Of a stretch of 61,606 nt of DNA, positions 1-61,606 are shown in pieces. The notes below the pieces were generated by a model. It was not told the DNA's origin and ran no database searches. It saw only the letters and a program-made list of their open reading frames with translations. A program made the position numbers and the translations under genes. Location of the stretch: assembly GCA_009778475.1 (NCBI GenBank), contig WRJS01000004.1, positions 1 to 61,606 on the forward strand, read 5' to 3'. The DNA comes from Kiritimatiellota bacterium (lineage in GTDB: Bacteria > Verrucomicrobiota > Kiritimatiellia > RFP12 > UBA1067). How positions within the stretch are numbered: position 1 is the first letter of the stretch; each line of letters starts with the position of its first letter.

Positions 1-975
1 GTGCGCGTCGCGCAGCATCGGCAGGTTCAGCAACGCCGCACGGACACGGTCGGCGAACTGTTCCGCGTCGCCGCAGGCCTTGTTGTCGCTATCGTCGTTC
101 AGACGCACCAACAGCGCATCCCTGTCCGCCGCCAGCGTCGCGAGCCACGCGGGCGCCTTGCAGTCGGCGGGCCACTGCTTCGCCATGTCCGCCAGCGCAA
201 GCGCGACCGCCTCGCAGTTGATGTCCGCAAGCCGCCGCGCCAGCGCAAGGCGCGCGCCCGTCAGATTGGATGCGCGGGCGATGCCCCACTTGGCGGAGAG
301 ACGCGCCTCGATGCCCTCGCGCACATCCGTCGGCAACGCGGAATCGTACACCAGCACCTCGGCGATGTCGCCGCAGAAATAACGCTTGTCATTGCCGCTC
401 GGCTCACGGTAATTGCCGAGCGCGGACGGCCAGTTGATTGGCACTGCAGATACGGCCGTGACCACGTGCGCCTCGCCACGCGTCTCCGCATTCGCCTCCT
501 GCTGGATGCCGTTGACGAAGAGCCGCCCCACGTTCCCGTTCCCGCGCGTCCCCGGGAAATCACCCGATGCGCCGGGGTAACGCCAGCAGGTGGTTGACTT
601 CTCCGTGCGAAGCCCATCGTCACCACCCTTCTGCCCCCACACGCTCCCGTGATCCGGGCCGGGGCTGATTCGCGCGACGATGAACACCGTCTGCATCGGC
701 GCGGAAAAATCCGTCGCGAGGCACGTCGAACGCTTCCCCCCGAACGCCACGCCCCCGCGGCCGCCGAACGCATCAGGGTTGAACGCAGGCCGCGCCCCCG
801 CCGCATCCTGCGCGAACGCGACGGCCCGCCCGTCCGCGTCACGCCACACCGCCACGCCACCGCCCTCGACGGCCAGCGACTCCTGCGCCGACGCATCCAG
901 ATGGTAAACGACATTCTGCGCCGCCGCCGCAAAACCGACGAGAGCCAATCCCCCTAATATGATGAAACGTTTCAT
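1..975 (-). CDS. Secreted protein with N-terminal LamG/concanavalin-like domain, truncated by window edge
   Basis: Not in ORF track; read manually: MKRFIILGGLALVGFAAAAQNVVYHLDAS...RYFCGDIAEVLVYDSAL...RLSAKWG; signal peptide, GAGAGGGG RBS, frame open to base 1. Confidence 0.75.
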   Translation of the reverse strand, partial: MKRFIILGGLALVGFAAAAQNVVYHLDASAQESLAVEGGGVAVWRDADGRAVAFAQDAAGARPAFNPDAFGGRGGVAFGGKRSTCLATDFSAPMQTVFIVARISPGPDHGSVWGQKGGDDGLRTEKSTTCWRYPGASGDFPGTRGNGNVGRLFVNGIQQEANAETRGEAHVVTAVSAVPINWPSALGNYREPSGNDKRYFCGDIAEVLVYDSALPTDVREGIEARLSAKWGIARASNLTGARLALARRLADINCEAVALALADMAKQWPADCKAPAWLATLAADRDALLVRLNDDSDNKACGDAEQFADRVRAALLNLPMLRDAH

Positions 976-1076
976 ATCGCCCCTCTCAAATCCATTTTAA
1001 CGGATTCGGTTAGTATGCCACAAACGGAAGAGGATGTATAGCGTGTTTTTGGAGGAACATCCTAGGATTCTGTGAA

Positions 1077-1790
1077 GGCTCTTGTCTAGTTAAGGATTAA
1101 ATTTGTAACACATTTTTGCATAGGATGTCAAACAAATCCTGCCCCTTGTTATTGAACCTGAACTCACACTCCTTGAGGTACAGCACGAACCTCGCCGAGG
1201 CGATGCCGTTGAACTTCGCCAGCCGCCGCTTGGCGTAGCTCCAGAAGCTCTCGATGCCGTTGACGTGGCACTTGCCCCGCGCGAACTCGTCCCGCGAGTG
1301 GAACACCCTGTAGTGGTCGTAGCCGTTCAGGATCAGCCCGTCGTACGCGCCCCACCCGTCGGTGTAGACCGTCGCGTTTTCCAGTATCCTGCCTTGGATA
1401 ATGGGCATCAGCTCCTCTTTGGAGCAGCTTCTGACGACGGTCAGGAACACCTGCCCGCCCCGCTTCAGCACGCCGAACACGGGCGTCTTGCCCGCCGCGC
1501 CGCGCCCCCGTTTCCCGCGAACCCTCCTCGCCCCGAAGTAGCTCTCGTCAAGCTCTATCTCCCCGGCAAAGGGCATCAGCGCCTGATGCTGGTACTCCAG
1601 GATGCGCTCGCGGAAAAGGGTGAAATAACGTTCCGCCGTGTGCCGGTTGTATCCCAGCAGCAGCGCCGTCTTGCCCGCCGTGATGTCCACGCAAAAGCAC
1701 ATCAGAATTTTTTTCACCCTGTACCTGCTTAATCGCCAACGTTTTTGCATAGTTTAAGGATACTCCAAAATCCTTAACTAGACAAGAGCC
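1077..1790 (-). mobile_element. IS1595-family insertion sequence (IS1016-like size, 714 bp)
   Basis: Perfect 22-bp TIRs ggctcttgtctagttaaggatt (1077-1098 / 1769-1790); 8-bp TSD tctgtgaa (1069-1076 / 1791-1798). Confidence 0.95.
1097..1750 (-). CDS. IS1595-family DDE transposase
   Basis: Motifs ELDESYFG, RGRGAAGKTPVFG, VYTDGW, HVNGIESFWS, LKECEFRFN. Confidence 0.95.
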   Translation of the reverse strand: MQKRWRLSRYRVKKILMCFCVDITAGKTALLLGYNRHTAERYFTLFRERILEYQHQALMPFAGEIELDESYFGARRVRGKRGRGAAGKTPVFGVLKRGGQVFLTVVRSCSKEELMPIIQGRILENATVYTDGWGAYDGLILNGYDHYRVFHSRDEFARGKCHVNGIESFWSYAKRRLAKFNGIASARFVLYLKECEFRFNNKGQDLFDILCKNVLQI

Positions 1791-1811
1791 TCTGTGAAAT
1801 ACAAATTTCAC

Positions 1812-1829
1812 TGGAGGGCGAGCGTCCTC
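1812..1829 (+). repeat. REP-like repeat, family B (tggagggcgagcgtcctc)
   Basis: Identical to 35601-35618; related inverted copy near 26260-26285. Confidence 0.6.
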
Positions 1830-1857
1830 CATCGTGAAATCTGTATTTTGCAGGACA

Positions 1858-4800
1858 CTAGATGTCGTCCGTGAAGGCGGCGGCGGTGGGGGAAAGGTCT
1901 TTCAGCTTGCGGCTCGGGGTTGTCTCGACGCTCCGGATGAAGTCCGCAAGGCGCGCCGCCTCCCGGCCGGGGTTGCGCCACCAGTTGGTGCTCCAGACGC
2001 GGTGGAACACGAAGCCGTAATTCTCCAGCATCTTTTTCCGGTGCAGGTCGTAGAGGTAGGCCTCGCGGCAGGAATGGTGCTTTGCGCCGTCGCACTCGAT
2101 GGCGACCTTCGGCACGCCTCTCGTTTGGGGGTCGTAGGCGACATCGATTTTGAACCCGGCGAACTGGAGGTGCGGCGTGAGCTTGTCCGCGCCGAGATGC
2201 GCGGCGAGGCCGCGGTAAACTTCCGCTTCAAACGGCGCCGCGTGTTTTTCCGCGTCGCCCGGCCCGAGCGCGGCCATGGCGGATGCGTTCTCCGCGAGCG
2301 CGGCAAGGACGGCCTGGCGCGAGGCGTCGTCCGAGCCGCTGGTGGCCTTGCAGTAGGCGAGGTAGGCGTAGAGCACGGCCCGTTTGTTGTTGGCGCCTTC
2401 CGCCGCCAGATGCTCCTTGTAGCCGAGGAATACCTGCTCGGGTATGGAGGTGCAGCAATAGACCTTATACTTCGCCCGCGTGACGATCACGTTCAGCAGC
2501 TTGTAGCCTTTGGAGTGGTTGATCGGCCCGAAGCGCTGGGCGAACTTCCCGTCCTTCCCCGGCCCGTAGGTCGTCGAGAGGATGATGACGTCGCGCTCGT
2601 CGCCTTGGATGTTCTCCAGGTTTTTCACGAACAGCCCGTTCTCTTCCATCTCCTGTATCTTGGCGTTGAAGTCCGCGTACGCCGGGGATTTCTGGCGGTT
2701 CAGGATTTTCCCTTTGATCAGGTTGCGTTGCGCGATGTTGAACGTGGCGATGCCGACCGAGGGGTATTTCCCGCTTGGCAGGCGGTGGATGTTCTTTTCA
2801 AGGATCGACAGCACCGAGTCGGCCTCCGCTTCGTTGGCGTGGTCAACGAAAATCCCGTTCACGGGGATGTATTTGACGGGGACGTAATCGAAGGTGCTGG
2901 GGAGCGGGCTCAGCCGCTGGTTGTAAAACGCGTGGTTGGAGAAGTCAATCAGGTACGGGTGGCGCGAACGGTAATGGAAGTCCAGGTGCTGCTTGGTGAA
3001 TTTCAGCTCCAGTCCGAAATCGAGCAGGGACTCGCAGGAGAGCAGGATGTCGTCCTTGTCGATCTTCACTTGGTCGGGCTCTTCCTCGTCCAGGTCGTCC
3101 TCGTCCTCGACCGCGCCGTCGAACACCTTGCTGAAATAGTTGGAGGGCGGCATCTGGTGCTCGTCGCCGGCGATGACGACCTGCTTGCCTTTGAGGATGG
3201 CGGGGAGGTTGTCTTCGATGCGCAGCTGGCTGGCCTCGTCGAACATCACGATGTCGAAGTACCGGTTCATCCCCTTGAACAGGTTGCTCGCGACATCCGG
3301 CGAGGTCAGTATAACCGGGAAGAACGTCGAGAACAGGCCGGGGTCTGCCTGAACCATCTGCCGCAGCGAGAGGCGCTTGAAGCGGTGGCTGCTCCGTTTG
3401 TTGTACAGGTTCTCCACGGTCACGCCGTTGTGCTTCTGCTCGAACTCCCGCGCGGCGTCGATCTGCTTCGAGAACCAAAAGTCCCTGATGAATTTCAGCT
3501 GCTTCTTCCCGATGTCGCCGAGCGCGGCCTCGAGCTGCTGATGCTCCTCGTCGTTTGTCGGCAGGTCCGTTGTGGCGGTGCTGACCAGCAATGCGTTCAG
3601 GTAGAAAATCAAAAACGTTTTCCGCCAGTCCGCCTTTGCCTTTAACGCGTCCACGACGGTCCGCTCGGGTTCCGACAGCCCGTTGTAGAACTGGAGCCAT
3701 CTGAACTCAACCGTGAAGAGGTCTTTGTCCGCGTTGAAATAACCGCGCTTGGCGTTGATGGCGGCCTCCACGGCGTTGACGAGCGCGCGGAAATCCGTTG
3801 CTTTCAGCGCATCCTTCTGCCAGCCGTCCGCATTGGCCTTGGCCTGCAAATCGCCGGCCGCCTTTTGGAGCGCCGGGAGGCTTTTCAATGCGAGCGTGCC
3901 GGGATTGACCCCGAGCAGGTTCATCTGCTGAAACTCGCTTTGGATTTTCGCGTCGAACCCGCTTTTGACGCCATCCATGCCGGCCATCACGGACGCCAAG
4001 GAATTGTGCCTCGCTTCGAGCTTGCCGGTGAACGCAAAGGCATCAAGGTCCTTCGCGCGTTTCAGGTGGTTTTCGAGTTTCAGGAAATCGCCTTGCAACG
4101 CCAGATAGTTGGCGCGGTTCTGCTTCTTGGCCTTTGAGAAGAGCGACTGGAGCAGATAACCGAAACCCGCAATCTTCGCTTCGTCGGCAAAATCCGGCTC
4201 ATCCCTTGCGGTGTCCCAGACGGCGTCTATCCGCGCCTTCATCTGGCGGGCCGCTTCAATCTGCTGATTGAGCTCGTCCTGCCGCAGGGCAACATACTCG
4301 CCCCTGACGACCTCTTCCAGCGCCCTCATCTGCTCAAGCTGTTTTGCGTAACAATCAAAATCGTCGTGTATGGCCTGCTCGATGGCGTAGGGGTTGTCCC
4401 CGGCCAGCTTTCGGGGATTGAGGAACGACATGTTTTCAATCGGCAGGAAGTCCGCATACAGCGGCTGGCCTTTCCGCACAAGGTCGAGGAGCCCGCTTAA
4501 CTCTTGCGCGGAATAGGTGAACGCATGTTTCCCGATGCTTAATGCGCAGTCATCCGCATTCGTCTTCAGCTCCGCCAGCAGGTCCCCCACGACATCCGTC
4601 CACGACTTCCCGCCGAGCAGCGGCTGCGCGAGTTTCCGGTGCCTGGCGTTGATGCTCGTGATGAGGGCTTCCGCCTTCCTGACGATGTTGTCCAGCGGCG
4701 TCTTCGAATACGTGTAGCGCTGCCTCCTGTACTCCGCGTTGTCGATGCGCCCCCGCACGGAATCCACGACCGCCCTGCGGTCCTTCACGATGTCCCGGAT

Positions 4801-5907
4801 CAAGACGCAATGGGTGTCCAGCCCTTTCTCGGCGAGGGCGCTGTGCAGCACCTCGAGCGCGGTGCGCTTCTCGCAGACGACGATCGTCCGCTTGTTGTTC
4901 TCCAGCGCGTTGATGAGGACGGCCGTGAGCGTCTGGCTTTTCCCCGTCCCCGGCGGCCCTTGGATGAGGATGTTCCGCGCGGTCTCCAGCGCATGGAGGA
5001 TGCTCTGCTGCGAGGGGTCCGTCTCCACGGACGAAATCGGCTGGAACGAATGCCCCGCCAAATCATCCAGCGGGAGGTCAGCCGCCGTGAGCGCCATGAG
5101 GCCGTCGTAATCGTCGATGATGTTCTGCTTCTGCACCTCGAAAATCGAGAACAGCCCCGCAAACTCGATGAACGCGTTCGCCGAGTTTGCGAGGAGCCTT
5201 TCGTAATGCGCCTTGTCGCCGATGGGGGCAACGCGCTCCAGCTGCTGCCTGAACGTCCCCGCCAGGTCCTCGGGCGACGTGGTGTTCAGCGTCCTGACGA
5301 GCTTGGCGCAGATTTCGACCAGCTCCTCCTTGCTGATCAGGCCGTCATCCAGCATCTCCCCCGGTATCGGCTCGATCTCCACGCTCAACTCGCTTTGCAG
5401 GTGGTTGACCAGGACCTCGTTGATGTAGATGGGGTCATCCTCGTTCCGCAGGATCTCCCACGTGTTGAACTCGCGCGTCGGCCTGATCCGCAAGCTCCAG
5501 ATCAGGACCGGCGCGACCGCCAGCTTGTTGTCCGCCGTGTCGCGCCGCGCGAGGATGGGGAACCCGAACCCGAACGTGTTGATGCCCTTCTCGGACTCGA
5601 TCGCCTCGGTCTGGTTGATGAGCTCCTCGAACGCCTTGGTGATCTTGACCAGATGGGACTGCTCCTCCTTGGGCAGCGCGCTCAGGTCCGGGACGTTACC
5701 CTTCCACGTGACCTTGAATTTCAGCGGCTGCTCCGAGAGCAACGCGTTGATGAACTTGGCGGGCAGCCCCTCGTCGATGTGAGAGAGCCTGTTCAGGTCG
5801 AACTTGTAGCGCGAGTTGGCAGGGATGGCGTTCAGGTGCACGCCCCTGCGGTTGCCGATTTTCAGCCGCTTCTGAAGTTCCGCCAACAGTTTCCCAGTCA
5901 ATAGCAT
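1858..5907 (-). CDS. DUF4011-like + SF1 (Upf1-like) helicase + C-terminal Vsr/MTES_1575-like endonuclease; Hhe-like defence protein
   Basis: Walker A IQGPPGTGKSQT, FDEASQ, GDEHQMPP, HYRS, NIQGDERD, LNVIVTRAK; C-terminal IDVA..AIECDG..H..RVWSTNWWRNP. Start MLLTGKLL at 5907 preferred over 6036. Confidence 0.85.
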   Translation of the reverse strand: MLLTGKLLAELQKRLKIGNRRGVHLNAIPANSRYKFDLNRLSHIDEGLPAKFINALLSEQPLKFKVTWKGNVPDLSALPKEEQSHLVKITKAFEELINQTEAIESEKGINTFGFGFPILARRDTADNKLAVAPVLIWSLRIRPTREFNTWEILRNEDDPIYINEVLVNHLQSELSVEIEPIPGEMLDDGLISKEELVEICAKLVRTLNTTSPEDLAGTFRQQLERVAPIGDKAHYERLLANSANAFIEFAGLFSIFEVQKQNIIDDYDGLMALTAADLPLDDLAGHSFQPISSVETDPSQQSILHALETARNILIQGPPGTGKSQTLTAVLINALENNKRTIVVCEKRTALEVLHSALAEKGLDTHCVLIRDIVKDRRAVVDSVRGRIDNAEYRRQRYTYSKTPLDNIVRKAEALITSINARHRKLAQPLLGGKSWTDVVGDLLAELKTNADDCALSIGKHAFTYSAQELSGLLDLVRKGQPLYADFLPIENMSFLNPRKLAGDNPYAIEQAIHDDFDCYAKQLEQMRALEEVVRGEYVALRQDELNQQIEAARQMKARIDAVWDTARDEPDFADEAKIAGFGYLLQSLFSKAKKQNRANYLALQGDFLKLENHLKRAKDLDAFAFTGKLEARHNSLASVMAGMDGVKSGFDAKIQSEFQQMNLLGVNPGTLALKSLPALQKAAGDLQAKANADGWQKDALKATDFRALVNAVEAAINAKRGYFNADKDLFTVEFRWLQFYNGLSEPERTVVDALKAKADWRKTFLIFYLNALLVSTATTDLPTNDEEHQQLEAALGDIGKKQLKFIRDFWFSKQIDAAREFEQKHNGVTVENLYNKRSSHRFKRLSLRQMVQADPGLFSTFFPVILTSPDVASNLFKGMNRYFDIVMFDEASQLRIEDNLPAILKGKQVVIAGDEHQMPPSNYFSKVFDGAVEDEDDLDEEEPDQVKIDKDDILLSCESLLDFGLELKFTKQHLDFHYRSRHPYLIDFSNHAFYNQRLSPLPSTFDYVPVKYIPVNGIFVDHANEAEADSVLSILEKNIHRLPSGKYPSVGIATFNIAQRNLIKGKILNRQKSPAYADFNAKIQEMEENGLFVKNLENIQGDERDVIILSTTYGPGKDGKFAQRFGPINHSKGYKLLNVIVTRAKYKVYCCTSIPEQVFLGYKEHLAAEGANNKRAVLYAYLAYCKATSGSDDASRQAVLAALAENASAMAALGPGDAEKHAAPFEAEVYRGLAAHLGADKLTPHLQFAGFKIDVAYDPQTRGVPKVAIECDGAKHHSCREAYLYDLHRKKMLENYGFVFHRVWSTNWWRNPGREAARLADFIRSVETTPSRKLKDLSPTAAAFTDDI

Positions 5908-5992
5908 ATCCGAAATCCCCAAGAGTTGATGCATCAATATACCGCAAGGCAGGTCACGCGCACAAGGACAAAAGAAACCGCGCACGGCAAAG

Positions 5993-6058
5993 GCGTGGCT
6001 CGCCGCCAACGCCACCAACATGGCGTGGGCGCTCACCCTGCCGACTCCCGACTCCTGA
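5993..6058 (+). pseudogene. Tiny remnant of polymorphic-protein cassette (AWLAANATNMAWALTLPTPDS*)
   Basis: Near-identical to the end of cassette 13602-14447 and to 10676-10725. Confidence 0.75.
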
Positions 6059-6085
6059 CTCCGAAATGCCCCCTGAAAAATGTGC

Positions 6086-6114
6086 TTGCATTTCCTTCGG
6101 GGGCAGTGTATCTT
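6086..6114 (+). promoter_or_regulatory. Putative sigma70 promoter of the cassette operon (copy at 14475-14503)
   Basis: TTGCAT-17bp-TATCTT, overlapping an imperfect hairpin 6067-6105. Confidence 0.45.
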
Positions 6115-6396
6115 TTACACCCTCGCCTCTTTTAAGGCGGGGGCGTAGCGCGGGGCCGGGGGCCATGCTTGCCGTTGTGTTTCAGGTTGTGCATCGCTGT
6201 GTATTGTCGCAGAGTCGGAATAGCCAAGTTGGCGCTTTTTTGAGTGCCTACCATTTTTGATGCGGGAGTATATGGGATGCGCCGCGCTATGTGGCGTATT
6301 CTGTGTCATGTGTTAATAGAGTTTTGGCTAACTCCGATTCTGCATGTGTGAGTATGCCACTTATGGTGAGTGGCGCGTAAAAAAACGGGAGGGGTT

Positions 6397-7254
6397 ATGG
6401 CGGAAAGGTTTATTGCAGTGGCGGAGTCGGTCGGGCGCGGGCTGGCGGTTGCGGGGTATGTGGTGGTGGCGGTCTCGCTGGCGGTGGCCTTCGCGGCGCG
6501 GCTGTGGGAGTCGGGGCTGGCGGGGGAGATGTGGCGGGAGTTCGTCGTGGCGGCGCGGAGGCGGGACGCGTGGGTGTGGGCGCTTATCACGGTGGGCCTG
6601 TCGCTGTGCGCGCAGAAGCGGGGCCCGGCGGAGTGGCTGGAGGAGTGGCGCGAAAGGGCGCAGGGCGGCGGGGCGCAAGCTGAGGGCGGGTTCCCCGGCG
6701 GGCCGCAGAGGGGCGGCGCCGAGGGCGGGGGGCGCGTGGTGTTCCAGTCGGGGGTGCCGCTGGCGGGGCCGCTGCCGGGCGTGGCGGTGCGGTGCGTGAT
6801 GCTCTCCTGCAACGGGGCGGCGGAGGACCTGGCGACGCTGCTGGACGCGCCGGAGGCCGCGCGGCTGAGGATGGCGGCGGAGGGCGGGCTGGAGCCTTGG
6901 ATGGACCCGGCGGAGGCGTCGCTGACGGGGCAGTTCGCGCTGCCGTCCTGGGGGCCTGAGATGTGGCGGGTGGTGACGGTTGACCTCGGGGGCGCCGTGC
7001 CGCTGGGCGACCTGCTCTTCGGGGACGCGGCGGGGCTCGGGGAGTGGGCGCGGCAGTGGCGGGGGGAGATCGCGGAGGCGGTGTTCTTCGACGACATCCC
7101 GGGCGACGGCGCGCGCGCGGGCGTGGCCAACTGGCTGGCGGCGCGGCGGGGCGCGGGGCGGCTCTACCCCGCGACGGCGGCCGAGCGCGGCGCGGCGATC
7201 GCGGCGGGCCTGAACTCCGGTGTTGACTGGGCGACGGTGATTATCGTAAGATAG
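6397..7254 (+). CDS. Membrane-anchored protein with LamG-like C-terminal motif, first gene of the cassette operon (copy 1)
   Basis: GGAGGGG RBS; two N-terminal hydrophobic segments; RQWRGEIAEAVFFD resembles the GDIAEVLVYD motif of gene 1-975; ends ATVIIVR. Confidence 0.6.
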   Translation: MAERFIAVAESVGRGLAVAGYVVVAVSLAVAFAARLWESGLAGEMWREFVVAARRRDAWVWALITVGLSLCAQKRGPAEWLEEWRERAQGGGAQAEGGFPGGPQRGGAEGGGRVVFQSGVPLAGPLPGVAVRCVMLSCNGAAEDLATLLDAPEAARLRMAAEGGLEPWMDPAEASLTGQFALPSWGPEMWRVVTVDLGGAVPLGDLLFGDAAGLGEWARQWRGEIAEAVFFDDIPGDGARAGVANWLAARRGAGRLYPATAAERGAAIAAGLNSGVDWATVIIVR

Positions 7255-7259
7255 GGGGC

Positions 7260-9545
7260 GTGATGAAGATGGAATATCCAATATCCAGCACGGAACATCC
7301 AATGTCCAAGTTGAATGCGCTCCGGGTGCGGCCCCGCGCCCGCGCCTCTCACCTTTTACCTTTCACCTCTCACCTTTTACCTTTTACATTTTACCTATTA
7401 CCTATCACCTATCACCTATTACTTCTCACCTGCTCCCTGCCGCCTCTGGCGGCCCTGGCGCAGGGCCTGCCGCAGTGGTACATCGACAAGGGCTGGCCCA
7501 CAGAGGACACCGTGGGCGACGGCATCCCGGACGAGTGGAAGCGGCGCACCTTCGCGCCGAGGGACGCGGACGGCAACTTCCTGCCGAGCGCGCACCTCGA
7601 CCGGGACAACGACGGCCTGACGGACCTGGAGGAGTTCTGGTACGGCAGCGACCCGCGCACCGCCTCGACCATGGGCGACTTCTGGCTCGACTCCGAGAAG
7701 CGCGCGCACGGCCTCGGCGCGTGGGGCAAGGTCACCTCGACCGTCTCCTTCGCGCAGTGGCAGGCGTGGTCCGGCCTTGACGAGGCCGCCTGGCGCCGCG
7801 CCACGCGCCCCTCCGCCGACGGCCTCACCGGCGCGTTCGCCGGCTTCGCCCTCAGCACCCAGCCCTACGCCGCCGAAGCGGGCACCGTGGACTTCTGGCT
7901 CGAGTACCGCGCCGACCGCCACACGCTCCTCACCCTCTCCGACGCGCTCGCGACGAACACGTTCCCGCTCGCCAAGGGCGAGGGCCGCGCGCGCCTGCGC
8001 GTCGCCTACGGCGGCCCCGCCGCGCTCACCATGGACCCCGCCCCCGGCACGCTCGCCGACACCCCCGGCGCCACCAACGGCCTGTGGCTCTGCGAGATGA
8101 AGGTCAAACCCTTCCGCCCCAACACCGTCGTATTCAACGACGGCGACACCCCGCCGCCCCCGCAAGGGGGTTTCGACAGCGTGGACGCCATCATCATCAC
8201 CGCCGCCCCCACCAACGCCGTCCACAGCCTCGAGCCCCCCGAGCCTACGCGCGACGGCCCGCCCACGCGCTGGCCCACCGTCACGCTCCTCCCCGGTTAC
8301 GTATCCCAAGGCGTGACCATGCTCAGCGACGGCTGGTACTGCGTCTCCGGCGACGCCTGCGGCGACTGCGCGTGGCCCACCAACGGCATGATCGAGGCCG
8401 CGGCCGGGATGCCCGCCAGCACCCTCGGCGCGACGCTTCCGGTCATCAGCAAGCAGGCCGCGTGGAATCTCCTCACGACGCCCGAGCTCAAATACGAGGT
8501 CACCGTCACCCAGAAGGTCTTCAGCGCGGGCTACCCGTCCCTCTTCGGCAGCTTCGCCTTCCGCGTCCGCCCCTGCGGCGCCCTCCACCACGGCCCCGAG
8601 GTGCGCGGCGCCGAGCACATCCTCAACCCCACCCACGAGCCCGGCCACTTCCCGACCACCACCTGCGGCGCCGCCGGGTGCCTCTGCTCCGGCGCGTCGC
8701 TCACCCACGTCGGCTTCGACCACGCCAAGGTCAACACGCGCAACCTCAACCACCCCGACGAGTCAGCGGAGGACAAGAAACATCTGCACTGCCTCGGCAT
8801 CATCTACAGCGGCAATACGACCAACCTGCTGGACTTCACCGAGAGTTTCGGGCTGGACATCACCAACCGCGTCAAGTGGGAGGTCAACGGGAAAACGCAG
8901 ACCGGACACACGCTGAAAATAGGCTCAGAACCCAAAGACCTCGACCCAAAAATTTTTCGCATTAAGCTACTGGAGAAAGAGTCGGGCGACGTGTGGGACA
9001 GGTTCATCCTCGTGGTCAACAACCGCAAGACGAAATCCGAATTCGATGGCTGGTATGACGGGAACAAAACGAACACGGCGTGGCTGGCGGAACTGCCTGC
9101 GGCGTATGTGGCGCTTTCGAACCGAGTCGGAAGCACGAGTTTCTATAACCCAGAGCCTTCGACTACAAATTTGTGGTGCGCTCCCGATGAGCCTGGACAA
9201 TATATGCACCATGCAGCAAAATGGCAAATGCGGTCAGAAAAAACACCCGGCAACCATGGACACCAGACATGCTATGATGACGCGGGGAAGATTATCCTTA
9301 ACGGGGTGAGCGCAGGAACGGCAGATTTTAGTTCTCCTAGATGGCATACCTTCAGACCACACGTCCGCGAAGATGTTGACCCCTTTGTCCGCGCCCTTCA
9401 ACTTGACGGAAACCCTTGTACTCGATCTTGGGACGCTCTGACTCATGCACTGATACATGACGGGGAAAACCTCGTCAAGTACCGTGAATGCCGTCCGGCA
9501 GTTCCCAACGATAAACCCATGTTAAATCCGGGGGAACTCCCGTAG
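7260..9545 (+). CDS. 761-aa secreted polymorphic protein: signal peptide, TSP3-like Ca-binding motifs, Cys/His-rich middle, variable His-rich AMOP-like tip (copy 1)
   Basis: ALA|Q cleavage site; DGIPDEW and DRDNDGLTDLEE; GC drops near 8880; tip homologous to the downstream cassettes. Confidence 0.8.
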   Translation: MMKMEYPISSTEHPMSKLNALRVRPRARASHLLPFTSHLLPFTFYLLPITYHLLLLTCSLPPLAALAQGLPQWYIDKGWPTEDTVGDGIPDEWKRRTFAPRDADGNFLPSAHLDRDNDGLTDLEEFWYGSDPRTASTMGDFWLDSEKRAHGLGAWGKVTSTVSFAQWQAWSGLDEAAWRRATRPSADGLTGAFAGFALSTQPYAAEAGTVDFWLEYRADRHTLLTLSDALATNTFPLAKGEGRARLRVAYGGPAALTMDPAPGTLADTPGATNGLWLCEMKVKPFRPNTVVFNDGDTPPPPQGGFDSVDAIIITAAPTNAVHSLEPPEPTRDGPPTRWPTVTLLPGYVSQGVTMLSDGWYCVSGDACGDCAWPTNGMIEAAAGMPASTLGATLPVISKQAAWNLLTTPELKYEVTVTQKVFSAGYPSLFGSFAFRVRPCGALHHGPEVRGAEHILNPTHEPGHFPTTTCGAAGCLCSGASLTHVGFDHAKVNTRNLNHPDESAEDKKHLHCLGIIYSGNTTNLLDFTESFGLDITNRVKWEVNGKTQTGHTLKIGSEPKDLDPKIFRIKLLEKESGDVWDRFILVVNNRKTKSEFDGWYDGNKTNTAWLAELPAAYVALSNRVGSTSFYNPEPSTTNLWCAPDEPGQYMHHAAKWQMRSEKTPGNHGHQTCYDDAGKIILNGVSAGTADFSSPRWHTFRPHVREDVDPFVRALQLDGNPCTRSWDALTHALIHDGENLVKYRECRPAVPNDKPMLNPGELP
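7346..7429 (+). repeat. 12 degenerate 7-bp tandem units (ctNtYac) encoding the signal-peptide hydrophobic region (copy at 15735-15818)
   Basis: ctctcac cttttac ctttcac ctctcac cttttac cttttac attttac ctattac ctatcac ctatcac ctattac ttctcac. Confidence 0.9.
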
Positions 9546-9569
9546 CCATTGATGAGAAAGGAAATCACT

Positions 9570-10340
9570 ATGAAACGATTGATTATTCTGTTTTTGCTTT
9601 CGGCGCAATCTGTTTGGGGGCAGAACCCCGTGCCGGATTTGTCTTGGACGTTCCAGTGGGGGACAAATACGGCCGGGATGCTCTTTGAGGACGCCGCTTT
9701 GGCCATGCCGGTCAAAGCGGTCATACGGGATGACATCAAAAGGGTTTACCAGCTTAACCCGCAGTCAAACGCAACATTCCGTTTGTACTTGCCAAGTGAG
9801 GAGGAACATGGGAAATACACAGGCGTTTTCCAGTTCGAGAGGTCAATGGCTTGCCCGAAGGACATCCACAGTTTGGATTACTGCATCTATGGGGGGACGA
9901 ACTATTACGCCATTACGGAATCCATCAGCACTATCTATTCTGAAAAAATAGCATTGACGAACCAGCATCATGCGGCAATCGGGAGCCTTTCCAACTTCCT
10001 GCACACTGTCAACCATGTGTCGGTTGGCAATACCACGCCAGTGGAATTTGCTCAAATGTGGTGGCGGTTCAAGAAAGGACGCGCGGGCGCGTTGGCTGAT
10101 GACACTGTTGAGAGTTTTACGGAGGGCATCCAATCCATGAGCGAAGACCGTTACTATTGCTTGTCGTTGCTTTCGGTTTGGGAAAGGCCGCCGTCATATT
10201 GGAGTGTGCCTTCCGCAAAACCGCTTGTGGTGGGTTGCACCATAAAAGCACTACCCAGAGCTGGCAACGGCAACTCCGACGGGATAGAAATGGATGCCGT
10301 GTATAAGGATGGGCAATGGCGGTTTGTCGCATGGGAATAG
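9570..10340 (+). CDS. Secreted partner (immunity-like) protein 1, copy 1
   Basis: AAGGA RBS; signal peptide MKRLIILFLLSAQSVWG|Q; C-terminal YKDGQWRF motif shared with paralogues. Confidence 0.8.
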   Translation: MKRLIILFLLSAQSVWGQNPVPDLSWTFQWGTNTAGMLFEDAALAMPVKAVIRDDIKRVYQLNPQSNATFRLYLPSEEEHGKYTGVFQFERSMACPKDIHSLDYCIYGGTNYYAITESISTIYSEKIALTNQHHAAIGSLSNFLHTVNHVSVGNTTPVEFAQMWWRFKKGRAGALADDTVESFTEGIQSMSEDRYYCLSLLSVWERPPSYWSVPSAKPLVVGCTIKALPRAGNGNSDGIEMDAVYKDGQWRFVAWE

Positions 10341-10349
10341 AATATCGTC

Positions 10350-11182
10350 CCAGCCATGCGGAGGAGCAATACCAGAAAACGGAGCATTGCCTCGGCATCG
10401 TGTGGGGCAACGGCGGCTCAACGAACCTCTTCAACCTGCTCTGCACCGACGGCTTCACCGACGACATCCGCACCAACCTCTACTTCACCTCGCAGGTCAA
10501 CGCCAAGGGCGCGAAGGCCGAGGTCGCAAAACACACCCTGCCCTTCGGCGCGAAACCCAAGGACATGGACCCCCGCATTTTCCACGTCGAACTCCGCCAC
10601 CGAGGGAACCCCGGCGAGGTTTTTGACAGGCTGTGGGTTGCCGTCAACGCACCCGAGACACTGGCGAGTTATAACGCATGGGTCGCCGCCAACGCCACCA
10701 ACATGGCCTGGACGCTTACCCTGCCACAGGTGTTTGAATCGATAGAAATCAAGAACGGAGAGGCAGTCCGTCCTGAGCCAAACCGCCCGCGCCAATAGGT
10801 AACCCCGAAAAGACTCAATTCATTCCTCCACCATGATGCCTCATTTGATATACGATCGTATCCCGTGGGTGATGACCACGGGCATCAGGCGACATACGAT
10901 GCCCACGGCAACGTGATCAAAAAGGGCGTTGCCGCAGGGACGGCCGACCGTGTTTCGACGGTGAATGAGGCGGGGTTCTCTGTGCCGAGTTTGGGGCATC
11001 AGACCCAAGACGTGCAACCGTTCATCCGCGCGTTGCAACTGGACGGGAACCCGTGTTTGAGGAAAACCAAGAGTGGGTTCATAGCAGACATAACCCGCCC
11101 CATGATTTATCAAGGAACGAATCTTACCAATTACATCGAGTGTCGCCCTGTGAGTCCTACAGGAATGCGCCCGAGACCATAA
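10350..11182 (+). pseudogene. Headless variant C-terminal cassette 2 with in-frame TAG at 10796-10798
   Basis: ORFs 10316-10798 and 10865-11182 are in the same frame; read-through gives LHH..IRS..HGHQATYD..AGTAD..H..DVQPFIRALQLDGNP..YIECRP. Confidence 0.85.
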
Positions 11183-11196
11183 GGAAGGAGAAAACC

Positions 11197-11943
11197 ATGA
11201 AACGTCTCATATCAGTGTGCTGTGTTAGTTTGCCCCTTTTGGGGTTAGCCCAGACGGCGCAGGTTCATATCGCAGGGAGTGACTATCCCGTTGTGTTCGC
11301 GGACATGAACCTTACAGGCAATGTCAAGCAACGTATCGTTGCTGAAATGACGACAGCCTTTTCACTCGGCTATCCCTTTGACGACCTGAAGGGGCAGGAA
11401 ATAGAAACGGGAGTCTTCCAGCTGAACGAAGACACGGCCATCTTCTGGGAAGAACAAAAGGCGGTTTCCCTTGCGGACAAAGGCAACGGAAAGAGCATAC
11501 AGGTCGGCAAGGCTTTGTCGGACAAATACCTGCAAGCCTTCGCATGGATGGACACCCATTCGAACACGGTTCAAAAAGCGCAGGCGTTTGTGGCGACACT
11601 GAACAGTCCTGACTTACTTTCAAAACCTTTTCCGGTATTGTTGGGCATGTTGCATTTTGACCCGTTATCGGACATGGAAGAGAATGATCCCCCCAGTGAT
11701 TTTAAGATACGGGGTATGTTCCAAAAGGATTTCCACCCTTATAAATATCTTGGAGTTACGGTATCGAGCTTCTATTTTAAACCGGTTCCAGAACTAGGGG
11801 GTAAGGAAATCCCCTTGCTTCTCCTTTTCGCCGTTGATAAATCAGGGCCGGTTCCACCAGCAACGGTATGTCCTCTCCCGATTGGCTTCTACAAAGGGAA
11901 GTGGGGGTTTGGCAACTTCCCTGCCCCGTTCAACATCCCCTGA
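11197..11943 (+). CDS. Secreted partner (immunity-like) protein 2
   Basis: AAGGAG RBS; MKRLISVCCVSLPLLGLA|Q; HSN.V.KA..FV and PIGFYKGKWGFG motifs. Confidence 0.8.
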   Translation: MKRLISVCCVSLPLLGLAQTAQVHIAGSDYPVVFADMNLTGNVKQRIVAEMTTAFSLGYPFDDLKGQEIETGVFQLNEDTAIFWEEQKAVSLADKGNGKSIQVGKALSDKYLQAFAWMDTHSNTVQKAQAFVATLNSPDLLSKPFPVLLGMLHFDPLSDMEENDPPSDFKIRGMFQKDFHPYKYLGVTVSSFYFKPVPELGGKEIPLLLLFAVDKSGPVPPATVCPLPIGFYKGKWGFGNFPAPFNIP

Positions 11944-11944
11944 T

Positions 11945-12037
11945 TATCTACGCCCTTGCCTGTGTCAAGGCAGTTGCCTTGACCAGTATTTGGAATGCCG
12001 CCCTGCCACACCGACAGGGACACGCCCAAGACAGTAA
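11945..12037 (+). pseudogene. Extreme C-terminal stub of a cassette tip (LRPCLCQG...YLECRPATPTGTRPRQ*)
   Basis: Homologous to tip ends; 11951-12032 closely matches 20427-20508. Confidence 0.75.
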
Positions 12038-12049
12038 AGGAGAAGGACA

Positions 12050-12811
12050 ATGAAGAAACTGCATTATGTTGTTGCCATGCTATGCTTACCCTTTTGGGGG
12101 CAAGCGCAAACAGTACAGGTTCGTATAGCAGAAACAAACTATCCTGCCATATTTACCGATGCTAGCCTGTCGGTAACGAACCAACAGCGTATCGCCGCTG
12201 ACCTCACGCTCGTCTTTTCTCTAGCCTCTTCATTTGATAGGCTGAAGGGGAGGTTGGGAGGCGAGGAAGGGGTTTTCGAGCCGAACATCGACGTGTCGAT
12301 GTTCTGTTTGAGCGAGTGGAACGATGGCATTCTCCTTATTGACCAAGGCAATCAAAAAAGTGTACGGGTACAGAAAACGGCATCGGACTTATACCTTCGT
12401 TCCTTCGCCCTGATAGAGGCTCATTCAAACGCCGTCCGGGCGGCGCATGAGTTTGTGACGATGCTGAACCACACCAACCTGCTCGCACAATCAATACAGG
12501 TACTTCGGAATTTATATCACGTTGCGCCGTTATCGGACATAGAAGAAGAAGATTTTACCGATGATGAAGTCTTGAGACGTGTCGCAGAAAGACAAAATTA
12601 CAAATACCCTGAGATTAGCGTGCGGAATTTCTTTTTACAACGAATTCCCGAGCTCGATGATGCGGAAGTGCTTGTAACATGCCTTTACATGATTGAGAAA
12701 GCAGATCCGTCACTGGAAAAAATCTATGGCATTCCGATTGATTTTTATAAAGGGAGATGGGGATTGGGACGGTCTCCCTTGGACATACAGAGGTCTGAAA
12801 TCGTGGAGTAG
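12050..12811 (+). CDS. Secreted partner (immunity-like) protein 3
   Basis: Signal peptide ..FWGQA|Q; AHSNAVRAAHEFV; PIDFYKGRWGLG. Confidence 0.85.
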   Translation: MKKLHYVVAMLCLPFWGQAQTVQVRIAETNYPAIFTDASLSVTNQQRIAADLTLVFSLASSFDRLKGRLGGEEGVFEPNIDVSMFCLSEWNDGILLIDQGNQKSVRVQKTASDLYLRSFALIEAHSNAVRAAHEFVTMLNHTNLLAQSIQVLRNLYHVAPLSDIEEEDFTDDEVLRRVAERQNYKYPEISVRNFFLQRIPELDDAEVLVTCLYMIEKADPSLEKIYGIPIDFYKGRWGLGRSPLDIQRSEIVE

Positions 12812-12816
12812 CGACC

Positions 12817-13596
12817 ATGAAGAAGCTACACCGTATCGTATTGTTGTCTTGTGCAGCTTTGCCGTTTTTGGGGCAAGCCCAGACCGCACAAGTCCATATC
12901 GCAGGAAGCGCCTACCCTGTGCTGTTCGCAGACACGAACCTTACGAGTAAAGTTAAGCAACGTATTGCTGACGACTTGACCATCGCCTTCTCTCCTGCCC
13001 CTTCGTTTGAGAGGGCAATGGGGGGGGATGAAGTGGAGGCGACAACTCCTTTGCCGGGCGGAGACACTGCCGTCACTAGTTTTATAGGGCGTGATTATTG
13101 GGAAGGGGCTTTCGGACCGAGCCGTAACCATTCCATGCTCTGTTTCGACGAGATTCGGGAGGGTATTTACCTTGTGGACTACAACGGCCAGAAAAGCGTG
13201 CGGATAGATAAGGTCGCGTCCAGTAATTACCTGCACACATTCGCGCTGATGAAGGCGCACTCAAACGCTGTCGCAAAAGCGCATGAGTTTGTGGAGGCTC
13301 TAAAGAACCCCAACCTGGCTTCAGAGCCTCTGCAAGTGCTGAAAGATATGCACCATGCGTTGCCGTTGAAAGAGACGGACGACGACACCTACCGCGGGTT
13401 CGCGAGAGAGACGCAGAAATGCAAAAACCTCGAGCTTTGCGCGCTGAACTTCTCTTTGCAGATGTGTCCCGAACTCAGCGACCAGAAGGTGCTTGTGGCG
13501 GTGCAATTTTCACTGTACCAGTCCGACCCGTCAAAGCTCCACGGTTTTCCGATTATCTTCCATAACGGCAGATGGGGGTTCGGGAAATACTGGTGA
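12817..13596 (+). CDS. Secreted partner (immunity-like) protein 4
   Basis: Signal peptide ..FLGQA|Q; AHSNAVAKAHEFV; PIIFHNGRWGFG. Confidence 0.85.
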   Translation: MKKLHRIVLLSCAALPFLGQAQTAQVHIAGSAYPVLFADTNLTSKVKQRIADDLTIAFSPAPSFERAMGGDEVEATTPLPGGDTAVTSFIGRDYWEGAFGPSRNHSMLCFDEIREGIYLVDYNGQKSVRIDKVASSNYLHTFALMKAHSNAVAKAHEFVEALKNPNLASEPLQVLKDMHHALPLKETDDDTYRGFARETQKCKNLELCALNFSLQMCPELSDQKVLVAVQFSLYQSDPSKLHGFPIIFHNGRWGFGKYW

Positions 13597-13601
13597 CGAC
13601 C

Positions 13602-14447
13602 ATGGGGGCTAAAACCGTGCTCGGCGGCGACGGCTGGTTCTGCATCTCCGACGCCTACTGCGTTTCGGGCTGCTGCGCGTGGCCCACCTACGGCATGATC
13701 GGATGCGACGCGCTCACCCTCTCCATGCACAACCTGCAACCGGCCGACCCCATCATGCCCAAGCAGGACGCGTGGCAGATATTCTGCGACCGCCAGCCCT
13801 GCGCCGAGTGCGTCATCACGCAGACGCTCAGCCACGCGGCCTTCCCCCCCATCTACAGCAAGGTCATCTTCCGCGTCCGCCAGTGCGGCGCGCTAAGCGA
13901 CGGCGTCCGCGGCGCGGAGAGCGACCCCGCCCACACCCCCGCCTACTACCCCCACGCCGCCTGCCACGGCATCCAGTGCGAATGCCTCGGCGCCCCCGTC
14001 TGGCTCGTCGGCTTCGACCACGCAAAGGTCAACACGCGCAACCTCTCCGTCATCGCCAGCCACGCGGAGGAACAATACCAAAACACGAGCCACTGCCTCG
14101 GCATCGTGTGGGGCGACGGCGGCTCGACGAACCTCTTCAACCTGCTCTGCACCGACGGCTTCACTGACGACATCCGCACCAACCTCTACTTCACCTCGCA
14201 GGTCAACGCCAAGGGAGCGAAGGCCGAAGTTCAAAACCACATCCTGCCCTTCGGCGCGAAACCAAAAGACATGGAGCCACGGATTTTCCACGTCGAGCTG
14301 CGCCACCGCGAGAAAGGCGCCAACGTCCTCGACAGGCTCTGGGTCACGGTCAACTCCCTCGAAACGCTCACGAATTACAACAACTGGGTCGCCGCCAACG
14401 CCACCAACATGGCGTGGGCGCTCACCCTGGCGCCCCCCGACTCCTGA
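13602..14447 (+). pseudogene. Headless and tipless cassette: variant Cys-rich middle region of the polymorphic protein
   Basis: DGWFC..CAWPTYGMI..FRVRQCGAL..VGFDHAKVNTRNL align to the 761-aa protein; truncated at NMAWALTL. Confidence 0.8.
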
Positions 14448-14785
14448 CTCCGAAATGCCCCCTGAAAAATGTGCTTGCATTTCCTTCGGGGGCAGTGTAT
14501 CTTTTACACCCTCGCCTCTTTTAAGGCGGGGGCGTAGCGCGGGGCCGGGGGCCATGCTTGCCGTTGTGTTTCAGGTTGTGCATCGCTGTGTATTGTCGCA
14601 GAGTCGGAATAGCCAAGTTGGCGCTTTTTTGAGTGCCTACCATTTTTGATGCGGGAGTATATGGGATGCGCCGCGCTATGTGGCGTATTCTGTGTCATGT
14701 GTTAATAGAGTTTTGGCTAACTCCGATTCTGCATGTGTGAGTATGCCACTTATGGTGAGTGGCGCGTAAAAAAACGGGAGGGGTT

Positions 14786-15643
14786 ATGGCGGAAAGGTTT
14801 ATTGCAGTGGCGGAGTCGGTCGGGCGCGGGCTGGCGGTTGCGGGGTATGTGGTGGTGGCGGTCTCGCTGGCGGTGGCCTTCGCGGCGCGGCTGTGGGAGT
14901 CGGGGCTGGCGGGGGAGATGTGGCGGGAGTTCGTCGTGGCGGCGCGGAGGCGGGACGCGTGGGTGTGGGCGCTTATCACGGTGGGCCTGTCGCTGTGCGC
15001 GCAGAAGCGGGGCCCGGCGGAGTGGCTGGAGGAGTGGCGCGAAAGGGCGCAGGGCGGCGGGGCGCAAGCTGAGGGCGGGTTCCCCGGCGGGCCGCAGAGG
15101 GGCGGCGCCGAGGGCGGGGGGCGCGTGGTGTTCCAGTCGGGGGTGCCGCTGGCGGGGCCGCTGCCGGGCGTGGCGGTGCGGTGCGTGATGCTCTCCTGCA
15201 ACGGGGCGGCGGAGGACCTGGCGACGCTGCTGGACGCGCCGGAGGCCGCGCGGCTGAGGATGGCGGCGGAGGGCGGGCTGGAGCCTTGGATGGACCCGGC
15301 GGAGGCGTCGCTGACGGGGCAGTTCGCGCTGCCGTCCTGGGGGCCTGAGATGTGGCGGGTGGTGACGGTTGACCTCGGGGGCGCCGTGCCGCTGGGCGAC
15401 CTGCTCTTCGGGGACGCGGCGGGGCTCGGGGAGTGGGCGCGGCAGTGGCGGGGGGAGATCGCGGAGGCGGTGTTCTTCGACGACATCCCGGGCGACGGCG
15501 CGCGCGCGGGCGTGGCCAACTGGCTGGCGGCGCGGCGGGGCGCGGGGCGGCTCTACCCCGCGACGGCGGCCGAGCGCGGCGCGGCGATCGCGGCGGGCCT
15601 GAACTCCGGTGTTGACTGGGCGACGGTGATTATCGTAAGATAG
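14786..15643 (+). CDS. Membrane-anchored LamG-like protein, copy 2
   Basis: Translation identical to 6397-7254. Confidence 0.6.
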   Translation: MAERFIAVAESVGRGLAVAGYVVVAVSLAVAFAARLWESGLAGEMWREFVVAARRRDAWVWALITVGLSLCAQKRGPAEWLEEWRERAQGGGAQAEGGFPGGPQRGGAEGGGRVVFQSGVPLAGPLPGVAVRCVMLSCNGAAEDLATLLDAPEAARLRMAAEGGLEPWMDPAEASLTGQFALPSWGPEMWRVVTVDLGGAVPLGDLLFGDAAGLGEWARQWRGEIAEAVFFDDIPGDGARAGVANWLAARRGAGRLYPATAAERGAAIAAGLNSGVDWATVIIVR

Positions 15644-15648
15644 GGGGC

Positions 15649-17934
15649 GTGATGAAGATGGAATATCCAATATCCAGCACGGAACATCCAATGTCCAAGT
15701 TGAATGCGCTCCGGGTGCGGCCCCGCGCCCGCGCCTCTCACCTTTTACCTTTCACCTCTCACCTTTTACCTTTTACATTTTACCTATTACCTATCACCTA
15801 TCACCTATTACTTCTCACCTGCTCCCTGCCGCCTCTGGCGGCCCTGGCGCAGGGCCTGCCGCAGTGGTACATCGACAAGGGCTGGCCCACAGAGGACACC
15901 GTGGGCGACGGCATCCCGGACGAGTGGAAGCGGCGCACCTTCGCGCCGAGGGACGCGGACGGCAACTTCCTGCCGAGCGCGCACCTCGACCGGGACAACG
16001 ACGGCCTGACGGACCTGGAGGAGTTCTGGTACGGCAGCGACCCGCGCACCGCCTCGACCATGGGCGACTTCTGGCTCGACTCCGAGAAGCGCGCGCACGG
16101 CCTCGGCGCGTGGGGCAAGGTCACCTCGACCGTCTCCTTCGCGCAGTGGCAGGCGTGGTCCGGCCTTGACGAGGCCGCCTGGCGCCGCGCCACGCGCCCC
16201 TCCGCCGACGGCCTCACCGGCGCGTTCGCCGGCTTCGCCCTCAGCACCCAGCCCTACGCCGCCGAAGCGGGCACCGTGGACTTCTGGCTCGAGTACCGCG
16301 CCGACCGCCACACGCTCCTCACCCTCTCCGACGCGCTCGCGACGAACACGTTCCCGCTCGCCAAGGGCGAGGGCCGCGCGCGCCTGCGCGTCGCCTACGG
16401 CGGCCCCGCCGCGCTCACCATGGACCCCGCCCCCGGCACGCTCGCCGACACCCCCGGCGCCACCAACGGCCTGTGGCTCTGCGAGATGAAGGTCAAACCC
16501 TTCCGCCCCAACACCGTCGTATTCAACGACGGCGACACCCCGCCGCCCCCGCAAGGGGGTTTCGACAGCGTGGACGCCATCATCATCACCGCCGCCCCCA
16601 CCAACGCCGTCCACAGCCTCGAGCCCCCCGAGCCTACGCGCGACGGCCCGCCCACGCGCTGGCCCACCGTCACGCTCCTCCCCGGTTACGTATCCCAAGG
16701 CGTGACCATGCTCAGCGACGGCTGGTACTGCGTCTCCGGCGACGCCTGCGGCGACTGCGCGTGGCCCACCAACGGCATGATCGAGGCCGCGGCCGGGATG
16801 CCCGCCAGCACCCTCGGCGCGACGCTTCCGGTCATCAGCAAGCAGGCCGCGTGGAATCTCCTCACGACGCCCGAGCTCAAATACGAGGTCACCGTCACCC
16901 AGAAGGTCTTCAGCGCGGGCTACCCGTCCCTCTTCGGCAGCTTCGCCTTCCGCGTCCGCCCCTGCGGCGCCCTCCACCACGGCCCCGAGGTGCGCGGCGC
17001 CGAGCACATCCTCAACCCCACCCACGAGCCCGGCCACTTCCCGACCACCACCTGCGGCGCCGCCGGGTGCCTCTGCTCCGGCGCGTCGCTCACCCACGTC
17101 GGCTTCGACCACGCCAAGGTCAACACGCGCAACCTCAACCACCCCGACGAGTCAGCGGAGGACAAGAAACATCTGCACTGCCTCGGCATCATCTACAGCG
17201 GCAATACGACCAACCTGCTGGACTTCACCGAGAGTTTCGGGCTGGACATCACCAACCGCGTCAAGTGGGAGGTCAACGGGAAAACGCAGACCGGACACAC
17301 GCTGAAAATAGGCTCAGAACCCAAAGACCTCGACCCAAAAATTTTTCGCATTAAGCTACTGGAGAAAGAGTCGGGCGACGTGTGGGACAGGTTCATCCTC
17401 GTGGTCAACAACCGCAAGACGAAATCCGAATTCGATGGCTGGTATGACGGGAACAAAACGAACACGGCGTGGCTGGCGGAACTGCCTGCGGCGTATGTGG
17501 CGCTTTCGAACCGAGTCGGAAGCACGAGTTTCTATAACCCAGAGCCTTCGACTACAAATTTGTGGTGCGCTCCCGATGAGCCTGGACAATATATGCACCA
17601 TGCAGCAAAATGGCAAATGCGGTCAGAAAAAACACCCGGCAACCATGGACACCAGACATGCTATGATGACGCGGGGAAGATTATCCTTAACGGGGTGAGC
17701 GCAGGAACGGCAGATTTTAGTTCTCCTAGATGGCATACCTTCAGACCACACGTCCGCGAAGATGTTGACCCCTTTGTCCGCGCCCTTCAACTTGACGGAA
17801 ACCCTTGTACTCGATCTTGGGACGCTCTGACTCATGCACTGATACATGACGGGGAAAACCTCGTCAAGTACCGTGAATGCCGTCCGGCAGTTCCCAACGA
17901 TAAACCCATGTTAAATCCGGGGGAACTCCCGTAG
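15649..17934 (+). CDS. 761-aa secreted polymorphic protein, copy 2
   Basis: Translation identical to 7260-9545. Confidence 0.8.
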   Translation: MMKMEYPISSTEHPMSKLNALRVRPRARASHLLPFTSHLLPFTFYLLPITYHLLLLTCSLPPLAALAQGLPQWYIDKGWPTEDTVGDGIPDEWKRRTFAPRDADGNFLPSAHLDRDNDGLTDLEEFWYGSDPRTASTMGDFWLDSEKRAHGLGAWGKVTSTVSFAQWQAWSGLDEAAWRRATRPSADGLTGAFAGFALSTQPYAAEAGTVDFWLEYRADRHTLLTLSDALATNTFPLAKGEGRARLRVAYGGPAALTMDPAPGTLADTPGATNGLWLCEMKVKPFRPNTVVFNDGDTPPPPQGGFDSVDAIIITAAPTNAVHSLEPPEPTRDGPPTRWPTVTLLPGYVSQGVTMLSDGWYCVSGDACGDCAWPTNGMIEAAAGMPASTLGATLPVISKQAAWNLLTTPELKYEVTVTQKVFSAGYPSLFGSFAFRVRPCGALHHGPEVRGAEHILNPTHEPGHFPTTTCGAAGCLCSGASLTHVGFDHAKVNTRNLNHPDESAEDKKHLHCLGIIYSGNTTNLLDFTESFGLDITNRVKWEVNGKTQTGHTLKIGSEPKDLDPKIFRIKLLEKESGDVWDRFILVVNNRKTKSEFDGWYDGNKTNTAWLAELPAAYVALSNRVGSTSFYNPEPSTTNLWCAPDEPGQYMHHAAKWQMRSEKTPGNHGHQTCYDDAGKIILNGVSAGTADFSSPRWHTFRPHVREDVDPFVRALQLDGNPCTRSWDALTHALIHDGENLVKYRECRPAVPNDKPMLNPGELP

Positions 17935-17958
17935 CCATTGATGAGAAAGGAAATCACT

Positions 17959-18729
17959 ATGAAACGATTGATTATTCTGTTTTTGCTTTCGGCGCAATCT
18001 GTTTGGGGGCAGAACCCCGTGCCGGATTTGTCTTGGACGTTCCAGTGGGGGACAAATACGGCCGGGATGCTCTTTGAGGACGCCGCTTTGGCCATGCCGG
18101 TCAAAGCGGTCATACGGGATGACATCAAAAGGGTTTACCAGCTTAACCCGCAGTCAAACGCAACATTCCGTTTGTACTTGCCAAGTGAGGAGGAACATGG
18201 GAAATACACAGGCGTTTTCCAGTTCGAGAGGTCAATGGCTTGCCCGAAGGACATCCACAGTTTGGATTACTGCATCTATGGGGGGACGAACTATTACGCC
18301 ATTACGGAATCCATCAGCACTATCTATTCTGAAAAAATAGCATTGACGAACCAGCATCATGCGGCAATCGGGAGCCTTTCCAACTTCCTGCACACTGTCA
18401 ACCATGTGTCGGTTGGCAATACCACGCCAGTGGAATTTGCTCAAATGTGGTGGCGGTTCAAGAAAGGACGCGCGGGCGCGTTGGCTGATGACACTGTTGA
18501 GAGTTTTACGGAGGGCATCCAATCCATGAGCGAAGACCGTTACTATTGCTTGTCGTTGCTTTCGGTTTGGGAAAGGCCGCCGTCATATTGGAGTGTGCCT
18601 TCCGCAAAACCGCTTGTGGTGGGTTGCACCATAAAAGCACTACCCAGAGCTGGCAACGGCAACTCCGACGGGATAGAAATGGATGCCGTGTATAAGGATG
18701 GGCAATGGCGGTTTGTCGCATGGGAATAG
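17959..18729 (+). CDS. Secreted partner (immunity-like) protein 1, copy 2
   Basis: Translation identical to 9570-10340. Confidence 0.8.
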   Translation: MKRLIILFLLSAQSVWGQNPVPDLSWTFQWGTNTAGMLFEDAALAMPVKAVIRDDIKRVYQLNPQSNATFRLYLPSEEEHGKYTGVFQFERSMACPKDIHSLDYCIYGGTNYYAITESISTIYSEKIALTNQHHAAIGSLSNFLHTVNHVSVGNTTPVEFAQMWWRFKKGRAGALADDTVESFTEGIQSMSEDRYYCLSLLSVWERPPSYWSVPSAKPLVVGCTIKALPRAGNGNSDGIEMDAVYKDGQWRFVAWE

Positions 18730-18738
18730 AATATCGTC

Positions 18739-19580
18739 CCAGCCATGCGGAGGAGCAATACCAGAAAACGGAGCATTGCCTCGGCATCGTGTGGGGCAAC
18801 GGCGGCTCAACGAACCTCTTCAACCTGCTCTGCACCGACGGCTTCACCGACGACATCCGCACCAACCTCTACTTCACCTCGCAGGTCAACGCCAAGGGCG
18901 CGAAGGCCGAGGTCGCAAACCACACCCTGCCCTTCGGCGCGAAACCCAAGGACATGGACCCCCGCATTTTCCACGTCGAGCTCCGCCACCGAGAGAGGGA
19001 AGAGATTTTCGACAGGCTCTGGGTTGTCATCAACGCCCCCGAAACTCACGCCAACTACACCAACCGGGTCGCCATCAACTCTACCAATATGGCGTGGACG
19101 CTCACCCTGCCCCCGCCGTTTGCTTCAATCATAGTTAATGGCAACACCCCTGTCGATCCAGAACCACCGATTGGTTTTTGGAATGATTCTGGCGTTTGGC
19201 ATAAGCCTGAACCCAAGAACACGTATCTTCATCATAATGCTCCGTTTGAAATGCGGTCTAAACCTGTGACAGGAGGACACGGGCATCAGGCAATGTACGA
19301 TACGAACGGTCTCTTAATTGAAACTACCATCGCGGCAGGGACGGCTGATTTTGTTTCGCCTGACGGTCCCAATAGCGCACGGCGTCACAGGAATTTCGAT
19401 GTTTACCCGTACATCCGTGCTTTGCAGCTTGACGGGAATCCAGTCCGGTCGGTAAGTGCCGCCATCGGTCTTGGGGTCGTGGACGCCCCAACCAATCTCG
19501 ACCGCCCCTGCATTTATCAGGGAGATTACACAGACTCATACATCGAAAGACGTCCAGTCTTGCCAACAGGAAAGAGGTAG
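18739..19580 (+). pseudogene. Headless but frame-intact variant C-terminal cassette 3
   Basis: Shared ~250-bp anchor, then a distinct tip: YLHH..MRS..HGHQAMYD..AGTADFVSP..H..DVYPYIRALQLDGNP..YIERRP. Confidence 0.85.
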
Positions 19581-19581
19581 C

Positions 19582-20352
19582 ATGAAAACAAAACCACTAA
19601 CGTTCATTCTTTTTTCAGCCGCAATGATGTTTCACGCCCCGCATTGCGCGGGGCAGAGCAACGTTGTGTATTACGGGGCAAACTCCAACGCGCTAAATGT
19701 CGCATTCGCAGACACGAGCCTTTCCGCAAAGGCGAAGGCCGCTATCACAGCTGACTTGAATCTCTGTTTACGGGAATGGGGGAAAACTAGTGACTTGCGT
19801 CTTGGGGACAAAAACACTGCCGGACAACTTTACAATTGGAAAACAAGCCCGCATTATCCAGAAGGGGTTATTGATTTCCCTGAAAACATTACCTCGGACG
19901 GGGCATCCGGCGTTGCCTTGCAGATAACCAAGGAACTTAGCGATGCCTACACCAATGCGTTCGCGTTTGTTGCTGCAAACAGTAATATTGTCGCCGCCGC
20001 TTATAAGTTTGTGACGCTCATTTCGTCAAACGGCTTTGCCGCCTCTGTCACACCTGCCAGCATAACGGACTATGTCTTGGTGAAAAAGTACAAGCCTCAA
20101 GACTATATTGCCAACTATCAAGAACTCATGGAGGGATGTTTCATTGCACCGAAGTGGCATCAGCCGAGCGTGCTGGGGTTTCGCCATAGCGGGGCAGACC
20201 CTTCCCTTGCAAACTTGTGGCTGGTTATCCCTGCCTATACTCCGCCGGAACCCCTCGCTGGTTCCGTCGGGGAATGGTTGGGATTAGCGGCTATATGGCA
20301 TGATGGGAAATGGAAGCTCTGTTTCTGGGGATGGGACGATAGCCCACGGTGA
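19582..20352 (+). CDS. Secreted partner (immunity-like) protein 5
   Basis: Starts 2 nt after the cassette stop; MKTKPLTFILFSAA..CAG|Q; FADTSL..K..I.ADL; NSNIV.AAYKFV; WHDGKWKL. Confidence 0.8.
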   Translation: MKTKPLTFILFSAAMMFHAPHCAGQSNVVYYGANSNALNVAFADTSLSAKAKAAITADLNLCLREWGKTSDLRLGDKNTAGQLYNWKTSPHYPEGVIDFPENITSDGASGVALQITKELSDAYTNAFAFVAANSNIVAAAYKFVTLISSNGFAASVTPASITDYVLVKKYKPQDYIANYQELMEGCFIAPKWHQPSVLGFRHSGADPSLANLWLVIPAYTPPEPLAGSVGEWLGLAAIWHDGKWKLCFWGWDDSPR

Positions 20353-20364
20353 ACACTCGAGGCA

Positions 20365-20579
20365 GGTTGCAACTTGACGGGAATCCATGCTTGCCGAAAA
20401 CAAAGGACATACCCCAAACTCTGTTGCGCCCTTGCCTGTGTCAAGGCGGGCATCTGAACCAATATCTGGAATGCCGCCCTGCCACGCCGACAGGGACACG
20501 CCCAAGACCCATAAGGAGAAAGACCATGAAAAAGCCACATTGTATAGCATCGTTACTGTGTTGCGTCTGCTTAAGCTGA
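20365..20579 (+). pseudogene. Tip stub (LQLDGNPC...YLECRP) fused to a 17-codon partner-gene stub (MKKPHC..., 20526-20579)
   Basis: Homology to 11034-11182 and 11951-12032; stub resembles the MKKLH starts of partners 3 and 4. Confidence 0.7.
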
Positions 20580-20662
20580 GAACACGATGAACACGAAGAT
20601 GATGACACTCACGCTTGATGTATTATTTCTGATGCTATAACGGAAAATGTGATGGAGGTATT

Positions 20663-21622
20663 ATGAGGAAAACCATGTTGCTTTCTTGGCTGCGGAGATT
20701 TCTTGTCCTGACTGCGTACGGCGTTATCTTTTTCATGTCGTTCTACCATTACTCGCTTGGGCGGACGCATGAGTTTCGTGCCTTTGGGACGACACTGCAC
20801 AATGTGCTGTTCGCGGCGGCGTTTACAGCCGCGACGTTCTTCCCTGCGTGGATTGTCATCCTGTACAGCCTCGTTTCGAAAACCTCACCAACAGGTGTGA
20901 AAATAGGAGGTCGCGTCGGCGTGGCTGTGCTGGCAACGCTTGGGAGCATCTTCCTTCGGCGGCGCCATACGACGTTTGACCTAGCCTGCCCTCTTTATCT
21001 CATCGAGATAGCCGTTATCATCTGCCATGTTGAAATCAACCGCCACCTTAAAACCGTCAAGTCAAAAGCCATTTTGGCGTGTGTGACGGGGGGGCTTGGT
21101 TTTGCGGCCTTTGCCGTGCCTTTCTTGCTGGCATCGGTTAGATGGCCGAATGCCGCGGACAGGGAGGTCTTGGGATATCTATGTATATTTGTTTTTCTCA
21201 TGCTCATGCGAACCTGCCCGCAGATTTTTGCATCGGCATTCCTGGTCGGCAGGAAAATCCCGCAACCCGCACGGGGGCGTCACGCCATTGCTGGATGCTG
21301 CCTGTTTCTGTGCGGGTGCGCGGCATGTGAGACGTGGATAGCGGCTGACGAAGCGCGGTATACCCGCCAACTCAACGAATGGAAAGCGCAGCATACTTTT
21401 CTAACCCCCAGTGAAAAAGAGGCGATTGAGGCGGAATTGAAAACTATCGAGCGCCAGCGAGATAGTGAAAAGTGGGCGCCCAACCCAGAACTTCAAGCCC
21501 GCAGTAGCACATTGCACACGTTGCAATTTCGCGACCACTTCGGGAGAAAACGCGTTTGGCCCAACAGGGACATCACGATAATGTATTGGGTAAACGGGGA
21601 AATACATAACTCGCCCTACTGA
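20663..21622 (+). CDS. Hypothetical multi-pass membrane protein
   Basis: GGAGG RBS; about 6-7 hydrophobic segments; lower GC. Confidence 0.7.
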   Translation: MRKTMLLSWLRRFLVLTAYGVIFFMSFYHYSLGRTHEFRAFGTTLHNVLFAAAFTAATFFPAWIVILYSLVSKTSPTGVKIGGRVGVAVLATLGSIFLRRRHTTFDLACPLYLIEIAVIICHVEINRHLKTVKSKAILACVTGGLGFAAFAVPFLLASVRWPNAADREVLGYLCIFVFLMLMRTCPQIFASAFLVGRKIPQPARGRHAIAGCCLFLCGCAACETWIAADEARYTRQLNEWKAQHTFLTPSEKEAIEAELKTIERQRDSEKWAPNPELQARSSTLHTLQFRDHFGRKRVWPNRDITIMYWVNGEIHNSPY

Positions 21623-21623
21623 T

Positions 21624-22025
21624 GTGGCAGTAAACTATCTTGCCAAAATCACGTTGACTAATGCACATCCGACGATGATAAGCGGGTTGTCTAATTTCTT
21701 GGCACAAGTCTCCATTTGTTCGCCAGGCAACACGACGGATGAGGCATTCACAAGCTTGCATTGGTCGCTGGAGAAGAACGCCCCGATGACGATGCAGGAC
21801 TGGGGAGAACGAAGTATCCAAGGGCATAAGACGGACGCGTTAGATGTCACCTACGGATTCCCATCGCTTTTAGATTTTTCCGTGATCAATCTGGAAGGGG
21901 GAGGGACTTTCATTGCTTGCACTTTGCGCCATGCGATTCCCAAGGACAAGCCAACCCAGCCTAAGCTCGGTGACGTTTTCATATATACGGGCAACCAATG
22001 GTATTTCGCTGATTGGAAGTTTTAG
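21624..22025 (+). pseudogene. C-terminal half of a partner-1-like protein
   Basis: KITLTN..LSNFL..GNTT..YTGNQWYFADW vs partner 1 KIALTN..LSNFL..GNTT..YKDGQWRFVAW. Confidence 0.7.
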
Positions 22026-22031
22026 CATATT

Positions 22032-22151
22032 ATGAAAAAGAGAATCATCGTGTTCATCATATTCCCCGTGTGTGTGTCTATGGCGCAAACCAACTGGACA
22101 TTCCAATGGCATGGGCAGGAGAGGGGGATTCTTTTCGCCCAACAAGGATGA
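22032..22151 (+). pseudogene. N-terminal stub of a partner-1-like protein (39 aa)
   Basis: Manual translation MKKRIIVFIIFPVCVSMAQTNWTFQWHGQERGILF vs partner 1 WTFQWGTNTAGMLF. Confidence 0.65.
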
Positions 22152-22305
22152 GATCGAGGGCATGATGAGAAAGCACGGCACGGAGGCGAAATGGAAAGAG
22201 CTCCTCAAAAACCCGACCCACCCCGAGTTAGCCAAATACCCGCAGGACTGACCGCGGGCAAAGGCGACCGCAAAGCACGCAGGGGCATCCGGGAGATCGA
22301 GGCTT

Positions 22306-22369
22306 CCGGGAGCGCAGGGCTTCCGCCCTGCATCTATCATTCGGCAAGGCGGAAGCCTTGTGCTCCCGG
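22306..22369. repeat. Inverted doublet of REP-like palindrome family A (REPIN-like)
   Basis: ccgggagcgcagggcttccgccctgc ... gcaaggcggaagccttgtgctcccgg. Confidence 0.7.
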
Positions 22370-22591
22370 CATCATACAAAAGTGTTGCGGCTTTAGCCCT
22401 GATCACGCATCAATGAAAAGTCTTTTGGGGCGCTCGGGTTTCAGGACGGGTCATTTAATATTGCAATTTGCAACTTGCCCTGAGGGTCTGGATTTGTTTG
22501 ACATCCTGTGAGGAAATGTGTTATAAATTTAACCTTTAACTGGAATATGAGCTTAACGCAGGGAATAAGCGGAAAACAGGAGGAGAGCAGG

Positions 22592-24763
22592 ATGAAGGTG
22601 TTGATCGGTATGGCGTGTGCGTTGGGCGCGACAATCGCGGCGGCGCAGAATGTGCGGGCGGTGAAAACCGGGTCGCGGATTGACGTGACCATCGACGGGG
22701 CGTTTTTCACGAGCTACCGTTTTTCGGCGGAGGAGAAGTACCCGTTCTTCTTCCCCGTGAACGGGCCTTCGGGCGCGGGCGTGACATCGATGCGGAACGG
22801 GGAGTACCCGCACCACAGCTCGCTCTTCTTCGGGTGCGACAGGGTGAACGGCGGCAACTATTGGCAGGAGGGCTTGGAGCGCGGCCAGATCGTGTCCGAG
22901 GGCGCGGTCTTGAAGGAGGCGGCGGGCAAGCGGGTGGTCATCACGGAGACGTGCAACTGGGTGCGCCCGAATGCGCCGTCGCCGTTCCGCGACACGCGCG
23001 TCATCACCATCTCCGCGCCGTCGAAGGCCGTGCGGCAGATCGATTTCGACATCACGATGGAGGCGCTGGTTGACGTGGAGATTCTGGAGACGAACCATTC
23101 GCTGTTCAGCGCGCGCATGGATCCCGATCTGGCGGTCGTGAACGGCGGCACGATGGTCAACGCGCAGGGCGATCTGAGCCAAGCCGGAACGCACGGCGCG
23201 CGCTCGCCGTGGATCGCGTATTACGGGACGCGCGGGAGCGGGAGGTCCGAGGGGCTGGCGATTTTGCAGCATCCGTCGAACCCGTTCTATCCCGAGCCGT
23301 GGCTGACGCGCGATTACGGGTTCATGTCGCCGACGCAGTTCCAGTTCCCGCCGGACAAGAAGTCAATCACCATCAAGCAAGGGGAGAAGTGGGCGATGAG
23401 ATACCGTGTGCTGGTGTTCGAGGGCGATGCCGCGGCGGCGAAGGTCGGCGAGCGTTTCGCGGAGTATGCGGGGCTGCCGAAGATTGGGCTGCTGACGCTT
23501 GACCCCGGTCATTTCCACGCCGCGCTGGTGCAGAAGCAGATGTACCCGCGCCTCGCGCCGGAGGTCAACGTCTATGCGCCCGCCGGGCCGGACGTGGAGA
23601 TGCACCTGAAACGCATCGAGGGCTTCAACACCCGCGCCGACGCGCCCACCGCATGGAAAACCGCCGTCTATCGCGGCGACGATTTCGCGCAGAAGATGAT
23701 ACAGGAGAAGAAGGGCAACGTGGTCGTCACCTCGGGCAACAACGCGAAGAAGGCGCAGTACATTCTCGATAGCGTGAAGGCGGGGTTCAATGTGCTGGCC
23801 GACAAACCTATGGCCATCACCCCTGCGGACTTCGCGCTGCTTCAAGAAGCGTTCAAGATCGCGGCCGAAAAGAAGCTGCTGCTCTACGACATCATGACCG
23901 AGCGTTACGAGATCACCACCATGCTCCAGCGCCACTTCGTGCAATCCAAGGAGCTGTTCGGGACGGTTGACCCCGGCACGCCCGATGACCCGTCGGTCAC
24001 GAAGGAGAGCGTCCACCACTTCTCCAAGATGGTCGCCGGCGCGCCCCTCCAGCGCCCGCCGTGGTTCTTCGACGTGAAGCAGCAGGGCGAGGGCATCGTG
24101 GACGTGACCACGCACCTTGTGGACCTTGTGCAATGGGAACTCTTCCCCGGACAGGTCATCAGGGACGGCGACGTGAAGATGCTGAAGGCGCGGAAGTTCA
24201 ACACCGCCATCACGCCCGAACAGTTCACGCGCACCACCTCCGTGCCGACGTTCCCCGACTACCTGCAAGCGTACAAGGGCGCGGACGGCAACCTGCAAGT
24301 GCCGTGCAACGGCGAGTTCACCTACAGCCTGCGCGGCGTGAACTGCAAAATCTCCGTCATCTGGAACTACGAGGCCCCCGCCGGTGCCGGCGACACGCAC
24401 TACTCGCTCATGCGCGGCACCAAACTCTCCGCCATCATCCGCCAAGGCAAGGAGCAGGGCTACAAGCCCATGCTCTACCTCGAGCCCCGCGCGGGCGTGG
24501 ACGCGGCCGCGCTCGAGGCCCCGCTGCAGGCCGCCGTCGCCGCCGCCGCGAAGATGTGGCCCGGCGTGTCCGCCAAGAAGATTGAAGGCGGCTGGGAGAT
24601 CGTCATCCCGCAGGCCTACCACAACGGCCACGAGGCGCACTTCGGGCAGGTCGCCGAGAAATACATCGGCTTCCTCGACGCGGGCGCGATGCCGTCATGG
24701 GAAGTCCCCAACATGATCCAGAAATACCACACCATCATGGAAGCCTACAAGATGTCGCGGTGA
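22592..24763 (+). CDS. Secreted fusion: PmoA-like (DUF6807-type) domain + Gfo/Idh/MocA-like oxidoreductase
   Basis: YPHHSSLFFG and HPSNP..W.TRDYG in the N-terminal half; TLDPGHFHAALVQK, ADKPMAI, DIMTERYE, DVTTHLVDL, GHEAHFGQV in the C-terminal half. Confidence 0.7.
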   Translation: MKVLIGMACALGATIAAAQNVRAVKTGSRIDVTIDGAFFTSYRFSAEEKYPFFFPVNGPSGAGVTSMRNGEYPHHSSLFFGCDRVNGGNYWQEGLERGQIVSEGAVLKEAAGKRVVITETCNWVRPNAPSPFRDTRVITISAPSKAVRQIDFDITMEALVDVEILETNHSLFSARMDPDLAVVNGGTMVNAQGDLSQAGTHGARSPWIAYYGTRGSGRSEGLAILQHPSNPFYPEPWLTRDYGFMSPTQFQFPPDKKSITIKQGEKWAMRYRVLVFEGDAAAAKVGERFAEYAGLPKIGLLTLDPGHFHAALVQKQMYPRLAPEVNVYAPAGPDVEMHLKRIEGFNTRADAPTAWKTAVYRGDDFAQKMIQEKKGNVVVTSGNNAKKAQYILDSVKAGFNVLADKPMAITPADFALLQEAFKIAAEKKLLLYDIMTERYEITTMLQRHFVQSKELFGTVDPGTPDDPSVTKESVHHFSKMVAGAPLQRPPWFFDVKQQGEGIVDVTTHLVDLVQWELFPGQVIRDGDVKMLKARKFNTAITPEQFTRTTSVPTFPDYLQAYKGADGNLQVPCNGEFTYSLRGVNCKISVIWNYEAPAGAGDTHYSLMRGTKLSAIIRQGKEQGYKPMLYLEPRAGVDAAALEAPLQAAVAAAAKMWPGVSAKKIEGGWEIVIPQAYHNGHEAHFGQVAEKYIGFLDAGAMPSWEVPNMIQKYHTIMEAYKMSR

Positions 24764-24817
24764 TTCGTGGCGGGTGACGCGTCGCGATTCACAAGCCACG
24801 AAGGGAACGGGGGTTTG

Positions 24818-26170
24818 ATGAGAATATGTGTTTTGATGGCGTCGCTCGCGGCGGCGTGTGTTGCGCACGCGCGGCAATTCACAGGGCCGGACGCATGGCA
24901 GCCTGTCCATACGGACGTGATTAAGAAATGGCAGGACGAGCAGGGTAAAGGCGGCGAGGCGCACGTGCGCGTGTGGAACGGCGTGGCTGCCGATGCGCGG
25001 CAACGCACGGTGCGGCTGCTGGCGGAGGCGGTCGGCCACGCCGAGGGCGTGACGACCGAGTTCCTGATTGTCGGCCCGGGCAGCGACCGCGCCTACGAGG
25101 CCGCGGCCGTCACCGTCGCGAAACCGAGCGACATCGTCCTGGCCATGGAGCATATCGGGCTGCCCCGCGGCGGGGGCGTGTACAGCCGCCCGTTCCGCTT
25201 CTGGCCGTGCGGCGAACGCGTGAGCGCGACGGCGCGGCACCTCAGCGACCCCGAGGGGAAAGCGTACCCGTTGCAATCGCTCGTCAAGGACACCAGCGCG
25301 GAGGGCCTGCTCGGCGGCGGCGGGCTTGTGTTCGCGGGCGGGCGCTGGCGCGACGGCGAGTGCCTGGCGGACACGCGGCAGCCGAGCGCGGTCATCTCGC
25401 TCTACAACGAGGCGGAGACCCTTTTCGATGTGCCGTTCCAAGCCTCCCAAGGCGCGGTGTACGGGCGCGTCTCGCTCGCCAAGGCCCTGCCCTACGGCGA
25501 GGTGCTGGAGATCACGCTCGCGCCGCTGCCCTCGAAAGACGGCAAGCCGTGGGTCAAGCAACTGAACGTTTTGGCGGCGCACGAGAACGGGGAATGGGCC
25601 ATCACCTGCTCCGGCACCAATAACGCCGTCCAGCACAAAGGAGACCTCGCAAGCACACTGGCGTGGATGAAGGCCGAAGACGCGGCCGGCCGCGATCTGT
25701 TCGTCACGCTGAACATGCGCGACGACCTGCCGCTGGCGAAGGCCGCCGACGTGGCGCGCGTCTTCTACATGCTCGACGGCAAGGGGATCAAGCTGGACGG
25801 CAAGGGCGAGGGCGGTGTCTATCCGCGCGCGTTCCTGCCGCAAGAGCAATGGCGCGAGCGCGAGGGGCGCACACCCCAGCCGTTCGAGATACACATCACG
25901 CCGGATGCCGCTGGCGGCTTCACGAAAAAACTGACGTTCATCGAAGAGGACTGGACGGTCGAAGGCCTCGACCCCAAACTGACGCCCAAGGACTACCCCT
26001 TCAGCGCGTGGGACGATCTCCCTGCGCTCATCCAGAATGTCGGCGGCGAAGACAGCAAGGTCAACCTGCTGTTTGTCTTCGCCCCCTCCGCCGCCCCCAT
26101 CAAGACGTTCATGCCCGCCATCCGCGCCCTCGCCGAGCGCCTGCCGCTGGTCTATGTCTTCGGCGAGTAG
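24818..26170 (+). CDS. Secreted hypothetical protein, possibly YdjY-like domain
   Basis: Signal peptide; EFLIVGPGSDRAYEA motif; coding-like codon bias. Confidence 0.6.
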   Translation: MRICVLMASLAAACVAHARQFTGPDAWQPVHTDVIKKWQDEQGKGGEAHVRVWNGVAADARQRTVRLLAEAVGHAEGVTTEFLIVGPGSDRAYEAAAVTVAKPSDIVLAMEHIGLPRGGGVYSRPFRFWPCGERVSATARHLSDPEGKAYPLQSLVKDTSAEGLLGGGGLVFAGGRWRDGECLADTRQPSAVISLYNEAETLFDVPFQASQGAVYGRVSLAKALPYGEVLEITLAPLPSKDGKPWVKQLNVLAAHENGEWAITCSGTNNAVQHKGDLASTLAWMKAEDAAGRDLFVTLNMRDDLPLAKAADVARVFYMLDGKGIKLDGKGEGGVYPRAFLPQEQWREREGRTPQPFEIHITPDAAGGFTKKLTFIEEDWTVEGLDPKLTPKDYPFSAWDDLPALIQNVGGEDSKVNLLFVFAPSAAPIKTFMPAIRALAERLPLVYVFGE

Positions 26171-26175
26171 AATGG

Positions 26176-26312
26176 CGCGGAGGCGCAGAGTTTTTAGACA
26201 GGGTTAACAGGATTGGCAATTTTACGAATCGTCTCAAAATTGAATGGACATGAATTTTGCGGCTCACGAGGACGTTCGCCCTCCATTGCACCCCCGCGTC
26301 TCTGCGCGAAAA
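26176..26312. repeat. Composite intergenic repeat cluster
   Basis: cgcggaggcgcagag / gacagggttaacaggat / inverted family-B REP / cgcgtctctgcgcg; the same units recur at 56379-56620 and 59552-59572. Confidence 0.55.
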
Positions 26313-26332
26313 TAATCTGCTCGAATTACGAA

Positions 26333-26361
26333 TTGTTTTCCGCGCCGTGAACCGCTATACT
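26333..26361 (+). promoter_or_regulatory. Putative sigma70 promoter of lpxK-murJ
   Basis: TTGTTT-17bp-TATACT. Confidence 0.5.
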
Positions 26362-26388
26362 ATTTAATTTTACCTATCGGCAGGGACT

Positions 26389-27579
26389 ATGGCGCGGAGT
26401 AAAATACGAGGCATTGAACGGATCGAGCAGAAGCTCGTCCGGATCATCCAGGAGCCGGGTGCAGACGTGGGCCACCCGTGGCACGTGCGCCTGATGTTGG
26501 GGACGTTGCGCGTCATCTCGCTGGTCTTCGCGGGCATCGTCATCATTCGTCGCGACCTCTACCGCATCGGCATCTTCCGCCGTTACCCGCTCGGGTGCCA
26601 GGTCATCAGCGTGGGCAACATCACGGCGGGCGGCACAGGCAAGACACCCGTGGTCGAAATCTTCGCGCGCGAGCTGCAGAAGTCCGGGCGGCGCGTGGCC
26701 ATCCTCAGCCGCGGCTACCGCAAGCGCGAGCTGCCGTGGTACCAGCGCCTGTTCAAGGAGAATATCGACCCGCCGCGCGTCGTCAGCGACGGAACCCGCC
26801 TGTTGCTCGACAGCGAGATGGGCGGCGACGAGCCTTACATGCTGGCCAGCAACCTGCCGGGCGTCGTCGTGCTGGTGGACAAGAACCGCGTCAAGAGCGG
26901 GCGCTACGCGGTCAAGCGCCTGAAATGCGACACGCTCATCCTCGACGACGGCTTCCAATACTGGAAGCTCCAGCACATGCTGGAGGTCGTGCTGGTGGAC
27001 AAGACGAACCCGTTCGGCAACGGCCACCTGCTCCCGCGCGGCGTGCTGCGCGAGTCCGCCCGCAACCTCAAACGCGCGGACGTGATTTTCATCACCAAGT
27101 CGAACGGCGACTCCGCCGCGCTGCGCGAACAGATCCGCGCCCTGAACGCTAAGGCCGAGATCATCGAGTGCTGCCACAAGCCGCGCTACCTGCAGAACGT
27201 CTATACGGCACGGCACACGCCGCTCGAATGGCTGAAGGGAAAGACCCTCACCACGCTCTCGGGCATCGCCTCGCCGCAGGGCTTCGAGGACTCGCTCCGC
27301 GCCATGGGCGCGAAGGTCATCCACTGCGACCGCTACGCCGACCACCACCGCTACAACGCGCAGGAAATCATTGATGCCGTGAACCGCGCCTCCGACTACA
27401 AGGCCGACGCGCTCGTAACCACCGAGAAGGATGCCGTGCGTTTCCCGCACCTCGAGACGACCCCCGTCCCTGTTTACCACCTGCGCGTGGACATCGAACT
27501 GCTCAGCGGCACGGAGAGCTTCCATGACGCGGTGGAACGCATCTGCTTCCGTAAAAACGCGAGAGACCCGCGACCATGA
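26389..27579 (+). CDS. lpxK: Tetraacyldisaccharide 4'-kinase
   Basis: [47 protein letters not shown]. Confidence 0.95.
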
Positions 27580-29240
27580 GCGCGCCGGAAAAAAGCGAGC
27601 GAGGTCATCATGCGCCCGTGTTGCGGTCGGTGAGCGTCGTGAGCGCGATGACGGCCATCAGCCGCCTTGGCGGCCTCGTGCGCGAGATGGCCATGGCGCA
27701 CTTCTTCGGCACGTCCGCGCTGAAGTCCGCGTTCGACATCGCGTTCACCCTCCCCAACCTCTTCCGCCGCCTCTTCGGCGAGGGGGCGCTCTCGAGCGCG
27801 TTCGTCCCGGTGTTCAGCGAGACGCTGGAGAAGGAGGGGCGCGAGCAGGCGCGGGTGTTCGCCATGCGGGTCATCTCCCTGCTGGCCCTCGCGCTGGGGG
27901 TGCTCACGCTGGGGGGCATCCTGCTCTCCTACCCGCTGGCGCGCGTGCTGCCGCCGGAGAGCCGCTGGCTGCTGCCGTTGCCCATGATGCGCATCATGCT
28001 GCCGTACGCGCTGCTCATCTGCGTGGCCGCGCTCGTGGCGGGGATGCTCAACACGCTGGGCAAGTTCGCGGTGTCGTCGTTCACGCCGTTCCTGCTGAAC
28101 GCCATCTGGATCCTGACGCTCGTGGGCATCTGCCCGTTCCTGCGCGACGACCCCGGTTTCCGCGTCACCGTGCTGAGCTGGATGATCCTCCTTGCGGGGC
28201 TGGCGCAGATCGCCTTCCAGCTTCCCGCGCTCCACCGCCACGGCTTCCGCTTCGGCCTGTGCTGGTCGGGCATCTTCGGCGACCCGCGCCTGCGCCGCGT
28301 CCTCATCCTGATGGGCCCGGCCGCGCTGGGCATGGGCCTGATCCAGGTCAACGTGTGCGTGGACAAGCTGCTGGCGTACTGGGCGGACACCGCCGCGCCC
28401 GCCGCGCTGGAGTACGCCGAGCGCATCGTCTATCTGCCGCTGGGGATGTTCGGCACGGCGTTCATGACCGTACTGCTGCCGACGTTCTCGCGGCAGGCCT
28501 CGCGCGGCGACCACCACGCGATGCGCCAGACCCTCGAGCGCGCCATGCGCAACATGATGCTCATCATGGCCCCCTGCTCGGCGGGCCTGCTCGTGCTGGC
28601 CCTCCCGTGCATCGAGATGATCTACCGCACCAAGGGCGGCGCGTTCGACCCCGAGTCCGCCGTGCTGAGCGCGCGCGCGCTGGCGGCCTACGCGCCGGGC
28701 CTGCTCGTGTTCAGCTTCCACAAGGCCCTCGTGCCGGCCTTCTACGGCTTGCAGGATTTGAAGACGCCGCTGCGCGTGAGCCTCTTCGGGCTGCTGCTCA
28801 ACGTGACCCTGAACGTCACCAGCGTCATCCTCCTGCCGCACGGCTGGAAGCACACGGGCATCGCCGCCTCCACCGTCCTGACCAGCGCGGTCAACGGCCT
28901 CACGCTCGCCGTCATCCTGCGCCGCCGCATCGGCGCGCCCTGCGCCGGGGGCGTGCTGAAGACCTTGGCGAAGGCCGCGGCGGCGGCCGCGCTCGCCGCC
29001 GTCATCGCCTACGCCACCCACACCATGCTCGGCCGCATCCTGCCCGCTCTGGCGGGGGAAGGCGCGGGCAAGCTGACGCAAGTCTGCGCCGTGTCCGGCG
29101 CCGTCCTCGCCGCCGCGCTCGCCTACGGCGCGTTGGCCCTCGCGTTCATGCGCGGCGAGCTCATGGAGATGATCAACGAATTCCGCCACCGCCGCGACGC
29201 AGGGAGCGCAGGGAGCGCAGGGCTTCCGCCCTGCAATTAG
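27576..29240 (+). CDS. murJ: Lipid II flippase MurJ/MviN
   Basis: SRLGGLVRE, PNLFRRLFGEGALSSAFVPVF, many TM helices. Confidence 0.95.
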   Translation: MSAPEKSERGHHAPVLRSVSVVSAMTAISRLGGLVREMAMAHFFGTSALKSAFDIAFTLPNLFRRLFGEGALSSAFVPVFSETLEKEGREQARVFAMRVISLLALALGVLTLGGILLSYPLARVLPPESRWLLPLPMMRIMLPYALLICVAALVAGMLNTLGKFAVSSFTPFLLNAIWILTLVGICPFLRDDPGFRVTVLSWMILLAGLAQIAFQLPALHRHGFRFGLCWSGIFGDPRLRRVLILMGPAALGMGLIQVNVCVDKLLAYWADTAAPAALEYAERIVYLPLGMFGTAFMTVLLPTFSRQASRGDHHAMRQTLERAMRNMMLIMAPCSAGLLVLALPCIEMIYRTKGGAFDPESAVLSARALAAYAPGLLVFSFHKALVPAFYGLQDLKTPLRVSLFGLLLNVTLNVTSVILLPHGWKHTGIAASTVLTSAVNGLTLAVILRRRIGAPCAGGVLKTLAKAAAAAALAAVIAYATHTMLGRILPALAGEGAGKLTQVCAVSGAVLAAALAYGALALAFMRGELMEMINEFRHRRDAGSAGSAGLPPCN

Positions 29241-29273
29241 GAATTAGGAATTAGGAATTAGAAATTAGGAATC
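29211..29273 (+). repeat. REP-like family A copy plus aattagg heptamer run
   Basis: 29211-29240 identical to 32081-32110; (aattagR)x5 from 29235. Confidence 0.85.
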
Positions 29274-29396
29274 CACTGGAGGGCGCGGAATCCAGTACCA
29301 GAGTCCGCGTTCACGCGGACCGCGAAGCGGGGCCCCGCCCCCGCTTCGCGCTTCGCGCTTGCGCTCCGCCGCCGTATGTGCTACGATTCTCACACT

Positions 29397-32072
29397 ATGA
29401 AAAAGACACTGCTCGTTTCATGCCTCTGCTGCCTCGCGCTCAGCCCGCTGGGTGCGGCGGAGATGACCGCCGAGGCGCAGGCGAAAGCCGACGCGCTCAT
29501 CGCGAAGCACGGCAACGCCGCGCTCGTGAATTACCTGCTGGGCATCACGCTCGCGTACGTTCGCCTGGAGGACGAGGCGTACAAGAATGGCGCGGAGAAC
29601 GCGGGCAATCTCCCGCAGGAGCCCATCCCCCTCGGCATGGTCGAGTACCTCGTGTCCAAGGGCTCGGACGTGAACGCGGCAGTCGCCGACGCCGACATGG
29701 CGGGCGAGGATGAGAAATGGATGGTCGGCAGCACCCCGCTCTGTTTCGTGGCGGACTGGAAAGGGAGCGCGGATGTCGCCGCGTTCCTCATCGCCAAGGG
29801 TGCGGACGTCAAGGCGGATAACCTGCCGCTCCAGATTGCGGTGGGGCATCGGGGCAACGCCGAGGTCGCCGCGCTCCTCATCGCCCACGGGGCGGACATC
29901 CGCACGAAAGAGGAGGACGGCACCTCCTTGATCCTTATGGCGGCGTGGTACAATCACACCGAGACCGTCAGGCTGCTCGCCGCCAAGGGCGCGGACGTGA
30001 GCGCGAGAGACAAATGGGGCTACACCCCGCTCCATCGCGCGGGGAACGCCGAGATCGCCAAGATCCTTGTCGCTAAAGGCGCGGACGTGAACGCAAGAAC
30101 CGAGGGCGGCGTCACCCCGCTCCATACGGTGGAGGATGCCGGGGTCATCAAGTTCCTTGCCGAGAAGGGCGCGGATGTGAACGCGAAAGACAAGCAAGAC
30201 TACACCCCGCTCCATCAGAGGGCGCACCGGGGCAGCGCCGAAGCCGCCAAGGCGCTCATCGCCCTCGGCGCGGACATCCACGCGGTGAACGTGAACGGGA
30301 AAACCCCGCTCCTCGAGGCGGTGTGGGCTAACCAGCACGACCCCGAGGTCGCCAAGTGCCTCGTGGACGCGGGGGCGGACGTGAACGTGAAGGACAGGCA
30401 CGGCGTCACGCCGCTCCTCTCGGCGGCAGGGGACAAGCCGCTCGAGACCGTCAAATACCTCATCGACAAAGGCGCGGACGTGAATGTGGACGGCGGCTTC
30501 GGCGGGTCTTTGCTCCATCGGGCGGCGCACAATAAGCACACCGACGTCCTCAAATATTTCCTCTCCCGCCCCGGCGCGGACATCAACGAGAGGGGCGGCT
30601 GGGAGGGGCAAACCCTGCTCCATGCGGCGGTGCAGGTCGCTTCATACGATTTCAAAAAAGACAAGAGGGTGGGGCTCATCGAAAACGCGAAGTACCTCGT
30701 CTCCATCGGCGCGGATGTGAGCGCGAAAGACGACGAGGGGCGTACCCCGCTCCATGTGGCGGGGAGCGCGGAAGCCGCCGAGTACCTCGTCTCGCTCGGC
30801 GCGGATATCCACGCGAAGGACAACAACGGCAAGACCCCGCTCCATACGGTGCAGGGCTTGGAAGCCGTCGAATACCTCGTGTCCAAGGGCGCGGACGTGA
30901 ACGCGAAGGACAGCAACGGGCAGACTCCGCTCTGTGATGCGGCAACGGAGAGGAAAGGTCCCGAGGTCATCGCGTTCCTCACGTCCAAGGGGGCGGTGAT
31001 GGGCGCGGACGTCAACGCGATGATTGGCGACAACGGCTTGAAGGAAACCCCGCTCCACAAGGCGGTGGGGCATGGAGGAAACCTCGAAGCCGTCAAGTTC
31101 CTCATCTCCCAAGGCGCGGACGTGAACGCGCCCAACGGCTACAACGGCTACACGCCGTTGCACGAGGCGCTGTGGAACGGTCAGGATGGGTTTGGAAGGA
31201 ATGAAGACCTCGAAATCGTCAAGTACCTCATCGAGAACGGGGCGGACATCCACGCGAAAGATGCGTGGGGCGCACCCCCGATCCACACGGCGGTGAAGGG
31301 GCGTGCCGGTCATAAGGTCGAGATTATCAAGTACCTCGTCTCCAAGGGCGCGGACCCCCTCGCGAAAGACAACTACGGCAACACCCCGTTCCATCATGCG
31401 CATAATGTCGAGGTCATCAAATACCTCGCCACCCTCGGGCAGGATGTCAGCGCGAAGAACAGCAGGGGCGAGACCCTGCTCCATGAGACAGGCACGCTCG
31501 AAGTCGCGCAATACCTCATTGAGCAAGGCGTGGACATCCACGTGCGTGACGACGAGGGGAGAACCCCGCTCCACTGGCTCACGCTCTCGACGTGCTACGA
31601 GCGGGCGGGAATCCTCGCGCTCGCAAAACACCTCGTCGCCAAAGGCGCGGACACCCGCGCGAAAATCAACAACGGCAACAACCTGCTCCACCTCGCGGTG
31701 CAGCGCGGCGACACCGACCTCATCCGCTACATCCTCTCCCTCGGGTTCGACGTCAACGAGCGCAACAACCTCGGCAACACCCCCCTGCACCTCGCCGCGC
31801 GTTACAACGCCGACCCCGGCGTCACCGCGCTCCTGCTCGATCAGGGCGCCGACGTGAACGCCAAGAACCCCAAGGGCGAGACCCCCCTCCACGACGCCGC
31901 CCGCGAGAACAAGACCCCCGGCGTCGCCGCCCTGCTCATCGCCAAAGGCGCCGAAGCCGACGCCCGCGACAACGCCGGCAAAGCCCCCTACGACCACGCC
32001 ATCGACCGCGCCAACACCCCCCTCATCGAATACCTCCGCACCCTCCCCCCGCCCGAGGGGGGAGGGAATTAG
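29397..32072 (+). CDS. Secreted ankyrin-repeat protein (about 20+ repeats)
   Basis: Signal peptide MKKTLL..PLGA; repeated GADVNAK..G.TPLH motifs; TTGCGC-17bp-TACGAT just upstream (near-leaderless). Confidence 0.95.
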   Translation: MKKTLLVSCLCCLALSPLGAAEMTAEAQAKADALIAKHGNAALVNYLLGITLAYVRLEDEAYKNGAENAGNLPQEPIPLGMVEYLVSKGSDVNAAVADADMAGEDEKWMVGSTPLCFVADWKGSADVAAFLIAKGADVKADNLPLQIAVGHRGNAEVAALLIAHGADIRTKEEDGTSLILMAAWYNHTETVRLLAAKGADVSARDKWGYTPLHRAGNAEIAKILVAKGADVNARTEGGVTPLHTVEDAGVIKFLAEKGADVNAKDKQDYTPLHQRAHRGSAEAAKALIALGADIHAVNVNGKTPLLEAVWANQHDPEVAKCLVDAGADVNVKDRHGVTPLLSAAGDKPLETVKYLIDKGADVNVDGGFGGSLLHRAAHNKHTDVLKYFLSRPGADINERGGWEGQTLLHAAVQVASYDFKKDKRVGLIENAKYLVSIGADVSAKDDEGRTPLHVAGSAEAAEYLVSLGADIHAKDNNGKTPLHTVQGLEAVEYLVSKGADVNAKDSNGQTPLCDAATERKGPEVIAFLTSKGAVMGADVNAMIGDNGLKETPLHKAVGHGGNLEAVKFLISQGADVNAPNGYNGYTPLHEALWNGQDGFGRNEDLEIVKYLIENGADIHAKDAWGAPPIHTAVKGRAGHKVEIIKYLVSKGADPLAKDNYGNTPFHHAHNVEVIKYLATLGQDVSAKNSRGETLLHETGTLEVAQYLIEQGVDIHVRDDEGRTPLHWLTLSTCYERAGILALAKHLVAKGADTRAKINNGNNLLHLAVQRGDTDLIRYILSLGFDVNERNNLGNTPLHLAARYNADPGVTALLLDQGADVNAKNPKGETPLHDAARENKTPGVAALLIAKGAEADARDNAGKAPYDHAIDRANTPLIEYLRTLPPPEGGGN

Positions 32073-32080
32073 GAATGCCC

Positions 32081-32110
32081 GGGAGCGCAGGGCTTCCGCC
32101 CTGCAATTAG
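32081..32110 (+). repeat. REP-like family A copy
   Basis: gggagcgcagggcttccgccctgcaattag; hairpin GCAGGGC-TTCC-GCCCTGC. Confidence 0.85.
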
Positions 32111-32135
32111 AAATCAGAGATTTGGAACAGACCGT

Positions 32136-33215
32136 ATGAACAAACCGAAGAAAATTGTCGTGGCATGCGGGGGGACAGGCGGGCATGTGTTCCCCGGCCT
32201 GGCCGTCGCCAACGAGCTCAAGCGCCGCGGCCACGCCGTGGAGGTCTGGTTCTCCGGCCGCGCCATCGAGGCCGCCACCCACGCCGAATGGGACGGCGAC
32301 ACCTTCGCCACAGGCGCGCGCCAGCTCTCGCTCCAGAACGCGCCCCACATGATCCGCGCGTTCTTCCGCTGCGCCAAGGCCATCAAGGGCAAACGCCCCG
32401 ACGCGCTCCTGGCCATGGGCAGCTACTCCAGCCTCCCCCCCGTGCTGGCGGCCTGGCTCCACCGCGTCCCGGTCGTCCTGCACGAAGGCAACGCCGTCCC
32501 CGGCAAGGCCGTTGACGCGCTCGCGCGTTTCGCGCACACCGTCGCCACCAGCTTCGACGAGACCGCCGCCTGGTTCCCCCGCCGCAGGGTCGTCAAGACC
32601 GGCCTGCCCGTGCGCGAGGCCCTTGCCGGGCAGCCCCCGCTCGACGGCATCCCCGAAGGCGCGTTCACCGTCCTCATCACCGGCGGCAGCCAAGGCGCAC
32701 ACCGCGTCAACCAGCTGACCGCGCAGGCCATGTGCCTCCTGCAACAGGAAGGCGGCGCGGGCGGCCTCTTCGTCATCCACCAGACCGGCGCCGCAGACGA
32801 GGCATGGGTGCGCGAGGCCTACGCCAAGGCCGGCGTCCCCGCGCACGTCTCCGCGTTCATCACCGAGATGGGGCGCGCCTACGCCGCCGCCGATTTCGTC
32901 ATCTGCCGCGCCGGGGTCTCCACCTGCCTCGAGCTCTGCCTGCTGGGCAAGCCCGCGCTCCTGATCCCCCTGCCCAGCGCCATACGCGACCACCAGCACC
33001 TCAACGCCGCCGCGCTTGTCCGCACCGGCGGCGCGGACGAAGGCATCCAGCGCGAGCTCACCGGGCGCAGCATCATGCGCTATGTGCAGAACAAGAGGCG
33101 CAACCCCGCCGCCTTGGAGAAGATGGGCCAAGCCCTGAAAGCCCTCTCCCCCGAAGGCGCCGCCACGCGCGTCGCGGAGGTGGTGGAAAGCGTGACGCAA
33201 ATTCATAATGCATAA
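32136..33215 (+). CDS. murG: Undecaprenyldiphospho-muramoylpentapeptide GlcNAc transferase
   Basis: GGTGGHVFPG, HEGNAVPG, GGSQGA, ICRAGVST, HQHLNA. Confidence 0.93.
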   Translation: MNKPKKIVVACGGTGGHVFPGLAVANELKRRGHAVEVWFSGRAIEAATHAEWDGDTFATGARQLSLQNAPHMIRAFFRCAKAIKGKRPDALLAMGSYSSLPPVLAAWLHRVPVVLHEGNAVPGKAVDALARFAHTVATSFDETAAWFPRRRVVKTGLPVREALAGQPPLDGIPEGAFTVLITGGSQGAHRVNQLTAQAMCLLQQEGGAGGLFVIHQTGAADEAWVREAYAKAGVPAHVSAFITEMGRAYAAADFVICRAGVSTCLELCLLGKPALLIPLPSAIRDHQHLNAAALVRTGGADEGIQRELTGRSIMRYVQNKRRNPAALEKMGQALKALSPEGAATRVAEVVESVTQIHNA

Positions 33216-33252
33216 TTCATAATGCATAATTCATAATGCATAATGCATAATT
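33200..33252. repeat. Heptamer tandem repeat (aattcat/aatgcat)
   Basis: About 7 units overlapping the murG stop. Confidence 0.85.
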
Positions 33253-33419
33253 TCTAATTTTTATTGATGTGGATGCTCTCGTTAGCGGAAAGCCCGCCGC
33301 ACTCCATATATGCAACAATGTCACCTTAAATCACTATATCTCGCGCAAAGGCACAAAACCACGAAGGATTTTTTGACGAGATTTCCCCTTTGGGGATGCA
33401 CATTGCGCGGCGAACCTGC

Positions 33420-34205
33420 CTACCGCAGCTCGAATTCGACGTTCAAGATGTCATACTGTTTGAGGAAGGCTTGCGTCAGGCCGCGGATGGGCGGGCAGCT
33501 GGCGGCGGCCTTGAGGATGGTCTGGTCGTAATGCGCGTCGCCGGAGGATTTCGTGATGCGGTAGCTGACGATGCGCCCTGTGCCGTCGAGGCGGATCTCG
33601 AGCTTCGCGGTCGGGTTGCCGCCGGCCGCGCCGGGCTGCGCCCATGCGTTATACAGCGCCTGCCGGATGAGCGTGTAACACCGGGAGACCTCGTCTTGCG
33701 GAACCTGATTGCGCACACCTGGCGTTGCGCCTGCACCCATGAGCTTCTTAATCTCCGCCGGGCTGAGCGGCTTTTCGACAGGTGTTAATTTTGAGAAGTC
33801 CGGCTGCTTTTTGTCCGGCGGACGCACGACGCGTTGTCCTCTCTCGAACGGTTTAGGCTCGGGCTTCGGCTGCTCTTTCGGCTTCGGCTGCTCCTTCGGT
33901 TTCGGGTCGGGTTTCTTGTCAACGGCAATCGCGTCTTTCGGCGGCGGCGGCAGGGCGTCCGGCTGCTTCGGCTCGGGCAGGGGCGCGGGAGGTTTCGGCG
34001 CGGGCGGCTCGGGCACCGGGGGCTGGCTGGCGGCGGCAGGCTCGTCCAGGTTCTCCTCCAGCACGACGGTGAACTCCGTGACCACCGGCACCTCGCGCGG
34101 GCGGTACTGCGGCAGGAGCGGGATGATCGCCGCGCTGAACAGCAGCAGGCCGTGCAGGGCGCAGGACCATTTCAGCGAGTAGGCGTTGACCGGGCTTTTT
34201 CTCAT
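33420..34205 (-). CDS. TonB/TolA-family energy transducer
   Basis: N-terminal TM helix with S..LH, Pro/Lys-rich linker, C-terminal SSGD..YD domain. Confidence 0.85.
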   Translation of the reverse strand: MRKSPVNAYSLKWSCALHGLLLFSAAIIPLLPQYRPREVPVVTEFTVVLEENLDEPAAASQPPVPEPPAPKPPAPLPEPKQPDALPPPPKDAIAVDKKPDPKPKEQPKPKEQPKPEPKPFERGQRVVRPPDKKQPDFSKLTPVEKPLSPAEIKKLMGAGATPGVRNQVPQDEVSRCYTLIRQALYNAWAQPGAAGGNPTAKLEIRLDGTGRIVSYRITKSSGDAHYDQTILKAAASCPPIRGLTQAFLKQYDILNVEFELR

Positions 34206-34211
34206 GCGCGG

Positions 34212-34625
34212 TTACTCCGTTTGCGTGACCAAGGCCATGCGCGTGATTTTCACCTTGTAGAGGATTTTCACGACGTCCATGATTTTCCCGTAGTCGAGCC
34301 GCTCGTCGCCGCGGATCAGCACGGCGACGTCCGGGTCCTCGGCGGCGAGCACCCCGAGCGTCTGCTCGAGGTCGTCCAGCAGAATCTCCGTGTTGTTCAG
34401 GAACACCTTCCCCGTCACGTCCAGCGAGACGGTGTTCGGCTTTTTATCGGCGGGCAGCACGTCGGACTTTGCCTGGGGCAGGCGCACGGAGATGCCCTGC
34501 TCGATCGCGGGCATGGTGATGATGAAGGTGATGAGCAGCAGGAACGTGAGGTCGATGAGCGACGTCATGTCGATGTTGTTGATGATTTTCGTCTGCTTCT
34601 TACGGCTCAGGCGGTGCAGTGCCAT
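34212..34625 (-). CDS. exbD: ExbD/TolR biopolymer transport protein
   Basis: IDMTSLIDLTFLLLITFIIT, IRGDERLDYG; start MALHRL at 34625. Confidence 0.88.
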   Translation of the reverse strand: MALHRLSRKKQTKIINNIDMTSLIDLTFLLLITFIITMPAIEQGISVRLPQAKSDVLPADKKPNTVSLDVTGKVFLNNTEILLDDLEQTLGVLAAEDPDVAVLIRGDERLDYGKIMDVVKILYKVKITRMALVTQTE

Positions 34626-35377
34626 CAGTAGTCCCCCCCCTTGAACTCGCAGGTGATGCGCCCTGTGATCTCGTCCGCGAAGCCCTCCATGTCGTTGTTG
34701 ATCTGGCGGATTTTCCCGGCGAGGCTGTTGTAGAAGATGGCGCTGGGGATCGCGACGAGCAGGCCCGTCACGGTGGTCAGCAGCGCGGCGGAGATGGAGG
34801 GCGCGATGGAGGAAAGCTGCACGGTGTTCTGCGCGCCCATGCTGGCGAACGCGTTCAGCACGCCCCACACCGTGCCGAGCAGGCCCAGCATCGGCGAGAC
34901 CGTCACGACGGTCGCGAGCAGGCCCATGCCGTACTCCACGCGGATCTCCTCCTCCATCACCACGTGCTCGCAGGTGCTGCGCACGAGCTCGATCTCGCTC
35001 GCCGAGAGCGCGGCGCGCTCCTGCCCGCCCTGGTGGCGGCCGATCACCGCGCGGCGCATGTCCGGGTCGAGGAACTTCACGAGGCGCTCGCAGGTGCGGT
35101 CGTAGATCAGCGCCAGCGCCATCATCGCCATCTTCTTGCGCGCGAGGTACAGCGCGAGCACGTCGCCGCCGCCGAGGAACTCCCGCAGGAAACGCTTGTT
35201 GCTGGCGGCGATGCTCGCGAGCTCCTTGTTCTTCCCGATGACGATCGCCGCCGCGATGATGGAGCTGGCGACCTGTATCAGGACGATCGCCTTGCCCATC
35301 ATGTTAGAAATGGCAAACGCATTGGCCAGCGAGGCCATTGGCAAACCTGTCGTCACAAAAAATCCTAATCCCGGCAT
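34625..35377 (-). CDS. MotA/TolQ/ExbB proton channel protein
   Basis: SPMLGLLGTVWG, ISAALLTTVTGLLVAIP. Confidence 0.9.
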   Translation of the reverse strand: MPGLGFFVTTGLPMASLANAFAISNMMGKAIVLIQVASSIIAAAIVIGKNKELASIAASNKRFLREFLGGGDVLALYLARKKMAMMALALIYDRTCERLVKFLDPDMRRAVIGRHQGGQERAALSASEIELVRSTCEHVVMEEEIRVEYGMGLLATVVTVSPMLGLLGTVWGVLNAFASMGAQNTVQLSSIAPSISAALLTTVTGLLVAIPSAIFYNSLAGKIRQINNDMEGFADEITGRITCEFKGGDY

Positions 35378-35508
35378 GAAACCCTCCGTCTCCTTAAAAC
35401 CGTTATAAAGGATGCGCTACTCCCGCCCGGATGTCAATCCCGAAACGCACGGCAAGCGCAAAAACATTGCGCAGGGACGAGAGGGCTCCCTGTTTGGATG
35501 GCGTGATA

Positions 35509-35664
35509 TGGAGGGCGAGCCCATTGGCGCGGCGTGCGACCAATGGGGATGGAGGGCGAGGCAGGGGACCCCCATTGGCGCGGCGTGCGGCCAATGGGGA
35601 TGGAGGGCGAGCGTCCTCGCGAGCCGCAATGTGTTTAACGGCTCGCGGAGACGCTCGCCCTCCA
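35509..35664. repeat. Cluster of family-B REP-like units with internal palindromes
   Basis: tggagggcgag x3; cccattgg...ccaatggg x2; terminal inverted pair 35601-35664. Confidence 0.8.
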
Positions 35665-35732
35665 TTTGATTCCTAATTAGCAAATAGCCCCTTGCTTTTC
35701 AGGGGCGGGGTGGGTTATACTGGTGGGCATCT

Positions 35733-36296
35733 ATGCGGATTTCAGGTGGAGTGTGGTGCGGGCGGAAATTGAAGGCGCCGGCGGGCGGCGCGGTGCGGCC
35801 GACGCAGGAGCGCGTGCGCGAGGCGATTTTCTCGATGCTGATGGGCGTGGTGCCGGGGGCGTCGTTCCTGGACCTCTATGCGGGGTCGGGGTCGGTGGGG
35901 CTGGAGGCGCTGAGCCGCGGGGCCGGGCGCGTGACGTGGGTCGAGAAGGACGCGCGGAACGTGGCGGTGCTGAAGGGCAACCTGGCGCTGCTGGCGCCGG
36001 AGGCGCGTTGCGAGGTGGCCTGCGCGGAGGTCTTGCGCTGGGTGCGCGGGCCGGGGCGCGGCGGCGGCTTCGGCGTGGCGTTCGCGGACCCGCCGTATGA
36101 GGTGACGCGCGAGCAGGGGTTCGCGGGGCTGATGGCGGCGCTGGCGGAGGGCGGCGTGGTCGCGCCGCAGGGGTTCTTCGCGGCAGAGATGGCGGACGCG
36201 TGCGGGGCGGCGGAGGCGCCGGGGTGGTCGCTGCTGCGCGACCGCACCTACGGGCACACGCGCGTCGCGCTGTACCGGCGCGAGGGGCAGGTTTGA
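35733..36296 (+). CDS. rsmD: 16S rRNA m2G966 methyltransferase
   Basis: MRISGG, RPT..RVREAIF, LDLYAGSG, DPPY. Confidence 0.92.
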   Translation: MRISGGVWCGRKLKAPAGGAVRPTQERVREAIFSMLMGVVPGASFLDLYAGSGSVGLEALSRGAGRVTWVEKDARNVAVLKGNLALLAPEARCEVACAEVLRWVRGPGRGGGFGVAFADPPYEVTREQGFAGLMAALAEGGVVAPQGFFAAEMADACGAAEAPGWSLLRDRTYGHTRVALYRREGQV

Positions 36297-36300
36297 AAAT

Positions 36301-36397
36301 GTTACACAGAGAAACACAGAGAAGCCACAGAGGTTCACAGAGAAAATTAAAAAAACTCTGTGCGTCTCTGCGTCTCCTCCGTGAAACTCTGTGTAAC
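36301..36397. repeat. Inverted repeat element built of cacagag units
   Basis: gttacacagag...ctctgtgtaac. Confidence 0.7.
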
Positions 36398-36421
36398 AAA
36401 AAAAACGGAGGTGGGTAAGGC

Positions 36422-36964
36422 ATGAAGAGGACGGCGATTTATCCGGGGACGTTTGACCCGCTGACGCTGGGGCATTTCGACTTGATTGAGCGGAGCGCGG
36501 CGTTGTTCGAGAAGGTCATCGTGGTGGTGGCCGGGGTGTCGGCGAAGGCGACGGGGATGTTCGGCATCGAGGCGCGCATGGCGATGATCCGCGAGAGCGT
36601 GGCGGAGGCGGGCCTCGCGAACGTCGAGGTGGACAGGCTGGACTGCCTGCTGGTGGACTACTGCCGCAGCCGTGGCGTGGGGGTGGTGGTGCGCGGGCTG
36701 AGGGTGTATTCGGATTTCGAGTATGAGTTCCAGATGGCGCTGACGAACCGCAAGCTCGGGCCGGAGGTCGAGACGCTGTTCATGATGCCGAACGAGAACT
36801 ACAGTTATGTGACGGCCAGCACCATCCGCGAGGTCACGCGGTACGGGGGCGACACGCGCGCGTTCGTGCCGGGGGTGGTGCAGCGTTACTTGGAGGCGTA
36901 CAGGAGCGGGCGGGTCCCGCAGTCAGGAGGCGACGTTGGAAACACAGGGGCGTTTGATCGTTGA
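36422..36964 (+). CDS. coaD: Phosphopantetheine adenylyltransferase
   Basis: YPGTFDPLTLGH, RGLR..SDFEYE. Confidence 0.95.
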   Translation: MKRTAIYPGTFDPLTLGHFDLIERSAALFEKVIVVVAGVSAKATGMFGIEARMAMIRESVAEAGLANVEVDRLDCLLVDYCRSRGVGVVVRGLRVYSDFEYEFQMALTNRKLGPEVETLFMMPNENYSYVTASTIREVTRYGGDTRAFVPGVVQRYLEAYRSGRVPQSGGDVGNTGAFDR

Positions 36965-37415
36965 TCTCGCCCGCCTCGACACGGGGGGCGGGCGGTATGC
37001 GGGCGAGCTGGCGGAGGCGGTGCTGGAGCTGGGCGACAGCGAGGTCCTCGCGCCGCTGGGGGGCATCGCGTATGACGTGTCCGTGCAGCTGCTGGGGGAT
37101 GACGAGCTGCTCGTGCGCGGGCGGCTGCGGCAGCGGCTGCGGTGCGTGTGCGTGCGGTGCGCGGCGGATTTCGAGGGCGAGGCCTCGGACGGGGACTTCA
37201 CGGCCTGCGTCGAAATTCCTAAAGAAATCCAATTCCTAGACTTGACCCAAGAGGTCAGAGAGGCTATTATACTCGCCCTTCCCGGATACCCGGTTTGTCG
37301 CGAGGACTGTAAGGGCCTGTGCATGACATGCGGGGCGAACCTGAATGAGGCGGCGTGCGCTTGCCATCAGGCAGGGCGCGATAACCGGTGGGCTGCGCTG
37401 GACACGTTGATATGA
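36936..37415 (+). CDS. DUF177/YceD-family protein
   Basis: CVRC, CREDCKGLC..CG.NLN...C.C, RWAAL; upstream of rpmF. Confidence 0.88.
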   Translation: METQGRLIVDLARLDTGGGRYAGELAEAVLELGDSEVLAPLGGIAYDVSVQLLGDDELLVRGRLRQRLRCVCVRCAADFEGEASDGDFTACVEIPKEIQFLDLTQEVREAIILALPGYPVCREDCKGLCMTCGANLNEAACACHQAGRDNRWAALDTLI

Positions 37416-37450
37416 CCGCGCAAGGATGAACGCATTAGGAGAAATGAGAG

Positions 37451-37630
37451 ATGGCTGTACCAAAGAGGAAGAAATCGAAGATGAGAATCCGCCAGCGCAA
37501 GGGGCAGATTAAGGCCGAGCTGGCGCAAGTGCAGACGTGCCCGAACTGCGAGGCGCCCCAGCGGTCTCACCGTGTGTGCCTGTCCTGCGGGATGTACCGC
37601 GGCCGCCAGGTGCTGACGATTGAGGCGTGA
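37451..37630 (+). CDS. rpmF: 50S ribosomal protein L32
   Basis: Manual translation MAVPKRKKSKMR...CPNC...HRVCLSCGMYRGRQV. Confidence 0.95.
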   Translation: MAVPKRKKSKMRIRQRKGQIKAELAQVQTCPNCEAPQRSHRVCLSCGMYRGRQVLTIEA

Positions 37631-37731
37631 CCGGCCGCGGGCAGGGCCCGCATGGAACCGGACATTCGGAATGAGCCCGACCTCGCCTGACGGCGCGGCG
37701 GGCGTGTTGTCTGCGCGAAGGAGGGCGGACC

Positions 37732-38775
37732 ATGAAGATTGCATTGGATGCGATGGGAGGCGACCACGCGCCGCACGAGATTGTGCACGGCGCGGTGGAT
37801 GCCGCCAACAGGCTTAAGGATGTCTCGTGCATCTTCCTGGTCGGCGACGAGGCCGCCGTCAACGCCGAGCTGGCCAAGCACCCCAAGGTCAACATGGACC
37901 GCCTGAAGGTCGTCCATGCGCCCGAGGCCATCGGCATGGACGAGGCCCCCGCGCAGGCCGTGCGCAAGAAAAAGCTCTGCTCCATCAGCATCTGCATGGA
38001 GATGGTCAAGCGCAAGGAGGCCGACGCGATGGTCTCCGCCGGCAACTCCGGCGCCGTGGCGGCCTCCGCCGTGTTCACGCTCGGGCGCATCCCCGGGGTG
38101 ACGCGCCCCGCGATCGCCACCGCCCTGCCCACGCGCCTGCCCCACCGCCCCACGCTCCTGCTCGACGCGGGCGCGAACACGGACTGCGAGGCCATCTGGC
38201 TCACGCAGTTCGCGGTGATGGGCGCCACCTACTCCCAGGCCGTGCTGAAGCAGCCCGTGCCCGTCGTCGGCCTGCTCAGCATCGGCTCGGAGGACGGCAA
38301 GGGCAACGAGATGACCAAAAAGGCCTTCCAGCTGATGCAGAAGATTGACGTGAACTTCCGCGGCAACGTCGAGGGGCACGACCTCTTCATGGGCGAGATG
38401 GACGTCGTGGTCTGCGACGGCTTCGTCGGCAACGCCGTCATCAAGACGGCGGAGAGCGTGGCCAAGGCCGTGGGGTACTGGATCAAGAAAGAGTTTTTCC
38501 TCGACCCCGTGCGGATGTTCGGCGCGCTGCTCCTGAAGGGAGCCTTGCAGACCCTCAGGAGCCGCATGGACCCTGAGATTTACGGCGGCGCCCCGCTGCT
38601 GGGCGTCCCCGGCACGGTGTTCATCACGCATGGCAGCTCATCGCACCGCGCGATCTACCACGCCATCATCGCCGCCGCCGCGGCCGCCGCGAACAACCTC
38701 ACCGACACCATCACCAAGCGCATCGCCGCCATGGAGGTGATGGTCGCGGATGCGCCGCCCGCACAGCAAGCGTGA
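37732..38775 (+). CDS. plsX: Phosphate acyltransferase PlsX
   Basis: IALDAMGGDHAP, SAGNSGA, LDAGAN, VCDGFVGN, HGSS. Confidence 0.95.
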   Translation: MKIALDAMGGDHAPHEIVHGAVDAANRLKDVSCIFLVGDEAAVNAELAKHPKVNMDRLKVVHAPEAIGMDEAPAQAVRKKKLCSISICMEMVKRKEADAMVSAGNSGAVAASAVFTLGRIPGVTRPAIATALPTRLPHRPTLLLDAGANTDCEAIWLTQFAVMGATYSQAVLKQPVPVVGLLSIGSEDGKGNEMTKKAFQLMQKIDVNFRGNVEGHDLFMGEMDVVVCDGFVGNAVIKTAESVAKAVGYWIKKEFFLDPVRMFGALLLKGALQTLRSRMDPEIYGGAPLLGVPGTVFITHGSSSHRAIYHAIIAAAAAAANNLTDTITKRIAAMEVMVADAPPAQQA

Positions 38776-38816
38776 CGCACACGGCTGAGTGTCCCGTAAC
38801 GGCGAAAGGGCAAAGC

Positions 38817-40142
38817 ATGAACTTGGCAAATGTGCGTCGGCTGGGTTGGGTGATGGCCGGGGTCGCGGTGTGCGCGATGGCGTCCTCATGCGCGGTATGC
38901 CGCAAGGCGCAGGATAACGGGATGGAGGGGGCCACCAGCCCTTTTCGGTCGGAGGTGGTGGAGAAGATGAAGGCCATCGTCATCCCCGAGGTCAACTTCG
39001 CCCCGCCCGCCACACTCGTTGACGCGGTGGCGTTCTTCAAGCAGGCCAGCCGCACCCCCCATGACAAGCAAGGCATTGACTTCATCCTGCAACTACCACC
39101 CTGCCGGGCGTATGACGGGGAAGAAGACAGTGATTGCATTTTCAGTGTCGCCAGCGCGAACGGGAAGGGGTACGGCGTTCCTGTCCTGCCCGTCATGAAT
39201 TGCCGTGACATCAGCCTGTACGACGCGCTGAAAAACATCTGTGACGTGACAGGCATGATCATCCGGATTAGCGGGGACCGTGTTCAGCTCATGCCGTTTG
39301 AGGATAAGGATATCTTGTGCGGTGATTTTTTCCCGCACAGTTACAATGTGTCCTTCGACCCTTCGCAGCCCGTCACAGAAGACGACTTGAAAGCGCTCTT
39401 CACGCATATTGGGGGCGTGCAATGGCCCATCGGCACGTCCATCTGCTATCTCTCGGCCATCGGGAAGCTGCGCGTCACGAACACGATAGAGAACCATGAC
39501 ATACTGCGCGAGCTGCTCTCTTACATGAACCATCAACGCGTGCACGCGAGCGTACAGATACTCGCGTTCAGGGTGGGCGACATCGAGAAACTCCAGCGCA
39601 ACGGGGACATGACGGTAAAGGCGCTGATGGCGTTGCGGAAAGCCGGTAAGGCCAAGCCCGTGGCAACAGCCTCCGCCGTGGCGGAACCGGGGAAGGGGGC
39701 GACGATGAAAGCCGTGCAGGACGTCATCTCTCCCGCCACGCCGCAGGATTCCGCCGCACGGGAGCCCGGCATGGTTTTAGAGGTTACCCCCGAGACCTCA
39801 TGGAACAAGCCCTTCATCGATCTGAACGTGCGCGCGCAATGGGTTACGCTGGCGCGGTGGGAAACGCATACGGGGGAACAGGCGGCAGGCAGGCCGCGCA
39901 AGGTGCGCCGGCCTGTGTTCAACGAGATACGTTTCGAGACACGCGCCCGGCTGGAAGACGGCGACACGATTCTGCTCGGGAGCAGCACCACGCCGGACGG
40001 TAAATGGGTGCAGGCCGGGTTCCTGACGGTGAGGCGGCAGGATGCCCAGCCCGGTCTCCTGCGCATCGACTTGGATCGTTTCATCCAGTCCGTGCCCTCG
40101 CGGATGAATGTCCCGCCGCGCGTCCAAGACGAAGAGGACTGA
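38817..40142 (+). CDS. Abbreviated secretin-like (type II/III secretion, PVC PilQ-like) protein
   Basis: Signal-like N-terminus; IVIPEVNF..L.DAV.F, LRVTNT.ENH, GMVLEVTP, RPVF..DGDTILLG. Confidence 0.5.
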   Translation: MNLANVRRLGWVMAGVAVCAMASSCAVCRKAQDNGMEGATSPFRSEVVEKMKAIVIPEVNFAPPATLVDAVAFFKQASRTPHDKQGIDFILQLPPCRAYDGEEDSDCIFSVASANGKGYGVPVLPVMNCRDISLYDALKNICDVTGMIIRISGDRVQLMPFEDKDILCGDFFPHSYNVSFDPSQPVTEDDLKALFTHIGGVQWPIGTSICYLSAIGKLRVTNTIENHDILRELLSYMNHQRVHASVQILAFRVGDIEKLQRNGDMTVKALMALRKAGKAKPVATASAVAEPGKGATMKAVQDVISPATPQDSAAREPGMVLEVTPETSWNKPFIDLNVRAQWVTLARWETHTGEQAAGRPRKVRRPVFNEIRFETRARLEDGDTILLGSSTTPDGKWVQAGFLTVRRQDAQPGLLRIDLDRFIQSVPSRMNVPPRVQDEED

Positions 40143-40304
40143 ACCCTATTCTCCCCGTAGCGTTCCTGTCTGCCGCAGTTCATTTTGTGCTGCCGTGGCA
40201 CGGGGGCGCACCCCGTTCTGAACGCGGCGGCTGTATGCGCCCCCCAAACAGGGGCGGTCGCGAAACCTCCCCTCCCTTAAACCCCTTGCGGCCGGACCCC
40301 TTTC

Positions 40305-43300
40305 CTAATCCTCGATGATGACGCGGAAGCCGACATCGAAGGGGCGCATCCAGCCGGGGTAGGCCCAGCGCCAGGTGGAGGTGGCGCGGATCTGGCGGGA
40401 GTTCCATGAGCCGCCGCGCACGACCTTTTTCTCGTCCGCCGTCTTGGCGCTGTTGCGCCCGTCGCCGTCCACATACGGGTAGGGGCGGAAGGCGGAGCGG
40501 GTCCACTCGGCGACGTTGCCGTGCATGTCGTGCAGGCCGAAGGCGTTGGGCTTGAACTTGCCGGCCTCGGCGAGGAAGAGGACGCCGTCGTTGAAGCGCG
40601 GGTCGCGCAGCTCGTAGTCGAGGATGGGCGGGGGGTTGGCCATGGGCTGGGGGTTCACGCCGTCAACGGCCAGCTTCTTGCGCTCGGCCCCGGCGAGGTT
40701 GGCGAAGGGCGCGAAGTCGGTGTCGAAGCCGCCGAACGACAGGGGCGTCTCCGTCCCCGCGCGGCAGGCCCACTCCCACTGGGCCTCGGTGGGGAGGGTG
40801 ACTTTCTTGCCGGTCTTCTTGCTGAGCCATTCGCAGTAGGCCATGGCCTTCTCCCACGAGATGCGGATGGCGGGCAGCTGGGTGTCCTGCTGGAGGTTCA
40901 TGTAGTAGCCGCGCTTGACCTGGTCCTTGTAGTGCATGTCGTACACGCCGTTGTCGTGGGCGGGGTCGAAGGCCTTGAACTGGGCGACGGTGACCTCGGT
41001 GGCGCCCATCCAGAAGGGCTTGGCGATGCGCACGCCGCAGAGGGGGAGCTCGGCCGGGGTCTCGCCGGAGGCCCCCATGGTGAACTGGCCGGAGGGGACG
41101 CGGGCCAGCGCCATCTTCACGCCGTTGCCGAGGTCGAGGGCCATCTCCTTCTCGCCGCTGAGCGCATCGACTTTCATGGGCAGCGGGCTCTTGGGCGCGG
41201 GGGGCGGGGGGGCCTTCTGGGGCGCGACGAAATCGGCGGGCTGGTAGGGGTTGACGATGACCTCGGGGTCGAAGTGGTTGTTGGAGTATTTGCGCTCGAA
41301 CTCGCGGCGGCGCTCGAGCCAGCGCTTCTGTGCGCCGCGCTCGGTCCAGGTGCCGAAGTACGGCACGTCGAGGTCGAGCCACATCTGCAGGCGGGACCAG
41401 TCGTCTTCGGAGAGCTTGACGTTGTGGTGGCCCTTGGTGAGCATCTGGATCATCTCGGAGGTGTCGGCGTGGAACTCCATGGGGGTGAGCAGGTGGTAGT
41501 CGCCCTCGGGGCCGTTGCGGCGGAAGTAGGGCTGGAAGGCGAGGTAGGATTTGCCGAAGCCCCACTCGCCGTTGCCGCGCGTGAAGCTGGGGGCCTTCTG
41601 GCCGAGCGCGTTGGTGGCGGTGGTCTCGTCGTTGTGGCAGCCGACGCAGTTGCGGTCGAGGACGTTCTGCACCTCGCGGTCGAACGCGAAGCCGCGGCGC
41701 GGGCCGAACCACGGCTGGATCTGCTGGGCCTTCTTGCGGGAGGCGACGGTGCGCTGGTTGGGGGAGGCGTAGTTCTGCTGCTGGTGGCAGCCGACGCAGG
41801 AGAGCACCTCGCCGGGCATCCCGACGAACCACGAGCGCATCATCTGCATGCTCTTGCCCTCGGCGTCGAGCGGCAGGATGGAGATGGGGAGGTTGGGGGG
41901 GGCCTCGAACATGAACGAGCCGTCGGCCTCGACGTCAACGGTGCCGAGCATGACGCGCGGGTCCCACGGGCCCTCGATGCCGACGGTGTAGTGACCGCCG
42001 ATGTTGCGCGGGGAATACTCGTAGTAGAACACGGCGAGCTTCTTCACCTTGTCCTTGGGGATGCCCGCGAGGCCGGGGCCGTTGTAGATGCTCACGCAGT
42101 TGATGGTGCAGTTGGTCTTGGACTCGTCCACGCGGTCGGGGATCGGCGCGGGCTGCTCGGGCTTCATCACGGGGAAGGGCTCGATGATGTTGAGCTTGCC
42201 GTCGGCCTCGATGGGGAACTGGTTGTCGTAGATGTCCACCAGCGCGAGCATGAAGCGGTTCTGCACGGCCGGGTCCTGCATGGACACGAGGAACAGGTCG
42301 TCCGCCAGCGGGAACGGGTGCAGGAAGAACTGCTTGGCGTCGTTGGCGAGCTCGTCGCGCACATAGACGTAATGCTCGGTGTCGGTGTCGGGCCTCTGCT
42401 GGTCGATGGGCAGCAGCACCACCTTCTTGCCGTAGCCCGGCAGCTGCTGCACCACGCCGTCCACCTCGTGCCGGCCGCGCTCCACGTCGAACAGGTACAG
42501 CCGCCCCTTGCGCGCCACGCCGTGATGCCCCGTGACCACGCCGATGAATTTGGTGGAGGAACCCGGCAGCGGGCGCGCGTAGAACAGCGAGTTGGGCCAG
42601 TACGAGTTCGAGCCGTAATACTCCTGCTGGTCCGTGCCGTCCGGGTTCATCGTCATCAGCACGCGGCTGAAGTAGTGCGCCGTCTCGGTGTACTCCCAGC
42701 GCAGGTACAGGCAGCGCCCGTTCGGCAGCATCACGGGGTACCAGTTGTTGTCCTGGTCATAGCTCAGGCGGCGTATGCGGCCGTCCTCGTAACGCAACAG
42801 CAGGTTGCCCACGTAGTCCGCGCCGCCCACGCACGGCACGCCCTGAAAACCGCTCGACCCCACCATGAACATCCGACCGTTCGGCAGGTACATCGGGTCG
42901 TAATAGTCGATGTCCGCCTCGTCCGGCGTGAGCTCCGTGACCTTCCCCGGCGCGTCCAGGCGCATCTCCGCGATGCCCCAGCCCTTGCCGCTGGCCTTGC
43001 GCGTGGAGAACGCGATCTTCTCCGCCTTGAAGTCGAGGTTGAAGTCGCCCAGGTAATGCTCGCTCGCGTACAGCACCTTCACCTCCGCGCCGTCCTTGCG
43101 GAACAGCGGCGCGCGCACGATGTCGTTCTCGTAACCCGAGACCGGCACCGACGAGTTGCCCTGCCAGTTCGCCGGCATCCCGATGTTACGGTTCGAGCGG
43201 CGCACATACAGCACATCCGAAAACTTCTTCGTCGCCGGGTGCTGGCCATAGACTTTCAGCGACAGGTCATAGACCTTCTGCGCCGCCGCGTCGCGGCTCG

Positions 43301-43994
43301 CGTCCGTGACGCTCGCGGTCGCGGCCTTCACGGCCGCGAGCTCGCCCAGCAGCGCCGCCTTGTTCGGATACGCCTGCGGGTGCTTCTTCGCGAAGCTCTC
43401 GATCGCGCGCTCCATGGCCACGGGGTTGAACAGCTGCAGCGCCGCAAGCTGACGGCGGTTCGCGATCTCCGGCGGCTGGAGCTTGTCGATGTGCTTGCCG
43501 ACGATCGAGTCCTCCGCGCCCGGCTTCACCTCGAACGGGTTCTCCATCTTCGCCTGATTGAGCTGGCCCGTCCAGCGGATGATGCGCCCCTCGTCCATGA
43601 CCAGCACACGCGCATGGTTCAGGCGCCCCTCGTAGCCGCTGCGGTTCCACAGCACCACCTTGTCGATGGGCGCCGCCGCGCCGAGGTCCACCTCCCACCA
43701 CGGGTTCTCGATGTTCTCCTCCGTGTGGGTGATGCTGCCCTTGCCCCAGTCGCCATCCGTATTACCGTCGATGGCCCGCGCCGCGTCGCCGTCCCACGCC
43801 GTGCAGCACTGCGAGGCCTTGCCCTTCCGCGCCACGTTCTCGCCCCCGCTGAATATCTGCACCTCCGCCAGCGACAGCGTTGCCTGATCGCGCGGGATGT
43901 CCACGCGCACGAACCGCCCCTGCACCTGCCCCTGCGACACCCCGGCCGCCAGCGCACTTACCGACAACAGAACCCGACCAAACGTATTCATCAT
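40305..43994 (-). CDS. Secreted multidomain protein: F5/8-fucolectin domain + HzsA-like propeller + two CxxCH + FGE-sulfatase domain
   Basis: AIDGNTDG..THT..PWWEVDLG; LYLRWEY; CVGCH twice; LPTEAQWEWACRAG, HDMHGNVAEW, RGGSW. Confidence 0.85.
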   Translation of the reverse strand: MMNTFGRVLLSVSALAAGVSQGQVQGRFVRVDIPRDQATLSLAEVQIFSGGENVARKGKASQCCTAWDGDAARAIDGNTDGDWGKGSITHTEENIENPWWEVDLGAAAPIDKVVLWNRSGYEGRLNHARVLVMDEGRIIRWTGQLNQAKMENPFEVKPGAEDSIVGKHIDKLQPPEIANRRQLAALQLFNPVAMERAIESFAKKHPQAYPNKAALLGELAAVKAATASVTDASRDAAAQKVYDLSLKVYGQHPATKKFSDVLYVRRSNRNIGMPANWQGNSSVPVSGYENDIVRAPLFRKDGAEVKVLYASEHYLGDFNLDFKAEKIAFSTRKASGKGWGIAEMRLDAPGKVTELTPDEADIDYYDPMYLPNGRMFMVGSSGFQGVPCVGGADYVGNLLLRYEDGRIRRLSYDQDNNWYPVMLPNGRCLYLRWEYTETAHYFSRVLMTMNPDGTDQQEYYGSNSYWPNSLFYARPLPGSSTKFIGVVTGHHGVARKGRLYLFDVERGRHEVDGVVQQLPGYGKKVVLLPIDQQRPDTDTEHYVYVRDELANDAKQFFLHPFPLADDLFLVSMQDPAVQNRFMLALVDIYDNQFPIEADGKLNIIEPFPVMKPEQPAPIPDRVDESKTNCTINCVSIYNGPGLAGIPKDKVKKLAVFYYEYSPRNIGGHYTVGIEGPWDPRVMLGTVDVEADGSFMFEAPPNLPISILPLDAEGKSMQMMRSWFVGMPGEVLSCVGCHQQQNYASPNQRTVASRKKAQQIQPWFGPRRGFAFDREVQNVLDRNCVGCHNDETTATNALGQKAPSFTRGNGEWGFGKSYLAFQPYFRRNGPEGDYHLLTPMEFHADTSEMIQMLTKGHHNVKLSEDDWSRLQMWLDLDVPYFGTWTERGAQKRWLERRREFERKYSNNHFDPEVIVNPYQPADFVAPQKAPPPPAPKSPLPMKVDALSGEKEMALDLGNGVKMALARVPSGQFTMGASGETPAELPLCGVRIAKPFWMGATEVTVAQFKAFDPAHDNGVYDMHYKDQVKRGYYMNLQQDTQLPAIRISWEKAMAYCEWLSKKTGKKVTLPTEAQWEWACRAGTETPLSFGGFDTDFAPFANLAGAERKKLAVDGVNPQPMANPPPILDYELRDPRFNDGVLFLAEAGKFKPNAFGLHDMHGNVAEWTRSAFRPYPYVDGDGRNSAKTADEKKVVRGGSWNSRQIRATSTWRWAYPGWMRPFDVGFRVIIED

Positions 43995-44167
43995 CCTTCT
44001 CTCCTAAAAACTTTTATGACAGTGTATCAGTCTCATGCGGCAACGTCAACAACAATTTCGAACGTTCACGCAACGCGAAATCTGCGACGCGCGTAAAAAC
44101 AGGTTTGCATCTTCCGCTGATTCGTCTATACTAGTGACCTTGAATTTCCAACAGAAAAGGAGGCTGG

Positions 44168-46042
44168 ATGCGTATGAAGCGAAAGGTTGTTTTGTCGGTT
44201 TGCGTGGCACTGTCGGCACTGTCGGCTCGCGCGGTTTCGGCTCCAGAGGCGTTGCTGCTCATTGAGGCGGAGTCGTTCGCGGAGAAAGGCGGGTGGGTCG
44301 TGGACCAGCAGTTCATGGACCAGATGGGGTCGCCGTTCCTGATGGCGCACGGGCTGGGCGTGCCCGTGGCAGACGCCAAGACGCGCGTGGAGATTCCGTT
44401 CATGGGCGCGTACCCTTACCGTGTGCTGGTCCGCACGCGCAACTGGACCGCGCCGTGGGGCACGAAGGACGCGGCCGGCAAGTTCCAGGTGCTCATCAAC
44501 GGCAAGGCGCTCAAAAACACCCTCGGCACGCAGGGCGCGGAATGGGCATGGCAGGAGGCGGGGGAGATGTGGCTCGAGAAAGGCACCGCTGAGATTGCGC
44601 TGCACGACCTGACCGGGTTCAACGGCCGTTGCGACGCTATCATCCTGGTCACGGACAGCAAATTTGTCCCGCCGAATGATGTCAAGGCGCTCGAGGCGTT
44701 TCGCCGCGAGCGCGGGGCCATCACCGCGCCCAAAGGGGACGTGAAGGCCGACCTGCTCGTCATCGGCGGCGGCATCCCCGGCGTCAGCGCGGCGATCACG
44801 GCCGCGCGGCTGGGGCTGAAGGTCGCGCTCGTGCAGGACCGCCCGCTCCTCGGCGGCAACAACAGCTCAGAGGTGCGCGTGCACCTCGCCGGCCGCATGA
44901 GCCTCGGGCCCTACGTGAAGCTGGGCGACACGGTGAAGGAATTCGGCCCTGCCAAGGGCGGCAACGCGCAGCCCGCCTCTCAGTACGAGGACCAGCGCAA
45001 GCTGGACGCCGTGGCGGCGGAGCCGAACATCCAGATGTTCCTCAACACGCGCGGCGTCGCGGTCGAGAAGGCCGGGGCGAGAATCGCCGCCGTCATCGGC
45101 CGCAACATCGAGACCGGCGCGGAGACGCGCTTCACCGCGCCGCTGGTGCTGGACAACACGGGCGACGGGACCATCGGCGCGCTGGCCGGCGCGGAGTTCC
45201 GCATGGGCCGCGAGAGCCGCGCCGAGACGGGCGAGCCCACCGCGCCCGAGACCGCCGACAGCATGACCATGGGCGCCTCCGTGCAGTGGTACTCGCGCGA
45301 GGCCGACGCGCCCGTCGCGTTCCCCGACATCGCCTGGGGCATCCCGTTCAGCAACACCTCCTGCGAGCGCGTCAAGATGGGCGAGTGGACGTGGGAGACC
45401 GGCATGAATAAAAATCAGATCACGGACTTCGAACACATCCGCGACTACGGGATGATGGTGATTTTCTCCAACTGGTCGTTCCTCAAAAACCATGCCCCAG
45501 ACAATGAGGGCTACGCCAAGAGCCGCCTCGACTGGGTCGCCTACGTGGCCGGCAAGCGCGAGTCCCGCCGCCTCATCGGCGACCTCGTCCTGCGGGAGCA
45601 GGACCTCACCGAGCCGAAGATTTATCCTGACGGCACCGCCTGCACGACATGGACGATTGACCTGCACTACCCCGACCCGAAGAACACCGCCAGCTTCCCC
45701 GGCGAGGAGTTCAAGTCCATCGCCAAGCACAAGCCGATCTACCCTTACCCCGTGCCGTACCGCTGCCTCTACTCAAAGAACATCAGCAACCTCTTCCTCT
45801 CCGGCCGCAGCATCAGCACAACGCACGTCGCGCTCGGCACAACGCGCGTCATGCGCACGGGCGGCATGTTGGGCGAGGTCGTCGGCATGGCCGCCGCCAT
45901 CTGCAAGAAGCACAACTGCCTGCCCCGCGACGTGTACATCACGCACCTCGACGAGCTGAAGGCGCTGATGGAGAAAGGCGTCGGCGACGGCAAGACCCAC
46001 CCCCCGCAAGGCTACAACCTCGGCGGCACGTTGATGAAGTGA
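44168..46042 (+). CDS. Secreted FAD-dependent oxidoreductase
   Basis: VIGGGIPG, DRPLLGGNNSSE, TGDG, KRESRR, PYRCLYS, TRVMRT. Confidence 0.88.
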   Translation: MRMKRKVVLSVCVALSALSARAVSAPEALLLIEAESFAEKGGWVVDQQFMDQMGSPFLMAHGLGVPVADAKTRVEIPFMGAYPYRVLVRTRNWTAPWGTKDAAGKFQVLINGKALKNTLGTQGAEWAWQEAGEMWLEKGTAEIALHDLTGFNGRCDAIILVTDSKFVPPNDVKALEAFRRERGAITAPKGDVKADLLVIGGGIPGVSAAITAARLGLKVALVQDRPLLGGNNSSEVRVHLAGRMSLGPYVKLGDTVKEFGPAKGGNAQPASQYEDQRKLDAVAAEPNIQMFLNTRGVAVEKAGARIAAVIGRNIETGAETRFTAPLVLDNTGDGTIGALAGAEFRMGRESRAETGEPTAPETADSMTMGASVQWYSREADAPVAFPDIAWGIPFSNTSCERVKMGEWTWETGMNKNQITDFEHIRDYGMMVIFSNWSFLKNHAPDNEGYAKSRLDWVAYVAGKRESRRLIGDLVLREQDLTEPKIYPDGTACTTWTIDLHYPDPKNTASFPGEEFKSIAKHKPIYPYPVPYRCLYSKNISNLFLSGRSISTTHVALGTTRVMRTGGMLGEVVGMAAAICKKHNCLPRDVYITHLDELKALMEKGVGDGKTHPPQGYNLGGTLMK

Positions 46043-46052
46043 GGAACCCAAG

Positions 46053-46721
46053 ATGAAACGGATCGGAATTATCGGGGCCGGCAGGTTCGGCCGGTCACTT
46101 GTCGAGAGCCTCGCGGAATACGGGGTTGAGATACTGCTCATCGACGAGAAGCGTGATGTCGTGCAGGACTTCTCGCAGTTCGTCACCAAGGCCATCGAGG
46201 GCGACGTCACGAACATCCGCACCCTCATGGAGGCGGGCTTCAAGGAGTGCGACGTGGCCATCGTCGGCATCGGCTCCAACCTCGAGGGCAGCATCCTCGC
46301 GACCGTCAACTGCAAGGACCTCGGCATCCCCAAGGTCATCGCCAAGGCCAACTCCGACCTCCACGGCAAAATCCTCAAGCGCGTCGGCGCGGACACCATC
46401 GTCTACCCCAACCGCGACTGCGCCAAGCGCCTCTGCCACGTCCTGCTCTCCAAAGGCGGGATCGACCTCTTCGAAATCTCCGACGGCTTCAGCATCGCCG
46501 AGATAGACGTCCCCGAACCCCTCCGCAACAAGTCCCTCGCCGAGGCCAGCGTCCGCAACACCTACGGCGTGACCGTCCTCTGCGTCCGCCGCCTCGCCGA
46601 CGACCCCGAGCAACCCCGCACCGTCATCATCCCCACCCCCACCGAGGTCATCCAGCCCGACGACAAGCTCCTCATCTTCGGCGCCAAGAAAAAAATCGAC
46701 ACCATCCTCACCGAAGCATGA
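46053..46721 (+). CDS. TrkA/KtrA-family potassium uptake RCK protein
   Basis: IIGAGRFG NAD-binding motif; TrkA_N plus TrkA_C architecture. Confidence 0.9.
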   Translation: MKRIGIIGAGRFGRSLVESLAEYGVEILLIDEKRDVVQDFSQFVTKAIEGDVTNIRTLMEAGFKECDVAIVGIGSNLEGSILATVNCKDLGIPKVIAKANSDLHGKILKRVGADTIVYPNRDCAKRLCHVLLSKGGIDLFEISDGFSIAEIDVPEPLRNKSLAEASVRNTYGVTVLCVRRLADDPEQPRTVIIPTPTEVIQPDDKLLIFGAKKKIDTILTEA

Positions 46722-47509
46722 GCTACTCCCACATCTTCGGCCCCGTCCCCTCGCGCCGCTACGGCCGCTCTTTGGGCGTTGACCTCTCGACCCCCAAGAC
46801 CTGCACGCTGAACTGCCGCTTCTGTCAGCTGGGCGACACCGCCCAGACGACCGTCACGCGCACGGGCACCCCCCCTATCACGGATGTGCTGAGCGAGCTG
46901 CGCCAATGGCTTTCGACGGCCATCCCCGTTGACTTCATCACCGCCAGCGGCTCCGGCGAGCCGACCCTGCACACGCGCTTCGGGGACCTCTTCCGCTTCA
47001 CCCGCGCCGAGACCCCGTTCTGCTCGCTCCTGCTCTCCAACGGCACGCTCTTCCATCTCCCCGAGGTCCGCCGCGAGGCCGCGCTGGCCGACGTCGTGAA
47101 AATCTCCCTCCACGCCTGGGACCAGGAATCCTTCGAGCGCACCGTGCGCCCGCACCCCTCGCTCCGGCTCGACGCGATCCTCGACGGCTACCGCGCCTTC
47201 CGCGACGCGTTCACGGGCCGCCTCGATCTGGAGGTTTTCATCATGCCCGGACTGAACGACGCGCCCGAACAGGCCGAGCGCATCGCGGCCCTTGCCCGCA
47301 GTTTCAGCCCTGACGGCATCTCGCTCAACACCGCTGTCCGCCCCACGGCCGACAGCCGGATTGCCGCCTGCCCCCCCGAACGCCTTGCGGCGCTAAAAGA
47401 GATATTCGGCGCGACCGCCAGCGCGAGCGGCTCACAGACCGCAATCCCGGACACCCTCTCCCCTGAAGCGCGAACCGCCCTTGCGCTACGGCATCCCGTA
47501 AGGCCTTGA
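46718..47509 (+). CDS. Radical SAM protein
   Basis: FGPVPSRRYGRSLGVDL, CTLNCRFC, GSGEPTL; start MSYSH overlaps the upstream stop. Confidence 0.9.
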   Translation: MSYSHIFGPVPSRRYGRSLGVDLSTPKTCTLNCRFCQLGDTAQTTVTRTGTPPITDVLSELRQWLSTAIPVDFITASGSGEPTLHTRFGDLFRFTRAETPFCSLLLSNGTLFHLPEVRREAALADVVKISLHAWDQESFERTVRPHPSLRLDAILDGYRAFRDAFTGRLDLEVFIMPGLNDAPEQAERIAALARSFSPDGISLNTAVRPTADSRIAACPPERLAALKEIFGATASASGSQTAIPDTLSPEARTALALRHPVRP

Positions 47510-47678
47510 ACGAAAATGTCCCTCTGTGAACCCCTGTGGAGTCACGGAGACCCCGTTGGCGCAAGCGCGACCCATGCCCAAAAAGCACGGGCTGTATGCA
47601 CCCCTTTAGGGGGGGCTGTGCGTGATTTTCCCCGCTGCGGGCAGAAATGCCCGCACCACCTTGTATTTCACAACAAGC

Positions 47679-48854
47679 CTATTTAATCCTGCCCCAGCGC
47701 GGCGACGTGAAGGGCCAATGCACGAAGGAGGCGGGGCCGAGGAGGTTGCGCTCCGGAACGGGGCCCCAGGCGCGGCTGTCGAAACTGTTAAACGAATTGT
47801 CGCCCATCGCGTAATATTCGTCGGGGCCGAGCGTGACCGTGTCCGCCGAAGTGATCAGCGTCCGCCCCGGTATTCTGCGCTGCCCCAAGACGTTGTTCTG
47901 GTCATACGGGTTAAAGCCTTTGTACGTGTCCCGCTCGCGCACCCAGTCGGCATGTCTCTCCTTGCGCGCGATCTGCCCCACGCGCTCGGGCTCGGTCACC
48001 GCCACGCCGTTGACGAGCAGGTTCGGCGCCTTCGCCTGGAGCGTCTCGTTCGGCAGGCCCATCATGCGCTTGATGTAGTGCGTGCCGGGCTGGTTCAGGT
48101 CCTTCATGCCGGATGTCGAGAACACCATGACCTCGCCGCGCTTGGGGTGGCAGAAATTCCACTTCCAGCGGTTGACGAACAGGAAGTCGCCCGACGTGAC
48201 AATGCCTGACCACAGCACGTCCCCGGCCTTGACGCGCTGAAGGAGTTTCACGCCGCCCCGAAGGCCGTAACTCGTGGGCGAGGAATCGATGACGTCACTC
48301 GGCACAAAATGCGCCACCCCGTTCACGATGACGGGGATGTAGCCGGGCTTCAGGCGGGCGTCGCCGAACGTCACCGTGCCGCTCGCCTTCGCCCGCACCA
48401 CCTTGAAGGATTTCCCCGTCACGAACCACTTGAGCAACTTCAGCGGCTGCCGGTCGAACGCCGTCATGGCGGCCGGGTCGAGAGGCTCAGCGTGGATGCC
48501 GTAGAGCGTGGGCTGCATGGAGCCGGTCGGGATTTGGAACGGCTGGTAGAAATACGCCCTGAACGCCATCGCCACGGAGAAGGCGACGACGAAGACATCG
48601 AACCATTCGCGGCACACGGCCAGCGGTTTCGGCGGGTCGAGCCGCTCGATGCACGCGACCAGCGCGTTGCCCGCCGCCGTCATCTCGTCGATGTCCCCGC
48701 CGGTCCGCGCCTGGCTCGCTTTCGAGATATGCTCGTCGAGAAACGCCAGTTGCCCGGTCGTCATCACATCCTCATGGCCCGCCCGCCAGGTCGCCGCCTG
48801 ATTCAGCACGCTCTTGATCTGCTTCCGTAATTTGCGCCTTTCAAAAAAAATCAT
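47679..48854 (-). CDS. lepB: Signal peptidase I
   Basis: IPTGSMQPTL, YIKR, MGDN..NSFDSRAWG. Confidence 0.93.
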   Translation of the reverse strand: MIFFERRKLRKQIKSVLNQAATWRAGHEDVMTTGQLAFLDEHISKASQARTGGDIDEMTAAGNALVACIERLDPPKPLAVCREWFDVFVVAFSVAMAFRAYFYQPFQIPTGSMQPTLYGIHAEPLDPAAMTAFDRQPLKLLKWFVTGKSFKVVRAKASGTVTFGDARLKPGYIPVIVNGVAHFVPSDVIDSSPTSYGLRGGVKLLQRVKAGDVLWSGIVTSGDFLFVNRWKWNFCHPKRGEVMVFSTSGMKDLNQPGTHYIKRMMGLPNETLQAKAPNLLVNGVAVTEPERVGQIARKERHADWVRERDTYKGFNPYDQNNVLGQRRIPGRTLITSADTVTLGPDEYYAMGDNSFNSFDSRAWGPVPERNLLGPASFVHWPFTSPRWGRIK

Positions 48855-48933
48855 GTCCTGTACTCCAACGTTCTTTGCATGAGAAATGAGGGGTCAAAAA
48901 ACACTCATTCCCGATTCCTAATACGTCTCTCTC

Positions 48934-49194
48934 TCACCAGCCCTTGTACGCATCGCGGCGGAGGGTGATGTGACTCACGGTGACCGTCTGGTCATCGACA
49001 ACATAGGCTATGCGCCAGTCGCCGACGCGGAGCGAGCGCATCCCGCTCAGGCTGTGCCGCAGGGGCTTGCCGAAGGAAAACGGTGCGGCGGTGAGGCGTT
49101 CACATATCGCGCGGAGCACCTGCTTCCTGTCGGCGGACGGCATCGCCGCGAGGTCATCGTCGGCCTTCCCGTCAAACACGACCTTATAGGGCAT
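48934..49194 (-). CDS. RelE/ParE-family toxin
   Basis: 86 aa; GKPL..L.G.RSLRVGDWRIAY. Confidence 0.88.
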   Translation of the reverse strand: MPYKVVFDGKADDDLAAMPSADRKQVLRAICERLTAAPFSFGKPLRHSLSGMRSLRVGDWRIAYVVDDQTVTVSHITLRRDAYKGW

Positions 49195-49426
49195 CGTATT
49201 TCCCCATGATCTCTTCGAGCGGTATCAGCACAGTGCTTGTCCTGATCCGCTCGTCGCAGATTGCGGACAGGCGCCTGTCCTCCTCGTCGCTGATCTCGTC
49301 AAGGGCGTCCTCGACGAGGGCGAGGAACGCGCCAGAGAGCGTGGTGTTCCCTGCCTTCGCCCGCCTCGCGAGGAGGTTAGAGACCCTCTTCGGCATCGTT
49401 ATCCTGTGTGTGGCTGTCTCTGCCAT
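49184..49426 (-). CDS. Cognate antitoxin (RHH-like N-terminus, acidic C-terminus)
   Basis: Small gene overlapping the toxin start; AAGGAG RBS; EEDRRL..IPLEEI. Confidence 0.75.
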   Translation of the reverse strand: MAETATHRITMPKRVSNLLARRAKAGNTTLSGAFLALVEDALDEISDEEDRRLSAICDERIRTSTVLIPLEEIMGKYDAL

Positions 49427-49549
49427 CTTAATGACTCCTTCCGTTTTCAAAATCACGTTTCAATAATATCACTTCCGTTATGAGAAATGGAATCGAAAAA
49501 TCTCAGGAGAAGTTATAAAAGTTTTGCGGTGCGCTTCTGCGAGAGCCAT

Positions 49550-51370
49550 TTACTCCTCCTCAGATGTCCCGCGCAGGACGGCGATGAAGGCGGATTGCGG
49601 GACGTTGACCTGCCCGAATTCCTTCATGCGCTTCTTGCCTTCCTTCTGCTTTTTCAGGACCTTCTGCTTGCGCGTCACGTCGCCGCCGTAGAGTTTCGCG
49701 GTCACGTCTTTGCGGAACGGGCGGATGTCCTCGCGCGCGATGATGGTGCGCCCGAGCGCGGCCTGCACGGGTATCTTGAACATGTGCGGGGGGATGGCCT
49801 CGGACAGGGCCTTGCAGATCTGCCGCCCGCGCGCGACGGCCTTGTCCTTGTGCACCATGCAGGAGAACGCGTCCACGACCTCGCCGTTGAGCAGGATGTC
49901 CATCTTCACGATGTCGCCGGGCTGGTAGCCGCACGGCTCGTAGTCCATGGACGCGTAGCCGTGGCTGACGCTCTTGAGCATGTCGTGGAAGTCGATGAGG
50001 ATTTCGTTCAGGGGCAGGATGCAGGTGAGGATCACGCGCTTGGCGTCGAGGCTCTCGGTCGCGCGCACCTCGCCGCGGCGGTCCATCACGATGCGCATCA
50101 TGTCGCCGATGCAGTCGCCGGGGCAGATGATGGTGGCCTTGATGACGGGCTCCTCGATCTGCTCGATGCGCGTGACGTCGGGCAGGTGCACGGGGTTGTC
50201 GATCTCCATGACCTCGCCGTCGCGCAGGACGACGCGGTAGATGACGGCCGGGTGGGTGCTGATGATGTCGAGGTCGAACTCGCGCCGCAAGCGCTCCTGC
50301 ACGACCTCCATGTGCAGCAGCCCCAGGAAGCCGCAGCGGAACCCGAAGCCCAGCGCGACCGAGCTCTCGGGGTGGAACGAGAACGCGGCGTCGTTGAGGT
50401 GCAGTTTCTCCAGCCCCGTGCGCACCTTCTCGTACTCGTCGGTGCTGACGGGGTACACGCCGCTGAACACCATCGGGCGCACGTCCTTGAAGCCCGGCAG
50501 CCGCTCCGTCGCGCCGTCCTTGACCGAGGTCACGGTGTCGCCGATCTTGATGTCCGCCGGGTTCTTGATGGTGCCGACGAGATACCCGACCTGCCCCGCC
50601 TCCAGCACGTCCACGGGCTTCTGCGTGGGGCTGAAGATGCCGACCTCGCGGATGAGCGTCGAGACGCCGCTGCCCATGAACTCCACATTGTCGCCGACTT
50701 TCAGCGAGCCGTCCATCACGCGCACATACGTGATCACGCCACGGTAGATGTCGAACACCGAATCGAACACCAGCGCGCGCAAGGGCGACTTGCCCCCGCG
50801 TGTGGACGGCGGGTGGATACGCGCCACAACCGCCTCCAGCACATCCGCCACGCCCTCGCCCGTTTTCGCGCTGATGTAGAGCGGGCCGGCCATGGGGATG
50901 CCCAGCACCTCCTCAATCTGGCGCGTCGTCTCCTCGATGTTCGCGCCCGGCAGGTCCACCTTGTTCAGCACCGGGACGATCTCCAGATTATTGTCGATGG
51001 CCAGGTACGTGTTCGCGACGGTCTGCGCCTCCACGCCCTGCGCCGCGTCCACGACCAAAATCGCGCCCTCGCACGCGCCCATGCTGCGCGACACCTCATA
51101 CGAGAAATCCACGTGGCCCGGCGTGTCGATGAGGTTGAAGCGGTACGTCTTGCCATCCCGCGCCGTGTACATCATCGAGACGGGATGCGACTTGATGGTG
51201 ATACCGCGCTCCCGCTCCAAGTCCATCGCGTCCAGCGTCTGCTCCCGCAGCTGCCGCAAATCAATCGCCTTCGTCGCCTCCAAGATGCGGTCCGACAGCG
51301 TCGTCTTACCGTGGTCAATGTGCGCGATGATGCAAAAATTCCGAATATGGTCCAGTGTGACTTCGTCCAT
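49550..51370 (-). CDS. lepA: Elongation factor 4
   Basis: IRNFCIIAHIDHGKTTLSDR, DTPGHVDF, GFLGLLH, KLYGGDVTRK. Confidence 0.97.
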   Translation of the reverse strand: MDEVTLDHIRNFCIIAHIDHGKTTLSDRILEATKAIDLRQLREQTLDAMDLERERGITIKSHPVSMMYTARDGKTYRFNLIDTPGHVDFSYEVSRSMGACEGAILVVDAAQGVEAQTVANTYLAIDNNLEIVPVLNKVDLPGANIEETTRQIEEVLGIPMAGPLYISAKTGEGVADVLEAVVARIHPPSTRGGKSPLRALVFDSVFDIYRGVITYVRVMDGSLKVGDNVEFMGSGVSTLIREVGIFSPTQKPVDVLEAGQVGYLVGTIKNPADIKIGDTVTSVKDGATERLPGFKDVRPMVFSGVYPVSTDEYEKVRTGLEKLHLNDAAFSFHPESSVALGFGFRCGFLGLLHMEVVQERLRREFDLDIISTHPAVIYRVVLRDGEVMEIDNPVHLPDVTRIEQIEEPVIKATIICPGDCIGDMMRIVMDRRGEVRATESLDAKRVILTCILPLNEILIDFHDMLKSVSHGYASMDYEPCGYQPGDIVKMDILLNGEVVDAFSCMVHKDKAVARGRQICKALSEAIPPHMFKIPVQAALGRTIIAREDIRPFRKDVTAKLYGGDVTRKQKVLKKQKEGKKRMKEFGQVNVPQSAFIAVLRGTSEEE

Positions 51371-51611
51371 ACGCTCTTTCAGTTAAAAGCCAAACAGTAT
51401 AGCGGTTTTAGACCGGTTTGTCATGTGAAAATTCTAAGATTAAACGAACCTGCGTTGCGCCGCCGCATCACCCCAGCATACGCCCGTCTCTCTTCCTTTG
51501 GTATGTCCATCTCCCTGTTTTTGATGTCATGAATGATGACGCAACGCGACCGATCCCTAATGTTTAATTCTTAATTGTATTTCTGCTGATGTTGCGGTAT
51601 GATGTTGCATT

Positions 51612-54401
51612 ATGAAATCGAGTATTCTTTTTTTCGTTGCGCTAATCCCTGCGTGGGGCGCAGTGTCGGCAATGCCGGAGAACCTTGCGCCGAAGGCGCA
51701 GGTGTCCGCGGATTCGGAGTACAGCGCGGATTATCTCGCGCGTTTCGTCACGAACGGGAAAATCGCGGACGAAGGCGGCCGCAGCGACCTCAAGCAGGCG
51801 TGGGCGGTGAACGGCCAGACGCACAAGGCGGGCGCGTCGCTGTCATTCCGCTGGGACGCACCCGTGGAGGTGCGCGAGGTGCTTTACTTCGGCCGCACGG
51901 CGTGGTTCGTGGAGGAGTGCTGGTCGGCTTGCGACGTGTATTGCGATGACGAGGCCGCGCCCGTGGTGTCCGTGCCGCTGGAGGCGAAGCACGGTCCGCA
52001 GCGTATCACGCTGCCCGAAGCGAAGGCGGTCACGCGCTTGCGCCTCGCGTTCAAAAACGGCGGCGGTCCGAATCCGGGCGCGTCAGAGATTATGGTGTTT
52101 GCGTCGCCGGTCTCGGAGCAGGATTTCGCGCGGTTCACGAGCGCGTACGCCAGCGAGGTGTCCGGGAGCGAAGCCTCCCTACAGGCGCAGGCCCGCATGA
52201 AGTCGGGGGGGCTGGGCTTCACGCAGGTGGTGCTGATCCAGCGCAGGCCGCTCAACCCGTCGCACGTTTACACCTATCATGTGGAGGGGCTGGAGCGCGG
52301 CGGCGGGCTGTACGCGCTTGCGGTGGGCGACGCGTCCCTGCACCAGCTTGTGGATGCGTCGGAGGGCATCATCCTCGATTGCCAGGTGTCGTATGACGGC
52401 TCGCAGATTCTGTTCAGCTGGAAGCGTACGATGGACGCGCCGTTCGAGATCTGGCGCATCCGCGTGGACGGCACGGGGCTGACGAAAGTCCTCGCCGACG
52501 CGTCGAACAACATGAACGCGTGTTGGCTGCCGGACGGCGGCATTGCGTTCATGTCCGACCGCAAGCCCGCGTTCGCGTACTGCTGGACAAGCACCTCGCC
52601 CGTGCTGTACCGCGCCGACGGCGACGGGCGCAACATCGTCAAGCTCTCGGCGAATTACCTGACGGACTTCACGCCGTCGGTGATGGCGGACGGGCGCGTC
52701 CTGTTCAGCCGCTGGGAGTATGTGGACCGCCCCGCGATTCCGATCCAGTCGCTCTGGGCGATCAACCCGGACGGCACGTCGCTGGCGGGGGTGTTCGGCA
52801 ACCGTGCCATCTCCCCCGCGACGTTCATGGAGGCGCGCGACCTCCCCGGCCAGCCCGGCCGCATCCTCTGCGTGATGACCAGCCACAACGGCCCGTGCCG
52901 CGGCGCCATCGGCCTACTCGACCTCACCAAGGGCGGCAACGCGCAGGACGCCATCCGCAACCTCACGCCCGACGTGCGCGTCAGGCCCGTCGGCGAAGGC
53001 GACGGCAACGACGTGGTCGGCCCCTACGAGAACCCCTTCCCGCTCGACGGCTCGCACTTCCTCGTCTCGCGCAAAGGCACGGTGCTGTTGCGCGACTACG
53101 ACGGCGCCGCCGACGTCGCGCTCTGCGAGCCGAAGGGCGGCCTTGGCTTCTACTCGCCGCAGCCCATCCGCGCGCGCGCCCTGCCGCAGTCGCCGCGCCC
53201 CCACCGCGTCGATCCCGCCGCCGCGCCGTGGGCCGACATCGTGATGCACGACGTGCGCATCGGCCTCGGCGACGCGGTCAAGCCCGGCGAGGTCAAACGC
53301 CTCGCGGTCGTGCAAGAGATGGAGAAAGACATCCGCTCCGACGTGTCCCAGCGCCAGTTCGGCTTCCAGTTCCCCGTCGTCTCCTGCGGCGCGACCTACG
53401 CACCCAAGCGCGTCATCGGCTTCGCCACCGTCGAGGCCGACGGCTCCGCGCACTTCAAAGTCCCCGCCGGCATCCCCGTTTACTTCCTGCCCCTCGACGC
53501 GGAAGGCCGCGCCGTCCAGCGTATGCGGACGTTCACGCACTTCATGCCCGGCGAGCAGCAGAGCTGCATCGGCTGCCACGCCGACCGCAACTACGTCTCA
53601 CCCACGCAGGTCACCCGCGAGGGCCGCTCCATCGCCGCCGCCCGCCCCGCGCAAGACCTCGCGCCGCCCGAGTGGGGCAGCAAGGACGGATTCAGCTTCG
53701 CGCGCGTCGTCCAGCCCGTGCTCGACAAGCACTGCGTGAAATGCCATTCGGGCAACCACAAGCTCGACCTCAGCCCCGACCGCACCGACTACTTCAACGT
53801 CGCCTACGAACACCTCGCCCGCCAAGGCACGCAGGCCGAGCACGGCAACGACGCGCACGGCGGCATGGCCCACTTCGGCAAGAACCCCTACACCTCATGG
53901 ATACCCTCCTTCAACGGCTGTGAGTCCAACATCCTCCAGATTGAGCCCAAGAGCTGGGGCTCGCCCGTCAGCAAGCTCGCCGATGTCATCATCAGTGGCC
54001 ACCCCAACAAGGACGGCAAGAACCGCGTCGCCCTCGCCGACGGCGAACGCCTCAAGATACTCATGTGGATTGACCTCGACGTGCCCTTCTACGGAACCTC
54101 CCAATCGCTCCAGCCCGAGCTGCGCGGCTGCCGCAAGATCGTCCCGCCCAACTTGGACGCGACCCTGAAAGAGGTCGCCGAGCGGCGCGGGTTCGACCTC
54201 CCCCGCACCTTCTACGTCCGCCTCGACAATCCCGAGCGCAACCCCTTCCTCGCCGTCCCCCTCGCCAACGGGCAGTTCGTGTCCAAGGACGACCCCGACT
54301 ACAAACGCATCCTCGCCTGCTTCGACGGTGTGCAGGAAGCCCTCGACAAACGCATCGACGTGGACTACCGCCAGGTGATTTGGGAAGTGGCCAAGGAATA
54401 G
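51612..54401 (+). CDS. Secreted HzsA-like beta-propeller protein with two CxxCH motifs
   Basis: FSRWEYVDR, INPDGT, VEADGSAHF, CIGCH, VQPVLDKHCVKCH. Confidence 0.82.
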   Translation: MKSSILFFVALIPAWGAVSAMPENLAPKAQVSADSEYSADYLARFVTNGKIADEGGRSDLKQAWAVNGQTHKAGASLSFRWDAPVEVREVLYFGRTAWFVEECWSACDVYCDDEAAPVVSVPLEAKHGPQRITLPEAKAVTRLRLAFKNGGGPNPGASEIMVFASPVSEQDFARFTSAYASEVSGSEASLQAQARMKSGGLGFTQVVLIQRRPLNPSHVYTYHVEGLERGGGLYALAVGDASLHQLVDASEGIILDCQVSYDGSQILFSWKRTMDAPFEIWRIRVDGTGLTKVLADASNNMNACWLPDGGIAFMSDRKPAFAYCWTSTSPVLYRADGDGRNIVKLSANYLTDFTPSVMADGRVLFSRWEYVDRPAIPIQSLWAINPDGTSLAGVFGNRAISPATFMEARDLPGQPGRILCVMTSHNGPCRGAIGLLDLTKGGNAQDAIRNLTPDVRVRPVGEGDGNDVVGPYENPFPLDGSHFLVSRKGTVLLRDYDGAADVALCEPKGGLGFYSPQPIRARALPQSPRPHRVDPAAAPWADIVMHDVRIGLGDAVKPGEVKRLAVVQEMEKDIRSDVSQRQFGFQFPVVSCGATYAPKRVIGFATVEADGSAHFKVPAGIPVYFLPLDAEGRAVQRMRTFTHFMPGEQQSCIGCHADRNYVSPTQVTREGRSIAAARPAQDLAPPEWGSKDGFSFARVVQPVLDKHCVKCHSGNHKLDLSPDRTDYFNVAYEHLARQGTQAEHGNDAHGGMAHFGKNPYTSWIPSFNGCESNILQIEPKSWGSPVSKLADVIISGHPNKDGKNRVALADGERLKILMWIDLDVPFYGTSQSLQPELRGCRKIVPPNLDATLKEVAERRGFDLPRTFYVRLDNPERNPFLAVPLANGQFVSKDDPDYKRILACFDGVQEALDKRIDVDYRQVIWEVAKE

Positions 54402-54437
54402 TGCCGGGAGCGTAGCAAAAAAACTTCTAAATTCCCA

Positions 54438-54466
54438 TTGACTTTGCACAGCAAAATTGGTATGGT
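54438..54466 (+). promoter_or_regulatory. Putative promoter of the RRM gene
   Basis: TTGACT-17bp-TATGGT. Confidence 0.45.
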
Positions 54467-54716
54467 ATCAAATACAAATTGCGAGAAGTGTTTGTTTTCG
54501 CGGTTGAGGATTCGCTGAGGTCAGCGGAGGGCGCATTTTTTTCAGGGTCGGGCGTCGAAGGTCGGAACGCCCGGGAGGAGGATTCTTGAGGGGCTGTTTG
54601 GTTTGCGTGTGCGGATCGGGCGGCATAGGCGGGTTGCCTACACAACTGGGTTTGCCATGGGGCTCGGTTCTGCCTGGTACACGGTAACATGGTATGGTTC
54701 AAGTGAAGGATAGAAA

Positions 54717-55070
54717 ATGGACATCTATGTGGGCAATCTTGCCTATTCAACGAATGATGAGTCCCTGAAAGAAGCGTTCTCGCCTTACGGCGAAGTGGCC
54801 TCGGCTCGCGTCGTTACGGACCGCATGACCGGTCGCTCGAAGGGCTTCGGCTTTGTCGAGATGCCGGACCGCACCCAGGCGCAGGCGGCGATTGACGCGC
54901 TGAACGGCAAGGACTTGGATGGGCGTGCATTGCGCGTGAACGAGTCGCAGCCGAAACCGCGCGAGGAGCGTCGCGGCGGCGGTGGTGGTGGCGGCGGCGG
55001 CTTCGGCGGCGGCCGTGGCGGGCGTGGCGGCGGCGGCGACCGCCGCGAGCGTCGCGAGACCCGTTGGTAA
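54717..55070 (+). CDS. RRM RNA-binding protein with Gly-rich tail
   Basis: IYVGNL (RNP2), KGFGFVEM (RNP1). Confidence 0.95.
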   Translation: MDIYVGNLAYSTNDESLKEAFSPYGEVASARVVTDRMTGRSKGFGFVEMPDRTQAQAAIDALNGKDLDGRALRVNESQPKPREERRGGGGGGGGGFGGGRGGRGGGGDRRERRETRW

Positions 55071-55104
55071 TCAGCGCGTTCGTTTTACGAATCGATTGAT
55101 TGTG

Positions 55105-55142
55105 ACGAGCCGCCCCTGCCGGGGACGGCTCGTTTTCGTTTT
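55105..55142 (+). terminator. Intrinsic terminator
   Basis: acgagccgcccc-tgcc-ggggacggctcgt followed by a T-rich tract. Confidence 0.7.
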
Positions 55143-55157
55143 CACGCAAGGAGCGTT

Positions 55158-56108
55158 ATGTTTCATTTTCTCGCGCAGCAGCCGGCGGCCGCCACGGAAG
55201 AGGTCGCCAACCACATGGTGAAAGTCGTCCAGAAAGAGGTCAACAACGTCCAGAAAATGACGGAGACGATTATCGAGTGGTTCGTGAAGAACAGCGCGCA
55301 GTTTTTCCTCGACGTGCTGATCGCGTGCGTGATTGCCCTCGTCGGCGCGTACCTGATTCGCCTGCTGACCTTCTCGACGCGCAAGTTGCTCCAGAAAAGC
55401 CACCGGGTCAACGAGCTCATCGAGGTGTTCATCTGCAGCGTCGTGCAGAAGGTGGCCTGGGGCATCCTGCTGATGCTGATCCTGCAGCGGTTGGGCATCA
55501 ACGTCGCGCCGCTCATCGCGGGCGTCGGCGTGATGGGGTTCATCATCGGCTTCGCCTGCCAGGAGTCGCTCGCGAACCTCGCGGCGGGCATGATGATCGC
55601 CCTCAACCAGCCCTTCAAGGTCGGCGACTTCGTCCTGGCCGGCGAGGTGCAGGGCTCCGTCACCGAGCTCAACATGATGGCCACCACCCTGCTCACGCCC
55701 GACTACAAGAAGATCACCGTCCCCAACAAGGTCATCTGGGGCAGCCCCATCACCAACTACTCCGCCATGGGCCGCCGCCGCGTCGAGATCACCGTCGGCA
55801 TCGCCTACAGCGCCAGCATCGAGAAGGCCAAGCAGGTCGCCCTCGACACCCTCCGCGCCAACCCGCTGGTCCTCACCGACCCCGCCCCCATCGCCGAGGT
55901 CGTCTCCTTCGGCGACTCCTCCGTCAACTTCGTGCTGCGCCCCTGGTGCAAGCCCTCCGACTACTGGGCCGTGCACTTCGCGGTCACCCGCGCCATCAAA
56001 GAGGCCTTCGACAAGAACGGCATCGAGATCCCCTTCCCCAACCGCACCGTTCACCTGCTCCAAGGCACCGCGCCATCCCCCGTGCACGACGGCGACCGCA
56101 CGCTCTGA
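55158..56108 (+). CDS. mscS: Small-conductance mechanosensitive channel
   Basis: GFACQESLANLAAG, PFKVGD, VPN, ITNYS, GIEIPFP. Confidence 0.92.
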   Translation: MFHFLAQQPAAATEEVANHMVKVVQKEVNNVQKMTETIIEWFVKNSAQFFLDVLIACVIALVGAYLIRLLTFSTRKLLQKSHRVNELIEVFICSVVQKVAWGILLMLILQRLGINVAPLIAGVGVMGFIIGFACQESLANLAAGMMIALNQPFKVGDFVLAGEVQGSVTELNMMATTLLTPDYKKITVPNKVIWGSPITNYSAMGRRRVEITVGIAYSASIEKAKQVALDTLRANPLVLTDPAPIAEVVSFGDSSVNFVLRPWCKPSDYWAVHFAVTRAIKEAFDKNGIEIPFPNRTVHLLQGTAPSPVHDGDRTL

Positions 56109-56269
56109 CGGGGAGGCGTCCACGCATAAACAAGCGGGTCATCCATCAACTGGGTTGGCTGGCTCCCTGACGGTGGTCTGCCTGACGGCATCCTCCTGCA
56201 AACTGCCCCGCGCGCCCCTGCCAGCAGGGCTCGACTTTTCCGGTTTCGGATTAACAGGATATTTTTTTT

Positions 56270-56620
56270 CACCACAAAGGGCGCAATGGATTGCACAATG
56301 GACACAATGCAATACCTTGAAACTAGTGCCCATTGTGCATCCTATTGTGCCCATTGCGGTTAAATTAAACGGAGGTTTATTTTAGACAGGGTTGTTTTCG
56401 CGCAGGGACGCAAAGGCGCAGAGATTTTTGCATGGTCAACTTCTGAAAAAAAACTCCGCGTCTCTGCGCCTCTGCGCGAGAAAAAACGGAGGTTTATTTT
56501 TGACAGGATGAACAGGATTTTACAGGATTGTTGTTTAATCTGTGAAATCTGTGTCATCTGCGGTTAAATGAAAACAGACGAATACTATCTCACACGGAGA
56601 CGCAAGGATTTTCTGACAGG
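56270..56620. repeat. Intergenic cluster of short inverted and tandem repeats
   Basis: cacaatg/cattgtg inverted set, cgcagag/ctctgcg pair, acaggat and atctgtg runs, aaacggaggtttatttt twice. Confidence 0.65.
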
Positions 56621-56683
56621 GTTACTCCTTATTCCCGCCTCCTTGCTGCTTCCCTGCTATCCTTTCTGTCCCTCTCATTGCGC

Positions 56684-56711
56684 TTGATTTCCACGGCGCA
56701 CGCTGTATAAT
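56684..56711 (+). promoter_or_regulatory. Putative sigma70 promoter
   Basis: TTGATT-16bp-TATAAT. Confidence 0.55.
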
Positions 56712-56769
56712 GGTATCCCACTGTGTGGATTCGGTTTCACAGGGGAAAACCAATTAAAGGAGGTTCGGG

Positions 56770-59556
56770 ATGTGGCGTTTGTTTGGGGTGTTTCTGGCGG
56801 TGCCGCTGGCGGTCGCGTCGGCGGCGGAGGTGAGGCTGTCGGCGGATGAGTGGATAGGCGATCCGCTGGTGTGGAGGGTGCGCGCGGAGGGGGTTCATGT
56901 GGCGCACACGAACGGGGATTCGGTGCTGACGTATGAGGCGGGGGCGTTGTCGGATGAGGTGTGCGTGAGGGCGTCGCTGACGGTTCACGCGGGCGGGCGG
57001 CGCGAGTGGGACTTGGCGGGGGTCGCGATCGTGGATGACGCGCGTAACTTCTGGCATCTGGCGATCGGGCGGGGTCCGCCGTCGCAGGGCTATAAGCCGT
57101 TCATGGAGCTGTGCGAGATGCGCGGGGGGGAGTGGCTGGCGCAGCGTAACCTCACGTTTGAGCATGGGGGCGGCAAGGGGCAGGGCTGGGAGTTCGGCAA
57201 GCCGTACACGCTGGAGCTCCGCATGGACAAGGGCGGGGTGTCGGGCAAGGTCACGGATGCGGGCGGTGAGGTGATGTTCAGCCAGCGGTATGCGTTCTCC
57301 GCGCCGGCGGTGACGCGCGGGCGGGCGGCGTTGCGGGTGCGTAACGCGTCGTGCGATTTCGCGGCGGTGGATGTCGCGTCGGGCGCGGCGCTGGCGGAGA
57401 AGGCGGCGGTGTTCCCGCCGTATGCGGGGATGGATCGTGCGGTGTCGGGTGTGAGGTCGGGGGCGACGGGCTTCTTCCGCGTGGAGCGGGGGGCTGACGG
57501 GCGTTGGTGGGCGATCGACCCGCTCGGGCGCGGGGTGGTGCTGCTGGGCGTTGACCATGTGACGTTCGGGGGGCATTGGTGCGAGAAGCTGGGCTACGCG
57601 CCGCACGGTCGCAAGAATGAGAAGAGGTACGCGGACAAGGGCGAGTGGGAGGCGGAGGCGCTCGGGCGGCTGAAGGCGTGGGGCTTCAATATGCTGGGCG
57701 CGGGGTGCGCCCCGTCGCTGAACCACAGGGGGCTGGTGCATACGGAGTTTCTGAGCATGGGCAACCACCTCGCGGGGCTGGGCGACGAGTATGACATCAC
57801 GCCCGATGAGCACCGCCCCTGCTCGGCGTTCCCCAACGTGTTCCACCCGGACTTCGAGGCGTTCTGCAATTACCGCGCGCGCCAGAGCTGCGCGCCGAAC
57901 AAGGGCGACCCGTGGCTGCTGGGGTACTTCATCGACAACGAGCTGGCGTGGTGGGGGAACGGGTCGTGGGACGCGCAGGACACGGGGCTCTTCGACGCGG
58001 TCATGAAGAAGGGCGCGGCGCACACCGCGAAGCTCGCCTTGCGCGACGCGCTGAAGGAGCAGGTGGGCGGCGACCTCGCGCGGTTCAACGGCGTGTGGGG
58101 GACGGCGCTCAAAGGCTTCGACGACATCCTCGCGCTCACCGCGCTGCCGCACGACACCGCGACGCGGCGGGCGCTGAAACTGGAGTTCCTGCGGCTCGCC
58201 GCCGACCGCTATTTCGCCGTCACGACCCGCGCCATCCGCGCCGCCGACCCGAACCACCTCGTGCTGGGCGCGCGCTTCGCGGGGACGGGCGGGGCGCACC
58301 CGGAGGTGTGGAAAATCAGCGGCAAGTATTGCGACATCGTGACCTTCAACTGCTACCCCATGGCGGACTTGAACGAGGGGCGTGTGTACACCGACTTCGG
58401 GCGCAAGGGCGAGCTGGTCTCGACGCATTTCGCGACGTATTACGACTATGTGAAACGCCCCATGCTCGTCACCGAATGGTCGTTCCCCGCGCTCGACGCG
58501 GGCTTGCCGAGCGTGCACGGCGCGGGGCAGCGGTTCTTCACGCAGGCGGAGCGCACCGACGCCACGCGCCTCTTCGCGCGCTCGATGCTGAGCCTCCCGT
58601 TCCTGCTCGGCTACGACTACTTCATGTGGGTGGACGAGCCAGCCCTGGGCATCAGCACACCCTTCCCCGAGGACTCCAACTACGGGCTCATCAACGAGGA
58701 CGGCAAGCCCTACGAACTGCTGACCGCAATGTTCACCGACCTTCACCGCGAAGCCCCCGCATGGCGGCTCAAGCCCGAGCCGGAAGCCGCGAGCAAAACC
58801 CCCGCCGCGCCCCTGACCGCGCTGGAGGTGGCGAAGAGAGGCGCGGTGAAAAATGCCCCTCCCGCGCTCTTCGTGCAGGGCGGGGTTGACAACGGCGTCA
58901 TCAAGCTGAACGGGAAAGTCGCGCCCGGCAGGATGGTTCAGGAAGTGACGGCGGGCGGCAAAACGTTCGGCGCGTACAACGCGATGCTGCACGTCTCCGT
59001 CAACGGGCAGAGCCGCTGGATCGACGCGAACCACGTGATCGCCGTGGACGGGGAGGTCGAGCGCAACGGCATTGCGGTCATCGACCTCACCTCTTCCGCG
59101 AGCGACGGCGACACCACGTTTGAAATCACGCACCGCCTCCACCTCCCCCCCGGTGCGCCGTGGTTCGTGAGCGAGTTCGTCTCCGCGAAAAACACCGGCA
59201 CGAAACCGCTCCACGTCAAAGGGATTTACTTCCGCCTCTACAGCCCGTTCAGCGACACCCCCGAGGCGTTCCCCCCGAACCTGTGGGGCGTGCCGGCGGC
59301 AGGGTGCTGGATGGACAAGGCGGACGGGCGTTTCTTCGGCGCCGCAGCCGGGCGCCAGTCCGGCATCCGCGTCGATTTCTGGACGGACGGGACGCACCGC
59401 TCGCAACACCCCGACGCGCGCCTCGAGGTCGATGTGCAGATCGCCCCCGGCGACACCTACCGCCCCGACGCGCCCGTCCACGTCATCTGCGCCACCGGCA
59501 CCGGCGACACCGCCACATGGACGGAGCTGCTGAAATCACTGGCTGCGTTCTTTTGA
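56770..59556 (+). CDS. Secreted glycoside hydrolase, GH50 (agarase)-like, clan GH-A
   Basis: TGFFRVE..RWW.IDP.G, WGFN, DPWLLGYFIDNEL, DPNHLVLGARF, VTEW, EDSNYG. Confidence 0.75.
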   Translation: MWRLFGVFLAVPLAVASAAEVRLSADEWIGDPLVWRVRAEGVHVAHTNGDSVLTYEAGALSDEVCVRASLTVHAGGRREWDLAGVAIVDDARNFWHLAIGRGPPSQGYKPFMELCEMRGGEWLAQRNLTFEHGGGKGQGWEFGKPYTLELRMDKGGVSGKVTDAGGEVMFSQRYAFSAPAVTRGRAALRVRNASCDFAAVDVASGAALAEKAAVFPPYAGMDRAVSGVRSGATGFFRVERGADGRWWAIDPLGRGVVLLGVDHVTFGGHWCEKLGYAPHGRKNEKRYADKGEWEAEALGRLKAWGFNMLGAGCAPSLNHRGLVHTEFLSMGNHLAGLGDEYDITPDEHRPCSAFPNVFHPDFEAFCNYRARQSCAPNKGDPWLLGYFIDNELAWWGNGSWDAQDTGLFDAVMKKGAAHTAKLALRDALKEQVGGDLARFNGVWGTALKGFDDILALTALPHDTATRRALKLEFLRLAADRYFAVTTRAIRAADPNHLVLGARFAGTGGAHPEVWKISGKYCDIVTFNCYPMADLNEGRVYTDFGRKGELVSTHFATYYDYVKRPMLVTEWSFPALDAGLPSVHGAGQRFFTQAERTDATRLFARSMLSLPFLLGYDYFMWVDEPALGISTPFPEDSNYGLINEDGKPYELLTAMFTDLHREAPAWRLKPEPEAASKTPAAPLTALEVAKRGAVKNAPPALFVQGGVDNGVIKLNGKVAPGRMVQEVTAGGKTFGAYNAMLHVSVNGQSRWIDANHVIAVDGEVERNGIAVIDLTSSASDGDTTFEITHRLHLPPGAPWFVSEFVSAKNTGTKPLHVKGIYFRLYSPFSDTPEAFPPNLWGVPAAGCWMDKADGRFFGAAAGRQSGIRVDFWTDGTHRSQHPDARLEVDVQIAPGDTYRPDAPVHVICATGTGDTATWTELLKSLAAFF

Positions 59557-59579
59557 CAGGATTAACAGGATTGCTTGAA

Positions 59580-59620
59580 AAACCAGAAACTAGAAACTAA
59601 AAACTGTAAACTAAAAACTT
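59580..59620 (+). repeat. Heptamer tandem repeat (aaactag-like)
   Basis: aaaccag aaactag aaactaa aaactgt aaactaa aaact. Confidence 0.75.
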
Positions 59621-59624
59621 CTCT

Positions 59625-60356
59625 ATGAGCTGGCGCGGAAAAATCATGGGTGGGTATCTGGGGTCGCTGCTGGGACCGTGGGGAACGGTCGCGGGCGCGG
59701 CGGTCGGGCATTTCGCGGTTGACCGCAAAGCCCCAGCCGTCCAGCGCAAACAGGTCATGCGCCTGCTGGCGGTCGCGGCGGGGGCGCTCCACGATCTCGC
59801 GTGCTGCGACGGGAATTACACCCACGCGAAGGCGAACGTGATACGGGCAGTCCTGAAAGACCTGAACGCGACGCTCGGCAACCCGCTGAAAGAGGCGGAC
59901 GTGTCGTTCCTGATGGATGGCGCGACGCGCGTCGATCACGGGGTCATGCGGCTCGCGGAGATGGTGCGCGGTCATCAGCAGCTGGGGTGCGCGGCATTGT
60001 CGTGGTTCTGGCAGATCGCCGTGTGCGGCGGCGAGCCGTCCGCCCGCGAGGAGGATGTGATCGACCTGTTCACCGTTCACGCCGGGATACCGCCGCAGGA
60101 CGCGCAGTTCGTCGCCAGCCACTTCGTGCGGAGACCTGCCGGGGTTGGTGGGGGCGCGAACAACCGCCATGCCGCGTGTGACACCCTCGGTGTTCCCTAC
60201 ACGGCGACGCTCGAGGAGGTCAAACGCGCCTACCGCGCACTGAGCCAGAAATACCACCCCGACAAACACGCCGACCTCGACCCCGACATCCGCGCCCTGA
60301 CGGCGGAGAAGTTCGCCCAAGTCAAACGTGCCTACGACATCCTCTGCGATGAGTAA
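59625..60356 (+). CDS. DjlA-like co-chaperone (TerB-like + C-terminal J domain)
   Basis: W.GKI.GG..G N-terminus; KRAYR.L..KYHPD. Confidence 0.8.
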   Translation: MSWRGKIMGGYLGSLLGPWGTVAGAAVGHFAVDRKAPAVQRKQVMRLLAVAAGALHDLACCDGNYTHAKANVIRAVLKDLNATLGNPLKEADVSFLMDGATRVDHGVMRLAEMVRGHQQLGCAALSWFWQIAVCGGEPSAREEDVIDLFTVHAGIPPQDAQFVASHFVRRPAGVGGGANNRHAACDTLGVPYTATLEEVKRAYRALSQKYHPDKHADLDPDIRALTAEKFAQVKRAYDILCDE

Positions 60357-60478
60357 GCGGGGAGGGCTGGCGTATTCTTGTCCGTTGAAGAAACACCTTG
60401 ACGCTAGAATCCAGAATACCTATACTGCACGATGTTTCTTTTTGAAGAAACAGCATCGTTGCGGATGAAAACAGAACC

Positions 60479-61231
60479 ATGAATTTGAATCGTTTTAAGA
60501 TTGCGAAGGCGAGCGAGATTGAGCGGTTGCGTGGGCAACCGATGCCGTTACCGTTGGATACGCCGCGCACACGTTTCCTTGCGCCTCGTTCGGTGGGGGG
60601 ACGTGTGCGCGTGATTGCGGAGTACAAGCGTGCGTCGCCGTCGCGCGGCGTCATCAGCGAGCAATACACACCAGAGGTGATTGCGGATATCTACACGCGC
60701 GGTGGGGCATCCGCCATCTCGGTGCTCACGGAGGAGACTTATTTCAACGGGCATCTCGATTTCCTGCGGCGCGTGGCGGCACGGACGGCGTTGCCGCTGT
60801 TGCGGAAGGATTTCATTTTCGACGAGGCGCAAATCCGCGCGACCGCCGCGACACCCGCGAGTGCGCTGCTGCTGATTGTGGCGCTCACGCCGGACGTGGC
60901 GCACTTGCGCGGCCTGCGTGTGCTGGCGGAGTCGTTCGGCATGACGGCGGTGGTCGAGGTGTTCGATGAACGTGAACTGGATATTGCGCGCGCTGCTGGG
61001 TCGAGCGTGATACAGGTGAACAACCGTAACTTGGAGACGCTGGCGGTGGATGCGTCGGTCACGCGACGGCTGGTGTCGCGGCGGCTGGTGGGCGAGCGCT
61101 GGATCGCGGCGAGCGGTTACGAGTCGCGTGCGCAGCTTGACGCGCTTGACGGGTACGATGCCGCGCTCGTGGGTACGGCGCTGATGGCGAGCGCCGACCC
61201 AGAGGCGACGTTGAGGGCGTTGACGCGATGA
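60479..61231 (+). CDS. trpC: Indole-3-glycerol phosphate synthase
   Basis: IAEYKRASPSRG, SVLTE, LRKDFI, VNNRNL, LVGTALM. Confidence 0.93.
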   Translation: MNLNRFKIAKASEIERLRGQPMPLPLDTPRTRFLAPRSVGGRVRVIAEYKRASPSRGVISEQYTPEVIADIYTRGGASAISVLTEETYFNGHLDFLRRVAARTALPLLRKDFIFDEAQIRATAATPASALLLIVALTPDVAHLRGLRVLAESFGMTAVVEVFDERELDIARAAGSSVIQVNNRNLETLAVDASVTRRLVSRRLVGERWIAASGYESRAQLDALDGYDAALVGTALMASADPEATLRALTR

Positions 61232-61606
61232 CCAACGGGTTACTGATAAAAGTCTGCGGCATCACACGCCAAGGCGACGCGGAGGCGTGTGAGGCGTCGG
61301 GCGTGGATTTCTGCGGGTTCGTGTTTCACCCGCCGAGTCCGCGCAACGTGTCGGCGGCGGATGTGGCGCGTATCCGCACGGGAGAGATGCGGCGCGTGGG
61401 TGTGTTCACGACGCACGACACGGATGACATCCTCCGCACGATGGACGTGGCGCGGCTGGACTACGCGCAGCTTCACTCGGATCAGGGCGAGGCGTGTGCG
61501 GAGGCGATCGGTGCGGGGCGTGTCATCCGCGTGTGCTTCGCGTTGCCGGAGTCGCCGCGCTGCGCGACGTTCCTGCTCTTCGACAAGCCGTTCGACTGGC
61601 ACGATC
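61228..61606 (+). CDS. trpF: Phosphoribosylanthranilate isomerase, truncated by window edge
   Basis: Manual translation MTNGLLIKVCGIT...GFVFHPPSPRNV...VGVF...QLH; start overlaps the trpC stop. Confidence 0.9.
   Translation, partial: MTNGLLIKVCGITRQGDAEACEASGVDFCGFVFHPPSPRNVSAADVARIRTGEMRRVGVFTTHDTDDILRTMDVARLDYAQLHSDQGEACAEAIGAGRVIRVCFALPESPRCATFLLFDKPFDWHD

Follow-up and report, generated by a model that had tools for sequence, protein, structure and literature searches.

An AMOP-like, cysteine-poor C-terminal tip in a candidate polymorphic toxin locus of a Kiritimatiellota bacterium

The stretch of DNA analysed here (hereafter the window; 61,606 nucleotides of contig WRJS01000004.1 from a Kiritimatiellota bacterium) encodes a large protein whose C-terminal end recalls the AMOP domain of animals, which raises the question of what such a domain is, and what it may do, in a bacterium. 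The accessible portions of two papers present AMOP as an extracellular 'adhesion' module of animals whose hallmark is eight cysteines; a first structure appeared in 2025 and was described as a distinct fold, and the domain has no known biochemical activity (PMC12000326; PMC9818725). The original prediction had spoken of a bacterial 'effector or adhesin', and of these two options the surroundings of the gene speak more for an effector accompanied by immunity genes. The reading preferred here, to which I would give a probability of about 0.65, is that this Kiritimatiellia/PVC bacterium encodes a Sec-exported polymorphic toxin with a disulfide-less AMOP-type tip as its exchangeable C-terminal toxin module, accompanied by cognate immunity proteins.

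The open reading frame at 7260..9545 on the forward strand encodes 761 residues, and an identical second copy lies at 15649..17934, each copy falling within one unit of an exact 4,484-bp repeat. The stretch that had been flagged corresponds to residues 595-761, the final 167 of the protein, and is in frame at 9042-9542, its flagged start at 9040 being one base off frame. From the N-terminus, the protein consists of a hydrophobic leader (called a signal peptide by eye), one bacterial TSP3-type repeat (TSP3_bac, E 0.0021, under the cut-off), a Cys-rich middle, a cassette-type module, and the AMOP-like tip; the relatives P0030 and P0053 have short leaders ahead of the same PQWY motif. A search of the 761-residue protein for RHS_repeat gave no match at E<=10, nor was another classical toxin-trafficking domain found in it. 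The sole NCBIfam row was a sub-threshold match of Amuc_1099 to the N-terminal TSP3 region (13.9 vs 50 bits), and a candidate reading frame upstream (6370..7254, P0173) had no family match. The parts of the gene are placed as follows:

7260..9545, forward strand: full-length gene, copy 1, 761 aa
8742..9041, forward strand: cassette-type region of ~100 aa (residues 495-594), placed by alignment, which adjoins the tip and also occurs in the cassettes
9042..9542, forward strand: AMOP-like tip (residues 595-761), placed by profile, fold, and alignment evidence

By sequence, the tip is a cysteine-poor bacterial relative of the animal AMOP domain, and the likeness is statistically supported. Pfam AMOP (PF03782) was the only family to match the tip, aligning residues 3-89 with profile positions 7-90 of 143 at ~14 bits (E 0.055), which does not reach the gathering cut-off of 25 bits. 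Searching the tips with this Pfam model gave a divided result: the family recurs among relatives, being the sole one to match more than one of them (4/22 at E<=10 and 8/36 at E<=1, best E 9.1e-5), but the window tip itself stays below the cut-off, and cassette 2 and both pieces of cassette 1, two further copies of the tip described below, had no Pfam AMOP match. Three increasingly wide profiles of the tip family (A2, A4, and A6) were then compared with 177,635 PDB sequences. Human isthmin-1 (TSR-AMOP, 9c6t_A) was the sole match of A2 at an E-value of 0.0023, which fell steadily as the profile widened, to 6.9e-6 with A4 (next match 0.12) and 2.5e-8 with A6 (next match 0.22). The bacterial AMOP-like domain turned out to be common, with 871 clusters (50% identity) at E <= 0.001. 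Bridge sequences were found in genomes of the same phylum, where sites matching the window-family profile (E 1e-24 to 1e-30) also exceed the 25-bit Pfam AMOP cut-off, with 28.2-40.2 bits for whole proteins and 30.7-41.4 bits in genome scans. A direct BLASTP comparison of the window tip with two bacterial AMOP tips that pass Pfam gave E-values of 4e-11 and 2e-16.

An AlphaFold model of the tip (pLDDT 85.7) was compared with known structures. VIA-align, run against 48,161 chains, matched model residues 1-162 with residues 297-446 of 9c6t_B, the ISM1 AMOP domain, over 122 residues at an rmsd of 3.3 A and a Z of 7.9, a value below 8 that can also reflect a common arrangement, while the next best chain reached a Z of 2.1. 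The predicted fold thus matches the ISM1 AMOP domain alone, in line with the original prediction. With Foldseek, the top two matches were 9c6t chains (E 0.012 and 0.033, probabilities 0.98 and 0.80; TM 0.48 for the best), followed by a match at E 0.9, and no match was obtained at E <= 0.001. The accessible part of the structure paper describes the AMOP fold as a half-barrel of antiparallel strands at the centre, joined by helical regions at the N-terminus, in the middle, and at the C-terminus (PMC12000326). The tip is predicted to have this fold: the order of secondary structure fits, both running from N-terminal helices through a central strand core and a long middle helix to a helix at the C-terminus.

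The motifs of the tip also stand in the same order as in animal AMOP (PF03782; isthmin-1/2, SUSD2, MUC4, Mesh; 9C6T), the common series being W..LP, H(P/H).A...RS, Q..Y..G.LI..G..AGT, H...DV.P, and Y...RP. The predicted motif order was borne out by the alignments to AMOP, in which LP, RS, CY, AGT, and H...DV.P were seen. A likeness by chance or convergence, with the tip being an unrelated fold, could appeal to the E-value of the window tip alone against Pfam AMOP, to the best Foldseek score, and to the missing disulfides that define AMOP. It is nevertheless close to refuted by the retained motif order, by the direct BLASTP links to Pfam-passing AMOP domains, by ISM1 as the sole structural match, and by E-values that fall with a widening profile while ISM1 is the sole credible match each time. 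Recurrent Pfam matches, isthmin-1 as the only PDB match of the first profile, the ISM1 fold match, and the bacterial intermediates together establish the suspected AMOP likeness as homology.

The cysteines are where tip and animal domain part. Animal AMOP has eight invariant cysteines that form four strictly conserved disulfides, according to the accessible text of the two AMOP papers (PMC12000326; PMC9818725). These bonds (C1-C8, C3-C6, C4-C9, and C5-C7) are missing from the window tip, no invariant Cys column was present in 22, 36, or 31 aligned tips, and the number of cysteines in the family ranges from 1 to 5 per sequence. The idea that conserved His had replaced Cys did not hold: from alignments to ISM1 and to one Pfam-positive bacterial AMOP, the AMOP Cys columns correspond to A21, V23, Q62, T76, and C77 of the tip, and its His residues occupy other columns. 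One AMOP cysteine is retained in the window tip (C77), at a position that is Cys in just 60/147 representatives of the wider family.

The three tips of the window (main gene, cassette 1 at 10316-11179, and cassette 2 at 18705-19577) could be aligned, the cassette tips being 38-39% identical to the main one. The motifs reported for all three were largely recovered, namely W..LP, HH.A...RS, HGHQ..YD..G..I...AGTAD, H...DV.P, ALQLDGNP, and Y.E.RP, but not the second lone W, which is a stop in cassette 1 (an in-frame TAG in a column where Trp is invariant in the other 22 aligned tips). Because the three tips are homologues, motifs common to them are not independent. Conservation was therefore also counted across 147 representatives at <=50% identity. 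Five invariant His had been proposed, and among 22 close tips H56, H72, and H107 are indeed invariant and H57 and H74 are at least 90% conserved; family-wide, however, only H56 (146/147) and H107 (147/147) stand, with H74 present in 127/147, H72 in 114/147, and H57 in 63/147, where Pro takes its place in 77/147. In this set, complete or almost complete conservation is seen for nine polar residues: Q75, H107, D111, D122, Y147, and R151 in every representative, together with H56, R64 (146/147), and D95 (144/147). Relative to the aligned ISM1, the conserved H56, Q75, D95, and the ALQLDGNP segment are specific to the tip.

A His/Asp metal-dependent hydrolase would find its ligands in H107, D111, and H56, yet H72 and H74 vary, and since this HxH pair is not invariant, a simple His-rich metal site is weakened. 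HxH plus HxxxD is a combination that I take to be the motif of LAS/M23-like metallopeptidases. This candidate was set aside given the variability of H72 and H74 and the lack of any such fold among the structure matches, absence from a list of folds not being exclusion.

The surroundings of the gene were mapped next, and the features of the locus are:

6047..10530, no strand: exact direct repeat, copy 1, 4,484 bp, 100% identical to 14436-18919 in the assembly
9570..10340, forward strand: immA, a 256-aa secreted protein straight after the tip, candidate cognate immunity protein
10316..11182, forward strand: orphan cassette 1 (junction region and AMOP-like tip), E 2.4e-56, with an in-frame TAG at 10796-10798
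11197..11943, forward strand: immB, immunity-like paralogue straight after cassette 1
11942..12028, forward strand: remnant of a tip 3' end, profile positions 136-164, E 7.8e-4
12050..12811, forward strand: immC, immunity-like paralogue
12817..13596, forward strand: immD, immunity-like paralogue
13572..14447, forward strand: truncated gene piece (middle part and cassette region), tip match at 14310-14453, E 6.5e-6
14436..18919, no strand: exact direct repeat, copy 2, 4,484 bp, identical to copy 1
15649..17934, forward strand: full-length gene, copy 2, identical protein, tip at 17431-17931
17959..18729, forward strand: immA, copy 2, inside the exact repeat
18705..19580, forward strand: orphan cassette 2, 291 aa, intact, tip at 19056-19577, E 3.7e-60
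19582..20352, forward strand: immE, immunity-like paralogue straight after cassette 2
20367..20501, forward strand: remnant of a tip 3' end, profile positions 121-163, E 2.8e-11
21624..22025, forward strand: 133-aa piece like the C-terminal half of immA, 39% identity over 59 aa, E 2e-9 to 4e-9

Besides the full-length gene, two orphan cassettes, two remnants of tip 3' ends, and a single truncated copy occur in the window; the truncated copy stops just past the W..LP of a tip, at the left boundary of repeat copy 2. From the 5' end of the cassette-type region onwards, main gene and cassettes can be aligned, which marks a conserved junction, and regions of this type also precede the tip in many short relatives. 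TAG also terminates the main gene and cassette 2, which led to the rejection of TAG recoding as an account of the stop in cassette 1. Cassette arrays like this one were found in the related loci L007, L009, L015, L016, and L018. The locus adjoins an IS1595-type transposase and a helicase-nuclease gene.

Each tip of the window is followed by one divergent secreted protein of ~250 aa, and the five paralogues share 20-45% identity; all have Sec-type leaders as judged by eye, and immA has an alternative TTG start at 9549. Across 18 related loci, the partner family follows 24/28 tips, with one tip leaving no room for it and three lacking a partner. The downstream protein varies with its tip, which makes its gene a candidate cognate immunity gene. 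No Pfam or NCBIfam family matched the partner proteins, and tips and partners alike gave no match to Pfam Tox/Ntox/Imm, NCBIfam, or other named toxin or immunity families. For immA, 20 homologues were found and a model with a pLDDT of 92 was obtained, whose C-terminal half (residues ~110-239) drew a run of weak NTF2/cystatin-like matches (best Z 5.3, best Foldseek E 0.099). On this model, the partner may resemble the Imm-NTF2 and Imm-NTF2-2 types in its C-terminal half and in the place of its gene straight after the tip, but it differs by a Sec leader and an additional alpha/beta half at the N-terminus, and the likeness comes from fold comparison only (Zhang et al. 2012, in the portion of the text covered). 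Complex prediction for tip and downstream protein gave 0.49, 0.48, and 0.02, while a control scored 0.33, and the outcome speaks neither for nor against binding.

Several hallmarks of polymorphic toxins were seen, namely a C-terminal domain on differing N-terminal scaffolds, a conserved junction between main gene and cassettes, and orphan cassettes. With the Rhs/YD-repeat toxins, as described in the accessible bulk of Zhang et al. 2012 (PMC3482391), the locus shares the variable C-terminal domain, conserved junction, downstream partner, orphan cassettes, and patchiness. The window protein lacks RHS, and its scaffold of a TSP3-type repeat and regions without an assigned family is unlike the RHS shell of those toxins, whereas related genomes have AMOP as the actual tip of RHS proteins. 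Three bridge proteins (1696, 1957, and 544 aa) combine RHS repeats with an AMOP domain at the end, and in a fourth AMOP presumably follows the RHS core end motif, which was recognised by eye. These RHS-bearing AMOP proteins of other genomes contain Cys; the genes after them encode multi-pass membrane proteins or a lipoprotein (by eye) rather than members of the partner family of the window. In the family at large, the AMOP-like domain ends <=15 aa from the C-terminus in 142/147 representatives, in proteins of 124-1978 aa. Among the 56 long relatives, none carried RHS at E<=0.001; they carry TSP3_bac (29/56), Ig-like, fn3, PKD, TPR, transglutaminase-like, Laminin_G_3, and NIDO (2/56) domains, of which TSP3_bac, Ig-like, TPR, transglutaminase-like, and NIDO are also known in surface proteins.

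Such surface-type N-terminal parts (TSP3_bac, Ig-like, fn3, PKD, Laminin_G_3, NIDO) could instead suggest that the tip is the variable ligand-binding end of a surface adhesin for a host or prey surface molecule, much as is presumed of animal AMOP, with the cassettes providing antigenic or specificity variation and the partners acting as co-factors or chaperones. The lack of a classical toxin-trafficking domain in the window protein would agree with this, as does the description of animal AMOP as an adhesion-associated extracellular module in the accessible portions of PMC9818725 and PMC12000326. I consider this reading unlikely: a divergent partner of its own for each tip variant is a signature of toxin and immunity pairs and is something that variation of an adhesin would not require, partner genes in tandem arrays and tip remnants found out of place also speak against it, as do the Pfam-positive AMOP domains carried as cargo of RHS proteins in relatives, and the nine (near-)invariant polar residues fit an active site better than a binding face that varies.

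The same polar residues would suit a secreted metabolic enzyme, acting for example on host or algal glycans together with a dedicated inhibitor or partner rather than being aimed at bacteria. Relatives fused to Glucodextran_B, CarboxypepD_reg, and Laminin_G_3 were found, which fits this view, and both tip protein and partner appear Sec-exported by eye. The distribution is patchy, with 17 of 301 genomes of the phylum positive and 0/12 in the same family, and this patchiness, the orphan and nonsense-interrupted cassettes, and the remnants fit a conflict system better. Encapsulation by RHS in relatives and the adjoining transposase and helicase-nuclease genes point the same way, and a metabolic role is accordingly rated improbable.

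In the genome that carries the window (91% complete), the T6SS sheath gene had no match, and there were nine secretin matches, seven of them above the cut-off. Under the polymorphic toxin reading, the 761-aa protein would be exported, and its leader, Ca-binding TSP3-type repeat, and Cys-rich region would present the tip, whose target may be the envelope of a competing cell, outside the cytoplasm. An envelope target is suggested by the Sec-type leaders of the window partners and by the membrane proteins and lipoprotein encoded after the RHS-AMOP genes. The tip would probably work through a putative polar site formed by H56, R64, Q75, D95, H107, D111, D122, Y147, and R151, while the secreted ~250-aa protein from the next gene would protect the producer. 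Silent downstream cassettes, each with junction, tip, and its own immunity gene, may let tip and immunity pairs swap by recombination at the conserved junction. Against this reading count the lack of RHS in the window protein and in the 56 long relatives, the surface-type domains, the weak NTF2 match, and the different proteins that follow the RHS-AMOP tips, and also that animal AMOP has no known enzymatic activity in the accessible parts of its literature (PMC12000326; PMC9818725).

A literature search, covering in part titles and abstract openings, found nothing that ties AMOP to bacterial toxins, RHS, or polymorphic toxins, and no paper that pairs the phylum name with 'polymorphic toxin'. 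Within the opening 300,000 of the 357,715 characters of the article text of Zhang et al. 2012 (PMC3482391), the word 'AMOP' does not occur, and an AMOP-like toxin family could stand under another name in its additional files. Pfam passes some bacterial tips, and 26% of the members of one ESM Atlas cluster, in which bacterial proteins predominate, carry the AMOP label, so databases may already list bacterial 'AMOP' proteins uncommented. I know of little work on polymorphic toxin systems in PVC-group bacteria.

Tip and animal AMOP are both extracytoplasmic, but the tip stands at the end of its protein, is exchangeable, and comes with a partner gene, whereas animal AMOP is an internal module of mosaic adhesion proteins. 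Since the tip is placed like swappable toxin tips, animal AMOP may be related to bacterial toxin modules. It is conceivable, though doubtful at present, that animal AMOP descends from a polymorphic-toxin tip and that the bacterial forms keep an ancestral envelope-directed enzyme or ligand site with an R64/H107/D111/Y147/R151 core. The aligned ISM1 keeps the R, H, and D of this core, and Y..RP appears solely in a non-significant stretch. The same route, from YD/RHS toxins to an animal protein, has been proposed for teneurins. If AMOP did descend from a toxin tip, it would gain a testable biochemical function, and NIDO beside AMOP-like tips (2/56) would hint that the mucin-type NIDO-AMOP pairing predates animals.

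In its bacterial relatives, AMOP is widespread, its disulfides are dispensable, and it is placed exactly like interbacterial toxins, including as RHS cargo. Should toxicity prove true, the locus would give PVC-group bacteria a new type of toxin domain together with a secreted immunity family that is likewise new, and it would offer an invariant residue set for activity together with a concrete hypothesis on the original role of AMOP.

The 761-aa protein analysed here ends in an AMOP-like tip of 167 aa. Its gene lies among orphan downstream ORFs that consist of a junction region plus a tip (cassettes) and paralogous candidate immunity genes (immA to immE), in the following arrangement:

6047-10530 and 14436-18919: exact direct repeat, 4,484 bp, zero mismatches, holding both copies of the main gene
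7260..9545 (+): main gene, 761-aa ORF with the tip as its 3' end
9042-9542: tip, residues 595-761, in frame
9570..10340: immA, with a copy in the repeat
10316..11182: cassette 1, lacking the N-terminal 494 residues, with an in-frame TAG at 10796-10798
11197..11943: immB
11942-12028 and 20367-20501: short remnants of the tip 3' end
12050..12811 and 12817..13596: immC and immD, two more imm family genes
13572..14447: truncated gene piece, broken off where repeat copy 2 begins
15649..17934: second ORF encoding the same 761-aa protein
18705..19580: cassette 2, lacking the N-terminal 494 residues, intact
19582..20352: immE
21624..22025: 133-aa imm piece

Within the 3.97-Mb assembly of this genome (91% complete), the window is the only place where the tip occurs. 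In a three-way alignment, with cassette 1 read with an X at its stop, the cassette tips were 38-39% identical to the main tip, and each motif that the original prediction had listed as common to the three tips was found. The TAG of cassette 1 falls in a column that is an invariant Trp in 22 aligned tips, and it leaves the cassette 1 tip untranslatable as it stands. Recoding of this TAG was considered and is unlikely, since the main gene and cassette 2 likewise terminate at TAG. Besides the entire toxin gene and immA, the repeat takes in the 5' part of one cassette. The longest contig of a 100%-identical relative (P0002) measures 4,484 bases, the size of the repeat, which would fit an assembly broken at the repeat edges.

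Sequence comparison pointed to the AMOP domain throughout. Against Pfam, AMOP (PF03782) was the sole match of the tip, spanning residues 3-89 (profile positions 7-90 of 143); the score of 14 bits (E 0.055) stayed below the cut-off of 25. The first family alignment (A2, 22 rows) held tips from 20 of 24 collected relatives and the two intact window tips; AMOP was the only Pfam family that matched more than one of its members (4/22 at E<=10, best 2.1e-4), and its profile, run against 177,635 distinct PDB sequences, retrieved human isthmin-1 (ISM1; 9c6t_A, a TSR-AMOP structure) alone at E<=10, with E 0.0023. A wider alignment (A4, 36 rows), taken from a search of 1.84 billion proteins, matched 9c6t_A at 6.9e-6 with the runner-up at 0.12, and Pfam AMOP matched eight of its 36 members at E<=1 (best 9.1e-5). 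A third (A6, 31 rows), which includes five Cys-containing bacterial tips, matched isthmin-1 at 2.5e-8, the runner-up being at 0.22. The profile alignments placed LP, RS, CY, LIT, AGT and H...DV.P in register with ISM1, while Y...RP was paired in a second, non-significant stretch.

The predicted structure agreed. The AlphaFold2 model of the tip (pLDDT 85.7, pTM 0.81) runs from N-terminal helices through a strand core and a single long middle helix to a C-terminal helix, a layout that agrees with the description of AMOP in the ISM1 paper (PMC12000326). An exhaustive comparison with 48,161 PDB representatives gave two chains at Z>=2: 9c6t_B, where model residues 1-162 superpose on chain residues 297-446 (Z 7.9; 122 residues at rmsd 3.3 A), and one unrelated chain at Z 2.1. 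Foldseek returned no row that reached E 0.001; the two 9c6t chains ranked on top, one at E 0.012 (prob 0.98) and the other at E 0.033 (prob 0.80), followed by a third row at E 0.9.

Bridging sequences came from the same phylum. The A4 profile matched 17 of 301 sampled genomes, and Pfam AMOP scored above its cut-off at three of the matched places (33.9, 33.1 and 41.4 bits). A fourth place (G007:C3:239513-239848) scored 30.7 bits in a 5-genome search and went unreported in the 301-genome search, so the counts of the large scan are lower bounds. These bridge tips bear the Cys motifs of animal AMOP domains (LP.CP.C, HPG....RS/RT, QQC.Y, AGTPD) and matched the window-family profile at 1e-26 to 1e-30; in BLASTP, the window tip matched two of them at E 4e-11 (29% over 125 aa) and 2e-16 (31% over 145 aa). 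Since the bridge tips match both Pfam AMOP and the window family, the window tip is, judged by sequence, a diverged member of the superfamily that holds the bona fide AMOP domains. With isthmin-1 gaining significance as the profiles widened, and with the fold match and the bridge sequences, I put the probability that the tip is homologous to the AMOP superfamily at about 95%.

The residue pattern differed from the one first proposed. Animal AMOP domains are characterised by eight invariant Cys forming four strictly conserved disulfides, according to two papers (PMC12000326; PMC9818725), whereas the window tip, although of the same superfamily, lacks these disulfides and scores below the Pfam cut-off. 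No invariant Cys column was found in the 22-, 36- and 31-row alignments, and sequences carried 1-5 Cys each. The idea that Cys had been replaced by His did not survive: the AMOP Cys columns hold A21, V23, Q62, T76 and C77 (numbered within the tip), and the His lie in other columns. C77 is the sole window-tip residue that is Cys in such a column, and is Cys in 60/147 representatives. Among the five His described as invariant, H107 (147/147) and H56 (146/147) stood, while H74 (127), H72 (114) and H57 (63 of 147) did not; position 57 is Pro in 77/147, resembling the AMOP 'HP' form. Invariant or nearly so across the family were H56, R64, Q75, D95, H107, D111, D122, Y147 and R151, and these His, Asp, Arg, Gln and Tyr residues may, tentatively, form an enzymatic site. 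The aligned ISM1 keeps the Arg and the His and Asp of H...DV.P, and is without H56, Q75 and D95. Many A6 relatives (such as P0060, P0113, P0155, P0158, P0163, P0164, P0171, L033 and L035) carry one Cys that immediately precedes the conserved Trp and a second close to the very C-terminal end; their co-occurrence suggests a retained disulfide that anchors the C-terminus in the core. Neither Cys is present in the window tips.

The family is large: 871 clusters reach E<=0.001, and 429 reach E<=1e-10. In 142/147 representatives no more than 15 residues separate the end of the domain from the C-terminus, on host proteins of 124 to 1978 aa. The N-terminal parts of 56 long relatives contained TSP3_bac (29), Binary_toxB Ca-binding (8), Ig-like, CarboxypepD_reg, TPR and transglutaminase-like domains, NIDO in two, and no RHS repeats. 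One of the two, P0150 (1352 aa), has NIDO (PF06119, 35.3 bits, over cut-off) upstream of its AMOP-like tip; animal MUC4-type proteins combine NIDO and AMOP. A 196-aa relative (P0153) joins an N-terminal CAP12/Pycsar-type TIR match (E 2.6e-15) to the C-terminal two thirds of a tip, which may reflect a chimera or an ORF-calling error.

Cys-containing tips sat on another carrier at four loci of the phylum:

L034, 3775-8862 (-): RHS protein with Cys-containing AMOP tip
L035, 2709-8579 (-): the same
L036, 1796-3427 (+): the same
L033, 2-721 (+): the same

Three such tips terminate proteins with RHS repeats: one of 1696 aa (RHS_repeat E 4e-45, AMOP 29.8 bits), one of 1957 aa (RHS_repeat E 4e-10, AMOP 30.7 bits) and one of 544 aa (RHS_repeat E 1.8e-5, AMOP 28.2 bits). 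The fourth (40.2 bits) directly follows what I take to be the conserved end of an RHS core. Where they have been studied, tips of RHS proteins act as toxins; PMC3482391 gives the framework. By eye, the products of the downstream genes are small membrane proteins with several passes or a lipoprotein, outside the window imm family, and make up a further group of candidate immunity proteins unrelated to the first.

In the window, the gene directly downstream of each tip encodes a protein of ~250 aa whose leader, judged by eye, is of the Sec type. The imm genes form one divergent family: immB, immC and immD share 35-45% identity, immE is 25-29% identical to these and immA about 21-23%. The same layout recurred in 18 related loci, all but one from MAGs labelled Kiritimatiellia/Kiritimatiellaeota, Lentisphaerae/Lentisphaerales or Verrucomicrobia, several with arrays of tips and imm genes; an imm family member followed 24 of the 28 tips that reach the profile end, one tip had no room for it and three were not so followed. 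The immA model (pLDDT 92) gave many weak NTF2/cystatin-like matches in its C-terminal half (best Z 5.3, best Foldseek E 0.099); polymorphic toxin systems include NTF2-fold immunity proteins (PMC3482391).

A multi-pass membrane protein of 319 aa that matched no family (20663-21622, +) ends the cassette array and adjoins the immA-like piece at 21624-22025. G+C was 0.52-0.59 in 8001-14000 and 18001-22000 (tips, cassettes, imm genes) versus 0.62-0.69 in the rest of the window. The upstream neighbours are an IS1595-type transposase (1097-1750, -) and a helicase-like protein of 1391 aa (1858-6036, -) whose C-terminal domain is MTES_1575, restriction-endonuclease-like, so the toxin locus looks to be placed in a variable or mobile region.

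Literature searches, partly at the level of listings, linked AMOP to neither bacteria, RHS nor polymorphic toxins, and did not pair the name of the phylum with 'polymorphic toxin'; the word 'AMOP' is absent from the first 300,000 of 357,715 characters of the 2012 toxin survey (PMC3482391). Databases already touch the tip family through the Pfam model and an ESM Atlas cluster, mostly bacterial, with an AMOP label on 26%.

The locus is probably a polymorphic toxin with immunity genes, and would work like other such loci. Sec/T2SS-type export, among the routes listed in PMC3482391, is compatible with the genome, as no T6SS sheath gene was found there and nine secretin matches were, seven above cut-off. 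The window itself has a secretin-domain match at 39630-39980 (ORF 38772-40142; 27.6 bits, barely above cut-off). Given the toxin-plus-immunity reading, the target leans towards the envelope: the candidate protectors would be envelope proteins in both branches, the window imm family and the RHS-AMOP neighbours, which argues for a target outside the cytoplasm and would fit AMOP being extracellular in animals.
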